DNA of 63,033 nucleotides, filler included, from Folioceros fuciformis (Eukaryota): assembly GCA_049999805.1 (NCBI GenBank). It is 17 parts of 17 records of this genome, joined end to end, with 100 filler letters (N's around TTAATTAATTAA, not from the genome) between each part and the next. Parts side by side here need not be neighbours in the genome. Positions count along the whole stretch, not along the records: positions 1,297 to 4,642 come from JBNGIO010003744.1; 16 more parts are not named here. The stretch is one strand, 5' to 3'. Below, one piece after another: positions 1-63,033 of the stretch. The notes under the pieces were generated by a model. That model ran no database searches, had not been told where the DNA came from, and saw nothing but the letters and a program-made list of their open reading frames with translations. The translations under genes and the position numbers were made by a program. Within the stretch, counting starts at the first letter, position 1; each line of letters opens with the position of its first letter.

Positions 1-1196
1 GATACACCTGCACCAAGGTACAACCTTAGATCACGTCCACTCATCTCTAGCCCTGCTGGTTGGAAAGAACCTCCTTTGGGATATCTTGCTATTTTTCCTG
101 ATTCTAAATCTCATGAGTCTCTTTATAATCAAGTTGTGTATGCAGCCACTATAGACTTAGAGGAGCCCCTTACCCTAAAACNNNNNNNNNNNNNNNNNNN
201 NNNNNNNNNNNNNNNNNNNNNNNNNNNNNNNNNNNNNNNNNNNNNNNNNNNNNNNNNNNNNNNNNNNNNNNNNNNNNNNNNACCTGCACCAAGGTACAAC
301 CTTAGATCACGTCCACTCATCTCCGGCCTTGCTGGTTGGAAAGAACCTCCTTTGGGATATCTTGCTATTTTTCCTGATTCTAAATCTCCTAAGTCTCTTT
401 AGACTATAGACTTAGAGGAGCCCCTTACCCTAAAACAAGCCTTCTCCTCTCCCTCCAAACATCTATGGAAGGTAGCCGTAGACTCAAAGTATAATTCCCT
501 TATTAGTAATTCTACATGGAAATTAGTTGAACCTCCTGAGGGTAGAAAAATAGTAACCAGCAAATGGGTATTCAAGATAAAGAGAAAAGGAGATGGATTG
601 GTGGAAAGGTATAAAGCACATCTAGTTGCTAGAGGTTTTACTCAAGTCCCTGGACTAGACTACATACCTTGGGCCACTTATGCTCCTGTAGCTAAGTTCG
701 CTACTCTTGGTATGATCTTCGCTATATGCGCCCAGTATGATCTTGAACTTCCTATGATGGATGTGAAAACAGCATATTTGTATGGGCGCTTGAAAGAAGA
801 AATATACATGAAGCAACCTGAGGGTTGAGGTAAAAGGCAAGGAGCATTTAGTATGTAAACTTATTAAGGGTATACATGGACTCAAGCAATCCGGCAAAAA
901 TTGGAACTTGACTATCCATGTACAACTCTTGAACAAGGGACTTAAGCAAAGTAAAGGTGATGCTTGCTTATATAGTTACCTTAAGGGAAATGATATATTT
1001 TACCTTTTACTATACGTCGATGACGTTTTTATGGCAACAAACTCTCTCATTCTCCTAGCTGAGATAAAAGCATGGCTTCGGACATTATATGAGATGACCG
1101 ACCTAGGAGAAATGAATTATGCACTTGGAGTAAATATTATCCGTGACAGGAGTAATAAAAAGTTGAGCATAGTTCAAACCAAGTACATAAAGGAGA
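1..1196 (+). mobile_element. Ty1/Copia retrotransposon fragment (integrase-RT linker and RT), degenerate
   Basis: RYKAHLVARGFTQVPGLDY, MDVKTAYLYG, YMKQPEG and LLLYVDD motifs, with stops and a frameshift. The sequence left and right of the 182-281 gap is duplicated. Confidence 0.93.
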
Positions 1197-1240
1197 NNNN
1201 NNNNNNNNNNNNNNNNNNNNNNNNNNNNNNNNNNNNNNNN

Positions 1241-1252
1241 TTAATTAATTAA
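1241..1252. other. Artificial six-frame-stop scaffold linker TTAATTAATTAA flanked by N44 (first of 16)
   Basis: An identical 100-bp cassette also has its core starting at 4687, 6579, 9963, 15789, 17878, 30606, 36963, 38217, 40400, 44362, 47535, 53125, 56103, 58026 and 60206. Confidence 0.98.
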
Positions 1253-1296
1253 NNNNNNNNNNNNNNNNNNNNNNNNNNNNNNNNNNNNNNNNNNNN

Positions 1297-2868
1297 TTGA
1301 GGTGGAGTATCATTTCATCAGAGACTTGATTAAGAGTGGACAGGTTATACTTGAGTATGTGCCAACAGTAGAAAATCCAGCAGATATTATGACAAAAGCC
1401 CTAGGTAGGGAGCTGCACGAGAGGCACATGAAATGTTTAGGAATGGGGAAGCCGAATGACTTCCTCAGTCCTGCAGTTTAGTGACCCAAACTACCAGTCA
1501 TATCCCCAGTCTACGCTGTTTTCTTCCACACTATTTACAGCCACNNNNNNNNNNNNNNNNNNNNNNNNNNNNNNNNNNNNNNNNNNNNNNNNNNNNNNNN
1601 NNNNNNNNNNNNNNNNNNNNNNNNNNNNNNNNNNNNNNNNNNNNCTCATCCGATCTTGGAGAGTTTCTCTTCCTACGCTCCACGTAGGAGATCCTCTCCT
1701 CAGTCTCAAGGCTGTGCTCTTCCTCCAGCCTTAGTTCAGATCCTGCAGGGCAAGTGGGAGCTTGTTAGAGAACTGTGAGAAGAAAGCAATGGGGATGCTG
1801 ACATAAAAGTAGACAGGGAACACTTACTGTAAAAGCTGACCACATGGCGCTGATACTCGCGGCAGTGCTCTATCCTCACTCGTATCACCTTCAGATGGGT
1901 GTAAGGGCACTTATACCACAGAGGGGTACAAGGAATAGCAAAAGAACCAAGGCTCACAATCTTGGTTTCCTCATCAGAGTGTGTAGGAACTGGAAATCTT
2001 ATCGGCACAGTAGGCCTATAGTCAGAATCAGCATACGCGAACTCACCAGCTTTGAAGCGGAACTTGGCACTTTGATCCCTTGAAAGAGACTTCTCTTTAG
2101 GGGTAGCCGTCTTGCGGGGAGCTGCCTTACACGCAACAGCAGCCTTTGTCTTATAGGCTATAGTCTCTGACGAGCGCCGCTGATCAAGAAAAGCTTTGGT
2201 GGTGCCGCGCGGCCTCCCTCGCGAACGCCTTCCGCCGCTGCCACCTTGAGCAGCAGGAGCAGGCATCTTTGCCGATCCTTGCTGCTGAGAGGAGGCGGCT
2301 GTTCTAGTCGGCTTGCTCACAAACCGCCCTAGCTTGTCACGATGGCAGACACGGCGCTTTGCAGGAGGGGAGTCAGTAGCTGAAGACGACATCTTGAGCT
2401 CAGAGATCCTACGCTCCAACAGCTTACAAATAAAGGACTTGAAGCGAGGAGGGATGCTATAAGGGTCGCGACGCACCTGCTACCCAAGTTTGTGCAGATA
2501 CGCTCCATCGCGTTTCTTTAAAGGCAAAGGTGTCGGCGCAACCCAGTACATGCACACAGCGGAGCTTTCAGCTCAGCTCACAGTCTCACACTCGACCCGT
2601 GTTAGAGAAGGCGAAGAGGAGACGTCCGAATCGTCATAATCCAACAAGTGGGAGTGAAGGAGTATTGATGTTGGCATAATGAGATTAGGGTTATATTATA
2701 TCCAGTTTCATATTGTGTGTATAGTTTAAAATGTCTTACCTCTTCGCTAGGGTTACGACTGTTAGTAATAGTCACACCCATTCATGAATAGTTAAGTTTA
2801 AGTTTTAATGTTTTACTAACTCTCTTTTTCTTGAATATATACAATGTTATTTTTATAATAAATCTACA
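1297..2868 (+). mobile_element. 3' end of a Copia element: RNase H end, ~1.15-kb extra region, PPT and putative 3' LTR
   Basis: EVEYHFIRDL...ENPADIMTKAL ends at TAG 1479-1481. PPT AAGTGGGAG at 2646-2654 is followed by TG at 2655 and an AT-rich LTR-like tract to ...AATAAATCTACA 2868 (LTR end uncertain). Confidence 0.8.
1491..2392 (-). CDS. Antisense accessory ORF inside the Copia element, probably spliced (exon 1 2392-1828, intron 1827-1743, exon 2 from 1742 into the gap); basic protein with AT-hook and NLS-like motif
   Basis: MSSSATDSPPAKRRVC start and RRSRGRPRG AT-hook. Donor GTAAGT, branch-like CTAAC and acceptor TGCAG|G keep the frame open. The frame across the N gap cannot be verified. 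Confidence 0.55.
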
Positions 2869-2869
2869 T

Positions 2870-3700
2870 CTGCATGTAATTTCTTAGCAGAAACTCCACC
2901 AGATGTTTCCCACAGAGGATAAGTATGAATGGATGGAGGGGCACGTTTATGCTGGGCTTACAGAGGAAGAAATGAGAGTTCTGGCTGTAGACCATAACGT
3001 TTATGCAGACAAAAGGAAAAGGATGGGCTTCATTGAACAGGTTAGATACATTCATGACGAGCTGGATATTCTCGGACGGACTCATTCAGTGGAAGTTTAA
3101 CCTATACAGGTTGCTGGGTATGACTGACAATGGTGGAGATCCTCTCCATACAGACTGGGTACAGAAGATGGTTGATAGGCAGACTTTGCCATATTGAGTA
3201 GCCAGATGTTATGGGGTACTGTGGGATAATGTGGAAAGGATATTTAAAATGTGGGAACAGTGTGAGCTGCTAGAGCAGAAGAGCACAGTCACAACAGGGA
3301 CCAAGAAGAGAGCAAAAGTGAAACGGAAGATAGGAGATTCAGCCATACAAAGTTCTGCTTCGTAAGTGTCGAAAGATAGTAGTAGGAGGCCATCAGCGAT
3401 GTAGGGCAGGCCATGGAGAGCCTTTCAAGGTGTCCCAACAGGTGTGAAGGGAGAGGAGATGTTGATTGCAGTAACCTAGAAAGTTATTCAAGGCAAGCTG
3501 CAATTAAAAGACATGGACACCGAAGTCGAGAAGAAGAAGAAGATTCACTTGATTCAACATGCTTTCCGAATGGCGATGAATTGTGCCACTTTCGAAGAAG
3601 GAGAAGAAATGTAGCCGAAACATACTGAAGATTGCCACCTTTTGAAGTTCCAAACAACCTTTGCAAAAGTGGTAAGACATGTTTGTTTAGGGTACAAAAA
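2870..3700 (+). pseudogene. Degenerate coding fragment of unknown family
   Basis: Protein-like stretch QKLHQMFPTEDKYEWMEGHVYAGLTEEEMRVLAVDHN...MGFIEQVRYIH, then frameshifts and stops. Confidence 0.35.
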
Positions 3701-3872
3701 TTTTAACGATTGCCCTCATGAAAGACCCTGGCGCTCCAGTCAAACCAAAAGCATTGCGCTTGTGAACTAGGTGGCTCAATGGAGGCACTGAGCCCCCCGC
3801 GGGGGGACTCAACAGCTGGATCATGGGCGGCAATAGTCGGCATGTCTAATAAGCCGAAGACATCGGGGCAAA

Positions 3873-4642
3873 ATGAGAGGGAGAAGGTTGCTAGTCCCTC
3901 TGACGCTAGCCGGACAAAGGCCGAGACAGAAAGAATCGCAGGTACGGCCTCCTGAGGTGGATTGTGCGCAGGCTCAGGTACAGCCGGGCCCCTCCCAAGC
4001 ATATGTCTCGGACTCCACAAAAGCGAGTACAGGGTTAAAGTTGGGTCCACTAGCGGATGTGATCACGGAGGCGAGTTTTTTTCAAAGAGAGGAGGACAAA
4101 CTCTCTGCCAGCTCAATTGTGGGGCGCCATATGTCTGGAGGTCCTCCTACCATGGAGGAACTAGAGGAGTGGGTGGCTCGGGTAACGGGATGCCCTCTAG
4201 TGTATGTTTTCTTGAAAGCAGATGGTTCTTTCCAGATTAAGTGTGACGAGGCCACTGGGGCGCAGGCTCTTCTACAAACAACACTGTTCGTCCGAGATTC
4301 AGTACCGGTGGTGGTAGAGGCCTGGTCCCCCGGGAACTCCATCATGCAATCTAAAATCAAGCGGCATTTCCTATGGGTGGGTCTGCCTGCTTTGCCGGTT
4401 CAGCTCGTCCCATTGGTTCGCACAATTTTGGGGACCATTGGCAGGGTGGTGGAGGTCCCTAAGGTGGACTCCAGATTCTTTGACAGCACCAAACCACCTC
4501 GTTTCGGGGTGAGGGTCGACAGCCTCCAAGATCTGCCTGAAGGCGTAGTTGTTCGTGATGTGGAGGACCCATCTAAGAGTTTTACACAACTTTTCGATTA
4601 CCCGGATCTTCCCATCCGGTGCGGAGTGTGTGGCTTGCATAA
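3873..4642 (+). mobile_element. L1-type LINE ORF1 fragment (DUF4283-like region plus start of zinc knuckle)
   Basis: VVVEAWSP...LWVGLPALP...ILGTIGRVV...FDYPDLPIRCGVCGLH is the typical plant L1 ORF1 pattern; truncated by the linker. Confidence 0.75.
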
Positions 4643-5436
4643 NNNNNNNNNNNNNNNNNNNNNNNNNNNNNNNNNNNNNNNNNNNNTTAATTAATTAANN
4701 NNNNNNNNNNNNNNNNNNNNNNNNNNNNNNNNNNNNNNNNNNGCTCCGCTCCCTCCAACTCTGTTTCTCGTTCACCGACGACATTCAACCTTTCCCAGCG
4801 CGTACCTTCAACACGTCCAGTTGGTAGGAAGGCACCATTCCTTCACTTGGAAGGGCCCCAGTACCTTCCCCTACCGATTTCTACCTCCCTACACCCAACA
4901 CCCCTTCCTCACAAGTCTCCTCACAACACCTTCCACAACGATCCAGCTGCTCGTCTCTCTATGTCCAACAACCAACAAGTTCTTCCTTGGGCCGGTTGCT
5001 GCGTGCTTGCGCTTGTTAGCGAGAACTCCCAGGAAGTCTTTCCCTGGAGTCTATCCTCAAGCCAATAGCCACATAGGTATTGCCACACACCTACAGCAGC
5101 ACAACAACCATTCACAAGGGAAGCAACTTGCAGGGGTGCCCATGGAACAATATGAGCCCTCTGCCAAGCACTTCGACCACTGCAACTCTAGCCACAACCA
5201 GGNNNNNNNNNNNNNNNNNNNNNNNNNNNNNNNNNNNNNNNNNNNNNNNNNNNNNNNNNNNNNNNNNNNNNNNNNNNNNNNNNNNNNNNNNNNNNNNNNN
5301 NNAGTCGGCAACGAGATTCCTACGCTCTGCTGAGCATGAGAACTCGCCATGAGAAGAGTGCAGAATGTGGTGGTTCATTTCTTTGTGTAGCCCCTTCTTA
5401 TAGGAGAGATCGACACATGAACCTCTTCGACATGTA

Positions 5437-6532
5437 TGTGGAGGCAAAACCCCGGGCACTGATTGCCGACGGGTTCCACCTTTAGTGGCCACACTTCCTA
5501 TTGACTCCTCCTACCCGGCAAGAGTCACTGGACTAACCCCAAAGAAAAGAAAGAAGGGAACACACTCCCCTCTCAAATATCTTCTCCCCACAACCTTACT
5601 CGACACCATGAAACATGGTCGGCCTACAGCACTTGTCCAAACAGGGAACAAGAGTGGATAGGTCGAGAGAAAGACACATCCTTTACAATCAAGAGCTAGG
5701 GGCAAGCCCCTTCACCCTGGTCGTTACACCTTGTGATCCTACCAGACACTGTACAACTGGCAACACGCGGCTTGCGATCCTACCAGACGTTGCATAGCCG
5801 GCAACACACTGCAGGTCCTAAACCAAGCAGGGACAGACCACAAGAGCTCATGAAGAGAGTACCTCCAAGAGCTCATGAAGTGACAGACTGACTCCCAAAG
5901 TGAATGACTCCCTCCTCCTACAGGCTCACTTGATCTTATAGGAGCCTCTCTCTCTCTGACTTCACCTCTCTCTAACTTGATAAATATTATTTTAATAGGA
6001 CCACTAGCCTCGCGGACTGTCACCAGCCACTTATTTAGACTTCTAGCACATCCTGCCACCAATGAGCTGGCCCTACCACCACAAGGATCTACCACCTCTT
6101 AGACTATCCTAAGACTTCGGAGGATGTCTGATCTTCAAAGATCTGCGGATGCCTCCTCTTCCTTGCTGGATGGCCGCCTGCTCAGTCTTCCCCTACAACT
6201 GTTCACCCTTGGTGGCTGAGCCATCCTCCAGGGGAGGAGTATGAGTAGTGGGAAAGATAGAGAGGAGGTGGGAAGGAGTGGGATCAGCAGCCGGAACCTG
6301 GCCTGAAAACGGTAGCTTATTCAGCGGAATCAGCTTCTAGCCAAAATGGTTCCTCAGCCATGGAAGACTAACCCTGGGGTGCTGGAATAGGCCCCAAACT
6401 AGTAGGAGAAGAAAGCAGGTGAAACAAAGTTGAATTGGAATTTCTGGAATTAAATCAAGAAAAATAGGGATGAAAATAGAAAAGGGGAAATTAGGAAAAT
6501 AAAAAGAAAAGAAATATGGGGATACGTATACA
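5437..6532 (+). mobile_element. High-copy LTR-like repeat (family A), copy showing both ends, with an internal deletion
   Basis: Starts TGTGGAGGCAAAACCCCGGG and ends ...GATACGTATACA. A TATA-like CTTATAGG followed by a CT-rich tract lies near 5935. Shared with 7 other copies. Confidence 0.8.
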
Positions 6533-8521
6533 GTNNNNNNNNNNNNNNNNNNNNNNNNNNNNNNNNNNNNNNNNNNNNTTAATTAATTAANNNNNNNNNN
6601 NNNNNNNNNNNNNNNNNNNNNNNNNNNNNNNNNNCTATCAACACGTCTTTGAAGATATTGGCGCTAAGAGCCTTCCATTCGTCTACAATGTGCGTGCAAA
6701 TCTTAATCACGAGGATGGGATTTAAGCCAAAAGTAAGTGATAGCTTTGTAGCCATGCCCACATCTAGCTAGAAAGTTGTGCTTGACAACTAGTTGAAAAT
6801 AAGTTAAAAAAAATCATTTTACATAAATAAAAAATAAATATTTAATAAATCCTAATCATCAGCCCTATTGGCTGGGTCTCGTATAGCTGAAAACGTAGGC
6901 CCTTCCCAATTCCCAATATCCTGGTAGCTCCAGATAGTTCCAGTAACTANNNNNNNNNNNNNNNNNNNNNNNNNNNNNNNNNNNNNNNNNNNNNNNNNNN
7001 NNNNNNNNNNNNNNNNNNNNNNNNNNNNNNNNNNNNNNNNNNNNNNNNNCGCCGGCTAGTTGCCTTTGGCTTCGAGCCCTTTTACAGTTCCCCCATTGCC
7101 TCTTGTCGATGGAATACCCATCTCCGCAACTTGATCACTCTCCTGTTCCGGTTTTTTTTGTAGAAATGTAATAGCTAGCTAGTTCATGGGTGGTTTCTAA
7201 CAGAGTTCAGTGCGTAGAAATCCAAAGCCCCATTGCATGAATAAAAGAACTTTTCAGTCATAAGTTAAAAGAGTTCGCACCAAGACACAACCAAGAAAGA
7301 ATGCACAGATGCTCTGCAACCGCGTTGGATGAGTGCAATACTATTTCCCCGACAGCACCTAAGTTCTAGTTCCGCAGCGTTAACCAGTGGAGCAGATCAT
7401 TTACTACTTCTGCTCGCAAGTGTCAATCCACACAACTTCATACATCGGCTTTCCCTCGGAGAAGGTGGATGGTCCAATCCCACTGCATGTTACTGCACCA
7501 ACATGCCGGCAGCTAGGTAATAAGTATCCTCCGAACCTGAGGTCAAATCTTGCGTGAATCTCACATCCAAACGGCCTGCAACTAATTATCTGAGAACACG
7601 ATGATACCATGTTGAGCATGTTCTGGCGCATGTCTCCCAATCAGCAGCCACAGCAACTGTCGGAAAGACACCAGTCCCAGCCTGACCATCAGCACCAAGT
7701 CGACCTCAATAGCCACAGCATTGTTCCCACGGCCCCCAATCAGCACTACCACAGACCAGGTATGGTATAACATGAAAAGTCAGAACAAACTGAAGCATGC
7801 TCCTCAGAACACTCAGAAATATTTTTAAAAGCACAGGTCCAAAAGGGGGAGTGCAGCGCAACGAAGAAACAGATGTTCACAACAGGGACAGTCCTCCTTT
7901 CACCTGTCCTTTAGTCCTCCAATATGCCAACTAACTTGGACAGTCCACTCCATTTGCCAGTGTTTTGTCAGATCACTTACTCATGCCTACAACCGAGAGA
8001 ATGTTCACAAGAGCACTGATCTATCAAGAAATGATTCATGTGAACAACCTAACAATTTTGCAACTGATGATCTGCTGAGCAGTCTCTTCATCCCAGTAGT
8101 TCAAACAACAGCTCCCGGAACTGCAGGTACAACAATCAAAGTGCACACCTGGCTCTTCCTAATCAATCTCCACCTCGAAGGACCCATGACTCATCATAGG
8201 ACACATGTACAGGTCATAGGACTCGATGCATGTTCCTGTCATGCGGCACCCAAGAGATCAAGCTCACTGTTCTGTGCAAGAGTTACCAGATCATCGCATG
8301 AGAGAGTGGACAAACCCAACCAGGTCCATCTAATGCGAAATACAATCAGGAGTGTTCATGCCCTGTTCAATTCCAAAGCTCTGGCATGCACAACCATAGA
8401 GTAAGACTCATCTAGACAGCACATGGTAAACTGTCCCCATACTGTATGCAACAAACAAGATTCCACTCCTCTCTGACTACATACTCGACGGGGGCAAACA
8501 GCATGAGATCAGGAGTACACT

Positions 8522-9239
8522 TCATTGCTCTGGGAACTGGTGATCATATGATGGTGAGGCTGTCCTTCCTGCAAGCGGTATGCTTTGACAGCCGATACCA
8601 CACGCTCCCAAAGGTCGGGCTTCTCTGCTCATCACGGGCAACTTCAGTTCCGTCTCAATACTTGCAAAAGAAGAACATAATACTCTCAACAGCACCTACA
8701 GCATTCCAGAATAAGCAAGTACCGCGACTTGTTCACTTGGAAGTATAGATTTCCACCTCATAAGCTCAGTTGCAGAAGGATTGCTTTTCATTATAACTTG
8801 GAGTGCGCCATCTTGAGATGACCGACTGTGCATACTGAAGCTTCGAGCGTTACTGGGGCTTGGACTAGCACTGCAGCCAAGGGGTCCTTGACTTAAAAAA
8901 AATCCAACAAGGCTTAAGTGAGACCGAACCAATAAGTGTCAACCACACACAGCAAAGTCTACAACCCTGAGCAGCTTTTCTGCACTAGTCCAGTTGATGT
9001 ACCTCTTGCTCCTCAATGGTGAAGATCTCTCCAGCAAAGGTCTGTTATGATGTTCTTCTTGCTGATCACTCATACTTCTGCTCCGGCTGCGACTGACACT
9101 GCTTTGTGTTCCACTACGATTTCCTTGTCGATAAGTTTCATTTCGGCTACGCTGTCGTTGTCGCCCCCGGTCAGACCTGTCTTGGCTGTGACTGCGGCTT
9201 CGACGGCTGAATAACTTCTCACTGCAATCATCCCGGTAC
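8522..9239 (-). CDS. 3' exons of an Arg/Ser-rich protein gene (exons 9239-9003, 8891-8757, 8660-8522); 5' part unresolved
   Basis: GT-AG introns of 111 and 96 bp, both phase 2, join an open frame YRDDCSEKLFSRRSRSHSQDRSDRGRQRQRSR...SVSRSRSRSMSD...DHQFPEQ*. Confidence 0.55.
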
Positions 9240-10305
9240 CTACGGCTGGAAAGTCCAAACCAAGCAGAGCTAGGTCAAAGAGAGAAAATTTTGATGAGCA
9301 TGGAAGCCAGTTAGACTGCAAACAGGACTTATGTACTACAGACTGACATACGACTTCTTCCACTAGAAGCCTTGAAATAGTCCCCCAACAACAACATTAG
9401 TTGAACACACACTCCTTTAATTCGTGAGGCAATCCCTGTGAAGAGGCTGTAACTGGGTGCCGAGGTGAGATGTGAATGTCACAGAACTGTTGCAGAGGCC
9501 TCCAAGAAGCCTGGACATCGTTGAAAACCCGAATACTTAATTATTTCTTCCCAGGCGATGAGGGGGGTACCTGACAAAATAGGATAAAATTCTATCGGCA
9601 GCCCTGCTAATTAGTGGGCTAATGAAACAGACCATTGTGATCAAAGTAATAGCTACAACAACCTGAGTCAGGCAGGTGTTAGAAACAGGCATTTCCCCGT
9701 TAATCTGGCATCCACCTTCCTGTGAAAGGAAGATTGTCTCCAGGACATTTGCTGGAATTCACCCCAAGTCACATGCAGCGCACCAACCACTCACCAAGGC
9801 TTTGGGCACTCTGCTTTCTGGCCAAGCAGAGACTCCGAAGGACATGGTGCAAAAAAGCAAATAAAAGATTAGAAATGAGACTGCCCCCATCGTTAATTGC
9901 CCATCTTCAACTATTCCCNNNNNNNNNNNNNNNNNNNNNNNNNNNNNNNNNNNNNNNNNNNNTTAATTAATTAANNNNNNNNNNNNNNNNNNNNNNNNNN
10001 NNNNNNNNNNNNNNNNNNGGACACGAACGACAGTTATGCGCCACCTTAAGTCTCCTGTGTCACAGGCAAGAGGGGGGGTTTTGTTGGGCACCATAGCTTG
10101 CCATTGCAAGGTTGAATTCATGTGTAGAATGCCCCAAAAACTAAAATTCAGATGCCCTCAATTCCAATAATTTGACATCATCCTCAAGCCTTGCAATCCT
10201 TGAGCAATGATTTCCATTCAAATCCACTAAAGTGTAAATTTAGGATCCTTCAAGCTTCATCTACAAGCTTCCTCTTCTGAGATCCATCCAATTGATGCAC
10301 AGCCT

Positions 10306-11416
10306 ATGCCAGTGTGTGTGCTACTAGCAATGAGAATGGGTTCTGTAACAGAAATTTTGGCCTTAGCCTTCACCATAGGGATATTGGTACTTAGTGAAGT
10401 AGGCTTAGGTAGCTCGGTTGAAATTAGGAGCCCACAATGGAGGACTGAGGGCGGCAAGTCCAACTTCCCAGAGGACCAGTCCTTTGAGGATGAAGCTAAT
10501 TCCATTGCTACAACCTTTGCAAGACGATCTCAACAACAACAACATATGCATAGAGTGCAAGAGCAGCTCCAAGTTGGCAATCCTGATCGTGAAAGTTCTC
10601 TACTAACTACCAACTTGATGGCATCTAACAAGGGATCAAGGAAGGCTAGGCCAAGAGAGGTGACTGTAGACAAGTTCGCATACTTCGGATACAATGGGCA
10701 ATGGAGGTCGCACAGCAACCTCACCTATGCATTGTCGACGACGGATGTGACAGCGCTGGTTCCACGCAAGGACATCCTGTTCGCCTTGGAGGGCGCGTTT
10801 CGGACATGGGCAGCTGTGGTGCCGCTCACCTTCGTGCTCTTGGATGATGCATACTTCGAGTGGGCCGACATCAAGGTGAGCTTCCTCATGGGCGACCACG
10901 GCGATGGGCAGCCCTTCGACGGTGCACTAGGTGTACTCGCCCACTCCTTCGCCCCCGAAGATGGCCGCCTCCATCTCGACCTTGCAGAGCAATGGAGCGT
11001 CGACGTGTTCTCCCCAGAATCACTACTTCTCCAAAACACCATGGACCTCCAATCTGTCCTCCTCCACGAAGCTGGCCACCTCATCGGGATGGGCCATTCA
11101 GAGGACCCCTCTGCTGCCATGTTTGCCGACATCTCCCCCCGCCAGGTAAAAAATTGCACACTCTGCTACATCCTTCCATCATTCTCTCAATCCAATCCTG
11201 AACTCGAGCTCTCAGCTCTGTTTTGCTGTGCAGGTAAAGCATGACCTGAGTATCGATGACATTCAAGGTGCACAATCTCTATACGGCCCTAGCCATGCCT
11301 TTCAAGTCCTTCAGGGCGTGATCGCGCCCAGCCCATCTTCTACTCTTGGCAACAGCCGCCATTGCCACCTCTCCCTACTTCTTCTCTTGCTCCCCATCTT
11401 TCTAGTCGTAACCTGA
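10306..11416 (+). CDS. Matrix metalloproteinase (peptidase M10A), 2 exons 10306-11145 and 11234-11416, ~340 aa
   Basis: Hydrophobic N-terminal signal, GDHGDGQPFDG, LAHSFAPEDGRLHLD, zinc motif HEAGHLIGMGH and Met-turn AAMFA. An 88-bp GT-AG intron restores LSIDDIQGAQSLYG. The hydrophobic C-terminus is GPI-signal-like. Confidence 0.93.
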
Positions 11417-12717
11417 CTTATTCCTACAATGGTTTGATTATCCTAACCAAGTCTCCATAAAACAATTGGAGTGGATGACCTATGGAGAAAAAAAAAAAGC
11501 TTACACAAAAAAATTACTTTCACACTTAAACCTTGACTCAAAATTAATTTCACTTGCGTAGAAATTGTGGAAAGGAGTGAGGCCATTTTGATTGAGCTAT
11601 TTTTCATAAGCATTTCTTGTCATTTTATGCTTCCCTCTTAATTGAAGGGGAGCTATAGTTAAAAAGTTGTAACTCCCGTTAGGGTAATTTTATTACCGCA
11701 ATAACCTTTCCTTCTATCACATCACTTACCTTTTGTAATCCTTGCCAGCCCATGGTGGAACTCCCTTTTAATCTGANNNNNNNNNNNNNNNNNNNNNNNN
11801 NNNNNNNNNNNNNNNNNNNNNNNNNNNNNNNNNNNNNNNNNNNNNNNNNNNNNNNNNNNNNNNNNNNNNNNNNNNNGATATTGGTTTCCCTGCCCGCTTT
11901 CTTGCCTAATTGGTCAAGGGTATCATTTGTATTTTGTTTCATATTATACCTAGGGGCAAGAAACTTGTGCCCCTCTGAATAATATGAAACAATTTGTGTT
12001 CAAATTTTACAGATTTGTTTTAATATACTTTGTTCTAAAATACTTTTAATAAGTACCAAAAGATAACTTACAATTGAAAATAACAATTAGGTTTAGCTCC
12101 ACAAAATCTCAAGCACGAACAAGAAAGAATAACGACCATAAATCTATTCCATAGGTCAATTGATGATTAGGTGAAAAAGGTTGTTTAAAACGAAAGACTT
12201 CATACATATGTGCGAATGACAAAATAAACAAAATGGTTAATTTTTTCGATGATGTATGTGGACCCTTCTTTCCAATATAGAGGAATGACACAAGTTATTA
12301 TATCTCTTGTAGCTAGTTTTGTTGAATATCTTTGAAATATAAATTATATATTAAATTTTTCTATCTATTGTAAATATTGTGCAAATGAGTGATGTATGAT
12401 ATAATAAAAAATTTTTTAATATGAAAATGATGTGATAAAATTTTATTAAATTTTATTAAAATATTAGATATATTTTTCATAAATACATAATTTTAAAGAT
12501 CTTAAGAACGGGAAGAAGATCAAAGTAACATCAAAAGACTAGGCAAAAAAAAATATTGTTGAGTGAAACTTGGAAGGACCACAGCAGCTTGCATAGTCTC
12601 ATAAGCGTTTGAAAGAAATGTGAAATTACCTCCTTTTATAAATGTAATTTTAGGAAGAAAACTAACTGTTCGTAGCCACCTGACAAATCTGAGGCCTAGT
12701 TGGTATGCCATAACACG

Positions 12718-13730
12718 GGGACATGAATGACAGTTATGGGACACCTCATAGGGGGAAGGAGTGTTTGCTAGGAGCCACAACTTGCCATTGCAAAGCTAGA
12801 TTTATGAGTACATTGTCTTAGAGAACTAAAATTCACATGCGACAATCCAAATAGTTTGACATCCTTTCTAGGCCGTGTAATCCTTGAGCAACAATTTCCA
12901 TTCAAACCATCCAAGCGCAAATGTGGGATCCTTCAAAATTTTTGTACAAGATGTCTATCATGAAATCCATCCAATTGAGTTACGACTTGTGTCAATGGGT
13001 GAGCTACTAGTAATGAGTCAATGGGTGTGCTCTACTATAGAAATTCTAGTGTTGGTACTTAGTCTGGTATGCGGAGGCAGCTCATTTGATATGAGAAGCC
13101 TACAATGGAGGCTCAAGGGTAGGAGTCCAACTTCCCGGAGGATAAGTTCCTTGAGGATGAATGTAAGTATGTTGTTGTAGCCTTTAAGAAACAATCCAAA
13201 TAATAGTAGTATGTACATTGAGTATATGATGTGTGGTTTGGTAATCATGATCGTGAAACTTTATGTACTGTCAACAATCGATGTAATGGCACTAGTTCCA
13301 CGGAAGGACATCCTATTCACCTTAGAGGTGGTGTTTTGGACGTGAGCAACAATAGTTCTAGTCACCTTTGTACCTAATGATGTATACTTTGAATGGGTCG
13401 ACGTTAAGGTAAGCTTCCTTGGGGGTTTACATGGCGATGTGCAGCCCTTCAATGGCACACGGGGCATGCTTTCCCGCTCCTTTGGCCCCAAAGACGGTTG
13501 CTTCTACCTTGACCTTGTAGGGCAATGGAGCGACGATGTCTTCTCCCTAGAATTTGTCCACGTTTTAAAAGACCATGGACCTACAGTCCGCCCTCCTCCA
13601 CCAAGCCAACCACCTCATTGAGATGCACCAATTGGATGACCCCTCCACCTCAATGTTTGCCAACTTTTCCCCTCACTTATTAAACAAAAACTTTCACACT
13701 CTATGGTACCCTTCCATTTTTCTATCAAAT
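12718..13730 (+). pseudogene. Degenerate tandem copy of the MMP gene
   Basis: Colinear similarity to 10019-11190, including upstream sequence and the intron start. Contains stops, frameshifts, a deletion near 13260 and a degraded zinc motif (HQANHLIEMH). Confidence 0.88.
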
Positions 13731-13905
13731 GTCTTTCTAAAGGAGAGGCTAATGCTTTAATTGAGTACGGCATGAAAGTTATCCCTTTGCATTGTTTTTT
13801 GTTCCTTTCTAAAGAGTAGCCTAGTCCATGTACCCTTCATGAGAGGAAAAATCCATAGGCTTTCCATGAGGGAGTTTGTGGGTTGATGTTTCGTCAAGTT
13901 GATGA

Positions 13906-14258
13906 AAGGGACACCCCCTAAGGTGGTGCTTGGCCCACCCTAGAAGCCTATTTCACTCACTAACAGTAAGGCAAGCATCCTAAAGGACAACCTAAAGCAA
14001 TAGTAGGTAGGTGTGGTTGTGGAGAAGGAATACCCCTAAGGCGAGGCTAAACACACCCTAGAAACCTATTTCACTCAACAAGGCAAGCATCATAATGAAC
14101 CACCTACACCAACAGTAGGTCACTGGGGTTGTGGCAAAGGACACCCCCTTGGGTGGTGCTAAACATACCCTAGAAACCTATTTCTCTCAGTACTGCAAGC
14201 ATCCCAAGGGACAAACTAAACTAAACCAATAATAGGTCACTAGGGTAGTGGAGAAAAG
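13906..14258. repeat. Diverged tandem repeat, ~115-bp unit x3
   Basis: The block ...ACCCTAGAA(G/A)CCTATTTC...GCAAGCATC...TAGGT...GTGG recurs three times. Confidence 0.8.
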
Positions 14259-15394
14259 AGCTAACTCCAACAGATGTGTCGAAGAATGCATAGGCCATGG
14301 GTCCTATGCAGTATTATTTCACAATTCTACTTTTTTTAGTCTTGGTGTTGGACACAGTGGTTAGGGCTACGAAGGATGGAGCTAACCTCCAAGTTGCCAG
14401 GAATGCACAAGCTTGATGATTTCTAGCCGATATCATTTCATATTTATGCTTTTTCTAGTTTTGGTGCTGGCAATGGTTCTTAACTTCTATGCAATCAAGT
14501 GGAACATGTGAAGGTCAAACATCCAATTTTACAATGCCAATGTGCTGTGGCAATAGTCAAGCTTTATTATCTTGTTGACCTTAGATAGTCCCTATGATAG
14601 CGCAAAGGTGCGAATTCGCTATAGCTAAGTTAGGTCATGTAATTGATCGTGGCTTGACCTTATAATAACTAGCGATGGAGTATTGTCAAACAATGTGGTT
14701 ACTTAAGTGGACATTAATAAAGAGTACAAAACTGTTGTGCAATGCAAGTATCAACTGTCATGAGCTTTCATTTCTCTTACTTTTTGCTTTCCACGGGTGG
14801 AGTGATATCCACTTTGAACTTGTTCTTAAACAAACATTGTGGCGACATGGTTGTTAAAGTCGAGATTTTACTCTTTGTGGGGAGGAATGAACAATCACAA
14901 ATATAGAGCTTGTAGGTATAACACAGCTGTCGTTACTCAAGCTCTTTGCTGCAATGCAAGATATGCATTCAGCTAAAGAGGGGCAAAGATTGAGCGACAA
15001 AGCGAGCAAGTACTAAAAGGAGGTGGAGTTTGTGGATGAAATAGCAAAAAACACAAAAAAATCCATTGTAAAGTCACATGATCAACATTAACACGTCACA
15101 TCTCTTGCCCACAATTTAATTAGGAATTGCTAAAGATCATTTTTCTAGATGATTGCATGGAACAACCATACTCTCATAGTCTACATATGCATGATAATAG
15201 TACACGTCGTTCACATTGTGAATATCTAGGGGTATATGTATACCATATTGTTCACACTCTTAGAAGACTTGTACCTTAAGAAATCCGGTTGTTAGGTGTA
15301 TCTGTCGTACTTCTAGAAATTTAGAACTTCAATAGACATGACTATCAGGTAAAGCTACAAATGTTATCACATTTACAAAATGGATACTTGATTA

Positions 15395-15740
15395 CCCTTG
15401 ATTTTGGCTGACTTGTTTGGATTGTTAGAGCCACCTCAATAAGGCTCTTGTTTGGATTGTTAGAGCCACCTCAATAAGGCTGCCCTTGATTTTGGCTGAC
15501 TTGTTTGGATTGTCAGAACCACCTCAATAAGGCTTCCTAAACCATTCTCTCCAAAGTGGACAAATTGCTTGCCACCAAAGCTAAAGTGTTACAATGAAGG
15601 CATTCTAGCATTGGTTCCTAAACCATTCTCTCTAAAGTGGACAAATTGCGGACAGGTTGCCTGCCACCAAAGCTAAAGTGTTACTATGAAGGCATTCTAG
15701 CATTGGCTCCTAAACCATTCTCTCTAAAGTGGACAAATTC
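15395..15740. repeat. Two adjacent short tandem duplications
   Basis: CTTGTTTGGATTGT(T/C)AGA(G/A)CCACCTCAATAAGGCT x3, then CCTAAACCATTCTCTC(C/T)AAAGTGGACAAATT x3. Confidence 0.85.
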
Positions 15741-15844
15741 AAGGNNNNNNNNNNNNNNNNNNNNNNNNNNNNNNNNNNNNNNNNNNNNTTAATTAATTAA
15801 NNNNNNNNNNNNNNNNNNNNNNNNNNNNNNNNNNNNNNNNNNNN

Positions 15845-16595
15845 GGCTGTACAGTGTCTGGTAGGATCGCGGGCAGCGTGTTGCCGGTTGTATAGTGTCT
15901 GGTAGGATCACAAGGTGTAATGACCAGGGTGAAGGGGCTTCCCCCTAGCTCTTGATTGTAAAGGATGTGTCTTTCTCTTGACCTATCCACTCTTGTTCCT
16001 TGCTTGGACAAGTGCTGTAGGCCGGCCATGTCTCATGGCGTCTGGTAAGGTTGTGGGAGGAGATATCCAAGAGGGGAGTGTGTTCCCTTCTTTCTTTCCT
16101 TTGGGGTTAGTCTAGTGACTCTTGCCGGGTAGGAGGAGTCAGTAGGGAAGTGTAGAAGGTAGTGGTGTCATTGTTAGTTGCTGGTGTTGGTGCTGGAGTG
16201 AGAGAGTGAGTGAAGTGTGTGAGGGAAGTCGCAGATCTGAGAGGTTAGAGTCGTTGTAGTGACTGGAGTGAGTTTGTCAGCACCGAGAGAGGTGCAGCTG
16301 ACCGCTAGACAGCGAGGCCTGTCCTACGCCTGATCGGAGCTGGAGGGGAGCCCTCGAATCCATCATCGAGTTGATCAAGTCCGACCCTCCATCCACNNNN
16401 NNNNNNNNNNNNNNNNNNNNNNNNNNNNNNNNNNNNNNNNNNNNNNNNNNNNNNNNNNNNNNNNNNNNNNNNNNNNNNNNNNNNNNNNNNNNNNNNTCGT
16501 GGGAACGAAACCCAATGTCTCAACGACAGTGGGATAAGTGTGGCCACTAAAGGTGGGACCCGTCGGCAATCAGTGCCCGGGGTTTTGCCTCCACA
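15845..16595 (-). mobile_element. Family A LTR-like repeat, partial
   Basis: Reverse complement of TGTGGAGGCAAAACCCCGGGCACTG ends at 16595. Confidence 0.88.
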
Positions 16596-17686
16596 AGCAG
16601 CCAGCCCTATCCCTGCCTGCTAGGATTCAGCCTCGATCCGCTACAGCCAGCTCGGCTAGCTGATCAGCTAGGCCTCCAGGATCGGCCAGCCTGCCTGCTC
16701 GGCTTGGCCGCCTGTCGGATCCGTATGCCAGCCAGGCGGCGAGCCGGCTGCTCCTGTTGCGCTTCGGGCTGCTGGCGGACCGAGTGTGCTCACTGCCTGC
16801 TTGCAGCCCGACCAGGCTAGGCTGGCCGCTCCCGCTGCCGGGCCGATATGGTTGCCTGCCTGCTAGAGGGCCGGGCTGCCTACCTGCCCCTTGCGCCTGC
16901 GGCTAGCCATCCTGCCGGATCCAGCCGGGACCCCATCCTGGATCTGGTCCCAGCCTGCTACGCCTGCGGATCCAGCTCTGCCCGCTTGGCCTGGATCCGG
17001 CGCTGCCGCCTACCTCCAGCCCGACCAGCCGCAGCCAACCCTGCTAGCCGATTAGCCAGAGCCTAGAGTGCCTTCGATCCTCGTGGCCTCCCGCTTGGAC
17101 TACCCGGCTGCCTACCATGATCCCACCCAGCCAGCCACTGCGTGGGATTCTGCAGCCAGGTCACTCCCCGGCTTTCAAATCCGGCCAGCCATGCTGCTAG
17201 ATCCGCCTGCCAATCAGACGACACGCCTGCCTGACCCCGCTACTACTGCTGCTGCTAGGCACCTTGATCCGCCTGCAGGTTCGCTCACCAGCTAGCCGAA
17301 TCCAATCACCTATAGCCCTTCTAGATCTGACCAGCCTGTCATAGCTGGCCTGGCTGATGTGCCGCCGCCTTCTTGCCCAGGGCCGGCTGGCCTGCCAGCC
17401 ACCCCATCCCTCTGGCCTGCCTTCATCCCGAATCCGGCTACCCGCTAGCTTGCTATTGGCCAGCCCACTGGGCTGCCCCAGTCCGCCGGAGCGCCCTGCC
17501 TCTAACTGGGGTCTCCACCGACCAGCCGCTGTCGGATTCGACCCAGATTTGCACGCTCGCCAACAGCCCTGTCCACCCGGCGGCTGCGATTGCCCATCTG
17601 CCTGGATCCAGCCAGCTTGTGGAGCCCACCAATCTCGTTTAGGTTGGAGAGGAAGGTGCGCTCCCACTCGACTTTCTTAGCAGAAT
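16596..17686. repeat. GC-rich low-complexity region built from CCAGCC/GCCTGCC/GGATCC/GCTAG words
   Basis: Dense recurrence of short words with no recognisable protein; bounded by two family A repeats. Confidence 0.6.
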
Positions 17687-17833
17687 TGTGGAGGCAAAAC
17701 ACCGGGCACTGATTGCCAACGGGTTCCACCTTTAGTGGCCACACTTATCCCACTGTCGTTGAGACATTGGGTTTCGTTCCCACGATGGAGCGATGGGGTT
17801 CCTTGCTGCTGTGGATGGAGGGTCGGACTTGAT
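17687..17833 (+). mobile_element. Family A LTR-like repeat, start only
   Basis: TGTGGAGGCAAAACACCGGGCACTGATTGCC... Confidence 0.88.
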
Positions 17834-17933
17834 NNNNNNNNNNNNNNNNNNNNNNNNNNNNNNNNNNNNNNNNNNNNTTAATTAATTAANNNNNNNNNNN
17901 NNNNNNNNNNNNNNNNNNNNNNNNNNNNNNNNN

Positions 17934-19678
17934 ACAAGTTAGTGTTCATTGGATATACGGATGGTATAAAGGCCTATAAACTGTATGACCCTGCAACACG
18001 TGATGTCAGTCATGCTAGAAGTGTGTTGTTCGATGAACGAAGGGTAATGCGGCCACCTACAGCCACTCTTGACACTGGCAGTGGTGTAGAGCAAATACCA
18101 GCTATGGTCACCGAACATGATGAGGAAGAAGACTTGCTTGAGGACCTTCAGGTGTTGAGCCAAGTTGATGTGGACACTCTGGAAGTGTCTAATTTTGATC
18201 AGTCAGGCGAGTACGATGAAAACATGCTGGAACCAGATGCAAACGATGATTTATCTCCAGAACATGATCCTGGCGATCTGGAGCATGTACCTGAAGTGGG
18301 GGCCAAAGTTGATGACGATGTCGGTTTGGATGGAGCTGAACAGCCACCTGAAGAGCAGCCTCGGAGGTANNNNNNNNNNNNNNNNNNNNNNNNNNNNNNN
18401 NNNNNNNNNNNNNNNNNNNNNNNNNNNNNNNNNNNNNNNNNNNNNNNNNNNNNNNNNNNNNNNNNNNNNGAGAGAGAGGAATAGACCGTGGAAGGAGCCT
18501 CCTTTGGAGATGGAGGACTGGCGGCCTGCAGTGACACGCAAATCTAAGTCTAGAAAGCAGAAAAGCAACAAGGATCAGGGCAGTACATCTGCTGCTACTG
18601 ATGTGCCACCAGTTGGGGCACCTGGATCTGGCGGAGAACCTCAGAGTGCTGGACATCCAGAAGAGGAGACAACACCTTCTACAGCCTATGTACAGGCTTT
18701 ACTTGCAGCAACCACCGATTCCACAGAACCTGCAAACATGCAGCAGGCATATTCAGGTCCTGAAGAAAAATTCTGGAAGAAAGCAGTAGATGAGGAGTAT
18801 TCCTCAATCATAAAAAATGGAACATGGACTCTAGTTGAGTTACCTGAGGGTAGAAAGCCCATATCCTGCAAGTGGGTATTTAAACGTAAAATGAATGCTG
18901 ATGGTAGTATAGCAAGGTACAAGGCCCGCTTGGTCGCGAGAGGTTTCTCTCAGATTCCTGGAGTTGATTATTTCGACACTTTCGCACCAGTTGTCAAATT
19001 CTCTACCTTGCGCATGGTTCTGGCTCTGGCTGCCCACATGGATTTATACCTGGAACAAATGGATGTAAAAACGGCATTTTTGCATGGCATGCTGGAGGAG
19101 GACCTGTACATGGAACAACTAGAGGGTTATGTTCACCGAAAATCCGGCTGATTTACTCACAAAAGCCTTGTCTAAAGAACAGCATAACAAGCATGCAGCA
19201 AGACTGGGCATAGCAGTCTGCAGTGAGGAATGAAGACTACTGCCTGATAGCACCCTGGATTATGTCGCAGCTATGTAGTAATTTCGGGAGTGGCCGGGTG
19301 CTGACACGGTCCAAGGCGGTGACGATCCAGGCGAGAACAAATGCACGATTCTTCAGCAGCAGCGTGCAGATTGAGAGAAAGTAGGTCAGTAGAGTCATGT
19401 CGTCGAGTGCAAAGTTTTTTTTTCAGTCGTGAAACTCAAGTGGGGGTGACGGCGTAGTGTTTCGTTTCACCTTAAACCTAAAACTATATATATATATAAT
19501 TGTCTATACCTAGAAGTAGTTAGGGTTACGTGCTAGGACGGTTATTTGTTTTTCTAACTACCGAGATGTCAAGCGACATGGACAAGCCGCGTGTAAGCCA
19601 CCAGCACGTTCCCGTGCAATATTGAATATACTCTTATGCGATCTGCATACGTGCGTGATGCTAGCTCGATCCACGTCA
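17934..19678 (+). mobile_element. Copia 3' part (integrase tail, RT start fused by deletion to RNase H end), PPT and 3' LTR 19447-19678
   Basis: FIGYTDGIKAYKLYD, RYKARLVARGFSQIPGVDYFDTFAPV and MDVKTAFLHG, then ENPADLLTKAL. PPT AAGTGGGGG precedes an LTR with termini TGACG...CGTCA. Confidence 0.9.
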
Positions 19679-19719
19679 CTGATAAATAAGTCTCGAACTC
19701 AAGAGATGTGAGGGTTTAC

Positions 19720-21693
19720 TGAAGACTTTGATGTGCTTGCCGGTCTGATTCTCCACCAGCGCTTGATAGATCTTGAAGGAGGCAAATGCTTCCGACTTGT
19801 GTTGGAGAAAGTAGAGAAATGTGTAATGGCTGAAGTCGTCCAAGAGGACGAACATGTGGAGCTTCCCTCCGAGGGATGCTGTCTGCATAGGGCCACAGAG
19901 GTGAGCATGCACGAGTTCGAGGATACTAGTGGTAGTGCTGACTGACCTAGGGTAAGGTTGAGTATGTTGTTTGCCTAGCAGGCAACCTTCACACAAGGGA
20001 AGATCACTCGAAAATTTTTCAGGAAGTCCTTCAACCATATTTTGGGCTTGCATTCTTCTGATCCCTTGAAAGTGTAAGTGGGCTAGCCTCAAGTGCCAAA
20101 GTCTAGCAGATAAGTTGTGGTTGAGGTTGGTTGTGAGGCTTACACTTGTTGTTTGGGCAGGTGTAGAAACCCCAATACCCATTGGGAACAATCCCCCTGT
20201 ATGAGGACATTGTATACTTCTTGCTTGGCCATCAGAGGTGGTTGTATGGATCAGACATCCATACTGGTTGAAGGTAATTGTGGAATTAGAATTGCTGACA
20301 ATTTGGTTTACAGAGAGTAGGTTTTTGGATAACCCAAGAACGTGTAGGACGTTCCTAATATGAGCAGTAAAATCTTGTACTTGGATTTGAACAGTACCCT
20401 TGCCCACGGCCATGTGGGGAGTATCGTCGCCCATGAGAACGGGCAAGGGTACTTCCAAAGTAGAGTATTCAGAAAACTAGTCCCTTCGTGGTGTCATGTG
20501 TTTAGTTGCCCAAGAGTCAAGAAGCCAGTGATTTGGGAGTATGGAGCTCGTGGCCAAGGAGGAAACAGCTGTAAAAAGATAAGTGTTCTTGGAGCTTGTA
20601 GCTAAGGCAGATGTGCTAGGAGTACTCCCTAGGGGGTTATAAATTCCAATAGCTCTGTCACGCTGTCTCTTTCTGCATTCCGGGGCTATATGCCCTTTCT
20701 TGGAGCAGTAATGATAAGTTTTATCCTTGTGATTAGGGTTTGAAGGTAGTGGACGGTTGGGAGTAGAGTTCCTAGGGCCAATTTTGAATCTAGGAGGTCT
20801 TCGTCCACCAGCAAAGAGAATTGAAGGAGGAGAATTTGAATTTTCTCTTGCAATCAAGACTTCTTCATTGCGACTTTTGAGTAAGAGATTTGGTAAGGTC
20901 AAAGGTGCTGTTGTGCTAGCCTGATTAGCTTGTGTAGAAACGAATGACCTCCATGATTTTGGAAGGGCCATGAGTAGTTGCATGACCTATTGTTCTTCTG
21001 TTAGGTTGAGTCCTGTGGAGATGGCTTCATCTAATGTTCTTTCCCAGGTTTCCAGGAAGTCAGAGACTGAAGTGCCTTCCTTGAGTTTGATGGAGGCTAG
21101 TTTTTGAGCAGCCAGTAGTTGAGAAGGTAAACTCACCTCCTGTAAGGATGCTGCTAATTTGTCCCATAGCAATTTTGCAGTCGGCTGTCGTTTGACCGTC
21201 GGTAGAATCCTATCTCCAATATGAAGAATGAGTTCCGCGTGCGCAGAGGCATCCTTGATGATCCATGCAGATTCGTCTGCATGTCCTATGGCTAGTCTAG
21301 GTTCCGTGCCATCAACTACATGCCATAGTGTTAGCTTTTTAAGGAGGGATTCTACCCTTATAGACCATTTGGCATAGTTTAGGTGAGTAAGTTTTTCTAC
21401 CTGATAGTTTCTTGCATGTATGGCAGAGAGGCTGGAGGATCCCATAGTAAAAAGGGAGGAAGCCTTAAAGGTCTAGCAATTGAATAATGTCTTTGATATA
21501 ATCCATTGGGGACAATCATGGCTCTGATACCATGTCACTTAGTGGGGAAGAGAAGTTCTGGTCACTGATTTCATTTCTGGAAGAATGTCTAATGTATGGA
21601 CAGGAGGCTACTTGTAGCATTTTGAGGGGTTAAGTCTCTCGAGGAGACACTTCAGCTAATGAGTCGCGACTGTTCAGATCTCGATCGGTTACA
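19720..21693 (-). mobile_element. Copia 5' part: 5' LTR (21693-21533), PBS-Met, gag, zinc knuckle, protease, truncated integrase
   Basis: LTR TGTAAC...GTGACA, then PBS TGGTATCAGAGCCA (21532-21519). NYAKWSIRV gag, CSKKGHIAPEC, WLLDSWATKHM, LWHLRLAH and ELVHAHLCGP; in-frame stops. Confidence 0.92.
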
Positions 21694-23249
21694 GCTTACT
21701 TGAATGCATCACTGCTCATAGCTGCGACATACCATTTTGGGGCATTTCTCCGGGGATTGAGCGCGCTCACGACAGCAAAGCACAAGTTGAGCTTTAGCAG
21801 GCATGGAGGCAGAAGCAAACGAAGCAAGTCCAGGACACGACAAACGAAGCAAGTCCAGGACACGACAGGCCAAGCCAGGCATCGGAGCGCACCAGATCCC
21901 AGCACAATCAAAGTGCGCATAGCACGTCAGGTGGTCTATATGGTGTATACGTAGGATTGAATGATGTGATAAAATAGAGTAGGTAGAGTAGTGTAGTACA
22001 TGCCATGCCATGCAATATTTGCGTATAAAATACGTATTAAAAAAAATTAGTATGTAATCCTGTCCGCATCGGTATACCATAACGCTCTCCGAATTTACAT
22101 GCCTTCTCATGTTCAAGAGCGGTTATCGGTTCTCCCAATGCGCACTGAGGGCACCAATCCATTTGAAGCAAACCGCACAGGCTCCAACGATCGCCAGTCC
22201 CATAATTGAGAACTGGCAAGCCGGTCGGGGTGGGTTCGCCTATACAGAGGCCGGTTAAAGTGTGAATGAATCCGGCATCATTGGGAGCTCTGTGAAGCCG
22301 GCAACATCGAGAAAGAAACACTTGAAGGCACCAGAATCATTTGAACAATCTCTGGGGTTCGAGTTCACGGATTGCAAGGATATGGCCCTCGTCGTGGGCC
22401 TGCACCAACTCTTGCATCCTGGCCTCGTCGAGGTTGAGGGACGGTGAGATTTCGTTCAAACTGGAAGGATAGGTGGTCGGCGTTGGCTCCCGGTAGGGTC
22501 GCATCATGTCATGAGTAAAGGTGTGGAAGCTAGCCCCGAATTTCCTTCTGAAAGCTGCAATGCGAGGGATGTGAGCCATAATCTCGATTCCCAGCTCATC
22601 GATGGAGTTCTGCCTGGTTAACTCAGCATGGCATGTGCACCAGTTTCCCTGCAACAGTTTCATGGCTGTTTGACTGTTCCCGTCGCTGCTGTTGTAGACG
22701 TTTCCAAGTTGCCTTCCTTTAGGGTTTAGGGATATTGGTTTCACGCTGCGGACACATTGTTGAGAGCCACGAAAATTTCTGAAACCTACTTGCCCGTCCT
22801 GCAGACTTTATGCGGCCGTGTATGAGCGCGCATCAGATGACTTCAACTGTCCCCGTCTCTCCAAAGTTGGAAGTTGTTGCAGGATGTTGGAGTTCCGAAG
22901 TTGAAAATTGTTGCAGAATGTTGGAGTTGTCTTGTCTGGACCCTGAACCACGTATACCCGCGGCTACTAGCAGGCAGGACCCCCTTAGACAACTCTCGCA
23001 CAGAATGGGGTGGAGATGCCGAGACCGACATCAATCGTAAGGTCTGGGAGCCTTGCAGGTTAGCAAGAACTCGCCAAGTCACGCTCATGGCGCTACAAGC
23101 TGGATACGGCAAGTGCAACTCCGATTCCTTTGGATCTGAGCCAAAATCTCAAGACTGCATGCACCGGGGACCCGACCCCCTGATGTCCAAGCAGATCCCA
23201 ACCGCGTTCCCAAAATCTCAGGCCTACACTTGCTACACTTCGTTCTCTC

Positions 23250-24754
23250 TCACGGCCGACCCTTACAACTGCAACAGCCATCTGAGAATTGATGTACACG
23301 GTATCCATCCCTTACAACAATGTGTCTTTGTTCAAGCCTTGACATGAGCTCCGTGGAACTGTGGCAGTCACTGCACATGCGTAGATTTTTCGTTACCACC
23401 AGAGGAGTGCCGCTCGGTGTGTTCAAGAGGCCAAAAGCCAGAGCTAGCTTCTCAGCATGCCCGCAAAGCAAATCTTCCTTTTCCATCTCAGACAGTGGGT
23501 TCAACACCAACTTTGTTTGTGGTACATGTCCCCCTTCCTGCTTCAGCCGGGCATTCGTGCTCTCCACTTTAAGCGCAATATTCTCTTTCCTTTCTCCCAC
23601 GAAAAATCTATGCACCTCCTTATTCACCTCAATGGTCGCCACTGCAGGTTTCTTGTTAGCGCCTGCTACTCTTCTCTGTGTTTCTATCCTGTCTACATCG
23701 CCCCACATACCTGCATCTGCGTAGGTATTGGCCATGAGAACATAGGCCGACGCCCTTTGAGGTTCCAGCCTAACAATCCTTTCGAAACACCACACAGCCC
23801 TTTCTACATCCCCGTGACTTTTGCAGGCATGCAACAAAGATATCAAGCCCACAACATTACTCTGGTACTCACATGACAATAGCATCGTCTCTGCCTCATC
23901 TAATTGGCCAGCACGCCCAAGAAGATCAACCATGCAGGTGCAATGCTCAACAGTAGGTTTGATGCCATGCTCTTCAGTCATGGAATCAAAGTGTTTTCGA
24001 CCCTCGTGGACCAATCCCTCATGGCTGCATGCTACTAGGACGTACGTAAGTGAAAGTAACATCATTAGGATGAGCACCCGCAACCAACATCTCCTCAAAA
24101 CAAGCTAGTGCCTTGTGACCTTGACTAAAAGCACCTTACCCAGAAATCAAGGCATTCCATGTCACCACATCCTTCGCGACCATGCTGTCAAAAACCTGGC
24201 GTGCATCTTCCATTTCACCACATTTTGAATACATGTCCACCAGGCAGGTGCCCACACTACGTTATCCAGCAGTCCTCGTTGGACAATCTGTGAGTGAAAC
24301 TGCCTGCCCATATGTAACGCACCCGTAAAGCATCTAGCTTGTCCACTCTGGTGAGCACATCCATGGCCTCCTCTAGCCTACCTCCACATGCATACATGCG
24401 CAAGATATGCATTTCCTGCTTACACAACGTGCCCACTTTAGCAGCAGAAACGACTCCCATTTCCTGCACACCTCCCAGATTCAGCCTTACGGAGATCTGG
24501 ACTCGGGAGGAGAGGCACCATGGCCCATTTGCATATCCAAGTAAATGAGCTGCTCATCAACCCAAGCTGGCTTAAACATACTGTTCAACCACAGCACCTC
24601 GCCGGACCCCTTGCGCCGGAAGTCAGGGGAACGGGAGCTCTTATTACCTCGTCTGTTATCCCACCACAAGGTAGGGTCCAGAAAAAATTGTTGCCACAAG
24701 TGCTCCTGCTCCTGGCAACGCACATCGCTGGAAAACCCGTCCACAGATGGGTTT
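23250..24754 (-). pseudogene. PLS-class PPR-E-DYW:KP (GRP-type) RNA-editing factor pseudogene with N-terminal OSB/PDF-like motif
   Basis: PDF-like WWDNRRGNKSSRSPDFRRKGSGEVLWL; PPR motifs LVDMYSKCGEMEDARQVFD and DVVTWNALISG; then KKPAVATIEV, HAEKLALAFGL, CSDCH and terminal CSCKGRP*. Stop at 24136-24138, 4-bp duplication frameshift near 24040-24048, most of the PPR array missing. Confidence 0.9.
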
Positions 24755-24844
24755 AGGCTGAACGTTGAACGATTCAACGTTCAGCCTGCGCAGTGGGAAA
24801 TCCACAGATGCGGGAACATCCATAAGTGTGGATTTCCCACACAG

Positions 24845-26020
24845 AACACATTTCCCACACGAACACCACGAGCAACCACGTGTGACGGCTCAGGCTGTAC
24901 AGGTTGAATGCGACAGCCTGCGCAGTTGAAGAATATTTCATGACCTGCATCTGCAATCTGTGCAACAGAAAGAGGATTCCTCACGAAATTAGGTCCATGA
25001 TGCACATTCTCAATACGCGTGGAGTTACCGCCCTGCAACTGAATGTGTAAGACTCCTTTCCCCTCGATATCATGTGATGTATTGTCACCGAGTGCCACTG
25101 TGTGGCCCCAGTGGCCCTTAGGAGTCTAGTGTAGCTAGTAAACCCTGGAAGGTTGTAACTGAAGTGCTAAGATGCACCAGAGTCAAGATAAAGACTCTCA
25201 TCCTTCGTCGATGAAGTAGCTCCATCGCTAGCCACAAAAGATTGTTCCTGCTAAGGTTGCTGACTCACTTGATTGGCTTGAGAGGATTTCTCCTTCTTCG
25301 ACTCGTCTGCCAACCTGGTTCTACATTCTTTGGCGTGATGACCTGGCTTCCTGCAATAATAGCAAGATCCTTTCATCGTACCGCTCGTACCATCCTTCTT
25401 CTCCTCATCTGTAGACTTGGACTCGTCCTTAGACTTCAACTTTGCCTTTGCTTTGTCTTTCTTGGTGAAAAGGACAGCATCATCACTCTTCTCTCTCTTG
25501 TTTGAAAATTCCAATTCTTCCTACAGAAGCAATCCGACCACCTCATCCAACGACGGCTGCTTCTCGCTTGAACGCATCGCAACTGTTGTCCTGAAGGCTG
25601 ACACAAATGGCTTGTAGGTTGCTGGTAAGCTACACAACAACACCACGAGGATCCTTCCCTCGGTTAGTTTCATGTCCATCGCCTTCATCTGGTCCACTGA
25701 GGTCTTTAACTTGTTCACATGTTGTTGGATGGTGTCGCCTGCGGCCATCGTGAAGTTTGCAAATTGTTGTTCCAACAGCATCGAACTTACCATACTTTTC
25801 TTTTTGTATGTATTGCAGAGGGTGTTCCAAGCTTCTTGTGACGTTGCGCATTCGCTCAATTGAGAGAGAACGTCATCTAAGACATTCAACAAGATTGTTG
25901 CCAGCACTCATCCATCTTTGTCGAGGTCTTTCTCAGTGGGTGCAATGTCGAGACCCTTGTCAGTGAACTTCCATACTCCCTCCTTAATAAGACGCATTTT
26001 CATCTTCAGCTTCCATAATG
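24845..26020 (-). mobile_element. Copia gag-protease fragment
   Basis: LWKLKMKMRLIKEGVW gag start, CYYCRKPGHHAKEC knuckle, LDSGAS protease, VARGVRVGNVF. Confidence 0.88.
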
Positions 26021-29000
26021 TGGGCAGAATAGTCACTGAGGCCAAGCCCCCGCATATGTAGATAGTGGGGGAGCTTGGGCAAACCCTTTGTAAAAATGTC
26101 TGCCGTGTTTGAGTCTGTACTTACGTGACTAACCTTGATGATGCCCCTGGATACCAGATCTCGAATATAGTGATGGTGCACTTCGATGTGCTTCGTTCGT
26201 GCGTGGAAGGTTGGCTTGGATACAAGCTCCAGGGCTGAAGTATTGTCACATAAGATAATTGTGGGATCTGGTTGCGGGTGGCCAAGCCCTATAAGGAAAC
26301 TTCTTTCCCACTCTGCTTCTTTGGCTGCTTCAGTCATCGACTTATATTCAGCTTCAGTGGAGCTAAGGGCAATGGTGGTCTGTTTTTTGCTGCTCCAGGT
26401 GACTGCTGCTGAAGCAAGAAGAAAACAATAAGAGGAAATGCTACGCCTGGAGTCTGAATCCGAGGCCCAATCAGCGTCTGAGTAACCAGATAAGGTGAGT
26501 CGTTGGTCCCCACTTCTCCTGTACATGAGGCCATAGTTTATCGTGCCCTGGAGATAACGAAAAATTCGTTTCGCTGCTGTCCAGTGAATTCTCCCGGGTC
26601 ACTCAAGGAATTGGGATACTGTGCTGACAGCGTACAGTATATCGGGCCGTGTCCAGTTGGCGACGAACAACAAGCTACCCACTGCGTGCCTATAAGGTAC
26701 GCCCTCCATGTCCTTCAATTCATCTGGGGTTTGTGGGCTCTGCCGGCGAGTTAATTTGGTGCCAACTGCATATGGAGTCGTGGCAGGTCTTGCCTGGTCT
26801 AGATGGAACTTGCGTAGGATTTCAGTTATATACTTTCTCTGGTGTATATACATGATCCCAGCATCGCGAACTCGCAGAATTTGAATGCCTAGGCAGTACC
26901 TCAACTCTCCAATGTCCTTCATGTCAAACCTCTGGTGTAGCTGCTTCTTTACGTCTGCTAACAGTGCATGGTCGTTTGTAGCAAGGATCAAGTCGTCGAC
27001 GTAGAGAGCAAGGAGCACAGTAGAGGTTCCTCTCATGAGCATGTATACGTTTGTGTCAGCAGTATTCTAAACGAAGTCAATGCTGATTAGGTAAACATGC
27101 ATTGTAAGATACCATACCCTGCCGCTTTGCTTCAGTCCGTAGATACATTTCAATAACCTGAGAACTTGATGCGGGTGTGCAGGGTCTTCGTAGCCTTCGG
27201 GCTGAAACATATACAGCTCCTCCTCAAGGATCCCATACAAGAAGGCAGTGCATACGTCCATTTGCTCGAGGTCAAGGTCAAACTCTGTGGCATAAGCAAG
27301 GATGAGGCGAATGGATTGGCTGCGAACTACAGGTGAGAATGTTTCCTGGTAGTCCAGCCCTTCCACTTGAGTGAATCCTCGCGCCACAAGTCGTGCTTTG
27401 AACCTGGCGACTTCACCTTTGGCACTTAATTTTAGTTTGAATGTCCATTTGCAGGATATGGCTTTCCTGCCTGGAGGGAGATCAGTGAGCGTCCAGGTTT
27501 TGTTCTTCACCAAGGATTGGTATTCTTCCTCAACTGCCTGCTTCCATTGCTCACGTTGAGGACCTGTGAATGCCTAAGTTAATGTAGTGGGTTCCTCAGG
27601 TAAGGACAAAGCTGGTCCGAGGGAGGGGATTGCATGGGTTCGAAAATCAGTGGATGCATAGGGAGCTTCCTTCCATTCAGATGGAGGAGGTCTGTGACGT
27701 GTGGAACGGCGGGGGAGATTGACATCTGGGTCAACCTGGGGTGGAGGCTGTGCAGGGTTAGCCAAGGTATGTGTATCATCAGCTAGCCCTACATCCCCCT
27801 CTGCGTCCAACACAGGTTGAGCAGGGATGGCATCCATGGTGTCTGCATCTATGGTTTCGCCTTCAACATATGCATCTGCGTCTGCCTCAATGTGATGGGG
27901 AAGGTCTAAATTGTGACTTTCTGCAGGCATAGGAGGTGGAACCACGGGTTCAGGCTCATCATCATCAAGGGGGAAAACAGCAGGTTGATCAGCCGGAGAG
28001 GAAGTTGTAGGGTCCTCTGGTGGGCTGTGTTCGGAGGCAGGACTATGGAGTTCAACAAAGGTGACACTCCTAGCAAGAACAATAGTATCAGTGTCTGGGT
28101 TATACAGCTTGTAGGCTTTTGAGTGTTCACTGTAGCCAACCAGGATAAGTGCCTCAGCGCGGCTGTCTAACTTATGTCTTTTCTCCTTAGGTATATAGGC
28201 ATAAGCGCGGGATCCAAAGACCCGGAGGTGGAGGAGGCTGGGCTTCTTGTTCCAAAATACCTCAAATGGGGTTTTGTTTGGGACAGTGCTGGTGAGGACA
28301 CGGTTGAGGATGTACGTCGCTGTCACTATAGCCTCTGCCCAATAACCCTGAGGTAAGCCTGCCCATAACAACATGCTTCTTGTCATGGACAGTAAAGTCT
28401 GATTTTTCCTTTCTGATACTCCGTTTTGTTGGGGCGTATAGGGCACTGTTGTCTGGTGCAGTATCCCATGAGACTGCAGCAGGTCTTCAAAGTTGGAGTT
28501 AACAAATTCAGTGCCATTGTCTGTCCTAAAGGTCTTCAAGAGCTGCCCAGACTGTCGCTGAGCAGTGGTAAGCCAATCCTTGAAAAATCCATAAGTGTCA
28601 CTCTTGAGTTCCATTGGAAATGTCCATGTGTACCGGCTGTAGTCATCAGTTATAGTGAAGAAGTAGCGGGCACCTCCTAGTGAGGGCTCATGGACCTTGC
28701 CCGAGATGTCAGCATGGACTAACTCAAGGGCTCTTGTGGCTCTCTGTGCAGGTGAGTTAGGGAGTGGCAGCTCCTTTTGCTTGGCTAGTATGCAAGGTTC
28801 ACACACAGGTAGTTGTTTAAAGCATTTCGGTAGAGGCTCACGATGGCATCCTAAGACTGACATGTCTATCAACTTGGACTTGTTGATGTGGCCCAAACGG
28901 GCGTGCCAAAGCAAGGCCTGCTATTCTTGACTTAGGTTAAAAGATGAGGTTGAGTGAGTAGCCTCATATGAGTAGCCTGTACAGGTAATGTTAAGTCTGT

Positions 29001-30561
29001 ACAGGTTACTTTCGGGCAGACCCTCGAAAACACATGTGTGGGGAGAAAACTGCCTGTAGAAACAGTAGTGTTCAGAGTCTGCATGCATGTAGAACATGCG
29101 TTGACGCATGATCTGACTCATAGACATGAGGTTTTTGGCGATGCTTGGGACATAGATGACATCATCTAGGGTTAACTCTGTGCCATCGTGCAGTGTGAAG
29201 ACACAAGTGCCTCTACCCTGAATAGGTAAGCTTGACTTACTTTGTTCATCCGCAAGAAATACCTGACCCCCTGTTTGCGTAAGGTCTAGGGTTCTGAAAA
29301 GTTCCTTTTTCTTGCAGATGTGAGTGGTGGCCCCCGAATCAAGATACCAGCAGTTGTCATCACTCTGTGTGCTGAACAGGCATACTGTAAGTATCTTCAC
29401 GGGGGCCTTGGAGTCTGATTTGCTCTGCTTCACTGCTACATTTGCTGTAGCCTTTGGCTAACGTTGGGGCTCACCTGCCTTCCGTTTGCGGCATTCTCTT
29501 GCCCAGTGGCCAGGGAGGCCACACCAGTTGCAACTGCCAGGGCGTTTGGCAGCATTGGAGGGTTCTCCCCTCTGTCCTTGTGCTATTCCTCCTCGGAACC
29601 TTGACTTGCCTTTGCGGAAATTGGTCACTAATGCTTTCTCCCCTCTGTTCTTGGCGGCTGAGGAGAAAGTGCGACTCTGCTCCACCTGGAATAGTGCACC
29701 AATCACCTCCTCCAGGGTGATGGTCACTGACTGGCCGGAGGCAGCAGCTGCAGCACGCATGGGACCGTTTTGACTTGTCACAAAGGTCTGGTACGAGGCA
29801 GGGAGACTGGTCAGGAGCTGGGCGATAGCGTCCACTTCCGACATCTTCTCTCCTGTCATAGCTGTAAGTTGAGCACGTAGGTGTCTAAACTTGCAGACGT
29901 GGGAGGCTACTTTGTCTCCCTCCTTCATTTTCAGAGAGTAGAACTCCTGCCTTACTGCGCATAGAGTCATCATGTTCTGAATTTTGTAGGTTTTCTCTAA
30001 CTGATCCCATATGGCGTGTGCAGATGTGAGGTATTCCACATCAGGGACAAGGTCTGAGTCCAGTCCACCAATAATCAGCGCGACAGCAATTGCATTGAAC
30101 TGCTCCCATTTGGCAATCTCTTCTGGGGTTGGTGCTGGGCTGCTGGACGGGTCGGGTTTGAGGTATGTTCCATCTACAGTGGTCCAAACTCCCCTGGCCA
30201 GCAAGGTGGCCTTCATCCTCACCCTCCAGACGTTGTACCCATGCCCTTTGAACCTATCCTTCTCCTTAAGTTCCGAGGTGAAGGTAGGTAGACTGCTAGA
30301 TGCCATAGCTGATTGTGGATTAGGGTGTAGTGTGAGGTTCTGGAAACCACAAATGAGGGAATTAAGCTGTGCAGCGGTGAACATGAACACCTAAGCTATG
30401 CAGCCGTGATGGTGGGTCTCACTGCTGCCTGTCCTTGTCTCACTTACTCACGTCGTGTTGTCTCCAACGAGACCTAGTTGGGCGCAGAGTTTAGGGGCCA
30501 TCAACAGTGGTGGTTGCTGGATCCTGAGCCCAATTATAGGTCTCGCCAGGGGTAATTGCAA
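26021..30561 (-). mobile_element. Near-complete Copia gag-pol (gag, protease, integrase, RT, RNase H) in one frame with 5 premature stops
   Basis: ORFs 29458-30390, 28921-29433, 27574-28914, 27067-27513, 26599-27042 and 25984-26526 share one frame. Motifs CNWCGLPGHWAREC, WYLDSGATTH, RTDNGTEF, QQNGVSER, LYVDD, YSDADWA, ADIFTKGL. Confidence 0.96.
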
Positions 30562-30661
30562 NNNNNNNNNNNNNNNNNNNNNNNNNNNNNNNNNNNNNNN
30601 NNNNNTTAATTAATTAANNNNNNNNNNNNNNNNNNNNNNNNNNNNNNNNNNNNNNNNNNNN

Positions 30662-31647
30662 ATAGTCTAAGAGGTGGTAGATCCTTGTGGTGGTAGGGCC
30701 AGAAGCTCATTGGTGGCAAGTTGTGCTAGAAGTCTAAATAAGTGGCTGGTGACAGCCGGATAGGCTATTAAAATAATATTTCTCAAGTTAGAGAGAGGTG
30801 AACTCAGAGAGAGAGATAGGCTCCTATAAGATCAGGTGAGCCTGTAGGAGGAGGGAGTCATTCACTTTTGGGAGTCAGTCTATCTCTTTGTGAGCTCTTG
30901 GAGGTCCTTTCTTCATGAGCTCTTGTGGTCTGTCCCAGCTTGGTTTAGGACCTGCAGTGTGTTGCCGGCTGTGCAACGTCTGGTAGGATCGCNNNNNNNN
31001 NNNNNNNNNNNNNNNNNNNNNNNNNNNNNNNNNNNNNNNNNNNNNNNNNNNNNNNNNNNNNNNNNNNNNNNNNNNNNNNNNNNNNNNNNNNNCTCAACCT
31101 GTCCACTCTTGTTCCTTGCTTGGTCAAGTGCTGTAGGCCGGCCATGTCTCATGGCGTCTGGTAAGGTTGTGGGGAGGAGATACCCAAGAGGGGAGTGTGT
31201 TCCCTTCTTCCTTTTGTTTGGGGTTAGTCTAGTGACTCTTGCCGGGTAGGAGGAGTCCGTAGGGAAGTGTAGAAGGTAGTGGTGTCGTTGCTGGTTGCTG
31301 GTAGTTGCTGGTGTTGGTGCTGGAGTGAGAGAGTGAGTGAGGTGTGTGAGGGAAGACGCAGATCTGAGAGGTTAGAGTCGTTGTAGTGACAGGAGTGAGT
31401 TTGTGGGCACCGAGAGAGGTGCAACTGACCGCCGGACAGCGAGGCCTGTCCTACGCCCGATCGGAGCTGGAGGGGAGCCCTCGAATCCATCATCGAGTTG
31501 ATCAAGTCCGACCCTCCATCCACAGCAGCAAGGAACCCCATCGCTCGTTCGTGGGAACGAAACCCAATGTCTCAACGACAGTGGGATAAGTGTGGCCACT
31601 AAAGGTGGAACCCGTTGGCAATCGGTGCCCGGGGTTTTGCCTCCACA
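30662..31647 (-). mobile_element. Family A LTR-like repeat inserted into the gag of the adjacent Copia
   Basis: Ends ...GGGGTTTTGCCTCCACA at 31647, directly abutting Copia gag sequence. Confidence 0.9.
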
Positions 31648-34600
31648 AATAGGCATCGTCAAACCCAACACTGGGACCGGCCACGCCCTTTTCACTTCTG
31701 GTAGAAGAGGAGGTTTTCGAGGCAGAGGACGAGGAAACTTCTCAACCAGAAGGTTCTTCGATGCACCTACACAACAAGGTGGACGTCAGGGCACATACGC
31801 CAACAAGACGAATGACAAAAGAACAACAAAGGGAGCCTGCAACTGGTGCAGGATCCCTAGCCATTACGAGCACGAATGTAGAAAGAAACTTGCTGGTGAG
31901 CCCAGGCGGAAGTCACCACGAAATGAAGTTCATACTACGACAGCTGGAAGAGCACTTGCTGCAAGCTCTATTCTAGCAGTCTGCCTCACTCTCACTAGGA
32001 CAAACACCAACAGATGGTTCCTCGACTCAGGAGCCACTACTCACATCTGCAGTAGCAAGGATATGTTTACTTCTTACCATGGAGTATTATCCGACCAGCA
32101 CCTGCTATTGGGAGACGACAGCGCACTCCCTACTGAGGGATCTGGAGAGGTCCAATTACAATTGTCGACAGGCGAACCCCTCACCATCAATGGAGTCCTA
32201 TATGTCCCTACCATGACGAAAAATCTCCTTTCGGTCAGAAAACTGGCAACTGAACATGATCTCGTAATTACATTCCAAGGTAACCACTGTACTATCCACC
32301 ATTCCAAGGATCTTCATCACAACGCCTTGGCCCATGGCTTACCTTTCAATGACCTTTACCTTCTTAATATCCATTCATCTTCCTCCCTCCTCGTCATCAG
32401 TTCAGCATCTAGTACTCCTAGTGAGTCACTCCTCTGGCACTGTCGTGCTGGTCACATGCATCCACGATACCTCAACATGCTCGCAAACCCAAGCATGTAC
32501 AAGGATCCAGTTAAACTCAACATCCCTAAAGATTTTTTCTGCGAAATTTGTCAGTATGCCAAACTCACCCAGCTTCCCTTCAAGGATTCTTCTCCCACTC
32601 GTGCTCATCGCCTTCTTGAAATAATCCATTTTGACATCTGTGGACCTATGAGTAGAGCATCCTTTGGTGGTCACTCATACTTCATCACATTCCTTGATGA
32701 GTGGAGCTGTTTCTGCCATGTCTATTTTTTACGCCACAAAGATGAAGCTCTTTCATGCTTCCAAGATTTTCTCCTCACAGCTGAACGCCAAACTGGCTTC
32801 AAGTTAACCACCCTACGAACAGACAACGGGGGTGAGTACATTAGTCACTCCTTTCAAGAGTTTTGTAGGTCAAAAGGCATCCTTAGACAGCTAATAGTAC
32901 CCTATACTCCATCTCAAAACCCCTTCGCAGAAAGACTGAACAGATCCCTTCTCGAAATCTCCCGCTCTCTCCTTAAGCTTTCAGGTCTTACCAAGGGCTA
33001 CTAGGCCAAAGCTGTCTGTACCTCCAACTACCTTAAAAATAGACTGCCTACCAAAGATCTTCCAGCTGCCTTTGCCCACATCGCTGATGAAACTCGAAAA
33101 AAAGTGGGATGATAAGGCCCGGAGACTTCTCTTCGTAGGTTACTCAGACCAGGTCAAAGCCTACAAACTTTTCGACCCAAGTACCAGAGAAGTTATCCTC
33201 TCTCGCAGCGTCCACTTCAATGAGTCTCACCTACTCCAAGCTTACCTCACTTCCTCCCTTAACTCCACACCTTTGCCTGCTCCCAGCTCTTTTGGTCGTC
33301 TTCCTGTTGACTCCCCTGCTGCTCTTGAGGGGGCCACTACACATGATGCCGACCAAGACCCACAGGTTGATGCCAACCAAGACCCACAGGTTGATGCCGA
33401 CCAAGACCCACAGGCTCCTCAGCAGGTCACTGCACCAGGCTCAGCCACTTCAGGGCCTTTACCTACACAACACAACCTTGACTCAGTACAGGACACAACA
33501 GGCACCCTTGAGGCACTTGCTCCCGTTGTAAATTCACAACCTCAGCCTCATAACTTACCAGTTCCAACGCAGCATGTGCCCAGGAGATCCACTCGGCATC
33601 GCCCTCCTAGGAGCGAATGGAAGGAACCACCATACCTTCCCGGAGACACCCTTTCATCTCGGAGCACATCTCAGGATGACACCACACCTGAAGAACCTCC
33701 TGCACACAAGCATACTCATCAACTCAGCTTGGCACTCTATCAAGCTTTATCAGCCATTGAAATGCAGAATGTATCTCAATCAATTGAGGAAGCCTTCAGC
33801 ACCCCCGAGTGGACAAAGGCAGCCAAATCAGAGTTTGATTCACTAATAACAAACAAAACTTGGAAGCTCGTTGATTTACCACCTGGCTGGAAACCCATCT
33901 CCTGCAAGTGGACTTTCCGGAGGAAGTTAAACCCCGATGGTACAGTATCTAGATACAAGGCCAAGCTCGTAGCCCGGGGCTTCAGTCAAGTCCCAGGCTT
34001 CGACTATGAGGAAAACCGACTTTACAGCCCAGTGGTAAAATCAACATCCATCAGAATCTTGCTCGCGTTTGTTGCTTAGTATCGTCTTGACATTCACCAG
34101 GTTGACGTCAAGACAGCCTTCCTCTTTGGCACCTTGAATGAAGATATCTACATGCTCCAGCCACCTGGCTTCATCAAGGACCATAGAAAAGTCTGTAAGC
34201 TTATCAAGTCACTATACGGACTGAAACAATCAGCTCAGGTCTGGAATGAAACCGTAGATCTATTCCTAAAAAAGTGTGGCTTCTTACCCCTCACTGCAGA
34301 TCCCAACATCTACCTCCTTAGACAGAAAGAGCATTTCGTAGTAGTCACCCTCTATGTTGATGACAACTTCATATTTGGTAGTAGCCTTGAAATCATCAAG
34401 TATGTCAAAGACCTGTTAGCAAAAGAGTATGATGTTGTAGACTCAGGACCCCTCAAATATGCCTTAGGTGTCCAATTCGAGCGTAACCTAGCCGACCACT
34501 CTTTCTTTATTCACCAACAAAACTATGTGGATCAACTTCTAGATAGGTTTAACCTGAAGGACGCTAGGCCTGTATCTACTCCAATAGCTGCAGGAGAAAA

Positions 34601-35815
34601 GGTGTCAGCAGAAGATTGCCCTACCACACCAGAGGAAGCAACTGAAATGGAATCCATTCCCTATAGTGAGGCTGTAGGTAGTCTCCTATACCTATCAATC
34701 TGGACCTGGTCGGACATAGCCCAGGCCGTTAACATAATGTCCAGATACATTTCAAACCCTGGCAAGGCTCATTGGACGAGTGTCAAGAGAATCCTGAGGT
34801 ATCTGAAGGGAACCAGCCCTAGGGCTAACATACAGGCACAATGACAGCACGAACCTTATCCTCACATGTTACTCAGATGCAGACTAGGCTGGAGACCCCG
34901 ATGCAAGGAGGTCCACAACAGCCTACTGCACAAGGATAAATGGGTCTACCATCTCTTGGGCATGCAAGAAATTACAGACAGTTTGCCTCTCCTCTACGGA
35001 GGCAGAGTACGCTGCCACTTCCTTAGCAGCTAAGGAGGTCCTGTGGATTCGTCAGTTCCTGCAAGACATAAACGAGCAACAACATCAGCCAACTGATTTA
35101 AAGTGCGACAACCAGTCAGCCATCGCCATGACCATGAACCCTGTGTTACACGCCAGGACTAAACACGTGGAAATCCAACACCATTTCATCCGTCAGGTGG
35201 AATAGGGCTTGTGGCCAGAGAAACATATCTGAATGTGGACAGCAAGGCTGTCTGCAGTGCAAATTAAGCGGGAGTTGCTCAACCCCAGTGCAAGGATCTG
35301 CAAGCCTTCAGTCATCCAGCAAAGGCCTCCAATACCACCAAATGATTAGGTAACTTGCGACCTGGAGACACCACTAAACCCTCAGCACGAAGGAACTGTA
35401 GCAGGGCATGATCGAATGGCAGCCATGGCCAGGAGGAATGAACACAGCCGAATCCTCGCCGAGGGGGAGTGTTGCGAAACAGATGTGTTTTGATGCGCCT
35501 GCGGATTAGGGCTGCTATTTAGGGCATGTTTCAGAATATATAAAATACTTTAAATACTTTAAGTATAATAACAGTTGAAGTAGTTAGTTTAATATAGTTA
35601 AAACTGTTTAGCAATTTAACAGTTTTAACTCCTTAAGTTGGTGTATAAAACCAAGCATGTATAATCAAATTATTATCCGATCCTACCCTGGCTTGCATTT
35701 CTTTAAGAAGAGGTACAACTCTTCAGACACAGGCTATAAAAGCCCACCTCTTGTAATCAATTTTATCAATTAGTAAAACACTATCTTTGATCAAACGCTT
35801 CCGCAAAGCACTACA
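31648..35815 (+). mobile_element. Copia element (gag end, protease, integrase, RT, RNase H, PPT, 3' LTR from 35470), degenerate
   Basis: CNWCRIPSHYEHEC, WFLDSGATTH, RTDNGGEY, RYKAKLVARGFSQ, LYVDD, RTKHVEIQHHFIR; PPT GAGGGGGAG (35461-35469) then TGTTG. Confidence 0.94.
33345..33414 (+). repeat. 24-bp tandem repeat x3 (DADQDPQV) in the Copia integrase-RT linker
   Basis: GATGCC(G/A)ACCAAGACCCACAGG repeated three times. Confidence 0.9.
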
Positions 35816-35819
35816 AACT

Positions 35820-35832
35820 TGGTATCAGAGCA
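35820..35832 (+). promoter_or_regulatory. Primer-binding site for initiator tRNA-Met
   Basis: TGGTATCAGAGCA, 4 nt after ...CTACA. Confidence 0.85.
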
Positions 35833-37018
35833 CAAGTTTGATTACTAAGTTCATCATACATTATGATGTGAATCTAAATGTTCTTCTAATATGCAACGTC
35901 TTTCTTATGCCTTTGGTATTTGTAATATGAAACTATTTTATACGTATTGATAGTTTCTCTATATTCAACCAAACATGTTTTTTCTAATAAAATAGTTTGG
36001 CTTCTTCTATGATTAACTTTTATATTCATTAAAGTTTCATGTCTAATTACCACTCTCATTTTTCAATCTTATTCTTCCAACGCTTCTAGCACTCTTATCA
36101 TTCTCTCTTGCTCAAAACTTTGTTTCTTTTATCATTTCATTCAAAGTTATAACATGGCAAGAAGACACAATTACAAGAGTAATCAAGCTAAGAGAAGCGG
36201 AGAACTAGATAGAAGGAAAAGTAGACGAAGTGTGCACCCTCGACGATCCTACTATCATAACAAGCTGAATTCTTCTTTGTTTTATACCCTAGGGAGTAAG
36301 ATAGTCTATGTGCTATCCCGTTTCTTCCTAGAAAACGACTTTGTGTCATCTTTCACAAGAGGAGTTTCAAGCAATCTAAGAATTCATCGTCACAACATTC
36401 TAACCAGTCGGATCATCATCATACTATATCATCTGCTAAGAAATGTGATTATGCTGAAGGACAAACCAAATCATCTTCATCACCAGTTCCTCAACAAAAT
36501 TCTCAATAGATCCAGCAAGTCAATCGTTCTCATTCCTCACATCTGCTACAACACAAAAAGCTTGCTATCAGAAGAAAGCTTATCATGTCTCAACACAAGA
36601 GATTCCACCAGGTAGGGCGCCCTACCATGGCGCTCCTTTTGATCCCCTAAAGTCCATATTTGGCACAGGCTCCGATTTCAGTACACAATGTCGGAGCATC
36701 AAGAAATTTTGAGGAGGTGCGGTATGGCGCTGGAGCATGTGCCGGCTGTGAGACTTGGCCAGTGTGGACGCCCGTGCTGGGCGCCTCTACCCTCAGAAGC
36801 ACGCCTCCTTCAGCCTTCAATCAGCCCAAGATTTTGAAGGATTTGACGCTGGAGGTTTTTGGTCGTTCAGTGGTGGTTCTGGACAGCGCCGGCTCAGATC
36901 TCTTACCAGCATGGTCGCNNNNNNNNNNNNNNNNNNNNNNNNNNNNNNNNNNNNNNNNNNNNTTAATTAATTAANNNNNNNNNNNNNNNNNNNNNNNNNN
37001 NNNNNNNNNNNNNNNNNN

Positions 37019-38172
37019 CACCTGCTTTCTTTTCCTCTTAGTTCAGGGCCTTCCCCAGCACCTTGGGGTTAGTCTTCCATGGCCGAGGAACCATTTCGGC
37101 TGGGAGCTGATCCCGCTAAATAAGCTACCGTTTTCAGGCCAGGTTCCGGCTGCTAATCCCACTCCTTCCCACCTCTTCTCTATCTTTCCCATTGCTCATG
37201 CTCCTTCCCTAGAGGCTGGCTCAACCACCAAGGGTGAACAGTTGCAGGGGAAGACTTAGCGGGCGACCATCNNNNNNNNNNNNNNNNNNNNNNNNNNNNN
37301 NNNNNNNNNNNNNNNNNNNNNNNNNNNNNNNNNNNNNNNNNNNNNNNNNNNNNNNNNNNNNNNNNNNNNNNAATAAGTGGCTGGTGACAGCCGGCTAGGC
37401 TATTAAAATAATATTTCTCAAGTTAGAGAGAGGTGAAGTCAGAGAGAGAGAGAGGCTCCTATAAGATCAGGTGAGCCTGTAGGAGGAGGGAGTCATTCAC
37501 TTTGGGAGTCAGTCTATCTCTTTGTGAGCTCTTGGAGGTCCTCTCTTCATGAGCTCTTGTGGTCTGTCCCTGCTTGGTTTTTAGGACCTGCAGTGTGTTG
37601 TTGGCTGTGCAACGTCTGGTAGGATCGCAAGCCGCGTGTTGCCGGCTGTACAGTGTCTGGTAGGATCACAAGGTGTAATGACCAGGGTGAAGGGGCTTGC
37701 CCCTAGCTCTTGATTGTAAAGGATGTGTCTTTCTCTCGACCTGTCCACTCTTGTTCCCTGCTTGGTCAAGTGTTGTAGGCCGGCCATGTCTCATGGCGTC
37801 TGGTAAGGTTGTGGGGAGGAGATACCCAAGAGGGGAGTGTGTTCCCTTCGTCCTTTTGTTTGGAGTTAGTCTAGTGACTCTTACCGGGTAGGAGGAGTCA
37901 GTAGGGAAGTGTAGAAGGTAGTGGTGTCGTTGCTGGTTGCTGGTAGTTGCTTGTGTTGGTGCTGGAGTGAGAGAGTGAGTGAGGTGTGTGAAGGAAGACG
38001 CAGATCTGAGAGGTTAGAGTCGTTGTAGTGACTGGAGTGAGTTTGTGGGCACCGAGAGAGGTGCAGCTGACCGCCGGACAGCGAGGCCTGTCCTACGCCT
38101 GATCGGAGCTGGAGGGGAGCCCTCGAATCCATCATCGAGTCGATCAAGTCCGACCCTCCATCCACAGCAGCA
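37019..38172 (-). mobile_element. Family A LTR-like repeat, internal part
   Basis: Reverse-complement match to 5500-6430 and to the other copies. Confidence 0.9.
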
Positions 38173-39792
38173 NNNNNNNNNNNNNNNNNNNNNNNNNNNN
38201 NNNNNNNNNNNNNNNNTTAATTAATTAANNNNNNNNNNNNNNNNNNNNNNNNNNNNNNNNNNNNNNNNNNNNGGTCCACTATCATTGAATGTTAGAAATG
38301 GGTGACAAATGATAGTACATTCCATTCCAACTCTACAACATATCCATTAATAAACATGATCATGGTTAGGATTCACATTATTGATCCATAAACAAGATCT
38401 TCCATGAAATGGAGACAACTCTTAATCTCCAACTTCTTAGAGGAAAAAACCCCCCCTTTTATTTCCACAAATGAGCAAATTTCATGTATCAAGATGTGAA
38501 TTTCACATGATGTGCTAGANNNNNNNNNNNNNNNNNNNNNNNNNNNNNNNNNNNNNNNNNNNNNNNNNNNNNNNNNNNNNNNNNNNNNNNNNNNNNNNNN
38601 NNNNNNNNNNNNNNNNNNNAGTTAGGCCTACTTTCTCTTAAAACAATAAAAGAAGAATAGCATGGAATTATTTAATTTTACTTATTTAATACTATCTGAC
38701 TTAAGTTAATATTATTACCAAGCCAATGACCACACCTAAATTCAAACCTTCTTGACCCTATGGTCCGGTACTAAACCTAAACTTTTCCAGGTATGGGACC
38801 AAACTTGTACCCTCTCTAATAACCAAACCAATTATTTATTGGTCAATTAACCTAATTAGCGCAAGAAAAAAATAGAAAAATGACCAGAAAATAAATGAAA
38901 ATTAGGGAAACTAAGTAGAAAAAGAAAACCAAACCAAGCCACTATTAACCCTTTTTTAACCAAAACAAACCACTACCCCAAACTTTGGAGGTTCACATGA
39001 AGATTCTTTTCCTACATCATGAAGACATTATTAACTTATATACTTAACAAAACAAATGTATGGGGCTTATGGTAGCATGTGTTGGTCTATTGGTGCACTT
39101 TGATCTCAATATCAGGTAAACCGATCTATTGGTGCAATTTGATATAAGTGTGGAGTGCGTAGATCTATCAGTGCACTTTTATCTTAATGTGGAATGCTAG
39201 TCTACCTATGCAATTTGGTTAGGCATTGACTTAAGCTTGAAGCTAGAGTCAGAACTGAAGTAGCATTTAGGGTTAGGTGACGACAAATGGTGGGACTCAT
39301 TTTGGGCAGAACAAGAATCTCTCATTAAAGCCTAAAGAATCCATTAGACAAGGTTATGCAAACAGCATGGCAATAGCATAATAAAGATTGGGGAAAGTCA
39401 TTGCATCGCCCTTTTTTCCTCCAAAAATTGAAATTGCACTCAACCCTAGGATGAGGGAGGTAGCTAGACTAGACCTATAAATTCGTTCTTAGGAGTGACA
39501 CTACCAGACAAGAGGCTAAAAAAAACAAATTGTGATGTATTAGAAATGTAGGGGGGCCACATAATTGTTGTCCCATGTGAGACGAATATGAGTAGCAAGT
39601 CGTTTTGGCTTGCCAAGGTGTTATACATTGACCTCAATTGTGAGAGGCCACACATACATGTCCATTGGTGGGTGACAGTGTTTAGATGCCTTTAAAGGTT
39701 GGTATGTGGAAGAAATGATCTTGCCAAAAAAAGAACCCCCCACAAGCATCCAGAGGAGGTTGTCAACATCGAGAAATCTAGAGGTTAAGGAA

Positions 39793-40354
39793 TGTGGAGG
39801 CAAAACCCCGGGCACTGATTGCCAACGGGTTCCACCTTTAGTGGCCACACTCATCCCACTGTCGTTGAGACATTGGGTTTCGTTCCCACGAAGGAGCGAT
39901 GGGGTTCCTTGCTGCTGTGGATGGAGGGTCGGACTTGATCAACTCGATGATGGATTCGAGGGCTCCCCTCCAGCTCCGATCAGGCGTAGAACAGGCCTCG
40001 CTGTCCAGCGGTCAGCTGCACCTCTCTCGGTGCCCACAAACTCACTCCAGTCACTACAACGACCCTAACCTCTTAGATCTGCGACTTCCCTCACACACTT
40101 GACTCACTCTTTCACTCAAGCACTAGCATCAGCAACTAACAATGACACCACTACCTTCTACACTTCCCTACTGACTCCTCCTACCCGGCAAGAGTCACTA
40201 GAATAGCCCCAAACAAAAGGAAGAAGGGAACACACTCCCCTCTTGGATATCACCCCCCCTACAACCTTACCAGACGCCATGAAACATGGCCGGCCTACAG
40301 CACTTAAGCAAGCAAGGAACAAGAGTGGACAGGTCAAGAGAAAGACACATCCTT
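39793..40354 (+). mobile_element. Family A LTR-like repeat, start
   Basis: TGTGGAGGCAAAACCCCGGGCACTG... Confidence 0.9.
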
Positions 40355-41889
40355 TNNNNNNNNNNNNNNNNNNNNNNNNNNNNNNNNNNNNNNNNNNNNT
40401 TAATTAATTAANNNNNNNNNNNNNNNNNNNNNNNNNNNNNNNNNNNNNNNNNNNNCGTCGCTGGCTGGTCCAGGCCCATCCGAGCTGGGACCAGCCTCGG
40501 TCACCGTCGTATCCGACGAAAGCGGTGGCTCCTCGGCAGCAGTCCCCGCAACGAAGGGCACAATACTCCAACATTCCGACGCCGCTGGACTGGGCGAGCT
40601 ACGGCCATGAGCAGCAATTGCCGTCCCCGACGGAGGAACAAGCGCCGTATCCTCCTCCCCCTCGTGTATGCACTTCTTGACAGAAGAAGGCAGGGGCGCG
40701 GGCTGGCCGGGAAGCTGCATCCTGTCTTGCTTCCTCTTCAGTTCGATGTGCAGGCCATGGCAGCCAGCAAGGGTTTGTAAAGCGGCTCCCGGGGGCACAG
40801 CAGGCAGGTTGCCGTCGTCGTCTGACTCATCGAGAACTATCGGCATTTCCGCCGTCCCCCGGCCGCCGCGCACCATCGTGGTACCCCCTGCACGGGAACC
40901 AATTGTGCTCAACCCGCGCAAGAAACAGTCCACCCGGCTTGCGGAATGCTCCGCGCTGCCGCACCACCAGACATTTGCTTCCCCCGCCAGGCAATTTTCC
41001 CGCTGCCCACAGAAGCTATGGGCTAAAATCAGCCCTGCAACGCACCCAGCGCAACCCAGCGCGGGGAGTCACATTGCAGGCTGTCCCAGGACGGCCATGG
41101 AAACGCTACAATCCTTGCAAGCGGAGGCGGGAAGGAACGGCGTGCTTAAGCCAGACGGTCGCGGAAATGGTGGTCCATAGACNNNNNNNNNNNNNNNNNN
41201 NNNNNNNNNNNNNNNNNNNNNNNNNNNNNNNNNNNNNNNNNNNNNNNNNNNNNNNNNNNNNNNNNNNNNNNNNNNNNNNNNNAAACGTCTCGCAGCAGCG
41301 ATCATCCAATCATGATGATACTTACAGCACAGGCAACCCCGTAACGGCGGACGACGTATGTACTAAACACACGACTGCAAAGTGCACGCTGTAAGAATTG
41401 GTATACTATTTTGTAAGGGTCATGCTGCTGGAGGGAAACCTTCCCAGATCATTTGAATGTGCTTTTCATGGGATGTCTGCCTCAACTATCTTTGTTTGCC
41501 AACCTTCATTTGTTCTAGCTATGCCAAACTTCATTTGTTCTAGCTATGCCAAACTTCACCATTGTCCAGATCAAACCCACACCACAATGTTGTGGTTATA
41601 TCACAAGAATGCATTTGCTAAGCTAAGCTAAGCTAAGCTTCTATGTGCGCTGACAGGATATGATATGGACATGAAGAGATAGGTAATGAAGCATAATCTA
41701 AGAAGGAGAACCTTGCTGGTGCCGTGCCCCTGGGTCGTAGGGGAGTCGTGATAGCAAGAAATGGCAATGCTTGTATTAGCAGCAACAAGTGCAGCAATGG
41801 ATCACAACATGTAGAACACAACAGCTTCTAAGACTCTTCATGCTCGGCCGCTGTGCCAGACACATCAGTGGTCTTGCTCGAAAGCACAT

Positions 41890-42068
41890 CTTTCAAAGCT
41901 GCCTATGAGGAACCTTGAAATGTCTGTCCATGACTCCAGGATGGGAAACAGATTGCCCACAGAGGCACGGGCAGGAAAGTTTTCACAGCTGCCTATCAGG
42001 AACCTTGAAATGTCTGTCCATGACTCCAGGATGGGAAACAGATTGTCCATAGAGGCACGGGCAGGAAC
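41890..42068. repeat. 90-bp tandem duplication downstream of the CASP-like gene
   Basis: AGCTGCCTAT(G/C)AGGAACCTTGAAATGTCTGTCCATGACTCCAGG...GGCAGGAA occurs twice at a 90-bp period. Confidence 0.92.
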
Positions 42069-42413
42069 GTTTCCATGCCGCGTCTACGCCTAATGCAGGA
42101 AATAATTCTCGCCGCCATTCCTATTGCTTGAATATTGCTACCACGCAAAGCCCCAACTATCCCAAGGTGAGGTCAAGGATGTTTATAGTAGGTACAATCA
42201 GTAAGGAGAAGAGTAATATTCGAGGCTGAGTTTGGCTACAACTGCGTGACAGTGCTGCAGTTTCGCACGTCTCAGGGAGGGAGATACCTAGCATCTGTGG
42301 CCAATTCTGAACAGAACAGACGTCCATCTTCACCCGCAGGACGTGCAAGCGAATTCCTGTGGGTAGACGGGTGTACAAATCGCTTTGGCAGGTGGAAGTG
42401 AAGTCTTCCACAG

Positions 42414-43340
42414 CTAGGAGCGGTTCGAGGCGATTCTTTGCGAAGATGTAAACGCTAAGGCCGCCAGAGGAAGAAACAGGATGAAGACCAAAGCGGAACC
42501 CGCTTCCATTTTCTTGCACAATAGATCGATGCTGAAGTCCTTGCAGATTTTGGTGTCAGTGACATGGTCGCCACTCCTGTATATCGAGATCAGTGTGGCT
42601 GTGGAGACGCCCGCTACTAAGACGAGGTAGGCTAGTATCTGCGCGCCAGGAGTGGAGAACGAGGTTAGACAATCCCAAACCCATTTTGTTTCAATCCAGG
42701 CGCTGCAAGGTGTGGATCGCAGAGTCTGGGGCACCCCACCTGGTCGGCAACGAATGTGCACAAGATGCTGGCGGCATTGGCCGTGGCGTTGTACGCGACG
42801 AAAATGACAACGGTATACACGAGCTCGAACACCAGCACGATGACGGAGGCGGCGAGCATTAATCTTGGGTGCGCAAAGCAACCAATCCAGAGAGGTCAGA
42901 TCAGGCCAGGAGCGGCGCTTGCAGACGACAACAAACTGTACTCCAGGCAGAGACGAGCATGAACGAAGAGAAACCGAAGGAGAAGAGAAAGCTTTGTTGG
43001 GAGGAGCAGTCTGACACACTGCTGTTGCTCACTTGAGGGGCGGAAGGCGGAGGCCGTTTGCAAAGAACATGTAGTCTCCGTTGTCAGTGGTCAACGTAAC
43101 TGTTTCCTTGGATGTAGCCCCTATAGCCAGGCAGATGAGGGCCAGCACCGCAGCGATGGCCCTCAGCGTCACTTCTAGTACGCGTGAGCCACGCCGAGCG
43201 CCGTGTGGCGAGGTCATGCCATCAAAGCCCGGAGGAAGCGGCCCGGTGCTCATCCCTTGTCCCCCTCCGACTCCATAGCCCGCTCCGCCGGCATACCCTG
43301 TCGATGCGCCGCCCGGAAGCCCCGCCGTCCCGGTTCCCAT
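42414..43340 (-). CDS. CASP-like (CASPL) four-TM protein, 3 exons 43340-43033, 42863-42740 and 42638-42414, 218 aa
   Basis: LEVTLRAIAAVLALICL (TM1 Arg), FVADQ|ILAYL (TM3 Asp) and IC...LC in loop 2. GT-AG introns give a continuous frame. Gly-rich N-terminus. Confidence 0.85.
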
Positions 43341-44578
43341 CCTCCGCACCGACGGGCCTCTTCAACTCAGCTCAACACTATCCTGACCCACTGTAGCTCT
43401 AAGCCTTTCTTCCCGCTTCCCTCACCTGCCTCGCACGCTGCGGCTTGCCCCAGACCAGGATGAGACAGTCCGAAAGCTACGAGACAAAGCGGAGTTGTAG
43501 GAGGGGACGGAGAAGGAGAGAGGCCGAGAGCTGGCCTAAGTGAGGACATGGGTGAGCACTGTCTTGTGAGAACTCCGTGGCACTTATTTCTACCGCGCAT
43601 TGTTCTGGCTATCTTCCCCGCACTTTCCAGCATCGCTGAACTTGTCAGCCCGCAATGCGGATGCTGATACCACGAGCTATCCTTTGGTTCGAAGGATACG
43701 CTTCCGCGGCCGCCGTCGCCTCCTCCAATCACAGTGGTGGGATGATGCTAGCTTGACAAATGCATCTGGGAGGTCTCACCATCATGCACCTTGGAGGTCT
43801 GGCGTGCTCCTCCAGCAGACGTGAGCTCCCCCGCGGCGGGCCCACAGTTCAAACATCCTGCTGCTGCGCGGCCCACAGTGCCAACATCTTGCTGCACCGA
43901 TGTTTGGTGCAGGCAGCTTTACAAAAGAAGTGTAAAGTATATATCCATTGTGATTCATTGGACGACGAGAGCGGGCGACGAGGAGCTTTTCAAAGTCAAG
44001 TGCACACACGTACTCGTGAGCGTACGGCGTCTCGACGAATTCGAACCGTGGTTACCGCGCTGCCAGCGTTTCAGGCTAGCCAGGAGTCCACGGATCCGCA
44101 CTAAAACTCAGTGTGAAATGAGATTGGAAAGATGCCCTTCCCGCGCCGGCGCGCCGGGAATGGGTGTGGACGTCGCTGTCTGCAGGGCCAGAAACTGCGC
44201 GGCTGGAAGCGCCTTGCTCGGTTCCGGCTGCAGTGCTTCCGCGAAGGAGCGCCGCTGCAGGGTTCGGCTGTCGGCGACGCCAGGGCCGTGGCGGGGGCAT
44301 GGGGAGGTGCGGGTAGGNNNNNNNNNNNNNNNNNNNNNNNNNNNNNNNNNNNNNNNNNNNNTTAATTAATTAANNNNNNNNNNNNNNNNNNNNNNNNNNN
44401 NNNNNNNNNNNNNNNNNCCTAATCATGCTGAGCGGATCCGAGTGGGCGGCCTGGCAATGAATCTAAGCGGGCAGGCGAATTGAAACAGGGACCTTCTGGC
44501 AGGTGACCCAGCGTTAGCAGCGCAGGCAGCTTGGTCGGCTGCGGGCAGATTGGTGGCTGATCAACTAGCGAGTCGAAT

Positions 44579-44815
44579 TCTAACAAGTTTGAACTTATTC
44601 ATTTTTCCCTGAAGCGTAAGGAATCAACAAAGGAATATACTCTTTCCTTACCTGATGGTTCCCTTATCACTCCCTCCGAGTGTATTAGGTTTTTGGGCTT
44701 CTATTTGGATTTCAATTTAACTTGGAACACGCATGTTCATCAGGTTTCGGCTTCCGCAATGCGTACTTCGTTAGCTATAATCTCTCTTGAGAATTCAATT
44801 TGGGGCCTCAATACT
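44579..44815 (+). mobile_element. Non-LTR retrotransposon RT C-terminal fragment (I/Tad1-group-like)
   Basis: Manual translation: SNKFELIHFSLKRKE...ITPSECIRFLGFYLDFNLTWNTHV...LENSIWGL. Confidence 0.65.
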
Positions 44816-44963
44816 GGAGTGGAGGGAGAGTTTTCTCCTTCCCTTATTCCCTGAACCATCAGCTNNNNNNNNNNNNNNNNNNNNNNNNNNNNNNNNNNNN
44901 NNNNNNNNNNNNNNNNNNNNNNNNNNNNNNNNNNNNNNNNNNNNNNNNNNNNNNNNNNNNNNN

Positions 44964-45903
44964 NGTGGAAGGTCGATGGAGTTGCTGAAAGATTGCTGGA
45001 GAGCTGGGGAACATTGTTGGAGAATGGAAGAGAAAACGGTTGAGAAGATTGCTGGAGAATGGAGGAAGAATGCTGAAGATTGGATACGAAATCTGGAGAG
45101 TTTCTATGAGATTCCAGAGTGTTTGTGAGTGGTTGTGGGAGATTGTTGAAGCTCATGAGGGATTGTGGGAGATTGCTAAAGAATCGATGGAGATTGGTGG
45201 ACATTGCTAGAGATTGAGACCCTTGGGGGCAGGCCTGTGAAAACAATTGTGAACCATAGCTCTTGTGTGTGTTTTGTGTGTGTGGAATGTTGCATGAGTG
45301 TGTGGGGAGGTGTGGCTGATTCGCAAGGTTTTGTTCCCCAAGGATAAGCCCTTGCATGTGTGTGGGGCATTCAATAAGCCCAGATTTGTGAGTCTGGAAG
45401 GCCTGGGCAAAAACCTGTAGGTGGAAACCCGCGGCGGCGCATGTGCCGGAATAATTAGTTAGGGTTTTGAGGTGGGTCCCATCACGGTAGTGGAAAGACA
45501 ACGAAGGCAGTAGAATCTACTACCGGTAGTTGAAAGACGACGAATGTAGTGGAATCCACTACCGGTAGTTGAGACCCTATCTCGGTAGTTGAAGGGTCTA
45601 TAGTTGTAGGGACCCCCATCCCGGTAGCTGAGTAGGTCCGTCAGGTAGTCCAGGGTTGAGGTAGCTGAGTTGCGACGGAGGTAGCCAAGTCGCGATGGAG
45701 GTAGGAGTAGTTGAACCAGCAGGTAGTGGAGCTGGGGTAGTTAAAGTCTGACCTAGGTAGAAGTTGACTTTTAGAAGAAACCTGTGTTACTTGGCACAAA
45801 TCATTGCCTTGGGATCGAATCCCAGTGCTAAAACGACAAAGAGGGTTTGTGTGGACCTCGCAGCACCCTTGGGTGCGATATTTTCCCCCACAGTTTCCCC
45901 CGC
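44964..45903 (-). mobile_element. LTR of a family related to family A, preceded by a PPT-like tract
   Basis: Minus strand reads GCGGGGGAAAC|TGTGGGGGAAAATATCGCACCCAAGG (LTR start 45892), similar to the 59819 copy. Far end undefined. Confidence 0.55.
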
Positions 45904-47715
45904 ACAAAGTGCCACAACGTCCTGGCAAACTCTCGGATAGTTGCCATAGGATGGATGCCCTAGGAAAACTAGAAAATTCCCAACTCTCACTGCTCCCTCA
46001 GGTCGCCTGCTGGCAGACGTTGCCGGCTTCAAGGAATTGCCCTGGTGCCATGAGGAGATAGGAAGGGGTTCTACGGGAGGACACCGAGATGAGGAGCGTG
46101 AGAACAGAAGCGCATCAGAGCAAGCGGGTGTGTCATCAAGGAAGAGCAAGGAGCAAAGATAAGGGAGGCGGGAAGTTGGAGGAGAGGTAGTGCATCGGAA
46201 TGAGAGACAGATGGAGTGGTGGGAGGGAGAGGGAAGGTGGTGGAGCGTAAGGGCTGGCGTATGCTAGCATAAGAATTTACGCTCCCATCGTGGGTACGGC
46301 TACAACCATTCGGAAACGGTTATGCTCGCCTTTCTTCATGATGACGAGAGTGCCAAATTCGGGTCGATAGTGGCGTGTGTCAATGTGTTGGCCCATGGTC
46401 CCCATAGGTTTGGCATGTCTTCTACTCCAAGGAACTAAGGTTTACCGAAATACTGTTATTATCCTAAGAAAACAAATATCTTGCCCACTCCGATAACGAG
46501 TCTGATGGACCACCGGAGGACTACTCCACTGATTATTTTTGGGGTTGACGGCTGCAATTTTAGATAGCTTATGCCTTGTGAATCCGGTCTAGAATTGTCT
46601 GTAGCTGCTGTGTCTCTCATTTGAGTGCAAAAATAAAGACATTTTTTGCTACAAAATCCATTAGACTCCAAACAATAGTTGCTTCTATGATGGCCTTCAT
46701 CACAACCCTTTCACAATTGGGCCCGTTTAAGCCTCACCCTTTGACGTACCAACGGCTTCTATAGCTCGGGCCACCTTTTGACAGACCCAACCTAGTATCA
46801 GCATCTACAGTCGCATTTTTGTCCCCCTTCTTGTATATGGGCCACAAGAACTAGGCTATGTTGCAAATCAGGTGAAACTTCATTTGAAGAAAACACACAC
46901 GTGTGTAAACCTTTATAAGATATGGGTGGTGTGGTGAACATGCTTGTGCATACATAGAAGTGTTGATTCGAGGTCTACACCCCTGCCACGGTGCATCCCT
47001 ACGACATTGTAGCAAAAGAGACAGTTTATATTATTTTACGATTAATATGGTGCAACATTAGCCACTACATGAACGTCACCTCGATATGATCACAGCCCTT
47101 GTGCTATATTGCAACATGCCCTACAAAACCTTTTTCTCTCAAAGCAAATCCCATCATCAATGAGTAACATTGCTTTGCAAATGCATTGCACACTAGCCAA
47201 TGGCGCACTACCCAGGTGAGCAAATGGGGCACGATGCAAGGATTCTACACACGACATCAAAACCTAGTGAGCCTTATCCTCAAGGTACACTAGAAATTCT
47301 TTTACACACTTAAGAGAGCTACATAGGAACTTGCCAAATGAAACTTGAACACTAATGCAGTGTAAATGCGAAGCGTGTGGAACAAGAGTGACAAAACGTG
47401 CATAAACCTCCTGGGTTATTTGGGTTCCCCAAACCCTAAACACCCACTCGATGCTAGTGATGCGCCCCCTCCTCGACCCCGGTGATGTGCNNNNNNNNNN
47501 NNNNNNNNNNNNNNNNNNNNNNNNNNNNNNNNNNTTAATTAATTAANNNNNNNNNNNNNNNNNNNNNNNNNNNNNNNNNNNNNNNNNNNNCCTATGTTCG
47601 TCACTGTGGAGAGCTGTCCGCTGCAGGCCCTTCCCCGAAGAGGTCCGTGCACCACAGAGGCCATGCTTTCAGAATTGTGCATGTTTCATCTATAAGAAGC
47701 TAAATGGGTTCCACA

Positions 47716-48134
47716 GTATGGAATACCGATGCGGATTTTTAATACGTATTTTATATGTGAATATTCTGTAGCATCTCGGAAATATTCCTATACTATACCT
47801 TGCCACATGAACTCGACGTACACACCGTATACCAAATTGTTTTAAGTATGTCTAACCACTTTGTATCCCGAAAGGGACATAGTCTTTAAAGTTAACAACA
47901 GTTGGCGGCCGGCAACTCCGCAAGTAGAGCGGCCGGCCAGCTGCTGCAGGGCTCGCCCGCCCAAGCTGGATGCAGCAGCCGGGCTCCGCAAGTACTTGCG
48001 GCGGCGAGCTGCTGCAGAGCTCGACCGGGGCGAGACTGAAGGGGGTACAAATGTTATGTCCCTTATTTTTTCACCGTATACCGTCGCTCTAATATTTCTA
48101 TGAAAGAACCCTTGTCCGTATCGGTATTTCATAC
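47716..48134. mobile_element. MITE-like element with 20-bp terminal inverted repeats
   Basis: GTATGGAATACCGATGCGGA vs TCCGTATCGGTATTTCATAC (18/20 complementary). A related end occurs at ~21935-22081 (minus). Confidence 0.6.
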
Positions 48135-48740
48135 CAAAGCAGCGTGTTTGGTACACTTCATGGTTTCTTCTTCATGGTCTTAGCCCCCGCAACTCACGCT
48201 CTCGTTTCCTCTGAATTAGACCATGAGCCTGTGTATCGCATGCCAAAGGGGACGCATCCTCTCTCTCTAAGTTGTTTTACAAACACAAGGAGTACGCTTT
48301 CCCTTTGGCGCGTACGCAAGGGTTTACACGTCCCTTTTGGCGCGTACGCANNNNNNNNNNNNNNNNNNNNNNNNNNNNNNNNNNNNNNNNNNNNNNNNNN
48401 NNNNNNNNNNNNNNNNNNNNNNNNNNNNNNNNNNNNNNNNNNNNNNNNNNGCATACACGAGTTTTAGAGCCAAAACCAAACACGACATGCTTCCACTTTG
48501 CAAGCAAACCTTGCTCAAGCACGGGCGCACCCCACCCATGGGTACAGGCGGTGTTCGGGCTTTCTGCTCTAAGACCGCCCGGCATCCAGCCCAAAACGGG
48601 CTGTAACCTGGTTCAAATCATTGAGCCATGTCCCCTTTGTTGCAGAGTCTGGTTTGGTTAGTTTACTAAAATGGATACGAAAAATATAGGCATCAAAAGG
48701 GAATATTCGGGTAGATACACCATGGGAAAGCATTAAAAAA

Positions 48741-51700
48741 TGTATAGTGAGAGAGTGGCTCTTTGGCATGCCATACCTGCGACACCGGCACGCACCTAAT
48801 GAAGGATTGCTTCCGAAGCTACATGGTGAAGGAGGAGAGGAGAAAAGAGAGGTCTCGCTCTCAGTGTCTCAATAGCAAGGGAGCTCAAGGGGGTATTTAT
48901 ACCCTTTAGAAGAGCTCCCTATGAAGCTTCACAAGAAGCGCACAAGAAGCTGCGCAAGAAGCTTCCTACAGATTAGCTTAAGCTAATCTAAACTAATGGT
49001 ACTTAACTAGACACTAATCTTAGACTAAACACATTAGTCTAAGTACATTGGGTTTTAATAACCCTACAACCTCCCACTTAAAGGCCAATTTACCTTCATA
49101 GGAGAGTAGTCTACCTCATGCCCATGAGTGTCTGAGCTTGTGCGAATTGCTCCGTAGAGAGCCCCTTGGTAAGAACATCTACAGGGTTCTGACTGGTGTG
49201 AACTTTGACAAGCTGTACCCTCTTGTCTTCCAACACCTCTCGAATGAAGAAATACTTCACTTCCACATGTTTGGTCTTTGCATGAAACACTGGATTCTTC
49301 ACCAATTGGATAACACTCTGGCTATCACAATGCAACACTGGCAACTCAACCTTGAACCCCAAATGTCCCACCAAACGAGCAAGCCACATGGCTTCCTTGC
49401 ACACCTCAATCGCAGCAACATACTCGGCCTCTGTGGTAGATAGCGTTATGCACGAAGATTGCCATGAGATTGCCCCTCTAGTGCACATGAAGATATAACT
49501 TGATGTGGACCTCCTTTTGTCCATATCCCTTGTATAATCAGCATCCGTATATCCCACTACATATGCATCTTCACTACCAAAACATAAGCACAAAGCTTTT
49601 GTACCATTCAAGTACCTCATAACTCCTTTCACTGCCTCCCAATGCTTCCTGCCAGGGTTTGACATAAACCTGCTAACCACTCCCACTGCAAAAGCAATGT
49701 TAGGACGTGTAGCAATCATTGCATACATCAAACTCCCTACAGCAGATGAATATGGAACCTTCTCCATTTCAGCTTTGTCCTTCGCAAAACTTGAGCCATC
49801 CTTGCTCGATAGTTTCACATATGGAGGCAATGGAGTACTCAATACCTTCTCCTTCTTGAAACGTTGAAGCACCTTGTTAATGTACTCAGTCTGAGACAAG
49901 TAAAGCAAACACTTCTGTCTGTCTCGACGAATACGCATGCCAAAAATATGGCTTGCCTCTCCCAAGTCTATCATGTCAAAGCGAGCATTCAACTTTGACT
50001 TCAACGCTGAAATCTCATCACTATTAGTCCTAGCAATTAGCATATCATCCACATAGAGGACCAGAATGAGCAAGCTTTCATCCTTAGCTTGCTTCGTATA
50101 GAGGCAATGATCCTCATCGCTAAGCTTGTAGCCTTGAGAAAGCATAAATGAGTGGAACTTGAAATACCACTCCCTGAGTGCCTGCTTTAAACCATAAAGG
50201 CTCTTCTTTAACCTGCACACCAGACTCTCTTTGGCTTTCTCAATGAAACCCTCTGGTTGCTGCATGTATATCTCTTCCTGGAGATCACCATGCAGAAATG
50301 TCGACTTCACATCCATCTGGACAAGTTCCAAGTCGTGTCTCGCAACCAGACCAAGAACACATCGCAAGGTGGTCATTTTGACAACTGGTGAGAAAGTCTC
50401 ATCAAAATCAATACCTTGCTGCTGCTTAAAACCCTTAACAACCAATCGTGCCTTGTACTTGGGTTTGCCATGATGGGGTATGTCCTTCATCTTATACACC
50501 CATTTGCATGGCAACGCCTTCTTGCCCCTAGGCAACCGAACCAACTCCAAAGTTTGGTTCTTGTGGAGCGAATCCATTTGCGACTGGATCGCCTTCTCCC
50601 ACTTGTCCTTGTCAGTCACCGACATGGTCTCTTGATAACAAGAGGGCTCCCCACAATCCGTCAGCATGACATAATCAAAAGATGCAACATACCTGTCAGG
50701 AGGACGTGAGATCCTTTCTGACCTACGAAGCACCGGCGCCTCGATCGGAGCTGGTTGCACTCTCTCCTCTTCTACAAGGGGAGGAACTTGTTCCTCCACA
50801 TCACGACGTTCAACCTGCGTGGGACGGTCAAGTCCATCTTCTTGGAAGACCACCCATCGCACCTCCCCAGTTGGAGTAGGCCTCTTGTGCATCTTGGTCT
50901 CATTGAAGAACACGTCATTGCTGCGAACCATCCTCTTGGCCTCTGGATCCCACAAATGATATATCATCTTACCAGATTCACCATAGCCAAGAAAAATACA
51001 TTTTCTTGACCTAGGAGCCAACTTGTCTCGAAACTCCTTCGGAGCATGGTAGTATGCCTCGCAGCCAAACACTCATAGATGCTTGTATGACGGCTTCTTT
51101 CCAGACCACATCTCCTCTAGAACCTGTTCATCCACAACCCTATTAAGAGATCTGTTAATAAGATGCACCGCAGTAACCACCGCTTCTGCCCAAAATCTGT
51201 TAGGCAATCCAAAGTTTGATACCAAACTACGCATCCTCTCCTGGATGGTCCTGTTCATCTGTTCAGCCACACCGTTCTGGGGAGGAGTATACGGCGCAGT
51301 CAATTCTCTCTTGATTCCCTTGGAATCACAAAATGACTGGAAAGCCTTCGAAACATACTCTCCCCCATTGTTTGTCCTTAGACACTTCAGTCGGAGGCCA
51401 GACTGATTCTCCACAAGGGTAATGAATTTCTGAAACATTGTCCAAGCATCATCCTTTTTCCTCAAAGGATAAACCCACACCTTGCATGAGAAATCATCTA
51501 TGAAAGTGACAAAATAGGATGCACCGCCTAACAATACAGTGGGCATAGGTCCACAAACGTCACTGTGAACCAACTCCAGAGGTTTACTTTTGTGTTTACC
51601 TCTTGCTCCATATGGTGACTTCGTTTGTTTCCCATACAAACAGTGCTCACATACGGAGAAATCGGAGAAGTTAAAAGCAGGAACGTAACCAAAACGAGAT

Positions 51701-53080
51701 AAGATCTTCATTCCTTTTTGAGACATATGTCCTAACCGACTATGCCACAAGGAAACACTTGGTTGTTCCGTTACACAAATCACATGATCCTTGACAGTGG
51801 TCACCTGAAGTGAGTACAAAGTGCCACACTTCGATCCACGAGCTAAAACAAGAGAACCTTTGGAGATCTTCCAGGAACGATCTCCAAACCAACAATGGTG
51901 GCCAGCGTCATCCAACTGCCCTGCGCTAATCATACTTTTTGTCAACTTCAAAACATGCCTAACATCCTTTAGTACGAATGAAGATCCATTGTTGAACGTC
52001 AGCTGCACATCACCAATGCCTGCAATCTCACATGCGTAGTTATTTCCAAGCCGAACACATCCTTTCCTAGTAGCATCATAAGTGCTAAACCACTCCCTAT
52101 GCGGAGTAACATGGAACTCCAGAGTCAATTATCCAATTAGAGAATAAGTGACTCTCCACGGCTGTCAATTGTGCAAAATCGAAGGAAGAAGAGATAAGAA
52201 CATCTCCATCGTCAACAGAGTTCACCTCATCATGTTTGTCACTCGGATTTGCCTTATTGTCGCTCTACTTCTTCTCCTTTCCTTTGTCCTTCTTGAACTT
52301 CTCACAATCCTTCCTGATGTGACCCTTCTTGTGATAGTGGTAACACTCAATATTGTTACGACTACGAGATTTGCTACGGGAAGAACTTCGCTCCTTGTAC
52401 TTCCCCTTTGAAGTGGACCTTCCTCTCACCATGAGGGCATTGGAACCTTTCGAAGGTTCCATATTCTTCCTGTTCACCTGCTCTGTTAACAGACTACCTT
52501 CTACATTCACAACGATAAGACCACTGGTAGGAGCGGAATTACTCAGAGCTATACGAAAGGTGTCCCAGCTCTCTGGTAATGTGGCCAACAAAAACATAGC
52601 TCTCACGGAATTTGGGAATGAGATACCTTGAGATGAGAGCTGGCTGAAAATGGTATTGAACTCATTCAGATGATCGGACATCCTCGTCCCTTCCTTCATC
52701 TTCAAGTCCACCAGCTGTTTCAACTAATACACCTGAGAAGCCGCAATTTGCTTCTGGTACAGGTCACACAACTTCTGCCATAGCTCGTAGCTTGTGGTCT
52801 TGTCTTTCACGTTGAAGTAGACCGACTTCGATAATGTTAGCATGATGGTAGACCTAGCAAGCTCATCTAGATCCGGCCACTCATGCTAACAGGTTTCACT
52901 CCTCGCAACTTGATGAGCTTGATCTGCTTCTTCTGTACTAGAACATTATACACTTGTTCTTTCCAAAACAGTAAGTTAGTACCATCTAACTTCTCGATAT
53001 TGAACATGACGTTTTCTGAGGATGCCACGTTTCAAAATCGATGCAAATCAACCAAAAGGCTAGTTAGAAAACGGTCGGAA
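48741..53080 (-). mobile_element. Near-complete Tnt1/Tork-like Copia element with PPT and 3' LTR (49068-48741)
   Basis: IEKLDGTNLLFWK gag, CYHYHKKGHIRKDC, LWHSRLGHMS, ELVHSDVCGP, PQNGVAE, YKARLVVKGF, LYVDDML, YTDADY, KTKHVEV. PPT TAAGTGGGAGGT; LTR TGTA...TACA. Confidence 0.95.
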
Positions 53081-54059
53081 NNNNNNNNNNNNNNNNNNNN
53101 NNNNNNNNNNNNNNNNNNNNNNNNTTAATTAATTAANNNNNNNNNNNNNNNNNNNNNNNNNNNNNNNNNNNNNNNNNNNNAAATTCGAGCACTTTGGCAG
53201 GACGTGATAGTAGAGTGGCCTGATGCAAGTGGAAAGCTAAGCAAGACTATTTCACTTTGTCTCAACAATAATATGCGAAATAATGGCGACAGAATAAAAG
53301 TTAGACCAGGAATTGCATTTTTAGACAATGGTGGGTGTGAATTTTTTATAGAAGGTTTTGCGCTGGAAAAGGTATTGATAGATTTGGGAGCGCAACCCAC
53401 ATTGATTCATTTCAACACGGCATATGCTATGGGATTGAGAAAGGAAGATATACAGGAGACAAGATGGAAGATAAGCATGGCCAATGGAGGTCTGGAGGCA
53501 GTGATGGGAGAAACTAAGGAGAAATTACAGTTATGTTTTTTAAGCCTGGGACATAAGAAGAGATAGTGATTGATATTAAATGTTTGATTGTTAAATATGG
53601 AAATTTTGATGTTATTTTGGGAACAGAGGCTTTATTCATGCATGGAGGAGGGGTGGACTTATGGACAGAGGAGTTTTAATATCGTCCAAGGTGGCGGCGA
53701 CAAGGTGAAGGAATGAGAGTAGCGACAATTCCACTTAAGTTGCAGTTATATGAGGATGTACAAGATGCGTGTGTGGTAAACATGACGACTTCTTGGGATG
53801 AGCAGGAGGAGAAGATGAAGATGTGAAATTGTGGGTGGAGAGTNNNNNNNNNNNNNNNNNNNNNNNNNNNNNNNNNNNNNNNNNNNNNNNNNNNNNNNNN
53901 NNNNNNNNNNNNNNNNNNNNNNNNNNNNNNNNNNNNNNNNNNNAGCTTGAAAAACGACAGACTGAGTTTCAGCTAGATGATAAAATTCAGCTTTGTACAA
54001 AGAAAGCAGTTTGTAAACTTGAACTTGTGTGTAATAAACTTGTGACATTGAGTTCGTCT

Positions 54060-55031
54060 GAGTATGGATTGGTTGTGGTTGAGTTGTTTGCTGGGATTGC
54101 ATCTGGTCTGGAGGCTATGTTGGCTGCTTGGTATGTGGTCAGACGTTACACTTATTGTGATCCAGATGAAGTTTGTCAGGCAATTGCGAAGGCAAGGGTG
54201 TTCAAATTATGTAAAACGTATCCTGAACAATTAAACGTTCAAGCTGTGAAGCAAGCATTTTCTGCTTGGCCGTAGGATGTTAGGCTTATTGGATTGATAC
54301 AATTTCAAGTGGAGGAAGAAATTGATCTAATAATAGCTGGCTGGGAATGTCAAGGGCATTCAATGGCAGGCAAGGGAAAAGGCTTGTTGGATTATAGGTC
54401 AGTGTTATTTTATGAGCTAATTAAGATTTTGAATTTGGTGCAAAAGCATTAGAGGAAAGAATATGGCTTTTTTATTGAGAATGTAGATTCACAAATGGAT
54501 AGAAGAATGGTGTTGAGACGAGATTTTGAGGAGATCAAGTATTATTTGGGTGAACCTATAAAGTTGGATGCAGTGCATTTTAGATCTAGGGCTCATAGGC
54601 ATTGCTGTTTTTGGAATAACATGATGCCTAGGCATTTGTTGCAGATGCTTGTGAGTCAATAGTGTAGGGATGATGATTTGATAGTTCATCAGATATTACA
54701 TGAGGGACGAGTGTGTAAGTATGTGACTTCAGATGATAGACAACCCTTTTATTGTGTAAATAAAGAAGGGGAGCTCAGGAGGGCGCTACCAACATTTGTT
54801 AGTTTTGAAGGCGCCAATGCATTTAAAGAGGATGGACCTTGAATGATATTTGATACGAAGAGGAAGGTGTGGGATGTGCCATCTCCCTTGGAGAGAGAGA
54901 GGGCAATGGGTTTTGATACAAGTACTACTGAAGTGGAGGACATAACATTTGAGCAAAGGAATAAAAAACTAGGACAAGCTATGGATTTAAATACAGTCAG
55001 GTGGCTTACAATGTCTATAAAAGTTTATTAA
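54060..55031 (+). pseudogene. DNA (cytosine-5) methyltransferase domain inside Gypsy pol, single frame with 4 premature stops
   Basis: Motif I VELFAGIASG (E at 54081), IV IDLIIAGWECQG (Cys 54348-54350), VI FIENV (E at 54477), VIII AHRHCCFW (54591), IX ERERAMGF, X LGQAMDL. Stops at 54273, 54450, 54660 and 54840. Confidence 0.88.
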
Positions 55032-55937
55032 GAGTGGAAGAGAAAGTGGAAAGCTATTGTGAGTACAAGGTTGGAGAGACGTAGTTTGAGTAAAGTAAGA
55101 AGAGATGAAGGTTTAGACGTTGGGGGGGAGACTAAAAGAATGAGAGAGCATGATGAGGTCTTAGGTAATGAGGGTAAGCAAAGCAAGCAGATGAGATATG
55201 GGGCAAAGGTTGCATATGTAGAAAGGAAAGGTAGGAATGTGGCTAGCTCAGCTGTGAGGTTAACGTTTCTGAGAAAAAGGAATGTATGGATTTTCAGTGG
55301 GATATTTCTAATGAGATAACTTTGGAGGATAGGGAGGATTTCGTAAGGATTTTGGAAAGTAGCAGGCAGGTATTTGCTTTTTCCAATAAGGAATTGGGTT
55401 GGCACAAGACGTTTAAGTTTAAGATTCGGCTTAAAACTTATAAACCGGTTTTTAGAAGGCCATATCGTTTGAGTAAACTGGAGAATGAGAGAATGAGATT
55501 GTGGACAAGAAGTGTCAAGAGTTGCTTGAAGCTGGATTGATAAGGTCTTCGAAATCAGAGTATGCAGCAGCTACGGTGCTTCCGCCAAAGAAGGATGTGC
55601 CTGGTAATTAGACAGAAAAGAGAATGTGTAGTGACTATAGGCCGCTTAATAAAGTGATGCCTATGGACAGATATCCAATGCCAACTCCAGAAATTTTTGA
55701 TGCAATTGGTGAATGTAAGATATTTTCAACATTGGATTTGAGAGGTGGTTTTAATCACATTGAAATTGAAGAGGAAGATAAGAAGAAGACTGCTTTTTGG
55801 GGTAATAGATGTTTGTGGGAATGGGTGGTTATCCAATTTGGATTGAAGAATGCTCCTAGTGCTTTCAGAGAGCGATGGATCAAGCATTGAGAGGTTTGTC
55901 GTTCACCAGATGTTACATAGATGATGTAATAATTTTT

Positions 55938-56058
55938 AGTAGCAGTGTGGAAGAACATAAGGAGCATGTTAGGCATGTTAGTAGCAGTGTGGAAGAACAT
56001 AAGGAGCATGTTAGGCATGTTAGTAGCAGTGTGGAAGAACATAAGGAGCATGTTAGGC
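55938..56058 (+). repeat. 42-bp tandem repeat (~3x, SSSVEEHKEHVRHV) right after RT YIDD
   Basis: AGTAGCAGTGTGGAAGAACATAAGGAGCATGTTAGGCATGTT repeated up to the scaffold end. Confidence 0.9.
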
Positions 56059-57553
56059 NNNNNNNNNNNNNNNNNNNNNNNNNNNNNNNNNNNNNNNNNN
56101 NNTTAATTAATTAANNNNNNNNNNNNNNNNNNNNNNNNNNNNNNNNNNNNNNNNNNNNGGAATGAGCAGGTTGTGATTTTTTTTGTGAAGGGACAGGCGA
56201 ATCGGCTTAGTAGGTAAATAAGACCAGGGTGTTTATGCCCAAAGTCCTTCTTGGGCTTCGGGGTGTATTGGAGACCGGGACAAGGAGGGGGAATGAGCGA
56301 GTGCCTCCTTGGCCCTCGGGTCATTGAGAACATTAAGGACCAGGTCTGTAGGTAGGTGAGTGGGGTATGTCCTTGGCCTTTGGTGGTCCAAGGCCCCTTA
56401 GGTCTCTATATATGCTACCCCCCCCNNNNNNNNNNNNNNNNNNNNNNNNNNNNNNNNNNNNNNNNNNNNNNNNNNNNNNNNNNNNNNNNNNNNNNNNNNN
56501 NNNNNNNNNNNNNNNNNNNNNNNNNAGGAGAAAGCGCCAGGACGACAGGGTAGACGGCGCAGGGCGTGAGGGTTGACCAGGCACCAGGGAGTGGGAGACC
56601 TCCAAGGCGCGAGTGGTGGGGAGAGCTGGGCGAACAGAGGAAGAGCCAGAGCGCGATAAGGACAGAAGAGTTCTGAGCCCGAGCGTGAGGGAGGAAGGAT
56701 AGGCAGGATGAGGTCACGACCTGAACTGATCCCTGGAGCAGCAGCCTCTAAACAGGAGGGGGGACCTCCTGACCCGCGAATCGACCTACTCCTGTGGCCC
56801 AATATGGAGCATTGGAGGGTCAGGGCAGGAAAGTTGGTGGCAGAGCTGGGTCTGACTTTTATGACCCAGAAGTGGAACCATGCAGCACCCGAGCTGGTCA
56901 GGGAGTGCGCCCTGAGGCTGATAAGAGCCTGTACGCGAGGATTTAGGGTTTTCTCAAGGTGGAAGGACATTTTCAGGTGCAGGCCTCAAAGAGACAAGTT
57001 GGTGTTTTGACTGGACTAAGTGATAGGATTGAGGAGAAGTGTGAGCGAGAGTGTCCTTGGCCCTTGGTGGTTCGGGGGTACTTAGGTGTCTATATATGCA
57101 CCCCCCCCCCTGAAAATAAGAAAATAAGGAAGGGGCATGGACTTAGGTAGTTGTGGACTTAGACGAAAAATCGGGTTGTTCTGACTTGGCGACGGTAGTG
57201 GAAGTTAAACTACCGTCGTGGAAGGGGAACGGGCGGTAGTGCAACCGGCAGTAGTGGAATGGGAACAGCCAGTATAAAACCCTAGGGAAGTCGGGGCGAC
57301 TTACTCGGCATTCGAAGCAGGAGCGTGACCGCGAGTTGGGAGCGGGTGTGGAAGTAGCAGAGGAGCGCGACCTTGGCCAGGAGCAGAACAGGCATTGAGG
57401 CAACGGAGCGGAGCGGGTAGGGGACGATGGGCGATTCACAAGCGCAGGGGGAAGGCGACAGCGGTGTTCAGAGCGTGCGGGTGATCAGGCAGAATGAGGG
57501 CCCTCCTGGAGCTGCTACCAGGAGTAACGGAGACTGGAGAGGAGGAAGGACCT

Positions 57554-57981
57554 TGTGGAGGCAAAACCCCGGGCACTGATTGCCGACGGATTCCACCTTT
57601 AGTGGCCACACTTATCCCACTGTCGTTGAGACATTGGGTTTCGTTCCCACGAAGGAGCGATGGGGTTCCTTGCTGCTGTGGAGGGAGGGTCGGACTTGAT
57701 CAACTCGATGATGGATTCGAGGGCTCCCCTCCAGCTCTGATCAGGCGTAGGACAGGCCTCGCTGTCCGGCGGTCAGCTGCACCTCTCTCGGTGCCCACAA
57801 ACTCACTCCAGTCACTACAACGACTCTAACCTCTCAGATCTGCGACTTCCTTCACTCACTCTCTCGCTCCAGCACCAACACCAACAACTACCAGCAACCA
57901 GCAACGACACCACTACCTTCTACACTTCAAGGTTACTCCTCCTACCCGGCAAGAGTCACTAGACTAACCCCAAACAAAAGG
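57554..57981 (+). mobile_element. Family A LTR-like repeat, start
   Basis: TGTGGAGGCAAAACCCCGGGCACTG... Confidence 0.9.
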
Positions 57982-58081
57982 NNNNNNNNNNNNNNNNNNN
58001 NNNNNNNNNNNNNNNNNNNNNNNNNTTAATTAATTAANNNNNNNNNNNNNNNNNNNNNNNNNNNNNNNNNNNNNNNNNNNN

Positions 58082-58816
58082 TGCCGGCTGTACAGTGTCT
58101 GGTAGGATCGCGGGCAGCGTCTTGCCGGCTGTACAGTGTCTGGTAGGATCGCGGGCAGCGTGTTGCCGGTTGTATAGTGTCTGGTAGGATCACAAGGTGT
58201 AATGACCAGGGTGTAGGGGCTTGCCCCTAGCTCTTGATTGTAAAGGGTGTGTCTTTCTCTCAACCTGTCCACTCTTGTTCCTTGCTTGGTCAAGTGTTGT
58301 AGGCCGGCCATGTCTCATGGCGTCTGGTGAGGTTGTGGGGAGGAGATACCCAAGAGGGGAGTGTGTTCCCCTCTTCCTTTTGTTTGGGGTTAGTCTAGTG
58401 ACTCTTGCCGGGTAGGAGGAGTCCGTAGGGAAGTGTAGAAGGTAGTGGTGTCGTNNNNNNNNNNNNNNNNNNNNNNNNNNNNNNNNNNNNNNNNNNNNNN
58501 NNNNNNNNNNNNNNNNNNNNNNNNNNNNNNNNNNNNNNNNNNNNNNNNNNNNNNGTGACTGGAGTGAGTTTGTGGGCACCGAGAGAGGTGCAGCTGATCG
58601 CCGGACAGCGAGGCCTGTTCTACGCCTGATCGGAGCTGGAGGGGAGCCCTCGAATCCATCATCGAGTCGATCAAGTCCCACCCTCCATCCACAGCAGCAA
58701 GGAACCCCATCGCTCCTTCGTGGGAACGAAACCCAATGTCTCAACAACAGTGGGATAAGTGTGGCCACTAAAGGTGGAACCCATTGGCAATCAGTGCCCG
58801 GGGTTTTGCCTCCACA
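58082..58816 (-). mobile_element. Family A LTR-like repeat, partial, with expanded internal ~40-bp tandem units
   Basis: Ends ...TTTTGCCTCCACA at 58816. TGCCGG(C/T)TGTA(C/T)AGTGTCTGGTAGGATC x3 at 58082-58191. Confidence 0.9.
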
Positions 58817-58929
58817 GCACTCAAAATAGCTTTCTGTGAAAGGTTCCGAGGAGTGGATGTAGACGGGTATGTTCTGTCCAAACTTGAGAGGCTGCGACGA
58901 AGGCAGAAGGAAACATTGCAAGCTTATGT

Positions 58930-59817
58930 GGTCCTTCACTTCCACATGTTTGGTCTTCGCATGAAACACTGGATTCTTCGCCAATTGGATAGCACTCTGG
59001 CTATCACATTGCAACACTGGCAGCTCAACCTGGATCCCCAAATCTCCCACTAGACGAGCAAGCCACATGGCTTCCTTGCAAGCCTCAGTCGCTGCAACAT
59101 ACTCGGCCTCTATGGTAGATAGCGTTATGCACGATTTCAAACGCGATCACCATGAGATTGCCCCTCCAGTGCACATGAAGACATAACCTGATGTGGACCT
59201 CCTTTTGTCCATATCCCCTACATAATCAGCATCCGTATATCGCACGACAGATGCATCTTCACCACCAAAACATAAGCACAAAGCTTTCGTACCATTTAAG
59301 TACCTCAGAACTTCTTTCACTGCCTCCCAATGCTTCCTGCCAGGGTTTGACATAAACTTGCTAACCACTCCCACTGCAAAAGCAATGTCATGACGTGTAG
59401 CAATCATTGCATACATCAAACTCCCTACTGCTGATGAGTGTGGAATTTTCTCCATTTCAACTTTGTCCTCCGTAGAGCTTGGGCAATCCTTGCTCGATAG
59501 TTTCACATATTGAGGCAACGGAGTATTTAATACCTTCCCCTTCTCCATATTGAAACGTTGAAGCACCTTGTTAATGTATTCAGTCTGAGACAAGTACAGC
59601 AAACGCTTTTGTCTGTCTCGCCGAATATGCATGCCAAGAATATGGCTTGCCTCTCCCAAGTCTGTCATATCAAAGTGACCGTTCAACTTTGACTTCAACG
59701 CTGAAACCTCATCACTGTTAGCCCCAGCAATTAGCATATCATCCACATAGAGGACCAGAATGAGCAAGCTTGAATCCTTAGCTTGCTTTGTATAGAGGCA
59801 ATGATCCTCATCGCTAC
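58930..59817 (-). mobile_element. Copia RT/RNase H fragment, same family as 48741-53080
   Basis: Closely matches 49255-50122 (SDEDHCLYTKQAKD...LYVDDML...YTDADY...KTKHVEVK). Confidence 0.93.
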
Positions 59818-59818
59818 G

Positions 59819-60161
59819 TGTGGAGTGGAACTTGCACCCAAGAACAACCAAGGGCCACACTTCCCCCTTATTATCGTCGTAGTACTAGGATTCGCTCCCA
59901 AGGGAATGAACCAGCGTCAAGGTTTCCTACAATTTCCCCCACTCTGCCCTCATTTGATCCTATCTATCAGCCGGCTCCTAGACCTAACCACACTACAGAA
60001 AAAGATCAGAATCTTGTCTTCAACACCAACTACAACCTCAATTGAATGAGGACTCAGCATCATCTTCAGCTCCCACTCCTAGCTCCGGGTATTAGCCGCC
60101 TCAGCAGCTGAGAGGAGGTTCCAGCCCTGGCCTCAACCTCCACTCTCAGCCCTAAATGCCA
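59819..60161 (+). mobile_element. Start of a TGTGG-type LTR interrupting the Copia RT
   Basis: TGTGGAGTGGAACTTGCACCCAAG...GGATTCGCTCCCAAGGGAATGA resembles the 45892 LTR start. The Copia RT match ends abruptly here. Confidence 0.6.
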
Positions 60162-61556
60162 NNNNNNNNNNNNNNNNNNNNNNNNNNNNNNNNNNNNNNN
60201 NNNNNTTAATTAATTAANNNNNNNNNNNNNNNNNNNNNNNNNNNNNNNNNNNNNNNNNNNNCCAGTCCCTATCTCTATGCTCTGGTGGATGTGGGATGCT
60301 AAGATTCATTACGGGATTGTCATGCCGAGTCCACTGCTCTGTTTTCAAAGAAACAAGGTTCGGGTATGGTTCGCTTTGCTTACCGAGTTCCTTCCACAGC
60401 AATTGATGAGCGCTGCACGGCACCAAACGTCAGGCCTTTGTCGTCCTTGTCCAGCCGAGAAGGATAACTGCTGATCCGAAATGCCTACGGAACTGCGAGG
60501 ACTAGATCATGTCCCTTGGTACTCACTAACTCTCGTAGGCCATCAACTAGTGGTGATTCTATCGCAACGGGCTCCACGAATGACACAACGGGACCGTGCT
60601 CTCTTGATTCTATTAATACCATTGACTGTTGAATGAGTATCACGTGGCTAGACATCTTGCCAAGCCATACTTAAGGTCTTTCTAGGGAAGCAATGATANN
60701 NNNNNNNNNNNNNNNNNNNNNNNNNNNNNNNNNNNNNNNNNNNNNNNNNNNNNNNNNNNNNNNNNNNNNNNNNNNNNNNNNNNNNNNNNNNNNNNNNNTG
60801 GAGTTTCGAGATGGTCATCATCAATGGCCTTCTGCTCTAGTCTCCTTCAACCATTTGTCAATCTCAAGAGAGCATACTAAAAGTTGAATGTGTATGTTTG
60901 GAGATGTGAAAGGTTCCCCTGCATCCCGAGGCCATGCTGGGTTTGCATCTCCGTATGAGTATAAACCCAAAGAGATGGAGGAATAGTCAATCTAGATAGC
61001 CACCTTTAAAGTGCTGTTGTACATGCAAATTGCTTCATGAGACCAACTGTCAAGAGCTGAGCACATGAGGGAGGCAATTGACTAAAAGACCGCAGCTCAC
61101 AAGGAATCTTCAGCACAAGACATACATTACCCTCTTAGACCTATGACCTATTGTCCTACCAGTGTACCTTATTTGACCAGAATCCTTCTTTCACTATGTT
61201 ATGTTCAATTGGGGATGTTGGCATCAAGATGGAAAACGTCAACAAAAGAGCTTGCCCACATATCTGCACCCTTAGCACCGCATGTTGAGGTGAACAAATG
61301 TTCCCACAACCTACAAATATGGATTCTAGGCTTCCGTATTAACTCTCTTTCATAATATTCAATTCATAAAATGTTATGCTAACTAACATTGGATTACACT
61401 GTTTCTCATCATTATTCATAAAATGAAATACAACCATACTTTTGAATCCAAATCCTTCATTACAATATATGATTAATAGCAATGCATTGCAATGCTACAT
61501 ACAAAGCGGCATAATATAGCAAACCTATTACATTTCATACTCCTAATCTTCGAAAA

Positions 61557-63033
61557 TCAACAATCTACAACAAGCCCCTTATCCTTGCACTTCATTCTGC
61601 ATTCATCACAAAGCCATGCTACTTTCTTGTCTTCCAAGTATCTCACTTGTGTCAACCTAAATAACTTCCACATTTGGCATTGAGATCGAAGGGACTCAAG
61701 AAGCTCTTTCAACCATCCATTCATGACCACTTCCTCATCATCCCTATCTGTGGCTTGCATTAGCACCAATTCACTATTTGCCAAGATGGATTCTGTCCCT
61801 AATGCAAGTCCTTTCATATCATTTGGTATGTCTATCCCAGCAGCCACATGAAGGCCTACTTTGACTAGACAAAAGAACATCTTGGTAGCATTCACCGAAA
61901 GCTTGCGAATCCACTTACAATTTTTCTCCTCTACAAGCATACCATAGCCAGGTTGTCCTTGCACTACGTGATTCCCGCCCCTCTCTTCACACATGAGGCA
62001 TAGATGAACCGCCACACCAATGTGAACCAAAGCTTTTAGCATTTCTACGACAGATACATTATCACGAGAAATGTAAGGACGACAAGGTAAGGTAGAGGAA
62101 CTATGATACCCAATAATGTCACTCATGAGCGACTCCAATAAGCCCAAAGTTTCCCTTTTGAAATTTGTTAGCTCCTCATCACTGAACTTGATGGCCCTCA
62201 ACATCTCCTCTTTATTAGAATCTAATTTTCTCATGACTTCCCCATGATGCATATCTTGGTTGTCCTTAATATTCTTCAACATATATTCCATGCGTTCTAA
62301 TTTTGTTCCACCCAAAAGATCAGAACGACACCTTTCAAAACGAGAACTTGTTGAAGTCATACTTGGTGAAGGATCTTTTGACTTTGAGCTCGTAATTGTC
62401 TCTTTTGATGTCATAGACAAACCATAACCTCCACCTGCACCTTTCTGCTTGCCATGTGTAAGATCATCCACCATTTGACGTTGATCCTTGTGAAACTTTT
62501 CATTCTCCAACACTATCTTGCTCAAGTCTTCTGCGTCCAAAAGCTCTACTATGGCATTGGATGTCAAATGTGGCCCATGTCCACGAATTTCAGGCCAATA
62601 ATGTACACAATCCGATATGTTGCGCATAATAAAGTATCCTTTCCCGCACTTCAAAGCTTGCTTTTCATCTAGAAGACGCTCTCTATAATCCTTTTCAAAC
62701 CATGCTTGCCCATGTCTATCATTGCAAGGTATCAACTTGCGTACACAATAGGGATTGATGATACCTTGCACCAATGTAACTCCCGGGCAACCTTTTGGTG
62801 AAGCACAGAAAGCTCTCAACTTGTCAAGGATATGATGTTTCACAAATGCATTAGCCAAACTTAGACTTTGTTTTGATCTGATGAGTACGTCGACATAACC
62901 ACCAATCATGTCTCTACCACTCAATTCTATGTCGACATAACCACCAATCATATCTTCACCACTCAATTCTATCAAAATATCGATGTTGTCACAAGCCATT
63001 GAGATAAGATTGTAACCAAACTTGTATTGATGA
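61557..63033 (-). CDS. TORNADO1-like (LRR-Roc-COR family) protein, C-terminal part, 5' partial
   Basis: Frame is open to the window edge. Contains CASPKGCPGVTLV, LPCRPY, HLCLMCE...HVVQGQPG and terminal VAWLCDEC, recognised from memory as TRN1 C-terminal motifs. Confidence 0.7.
   Translation of the reverse strand, partial: HQYKFGYNLISMACDNIDILIELSGEDMIGGYVDIELSGRDMIGGYVDVLIRSKQSLSLANAFVKHHILDKLRAFCASPKGCPGVTLVQGIINPYCVRKLIPCNDRHGQAWFEKDYRERLLDEKQALKCGKGYFIMRNISDCVHYWPEIRGHGPHLTSNAIVELLDAEDLSKIVLENEKFHKDQRQMVDDLTHGKQKGAGGGYGLSMTSKETITSSKSKDPSPSMTSTSSRFERCRSDLLGGTKLERMEYMLKNIKDNQDMHHGEVMRKLDSNKEEMLRAIKFSDEELTNFKRETLGLLESLMSDIIGYHSSSTLPCRPYISRDNVSVVEMLKALVHIGVAVHLCLMCEERGGNHVVQGQPGYGMLVEEKNCKWIRKLSVNATKMFFCLVKVGLHVAAGIDIPNDMKGLALGTESILANSELVLMQATDRDDEEVVMNGWLKELLESLRSQCQMWKLFRLTQVRYLEDKKVAWLCDECRMKCKDKGLVVDC

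Follow-up and report, generated by a model that had tools for sequence, protein, structure and literature searches.

The window, by which we mean the whole stretch of 63,033 bases that was analyzed, consists of 17 unrelated scaffolds chained by N44-TTAATTAATTAA-N44 linkers, with one 100-N gap within each scaffold. The scaffold of interest occupies positions 1297-4642 and is composed of contig A (1297-1544), a run of 100 N, and contig B (1645-4642). Along its plus strand it carries the end of a Copia pol ORF, a purine-rich tract (PPT), a 3' LTR, and an insertion flank; between the pol stop and the PPT, the minus strand holds an ORF of two exons separated by a candidate intron (Table 1). Reverse-transcriptase pieces (RVT_2) at 1-1196 lie on a different scaffold from the antisense ORF, and because a linker stands between them and position 1297, they cannot be counted as part of the ORF-carrying element. 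Thus, of the Copia element running from reverse transcriptase to LTR that an earlier note on this DNA had described, the 3' end at 1297-2886 stands, and the reverse-transcriptase portion falls away as part of another scaffold. No Rfam family matched within 1297-4642 (E ≤ 0.1), and a search for tandem repeats returned three trivial rows, none of them within 1482-2665.

Table 1. Features of the Copia 3' end, its antisense ORF, and the adjoining flank, in order of window position.
Feature	Position	Strand	Details
C-terminal end of Copia pol ORF	1297-1481	+	60-aa translated tail; stop TAG 1479-1481
Presumed last 17 codons plus stop of antisense ORF	1491-1544	-	one frame reads VAVNSVEENSVDWGYDW and then a stop at 1493-1491
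Assembly gap	1545-1644		100 N; true length inferred, ~69 nt
Antisense ORF exon 2, part before the gap	1645-1742	-	32 codons open in the spliced phase
GT-AG intron candidate	1743-1827	-	85 nt; GTAAGT...CTAAC...21 nt...CAG
Antisense ORF exon 1	1828-2392	-	188 codons plus 1 nt (565 nt); ATG at 2392
Upstream region, candidate 5' UTR and promoter	2393-2654	-	upstream ATGs, TATA-like words
Purine-rich tract (PPT) region	2646-2665	+	AAGTGGGAG..., read from sequence
3' LTR	2666-2886	+	5' edge between 2655 and 2669; 3' edge 2886
Insertion flank, lower-copy different repeat	2887-4642		depth drops to about 20-170
DUF4283 ORF in the flank	3873-4640	+	Pfam E 6e-9

The last residues of the pol frame read ...LSPAV / ...GMGKPNDFLSPAV and are followed directly by TAG at 1479-1481, which bears out the pol stop at 1481 that had been claimed. 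This 60-aa tail has no Pfam match by itself; within the window, tblastn aligned it with three other Copia pol tails (39-54% identity; E 5e-11 to 4e-6) at 26184-26038, 49263-49117, and 19138-19215, the first two of which lie downstream of the RVT_2-bearing ORFs of their own elements. At the far side of the interval, the word AAGTGGGAG stands at 2646-2654, and the same word occurs at 49079-49070 in another Copia copy, the one with its pol tail at 49263-49117. We used this copy as a comparator; its pol stop is followed by ~31 nt, then by AAGTGGGAGG, and then by TG. The PPT and putative LTR start of this element (47591-53080) were read from the sequence, and no direct repeat that would represent its LTR pair was found. 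The interval from pol stop to PPT is therefore ~1.13 kb in the carrier compared to ~31 nt in the comparator, and we take the extra length to have been added to a 3' end that is usually compact in Copia.

Two public DNA runs from one sample (X1 and X2) contain 0.85 and 0.84, respectively, of the sampled words from 1645-2900, and contigs from these runs delimit the element. Candidate TG dinucleotides for the 5' edge of the LTR are found at 2655, 2666, and 2669, and contig breaks point to about 2654. The termini are TG...TA rather than TG...CA, with last letters ...TTCTTA at 2886; the scaffold does not include the 5' flank in which a 5-bp target duplication would be read. Word depth in the bin 2641-2752 climbs to 1021.6 in X1 and 686.8 in X2. 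At 2886/2887 the contigs diverge into several continuations, one set of which (three contigs each in X1 and X2) starts with TGGTATCAGAGC. We take this word to be the primer binding site for initiator tRNA-Met, typical of Copia, and the continuation thus indicates that the same terminal sequence also stands as a 5' LTR.

Depth in X1 separates the element from its flank. Contigs over 1297-2683 have depths of 204.9, 227.4, 183.6, and 230.8, the contig on 2718-2886 has 406.9, and those on 3088-3794 have 14 and 11.1. The block 1297-2886 therefore stands at ~15-20 times the k-mer depth of the flank, with the terminal part a further ~2 times higher, values that are rough ratios of depth and not copy numbers. 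With depth even across 1297-2683 in the main form, higher still on the LTR, and low in the flank, the block has been amplified as one repeat unit. The proposal that the ORF is stably inherited gains support from the same data, since ORF and intron are carried with the Copia 3' end in many near-identical copies (184-231 in X1, compared to 11-14 in the flank). No other copy was found within the window by blastn or tblastn. Among metagenome contigs, 96 pattern matches were obtained, none of which was confirmed, and the exact 34-nt PPT/LTR word had no match. We conclude that the carrier is a Ty1/Copia LTR retrotransposon, young and present in many copies, and that 1297-2886 is its genuine 3' end; the gene families found elsewhere in the window point to a land plant.

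On the minus strand of this block, exon 1 of the antisense ORF encodes PPAKRR and RSRGRPRG (RRSRGRPRGTTK), so that both motifs named in the earlier note can be read in its translation. Exon 1 is followed by a predicted intron whose donor, CTAAC word, acceptor, and length all read as had been claimed: GTAAGT occupies 1827-1822, and 21 nt separate CTAAC from the acceptor CAG, whose AG is at 1744-1743. The word GTAAGT occurs a single time on both strands of 1645-2665 (2 x 1021 nt), and that occurrence is the donor. Pyrimidines make up 68% of the intron, compared to 51% of exon 1 and 36% of exon 2. Without splicing, the frame reaches a stop at 1738-1736, 5 nt beyond the acceptor; with splicing, it reads R plus SELRLEEEHSLETEERISYVERRKRNSPRSDE and remains open as far as the gap, and the other two phases of exon 2 contain stops. 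The claim that only the spliced phase stays open is thus upheld. Judged by sequence, the candidate has the attributes of a U2-type intron, namely GT-AG ends, a consensus donor, a branch word, a pyrimidine tract, and an open frame that depends on splicing.

The end of the ORF depends on the length of the assembly gap. In X1, a 355-nt contig (depth 204.9) aligns its letters 1-248 with 1297-1544 and extends 38 letters past the gap into 1645-1682, and an X2 contig likewise bridges the gap at a depth of 159.6. Since both contigs span the gap at a depth equal to that of its two sides, the two sides belong together. From the X1 contig we infer a true gap length of 69 nt (355 - 248 - 38 = 69), the next contig beginning at 1653 and so sharing a 30-letter overlap with the segment that ends at 1682. 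The gap that was to be closed is accordingly bridged, with a probable length of 69 nt. Taken at its nominal 100 N, the gap leaves the spliced frame out of register with the stop at 1491 (817 nt, not a multiple of 3). With 69 nt, the coding sequence would be 565 + 98 + 69 + 54 = 786 nt, or 262 codons, running to the stop at 1493-1491 and giving a product of ~261 aa. The suggested ORF stop at 1491-1493 is present, 9 nt from the pol stop, and it is in register if the gap is a multiple of 3; the 23 codons that would fall within a 69-nt gap could themselves contain a stop, which we count against the reading of the ORF as an accessory gene.

We compared the length and composition of the ORF with chance expectations. 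In 2000 dinucleotide shuffles of 1645-2665, the 247-codon stop-free run was never reached, and the 218-codon ATG-started ORF was reached twice. For codon usage, a model was trained on 18 ORFs of the window (17 gag/pol or host ORFs with Pfam matches and the DUF4283 ORF; 5323 codons). Under this model, the score of exon 1 was +0.140 bits/codon when read in its own frame, and all five other frames scored below zero. Exon 2 scored 0.170 in the spliced phase compared to -0.249 and -0.877 in the other phases, and the tail at 1491-1544 scored 0.232 in the proposed frame compared to -0.665 and -1.048 in the other two. This first model penalizes stops and rewards any open frame, and the analysis was repeated with sense codons only. 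The sense-only score of exon 1 was 0.068 bits/codon, compared to -0.058 ± 0.034 for stop-free random strings of matched composition, none of which reached 0.068 (0 of 5000). Other open stretches scored as high as exon 1 in 21 of 340 cases, most of these being visible pieces of Copia gag/pol outside the training set. In codon usage, the Pfam-supported ORFs from this window span a range that includes exon 1. We conclude that the ORF and intron signals are real, nonrandom, and coding-like and that they are carried by a multi-copy Copia element.

The predicted protein offers few clues to its identity, which we count against an accessory gene. A word search for homologues gave no matches, and the three matches of an exhaustive phmmer search among 1.84 billion representatives were judged spurious (internally repetitive proteins aligned over 4-14 short stretches at 25-39% identity). 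Neither exon matched a Pfam family at E ≤ 1 or E ≤ 10, including AT_hook, Transposase_28 (PF04195), and Ank. In the ESM Atlas, searches with the whole protein and with residues 100-188 gave no match at or above 0.9; the best was 0.82, a level attained in a third of cases by shuffled proteins. The ESM Atlas recognition score was 2078, short of 2300, a mark that is passed by 91 in 100 proteins from known families, and a single-sequence AlphaFold2 model had a mean pLDDT of 41.8. Thus, the profile searches that had been proposed yielded no Pfam family, the protein searches no accepted homologue, and the modeling no confident fold. In a PDB sequence search, residues 152-179 resembled one ankyrin repeat of designed ankyrins at 8.4 bits; as this match is confined to those residues and Ank is unmatched in Pfam, we rejected it.

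The consensus of an AT-hook is an R-G-R-P core flanked by basic residues. By reading, an RGRP core flanked by arginines is present in RRSRGRPRGTTK, and the AT_hook model of Pfam, which is very short and whose weak matches are dropped by the HMMER filters, did not match at E ≤ 10. The AT-hook assignment therefore holds as a motif and not as a profile match. For the nuclear localization motif that had been suggested, what can be read is a KRR patch within PPAKRR.

Four upstream ATGs precede the start codon on the minus strand, at 2677 (inside the LTR), 2637, 2551, and 2508, the last of which opens a 59-codon overlapping ORF. TATA-like words were read near 2463-2456 and 2522-2516 on the same strand. 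A transcript that began in the LTR would contain these ATGs ahead of the start codon, and by sequence the four ATGs would fit an internal promoter better than an LTR promoter. If the ORF is translated, a start site within ~110 nt before the ATG thus seems more likely than one in the LTR. None of the public runs listed as containing the stretch is recorded as RNA, and run X4, which we guess to be RNA, covers only 4348-4642 and none of 1297-4347.

Two kinds of variant copy were observed in the DNA runs. Diverged contigs of low depth (9-11), with 26-30 differing letters in about 290-324 (~9%), cover 1657-1946 and 2017-2340, from which it follows that the ORF region predates the latest burst of amplification. 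Separately, a variant contig joins 1841 directly to 2642 at a depth of 104.8 in X1 and 77.1 in X2, roughly half that of the main form. It has the same PPT and LTR, is without exon 1 and the upstream region, and on its upstream side has at least 255 letters that do not resemble the window. The variant may have arisen by deletion or may represent a sibling family of compact form. Copies without exon 1 seem to have multiplied, an observation that weighs against an accessory-gene reading.

Additional ORFs at the same position and in the same antisense orientation (aORF-3R) have been described in plant Ty3/Gypsy elements, namely maize Grande gene23, rice RIRE2, Silene Retand, and bean PvRetro13 ORF2. 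A review reports aORFs of this position and orientation for Grande, RIRE2, Retand, and PvRetro13, with no database homologues, and reports that Grande gene23 has its own promoter and a nuclear product (PMC7264820). The ORF shares with these aORFs the lack of clear homologues and the basic features that are suspected to bind DNA, as far as those accounts go. It differs in that the pol-to-LTR intervals given for Gypsy elements of the Tat/Retand type are 3-6.5 kb, compared to ~1.13 kb in the present Copia. It differs further from the TRP28 aORF of Retand, which has Transposase_28 (PF04195), a family that the ORF described here does not match at E ≤ 10; according to the portion cited, antisense ORFs with Transposase_28 occur in 97% of the clusters of that study (PMC11963269). 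An intron is predicted in the present ORF, and a term search of three sources gave no description of one in Gypsy aORFs, the word 'intron' being absent from two of them (PMC7264820, PMC11963269, PMC4093653).

Within Copia, elements of the SIRE type (SIRE1, ToRTL1, pvRetro3/4) also have an additional ORF downstream of pol and ahead of the 3' LTR, according to the cited part of PMC4093653. Those ORFs are sense, env-like, and about 380-790 aa long, whereas the ORF at hand is antisense, basic, and ~261 aa. For bean, the same part of that source gives PvRetro13 and 14 other families with ORF2 as Ty3/Gypsy, and of the 65 Copia families it lists 63 without an extra ORF and the other two with sense env-like ORFs (PMC4093653). 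We found no description of a spliced antisense ORF in a Copia element in the set of open-access papers that was searched, and a term search of PMC6317226 gave no passages on antisense or extra ORFs in the text it covered.

Outside plants, HBZ of HTLV-1 offers a parallel, being likewise encoded in antisense near the 3' end of a retroelement; it occurs in a spliced form, and its product is a nuclear protein. HBZ is a bZIP protein of a vertebrate retrovirus, and we expect no sequence relation to it. For the present ORF, nothing observed points to a promoter in the LTR. That the HTLV 3' LTR contains an antisense promoter is stated in the cited passages of PMC7264820. The logic of an antisense intron is also the mirror image of that of retrotransposition reporter cassettes, as these are outlined in the cited section of PMC12786077.

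The reading that we favor, tentatively and as possible rather than probable, is that the ORF is an antisense accessory gene borne by the element, of the kind described for Gypsy elements, in the 3' end of a Copia. A single antisense gene would fill nearly all of the ~1.13-kb interval between pol and PPT. Its antisense transcription would most likely be driven by a promoter within the ~270 nt that separate the ATG from the LTR and not by the LTR itself, and the transcript would be spliced at the predicted 85-nt intron. Since the sense genomic RNA contains this intron as its reverse complement, the intron would survive rounds of retrotransposition, and the reasoning that an antisense intron escapes the splicing of that RNA is sound. 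The product would be small and basic, combining a KRR patch and an RGRP core with a charged tail at its C terminus, and it may work in the nucleus, on the transcription or chromatin of the element that carries it, as has been proposed for Gypsy antisense aORFs. Of note, the high-depth copies are near-identical, so that an intact ORF among them needs no selection, and we count this against an accessory gene. A more specific proposal, which we hold to be unlikely, is that this Copia family has gained or evolved a spliced antisense regulatory gene of its own, whose small AT-hook-like nuclear protein acts in trans on the LTRs or chromatin of the family and also serves the deletion copies, with the intron kept in each cycle by lying on the non-template sense.

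We weighed three other explanations of the locus. The element may have captured, in antisense and within its 3' untranslated part, a host gene or the greater part of a small one, which looks intact only because the family is young; we rate this as somewhat unlikely. Capture could have occurred by read-through or by recombination at the level of DNA or unspliced RNA, and the gene would then have been copied without serving the element. Coding-like codon usage and a canonical intron would fit any recent real gene, the near-identity of the copies leaves no sign of selection, and the form without 1842-2641 is present at roughly half depth. The review considers gene transduction by LTR elements as a source of such ORFs (PMC7264820), and the faint likeness of residues 152-179 to one ankyrin repeat would be in keeping with a host origin. 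However, no host-like homologue appeared in any protein search, and the ankyrin-like match amounts to just 8.4 bits for its stretch, with no Pfam Ank match. Moreover, the ORF has both its ATG and its stop and takes up the interval from end to end, which would be rare for a random fragment.

It is also conceivable, with a small chance of being right in our judgment, that the interval is a noncoding spacer, an untranslated 3' region in which the ORF and intron-like signals are fortuitous and from which antisense RNA acts as RNA, for example as a supply of siRNA. The missing homologues and fold, together with low language-model recognition, are consistent with such a spacer, as is the suggestion in the cited part of PMC7264820 that antisense transcripts may work through dsRNA. 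In addition, the ORF was singled out from a 63-kb window, which introduces some selection bias, and 21 of 340 other open stretches match the codon score of exon 1. Most of those stretches, however, are Copia gag/pol pieces left out of training, the length of the ORF was reached in 0 of 2000 shuffles and its codon score by 0 of 5000 stop-free random strings, and the set of intron words and the closure of the frame would be further coincidences to account for. We consider it highly improbable that the locus is an artifact of assembly, with contig A (the pol tail) and contig B (the ORF and LTR) drawn from different loci and mis-scaffolded. The assembly is highly fragmented, its short scaffolds each carry a 100-N gap, and the neighboring reverse-transcriptase piece lies on another scaffold, all of which would fit such an error; it is largely refuted by the X1 and X2 contigs, whose depths across the gap (204.9 and 159.6) are those of both sides.

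Antisense extra ORFs of plant LTR retrotransposons are recurrent and functionally unexplained, and in the sources cited above they are described for Gypsy elements, those of Copia being sense and env-like. The authors of the review call for more attention to antisense and spliced transcripts, in the passages cited (PMC7264820). If the ORF proves to be a captured passenger or a chance feature, the finding is an ordinary one. If it is an accessory gene of the element, it would provide a compact and tractable case, with ~1.1 kb of sequence, ~261 aa, roughly 20 near-identical copies, and apparent natural deletion derivatives, and a complete intron-bearing antisense gene in a Copia could be used to study the function and origin of such genes. 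Should the more specific, trans-acting proposal hold, the gene would be the equivalent, in a plant retrotransposon, of an antisense accessory gene of a retrovirus. Elsewhere in the window we observed DUF4283, a PPR-DYW gene, a matrixin, and several Copia copies.

In two DNA runs of one sample (X1 and X2), contigs placed on the scaffold carrying the Copia 3' end include a form in which 1820-1841 is joined to 2642 onward, at roughly half the depth of the main form. Read in order, this joined form consists of at least 255 letters unlike the window, a 22-letter piece in which the donor site of the candidate antisense intron lies, and then directly the PPT (the purine-rich tract) and the LTR. It could be a deletion derivative of the Copia 3' end or a compact sibling family with a common LTR.

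Directly outside the 3' LTR of the scaffold itself, the flank holds three short open stretches that look like the frameshifted remnant of a gene. The first of them is strongly coding-like (0.178 bits/codon under a sense-codon usage model built from 18 ORFs in the window), and a Pfam search of the three gave nothing above noise. Further along the scaffold lies a DUF4283 ORF; the only contigs of X4, a run guessed to be RNA, fall on 4348-4642. Another further run, X3, differs from the window over 1297-3420 by C>T at 41 places and G>A at 5, with almost no other differences, and looks like a bisulfite-type library.

Features of the window outside the antisense ORF region
Feature	Position	Strand	Remark
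Linkers between scaffolds	e.g. 1197-1296 and 4643-4742		
Three short open stretches	2888-3365	+	Different frames; directly outside LTR
DUF4283 ORF	3873-4640	+	E 6e-9
Matrixin (Peptidase_M10)	10231-11241	+	Host-type gene
PPR protein (E and DYW deaminase domains)	23253-24104	-	Host-type gene
491-codon open stretch	61560-63032	-	Reaches window's end; coding-like codon usage (0.080)

The window is a pseudo-molecule made up of 17 short unrelated scaffolds, each with one 100-N gap of its own, and the linkers between them have the form N44-TTAATTAATTAA-N44; a feature that crosses a linker reflects no real adjacency. Elsewhere in the window are two host-type genes, and for the 491-codon open stretch a Pfam search returned no family. 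In another Copia copy, at 25254-25986 (-), gag-like open stretches follow the pol stop almost immediately, and a CX2CX4HX4C knuckle was read by eye among them. This arrangement suggests a tandem or chimeric element with no LTR between. Within the first scaffold, the same Copia pol sequence occurs with a few differences on both sides of the gap (1-181 versus 282-440), as though overlapping or allelic contigs had been joined head to tail in scaffolding.

Follow-up and report, generated by a model that had tools for sequence, protein, structure and literature searches.

A decayed Ty3/Gypsy-type retrotransposon fragment with a DNMT3-like methyltransferase domain, probably of the streptophyte Gypsy-DNMT3 lineage, in a land-plant assembly

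DNA methylation is the main weapon of hosts against transposons, and it is therefore a standing puzzle that a transposon should bring along a methyltransferase of its own. To our knowledge, the only described Gypsy case is that of one charophyte alga, and the activity of its enzyme has never been demonstrated. The locus studied here raises the question of whether such a methyltransferase belongs to a Gypsy-type element in a land plant and, if so, what it might do there. The window, that is, the whole stretch of DNA that was analysed (63,033 nucleotides, assembly GCA_049999805.1, labelled Folioceros fuciformis), consists of 17 short scaffolds joined by N44-TTAATTAATTAA-N44 linkers, and its host genes identify the host as a land plant. 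On the basis of sequence comparison, positions 53181-56058 very probably represent a pseudogenised fragment of a Ty3/Gypsy-type retrotransposon of the streptophyte Gypsy-DNMT3 lineage, with protease (PR), DNA methyltransferase (DNMT) and part of the reverse transcriptase (RT); this confidence concerns the identity of the element and not its mechanism.

Domains of the scaffold

The fragment is exactly one scaffold of 2,878 bp with one 100-N gap (Table 1). It follows that a preliminary description of the locus was correct both in placing the DNMT on the same strand and gap-free contig as the Gypsy RT and in placing the protease upstream across a single gap. Only 2.9 kb of the element are present in the scaffold, and the termini, gag, RNase H (RH) and integrase (INT) of this copy are not part of it.

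Table 1 Features of the scaffold at positions 53181-56058 of the window
Feature	Position	Strand	Evidence
Upstream contig, decayed aspartic protease region	53181..53843	+	tblastn homology to Marchantia P0027
100-N scaffold gap between protease piece and DNMT-RT piece	53844..53943	.	sequence
DNMT3-like C5 cytosine methyltransferase domain	54027..55031	+	PF00145, DNMT3A and P0039 alignment
Motif ELFAGIASG	54081-54107	+	DNMT read-through translation
Motif GWECQGHS (motif IV)	54339-54362	+	DNMT read-through translation
Motif IENV	54474-54485	+	DNMT read-through translation
Motif AHRHCCFW	54591-54614	+	DNMT read-through translation
Motif ERERAMGF	54891-54914	+	DNMT read-through translation
Motif LGQAMD	54969-54986	+	DNMT read-through translation
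Internal stops of DNMT frame	54273-54275, 54450-54452, 54660-54662, 54840-54842	+	read-through translation
Linker between DNMT and RT, without domain match	55032..55294	+	colinear with P0039 linker
Ty3/Gypsy-type RT, N-terminal two thirds, in three frames	55295..55979	+	tblastn with P0039, PF00078
Perfect 42-bp tandem repeat, 2.9 copies, reaching scaffold end	55936..56058	+	TRF, 100% matches

Translation of 53946-55031 in frame 0, with X at stops, passed through four internal stops and ended at 55029-55031. Motifs I, IV, VI, VIII, IX and X of C5 cytosine methyltransferases (C5-MTases) were found in canonical order between 54081 and 54986 with the catalytic Cys present, as had been read from the sequence before, and the translation matched PF00145 with 35.3 bits (E=1.1e-8; curated cut-off 22), which bears out the assignment. 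In a phmmer search against PDB, DNMT3A was the best match of the window domain (5.2e-8), and HhaI was matched at 1.6e-4. The family profile (A1) gave DNMT3A at 1.7e-21, DNMT3C at 7e-20 and DNMT3B at 4e-19; the other solved C5-MTases were DRM (1.2e-10 to 4e-8), HaeIII (5e-8), HhaI (3e-7) and DNMT2 (1e-4), and neither DNMT1 nor CMT matched this profile in PDB at E<=0.01. The DRM structures aligned to profile positions 26-156 only, which is how a permuted domain is expected to behave. By these comparisons the window domain is of the DNMT3 type, non-permuted and nearest to DNMT3 among solved C5-MTases, and the earlier exclusion of DRM and CMT stands. It could be aligned with residues 863-1173 of P0039, an intact relative, over 311 aa without large gaps (42% identity), in agreement with the previous statement that the DNMT has no introns; identity to the closest relative was ∼42% at most. 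In motif VIII a Cys stands in place of the second Arg, and in motif IV a Glu occupies the position where Pro is canonical (G-W-E-C, the E being aligned to the P of DNMT3A S-P-C). The Pfam search of P0001, which reaches to 55319, found PF00145 only and no DUF3444.

The RT (PF00078) lies 288 bp downstream of the DNMT, on its strand. PF00078 was matched on 55489-55890 (4.5e-10) and on 55860-56057 (4.4e-7, YIDD included), and tblastn with residues 1230-1458 of P0039 gave E=4.5e-49. The RT pieces (55295-55489, 55489-55869 and 55863-55979, with one in-frame stop at 55609-55611) are spread over three frames, which implies two frameshifts. All of the 13 best RT matches came from proteins with a DNMT upstream of the RT (46-51% identity), and the next best were RTs of an RT-RH-DNMT-INT group (33-46%). 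The protease is more decayed. Its Pfam match (PF13975, E=0.042, 14.9 bits) lies under the cut-off of 28.2, and tblastn with P0027, a gag-PR-DNMT protein of Marchantia, aligned it to the protease portion of that protein (E=4.4e-10), in blocks at 53288-53491 (frame 2) and 53575-53742 (frame 1) that indicate a frame change. Read in a single frame, 53183-53842 has eight stops, and the active site (53378-53395) reads I-D-L-G-A-Q, that is, D-L-G as against the D-[ST]-G-A of five out of six relatives checked. The protease is tied to the DNMT-RT piece only across the scaffold gap. With its stops, frameshifts and mutated protease active site, the window copy is dead, as had already been concluded.

At the scaffold end, contigs from two sequencing runs of the source sample (X1 and X2) depart from the stretch at 55973/55974, in the tandem-repeat region, into other sequence, and the 42-bp repeat probably either arose during assembly or is peculiar to this copy. 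Elsewhere in the window, a matrixin ORF (10231-11241) showed at most 49% identity to named plants (a lycophyte being best and orchids reaching 46-47%) and 71% to one Logan protein. These matches place the host among land plants and speak neither for nor against a fern. The Rfam search of the window found nothing.

Order of the element and its relatives

The scaffold is colinear with P0039, an intact 2,240-aa polyprotein encoded by a single ORF (PR 625-713, DNMT from 928, RT 1327-1486, RH 1551-1680 and INT 1809-1975), and the DNMT lies between PR and RT of a Ty3/Gypsy-type pol, as first described. Intact relatives have gag-PR-DNMT-RT-RH-INT within one ORF, with a CCHC gag and a DDE integrase; the full PR-RT-RH-INT order of pol could be observed in P0039 and P0280, and in the window PR is likewise followed by part of an RT. 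Because intact members have one gag-pol ORF, the methyltransferase would be synthesised within the polyprotein, beside the enzyme responsible for cDNA synthesis. We also examined 80 related metagenome loci. Twenty-three of them have no room downstream for an RT; the remaining 57, which extend for 1,300 bp or more beyond the DNMT, all have an RT in the same orientation no further than 1.7 kb away. The position of the DNMT in pol is thus the order of the family and not chance, and the possibility raised earlier that DNMT and RT are neighbours in this copy only does not hold. The DNMT was free of in-frame stops in only six of the 80 loci. Repeats in an A-coding-B-A-B layout were present in four of 12 related loci examined (repeat A, 290-330 nt; repeat B, 165-185 nt).

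With 498 clusters (50% identity) at E<=1e-30, this is a large family. It comprises two architectures, PR-DNMT-RT and RT-RH-DNMT-INT, and two types of catalytic loop, Pro-Cys and Glu-Cys. In the IQ-TREE analysis of 54 DNMT rows, 46 PR-DNMT-RT rows, the window included, were split from eight RT-RH-DNMT-INT rows used as outgroup (SH-aLRT 95). In the FastTree analysis of 168 rows, the window fell inside a set of 52 rows (support 99), and the RT-RH-DNMT-INT proteins formed a separate clade of 116 rows (support 99). Entries of Klebsormidium nitens, Closterium, Marchantia, Riccia and Sphagnum belong to the same DNMT clade as the window. Its finer position is less clear: the window sits on a long branch that FastTree joined to P0003, flagged as a meeting of long branches, and in the IQ-TREE result it was in no starred set. 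A Protein Atlas query with P0003 gave a PF00145 cluster as the nearest, with mostly Streptophyta among the recorded members; this is a lead only.

The best known system for comparison is KnitGypsy-Dnmt3 of K. nitens, the Gypsy element from which the lineage was first described (de Mendoza et al., 2018, Nat Commun 9:1341, PMC5890265); the preliminary description had cited this work appropriately. As described in that paper, the DNMT of KnitGypsy-Dnmt3 is intronless, DNMT3-related, non-permuted and located inside a Gypsy-type pol, as in the window, and the legend of its Fig. 4c gives the A-coding-B-A-B repeats also seen in loci related to the window. The K. nitens protein GAQ93235.1 (CCHC 297-313, PR 598-691, DNMT from 833) shares the CCHC-PR-DNMT order and, as against the RT-RH-DNMT-INT group, the DNMT clade of the window; from its species and architecture, we infer that it belongs to the KnitGypsy-Dnmt3 copies of that paper. 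The two differ in that the host of the window is a land plant, that the window copy is dead and that its motif IV reads Glu-Cys instead of the Pro-Cys of the K. nitens protein. In the 54-row tree the window also lies outside the K. nitens/Closterium subclade, with no starred set to place it.

Further members of the family exist in public protein sets, namely Marchantia MARPO_0008s0049 and MARPO_0084s0073, Riccia sorocarpa R1sor_014310 and a Sphagnum jensenii entry among land plants, and entries of Closterium NIES-53, NIES-54, NIES-65 and NIES-68 among zygnematophytes (for example, NIES-53 CAI7855100.1, with the order CCHC-PR-DNMT-RT). These bryophyte and Closterium entries are gag-PR-DNMT or DNMT-RT(-RH-INT) pieces that are 31-45% identical to the window in alignments spanning 31-91% of the query, and none of them is annotated as a retroelement DNMT. 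The bryophyte sequences form a starred clade of their own with Pro-Cys, unlike the window. In the literature searched for the two locus tags MARPO_0008s0049 and 0084s0073 (in its Mapoly form), no mention of either was found.

Other elements are more distant. The Symbiodinium retrotransposons SymbioDIRS-Dnmt3 and SymbioLINE-Dnmt resemble the window in having a C5-MTase in the coding region, and SymbioDIRS-Dnmt3 is DNMT3-like with A-coding-B-A-B repeats; they differ in that the former is a DIRS element with a tyrosine recombinase in place of the DDE integrase and the others are LINEs, and the authors inferred an independent acquisition of the DNMT (PMC5890265). Elements of the RT-RH-DNMT-INT-PHD type, such as the 'pol' KAF8056149.1 of Scenedesmus sp. 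PABB004, share the DNMT family and a Gypsy-type backbone with the window but carry the DNMT between RNase H and integrase and have a C-terminal PHD finger. Host plant DNMT3, found in non-flowering streptophytes, has a non-permuted DNMT3-type methyltransferase domain (MTD) like that of the window, followed by a C-terminal DUF3444 (Yaari et al., 2019, PMC6453930), whereas in the window an RT follows the domain and no DUF3444 was found.

Copies in the source sample and the origin of the scaffold

Three sequencing runs of one sample (X1, X2 and X3) contained 420, 458 and 663 contig pieces, respectively, with at least 80% identity to the scaffold. The pieces cover all 30 bins of 53944-56058, DNMT and RT at similar summed depth (which is not copy number), and the DNMT is thus general in family members of the host, as the preliminary description implied. 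The majority of the pieces were less than 95% identical to the scaffold, and the copy is therefore one of many in a family that has diverged within this sample. All DNA runs that carry the family come from this one sample, so that its residence in the plant genome is judged from that sample alone. No RNA run is listed for the stretch, and the one run guessed to be RNA had a single 42-nt piece on it, which says nothing about expression either way.

Two other origins of the scaffold have to be weighed against that of a resident Gypsy-DNMT3 element. A host DNMT3 pseudogene might lie beside an unrelated Gypsy insertion by chance or through chimeric assembly, and the short-read draft, the scaffold gap and the suspicious tandem repeat at the scaffold end would all suit such an accident. 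Yet the spacing and order are those of intact single-ORF relatives, with RT after DNMT in each related locus long enough to show it, and there are contigs of other copies that run from the DNMT end through the linker into the RT start (for example, X1 records 4 and 5, with 46-49 differences). No DUF3444, with which the DNMT3 of plant hosts is paired, was found; the best 150 profile matches are all at E<=2e-69, and retroelement domains stand beside the DNMT in 102 of the 188 family proteins checked. With the 57 loci, the bridging contigs and the colinearity, chance adjacency or chimerism is refuted as far as present data allow, and the odds that it is nevertheless correct are negligible. Co-assembled DNA of an associated alga or bryophyte is somewhat easier to imagine, as the scaffold is free-standing (2.9 kb) without host flank, the named relatives are algae and bryophytes, and the runs with words of the scaffold are all from one sample, with next to none in three runs of other samples under the same species label. 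Those three runs, however, are tiny (4 to 49 million letters), and hundreds of diverged pieces in each of the three positive runs amount to a repeat content more in keeping with a large host genome than with a contaminant present in traces. The GC content (0.40) and CpG o/e (0.44) of the scaffold are inside the range of the other 16 scaffolds, and the low identity of the database relatives means that none of the sequenced algae or bryophytes is the source. We consider a foreign origin quite improbable, and residence in the plant genome is the preferred reading.

Catalytic loop and possible role of the enzyme

The Pro-Cys dipeptide is the canonical motif IV of C5-MTases, in agreement with the DNMT3A alignments. 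The catalytic Cys was kept in all 167 aligned domains and the ENV Glu in all 168, the window included in the former, and the two Arg residues of RxR in 167 and 165 of 168. The residue before the catalytic Cys was Glu in 83 of the 167, again including the window, and toggled between Glu and Pro at least 15 times on the tree. As the same Glu occurs in so many members, it is a trait of the family and not decay of the window copy. Among six intact metagenome loci, dN/dS was saturated in 12 out of 15 pairs and was 0.12, 0.35 and 0.84 in the others; for the Gypsy-type DNMT a Ka/Ks below 0.2 has been reported (de Mendoza et al., 2018, PMC5890265).

According to the same paper, expression of the DNMT domain from K. 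nitens in yeast led to no methylation, and domains of SymbioDIRS-Dnmt3 were active there on CG. Enzymatic activity is unproven across the whole Gypsy-DNMT3 lineage. It may be that the DNMT of this lineage is no longer a DNA C5-methyltransferase at all but a module for binding or targeting (for example, one that steers integration to methylated or unmethylated chromatin) or an enzyme with another substrate (RNA or an RNA-DNA hybrid). The silence of KnitGypsy-Dnmt3 in yeast and the exchange of Pro for Glu would be understandable on such terms. On the other hand, the authors treated the yeast result as inconclusive because human DNMT3B also failed there, and the catalytic residues are retained in Glu-type and Pro-type domains alike, which would be unexpected for a pure binding module. 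We regard loss of DNA methyltransferase function as unlikely, although it is a possibility to be taken seriously. Methylation by the polyprotein enzyme of the element's own cDNA or of fresh insertions appears to be the most likely role, although we would put it at slightly less than an even chance; this was proposed as a hypothesis by de Mendoza et al. (2018, PMC5890265).

The window copy itself is ordinary, a dead fragment of an already known kind. The preliminary description had treated such an element as undescribed in ferns. In the literature searched, which lay outside most subscription journals, Gypsy elements with a DNMT were not reported from ferns, lycophytes, bryophytes or Closterium, and such copies may be listed in the supplementary tables that accompany de Mendoza et al. 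(2018) and a 2025 MBE paper (PMC12344493). The novelty is overstated, as K. nitens has the same PR-DNMT order, members from Marchantia, Riccia and Sphagnum were already, unremarked, in public protein sets, and the discoverers' later wording is 'streptophytes (Gypsy-DNMT3)'. What the present data add is that the Gypsy-DNMT3 lineage extends into land plants, through the Marchantia, Riccia and Sphagnum entries and through the plant of the window with its diverged multi-copy family.

The family also provides natural ORFs for asking whether these enzymes act, and on which substrate. A bolder and rather unlikely reading is that a Gypsy-DNMT3 lineage older than land plants persists, in tens of copies or more, in a vascular land plant (perhaps a fern), with a Glu-Cys enzyme that is active but altered in chemistry or substrate (single-stranded cDNA or an RNA-DNA hybrid); the Glu-Cys loop, which replaces the near-universal Pro-Cys and has been retained by some half of the family (∼500 clusters), would then belong to a working enzyme. 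If this were true, plant retroelements would themselves be writers of 5mC, with a possible influence on the methylomes of their hosts.

The methyltransferase domain and the degenerate copy

The window comprises 17 short scaffolds, with one 100-N gap in each, joined by N44-TTAATTAATTAA-N44 linkers; it represents several loci rather than one, and neighbourhood across the linkers is meaningless. The element fills exactly one scaffold of 2,878 bp with a sole gap. Here, the preliminary description of a Gypsy retrotransposon carrying its own C5 DNA methyltransferase (DNMT) between protease (PR) and RT proved to be a real feature, correctly read. In frame 0, with X placed at the four internal stops, the C5-MTase motifs appeared in the order ELFAGIASG, GWECQGHS, IENV, AHRHCCFW, ERERAMGF and LGQAMD, as had been reported. 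This translation matched PF00145 (35.3 bits, curated cut-off 22; E=1.1e-8), and Pfam found nothing else on it. The nearest solved structure to the single sequence was DNMT3A (5.2e-8; HhaI, 1.6e-4). A profile built from this domain and seven relatives likewise matched DNMT3A (1.7e-21), DNMT3C (7e-20) and DNMT3B (4e-19), followed by HaeIII (5e-8), HhaI (3e-7) and DNMT2 (1e-4), and DNMT1 and CMT were absent from its structure matches at E<=0.01. DRM (1.2e-10 to 4e-8) aligned over just a section of the profile, in keeping with its permuted domain. Host plant DNMT3 has the architecture MTD+DUF3444 according to Yaari (2019; PMC6453930), whereas the window domain has no DUF3444.

Downstream of the DNMT on the same strand, as described, lies an RT with YIDD, spread over three frames. 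The upstream protease stretch gave a weak Pfam match (E=0.042, under the cut-off) and aligned with the protease of a gag-PR-DNMT protein from Marchantia (E=4.4e-10); its active site reads D-L-G, and D-[ST]-G-A was found in five of six relatives checked. With its stops and broken RT, this copy is dead. At two in-frame stops (54660-54662 and 55609-55611), nearly all contigs from X1-X3, three sequencing runs of the source sample, differ from the window, so these stops are restricted to this copy or shared by just a minority.

Elsewhere, the window contains several Ty1/Copia elements or fragments (gag, integrase, RVT_2), one of which (49111-52128) keeps long open frames (653 and 351 aa). A 491-aa open frame running off the window end had no Pfam match at E<=0.001.

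Coordinates of features in the window
Feature	Position	Strand	Detail
Element scaffold	53181-56058		
Gap	53844-53943		100 N
DNMT frame	53946-55031		
P0039 residues 863-1173 (DNMT)	54075-55007		
Motif IV	54339-54362		G-W-E-C-Q
P0039 residues 1230-1458 (linker, RT)	55295-55979		
RT, PF00078	55489-55890	+	4.5e-10
RT, PF00078	55860-56057	+	4.4e-7
Ty1/Copia	49111-52723	-	
Ty1/Copia	27574-30390	-	
Ty1/Copia	31502-34079	+	
Ty1/Copia	58190-59884	-	
PPR protein, E motif + DYW deaminase domain	23253-24104	-	
Matrixin (plant MMP) ORF	10231-11241	+	
DUF4283 ORF	3837-4643	+	
491-aa open frame	61557-63032	-	

The host-type genes on other scaffolds (PPR-E-DYW, plant matrixin and DUF4283) identify the source, as far as sequence can tell, as a land plant that lacks close annotated relatives; no named plant exceeds 49% identity to the matrixin ORF, the best match being a lycophyte. 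Since all DNA runs carrying the element come from one sample, the element scaffold might be contaminant DNA. This is highly improbable given the repeat load (420-663 contig pieces per run) and the ordinary composition of the scaffold (GC 0.40, CpG o/e 0.44, both inside the spread of the other scaffolds).

The DNMT as a regular part of a retrotransposon family

Word-indexed protein searches revealed 14 relatives similar in length and 13 that were longer (31-47% identity). From one 90% cluster came P0039, a 2,240-aa single ORF with PR (625-713), DNMT (from 928), RT (1327-1486), RH (1551-1680) and INT (1809-1975), with which the window is colinear. Intact relatives carry the DNMT within their translated gag-pol, flanked by PR and RT. 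When 1.84 billion representatives were searched with a profile, 13,120 matched at E<=1e-3, of which 498 reached E<=1e-30; the best 150 were all at E<=2e-69, many of them polyproteins of 1,500-3,456 aa.

JGI metagenome contigs offered 600 candidate stretches, 350 of which encode a relative, and 80 loci were retained. In all 57 loci with at least 1,300 bp downstream of the DNMT, a same-strand RT lay no more than 1.7 kb away, the remaining 23 having no room for it. At >=80% identity, 420 (X1), 458 (X2) and 663 (X3) contig pieces, mostly <95% identical, matched 53944-56058; they spanned all 30 bins, the DNMT no less than the RT, and pieces of other copies bridged the DNMT end, linker and RT start. 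Thus, the DNMT is neither beside RT in this copy only nor generally lacking in the family.

Only six of the 80 loci retained a DNMT without in-frame stops. Four complete related elements of ~9 kb (L003, L020, L042 and L045, of 12 related loci examined) combined a DDE integrase with split direct repeats in the order A-coding-B-A-B (A, 290-330 nt, 82-92% identity between copies; B, 165-185 nt). The same layout appears in the Figure 4c legend of de Mendoza et al. (2018; PMC5890265) for KnitGypsy-Dnmt3 of Klebsormidium nitens.

Domain mapping assigned 12 of 188 family proteins to PR-DNMT-RT-RH-INT and 90 (P0026, P0029, P0204 and 87 others) to RT-RH-DNMT-INT-PHD; 84 were fragments with DNMT alone and 2 had no segment match. 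In the 168-row DNMT tree, RT-RH-DNMT-INT-PHD rows formed a 116-row clade (support 99), and the window fell in a 52-row set (support 99) that held every protein with RT downstream of DNMT. This set included K. nitens GAQ93235.1 (CCHC 297-313, PR 598-691, DNMT from 833), four Closterium strains (NIES-53, CCHC-PR-DNMT-RT), Marchantia MARPO_0008s0049 and MARPO_0084s0073, Riccia sorocarpa and Sphagnum jensenii. IQ-TREE on 54 rows separated a 46-row PR-DNMT-RT group from eight RT-RH-DNMT-INT outgroup rows (SH-aLRT 95), with algal (support 91) and bryophyte (support 95) subclades; it gave the window no firm place within the group, beside the related proteins P0003, P0135, P0206, P0131 and P0039. The RT agreed with the DNMT tree, since its 13 best matches (46-51% identity) all had DNMT upstream of RT, the RT-RH-DNMT-INT group coming next. 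On the basis of tree company, RT matches and repeats, the scaffold element is very probably a dead representative of Gypsy-DNMT3, the streptophyte lineage of de Mendoza et al. (2018).

Several other members deserve mention. The 'pol' of the chlorophyte Scenedesmus sp. PABB004 (KAF8056149.1) is of RT-RH-DNMT-INT-PHD type, within the 116-row clade; no published description of this type was found in the literature searched. P0006 (HEY9806811.1), a MAG-derived protein labelled 'DNA cytosine methyltransferase [Candidatus Obscuribacterales bacterium]', belongs to the retroelement family, and its 90% cluster has a 1,359-aa PR-DNMT protein with an upstream aspartic protease match on a 9.3-kb metagenome contig; it is probably eukaryotic DNA binned into a bacterial MAG. 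The DNMTs of Sphagnum jensenii (P0015), Marchantia (P0027/P0028) and Riccia (P0014) had IQ-TREE end branches of 0.04-0.29, unexpectedly short for hosts that parted so long ago, a hint of horizontal transfer or of cross-contaminated assemblies.

Catalytic loop and possible action on DNA

In canonical C5-MTases, the motif IV residue before the catalytic Cys is Pro; the window has Glu. Among 167 aligned family domains, this residue was Glu in 83, Pro in 74 and other in 10, and the Cys was kept in all. The ENV Glu was conserved in 168 of 168 domains and the RxR Arg residues in 167 and 165 of 168. The tree implies 15 or more changes of the Glu/Pro residue, with Glu occurring in both architectures; the 80 metagenome loci comprised 39 Glu, 13 Pro and 28 unreadable cases. 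The alignments thus mark Glu as a family trait, not decay.

A DNMT travelling with RT would methylate new cDNA or a fresh insertion, as proposed in the discussion section of de Mendoza et al. (2018; PMC5890265). We consider this reading tentative, somewhat short of an even chance. Its main mechanistic rival, a role that is non-catalytic or not on DNA, seems rather unlikely. Counted against self-methylation are Glu-Cys in half of the family, the scarcity of intact DNMTs (6/80 loci) and the published yeast assay, in which no methylation by the K. nitens domain was seen (PMC5890265); the last is inconclusive because DNMT3B failed as well. For intact-locus pairs, dN/dS was 0.12, 0.35 and 0.84 in the unsaturated pairs, the other 12 being saturated.

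On 53944-56058 (153 CHH, 55 CHG and 26 CG cytosines), X3 showed 135 C>T places versus 45 (X1) and 56 (X2), with few T>C, a pattern resembling that of bisulfite or enzymatic conversion. Every listed X3-type C>T place (19, among 40 of 532 difference rows) was CHH; as a lead, this would mean that methylation has kept the family's CG and CHG cytosines from conversion.

The available text of de Mendoza et al. (2018; PMC5890265) has no mention of Marchantia, fern, liverwort or moss. Parts of later work from the same group name 'streptophytes' as hosts (PMC12344493) and 'streptophytes (Gypsy-DNMT3)' (2026 preprint). No description of a DNMT-bearing Gypsy in ferns, lycophytes, bryophytes or Closterium was found in the main-text, largely open-access literature searched. 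The kind of element is already known and the host group is new. The copy in the window is of less value than three side results, namely the Glu-Cys loop, the family's size and its second architecture, seen in a chlorophyte.
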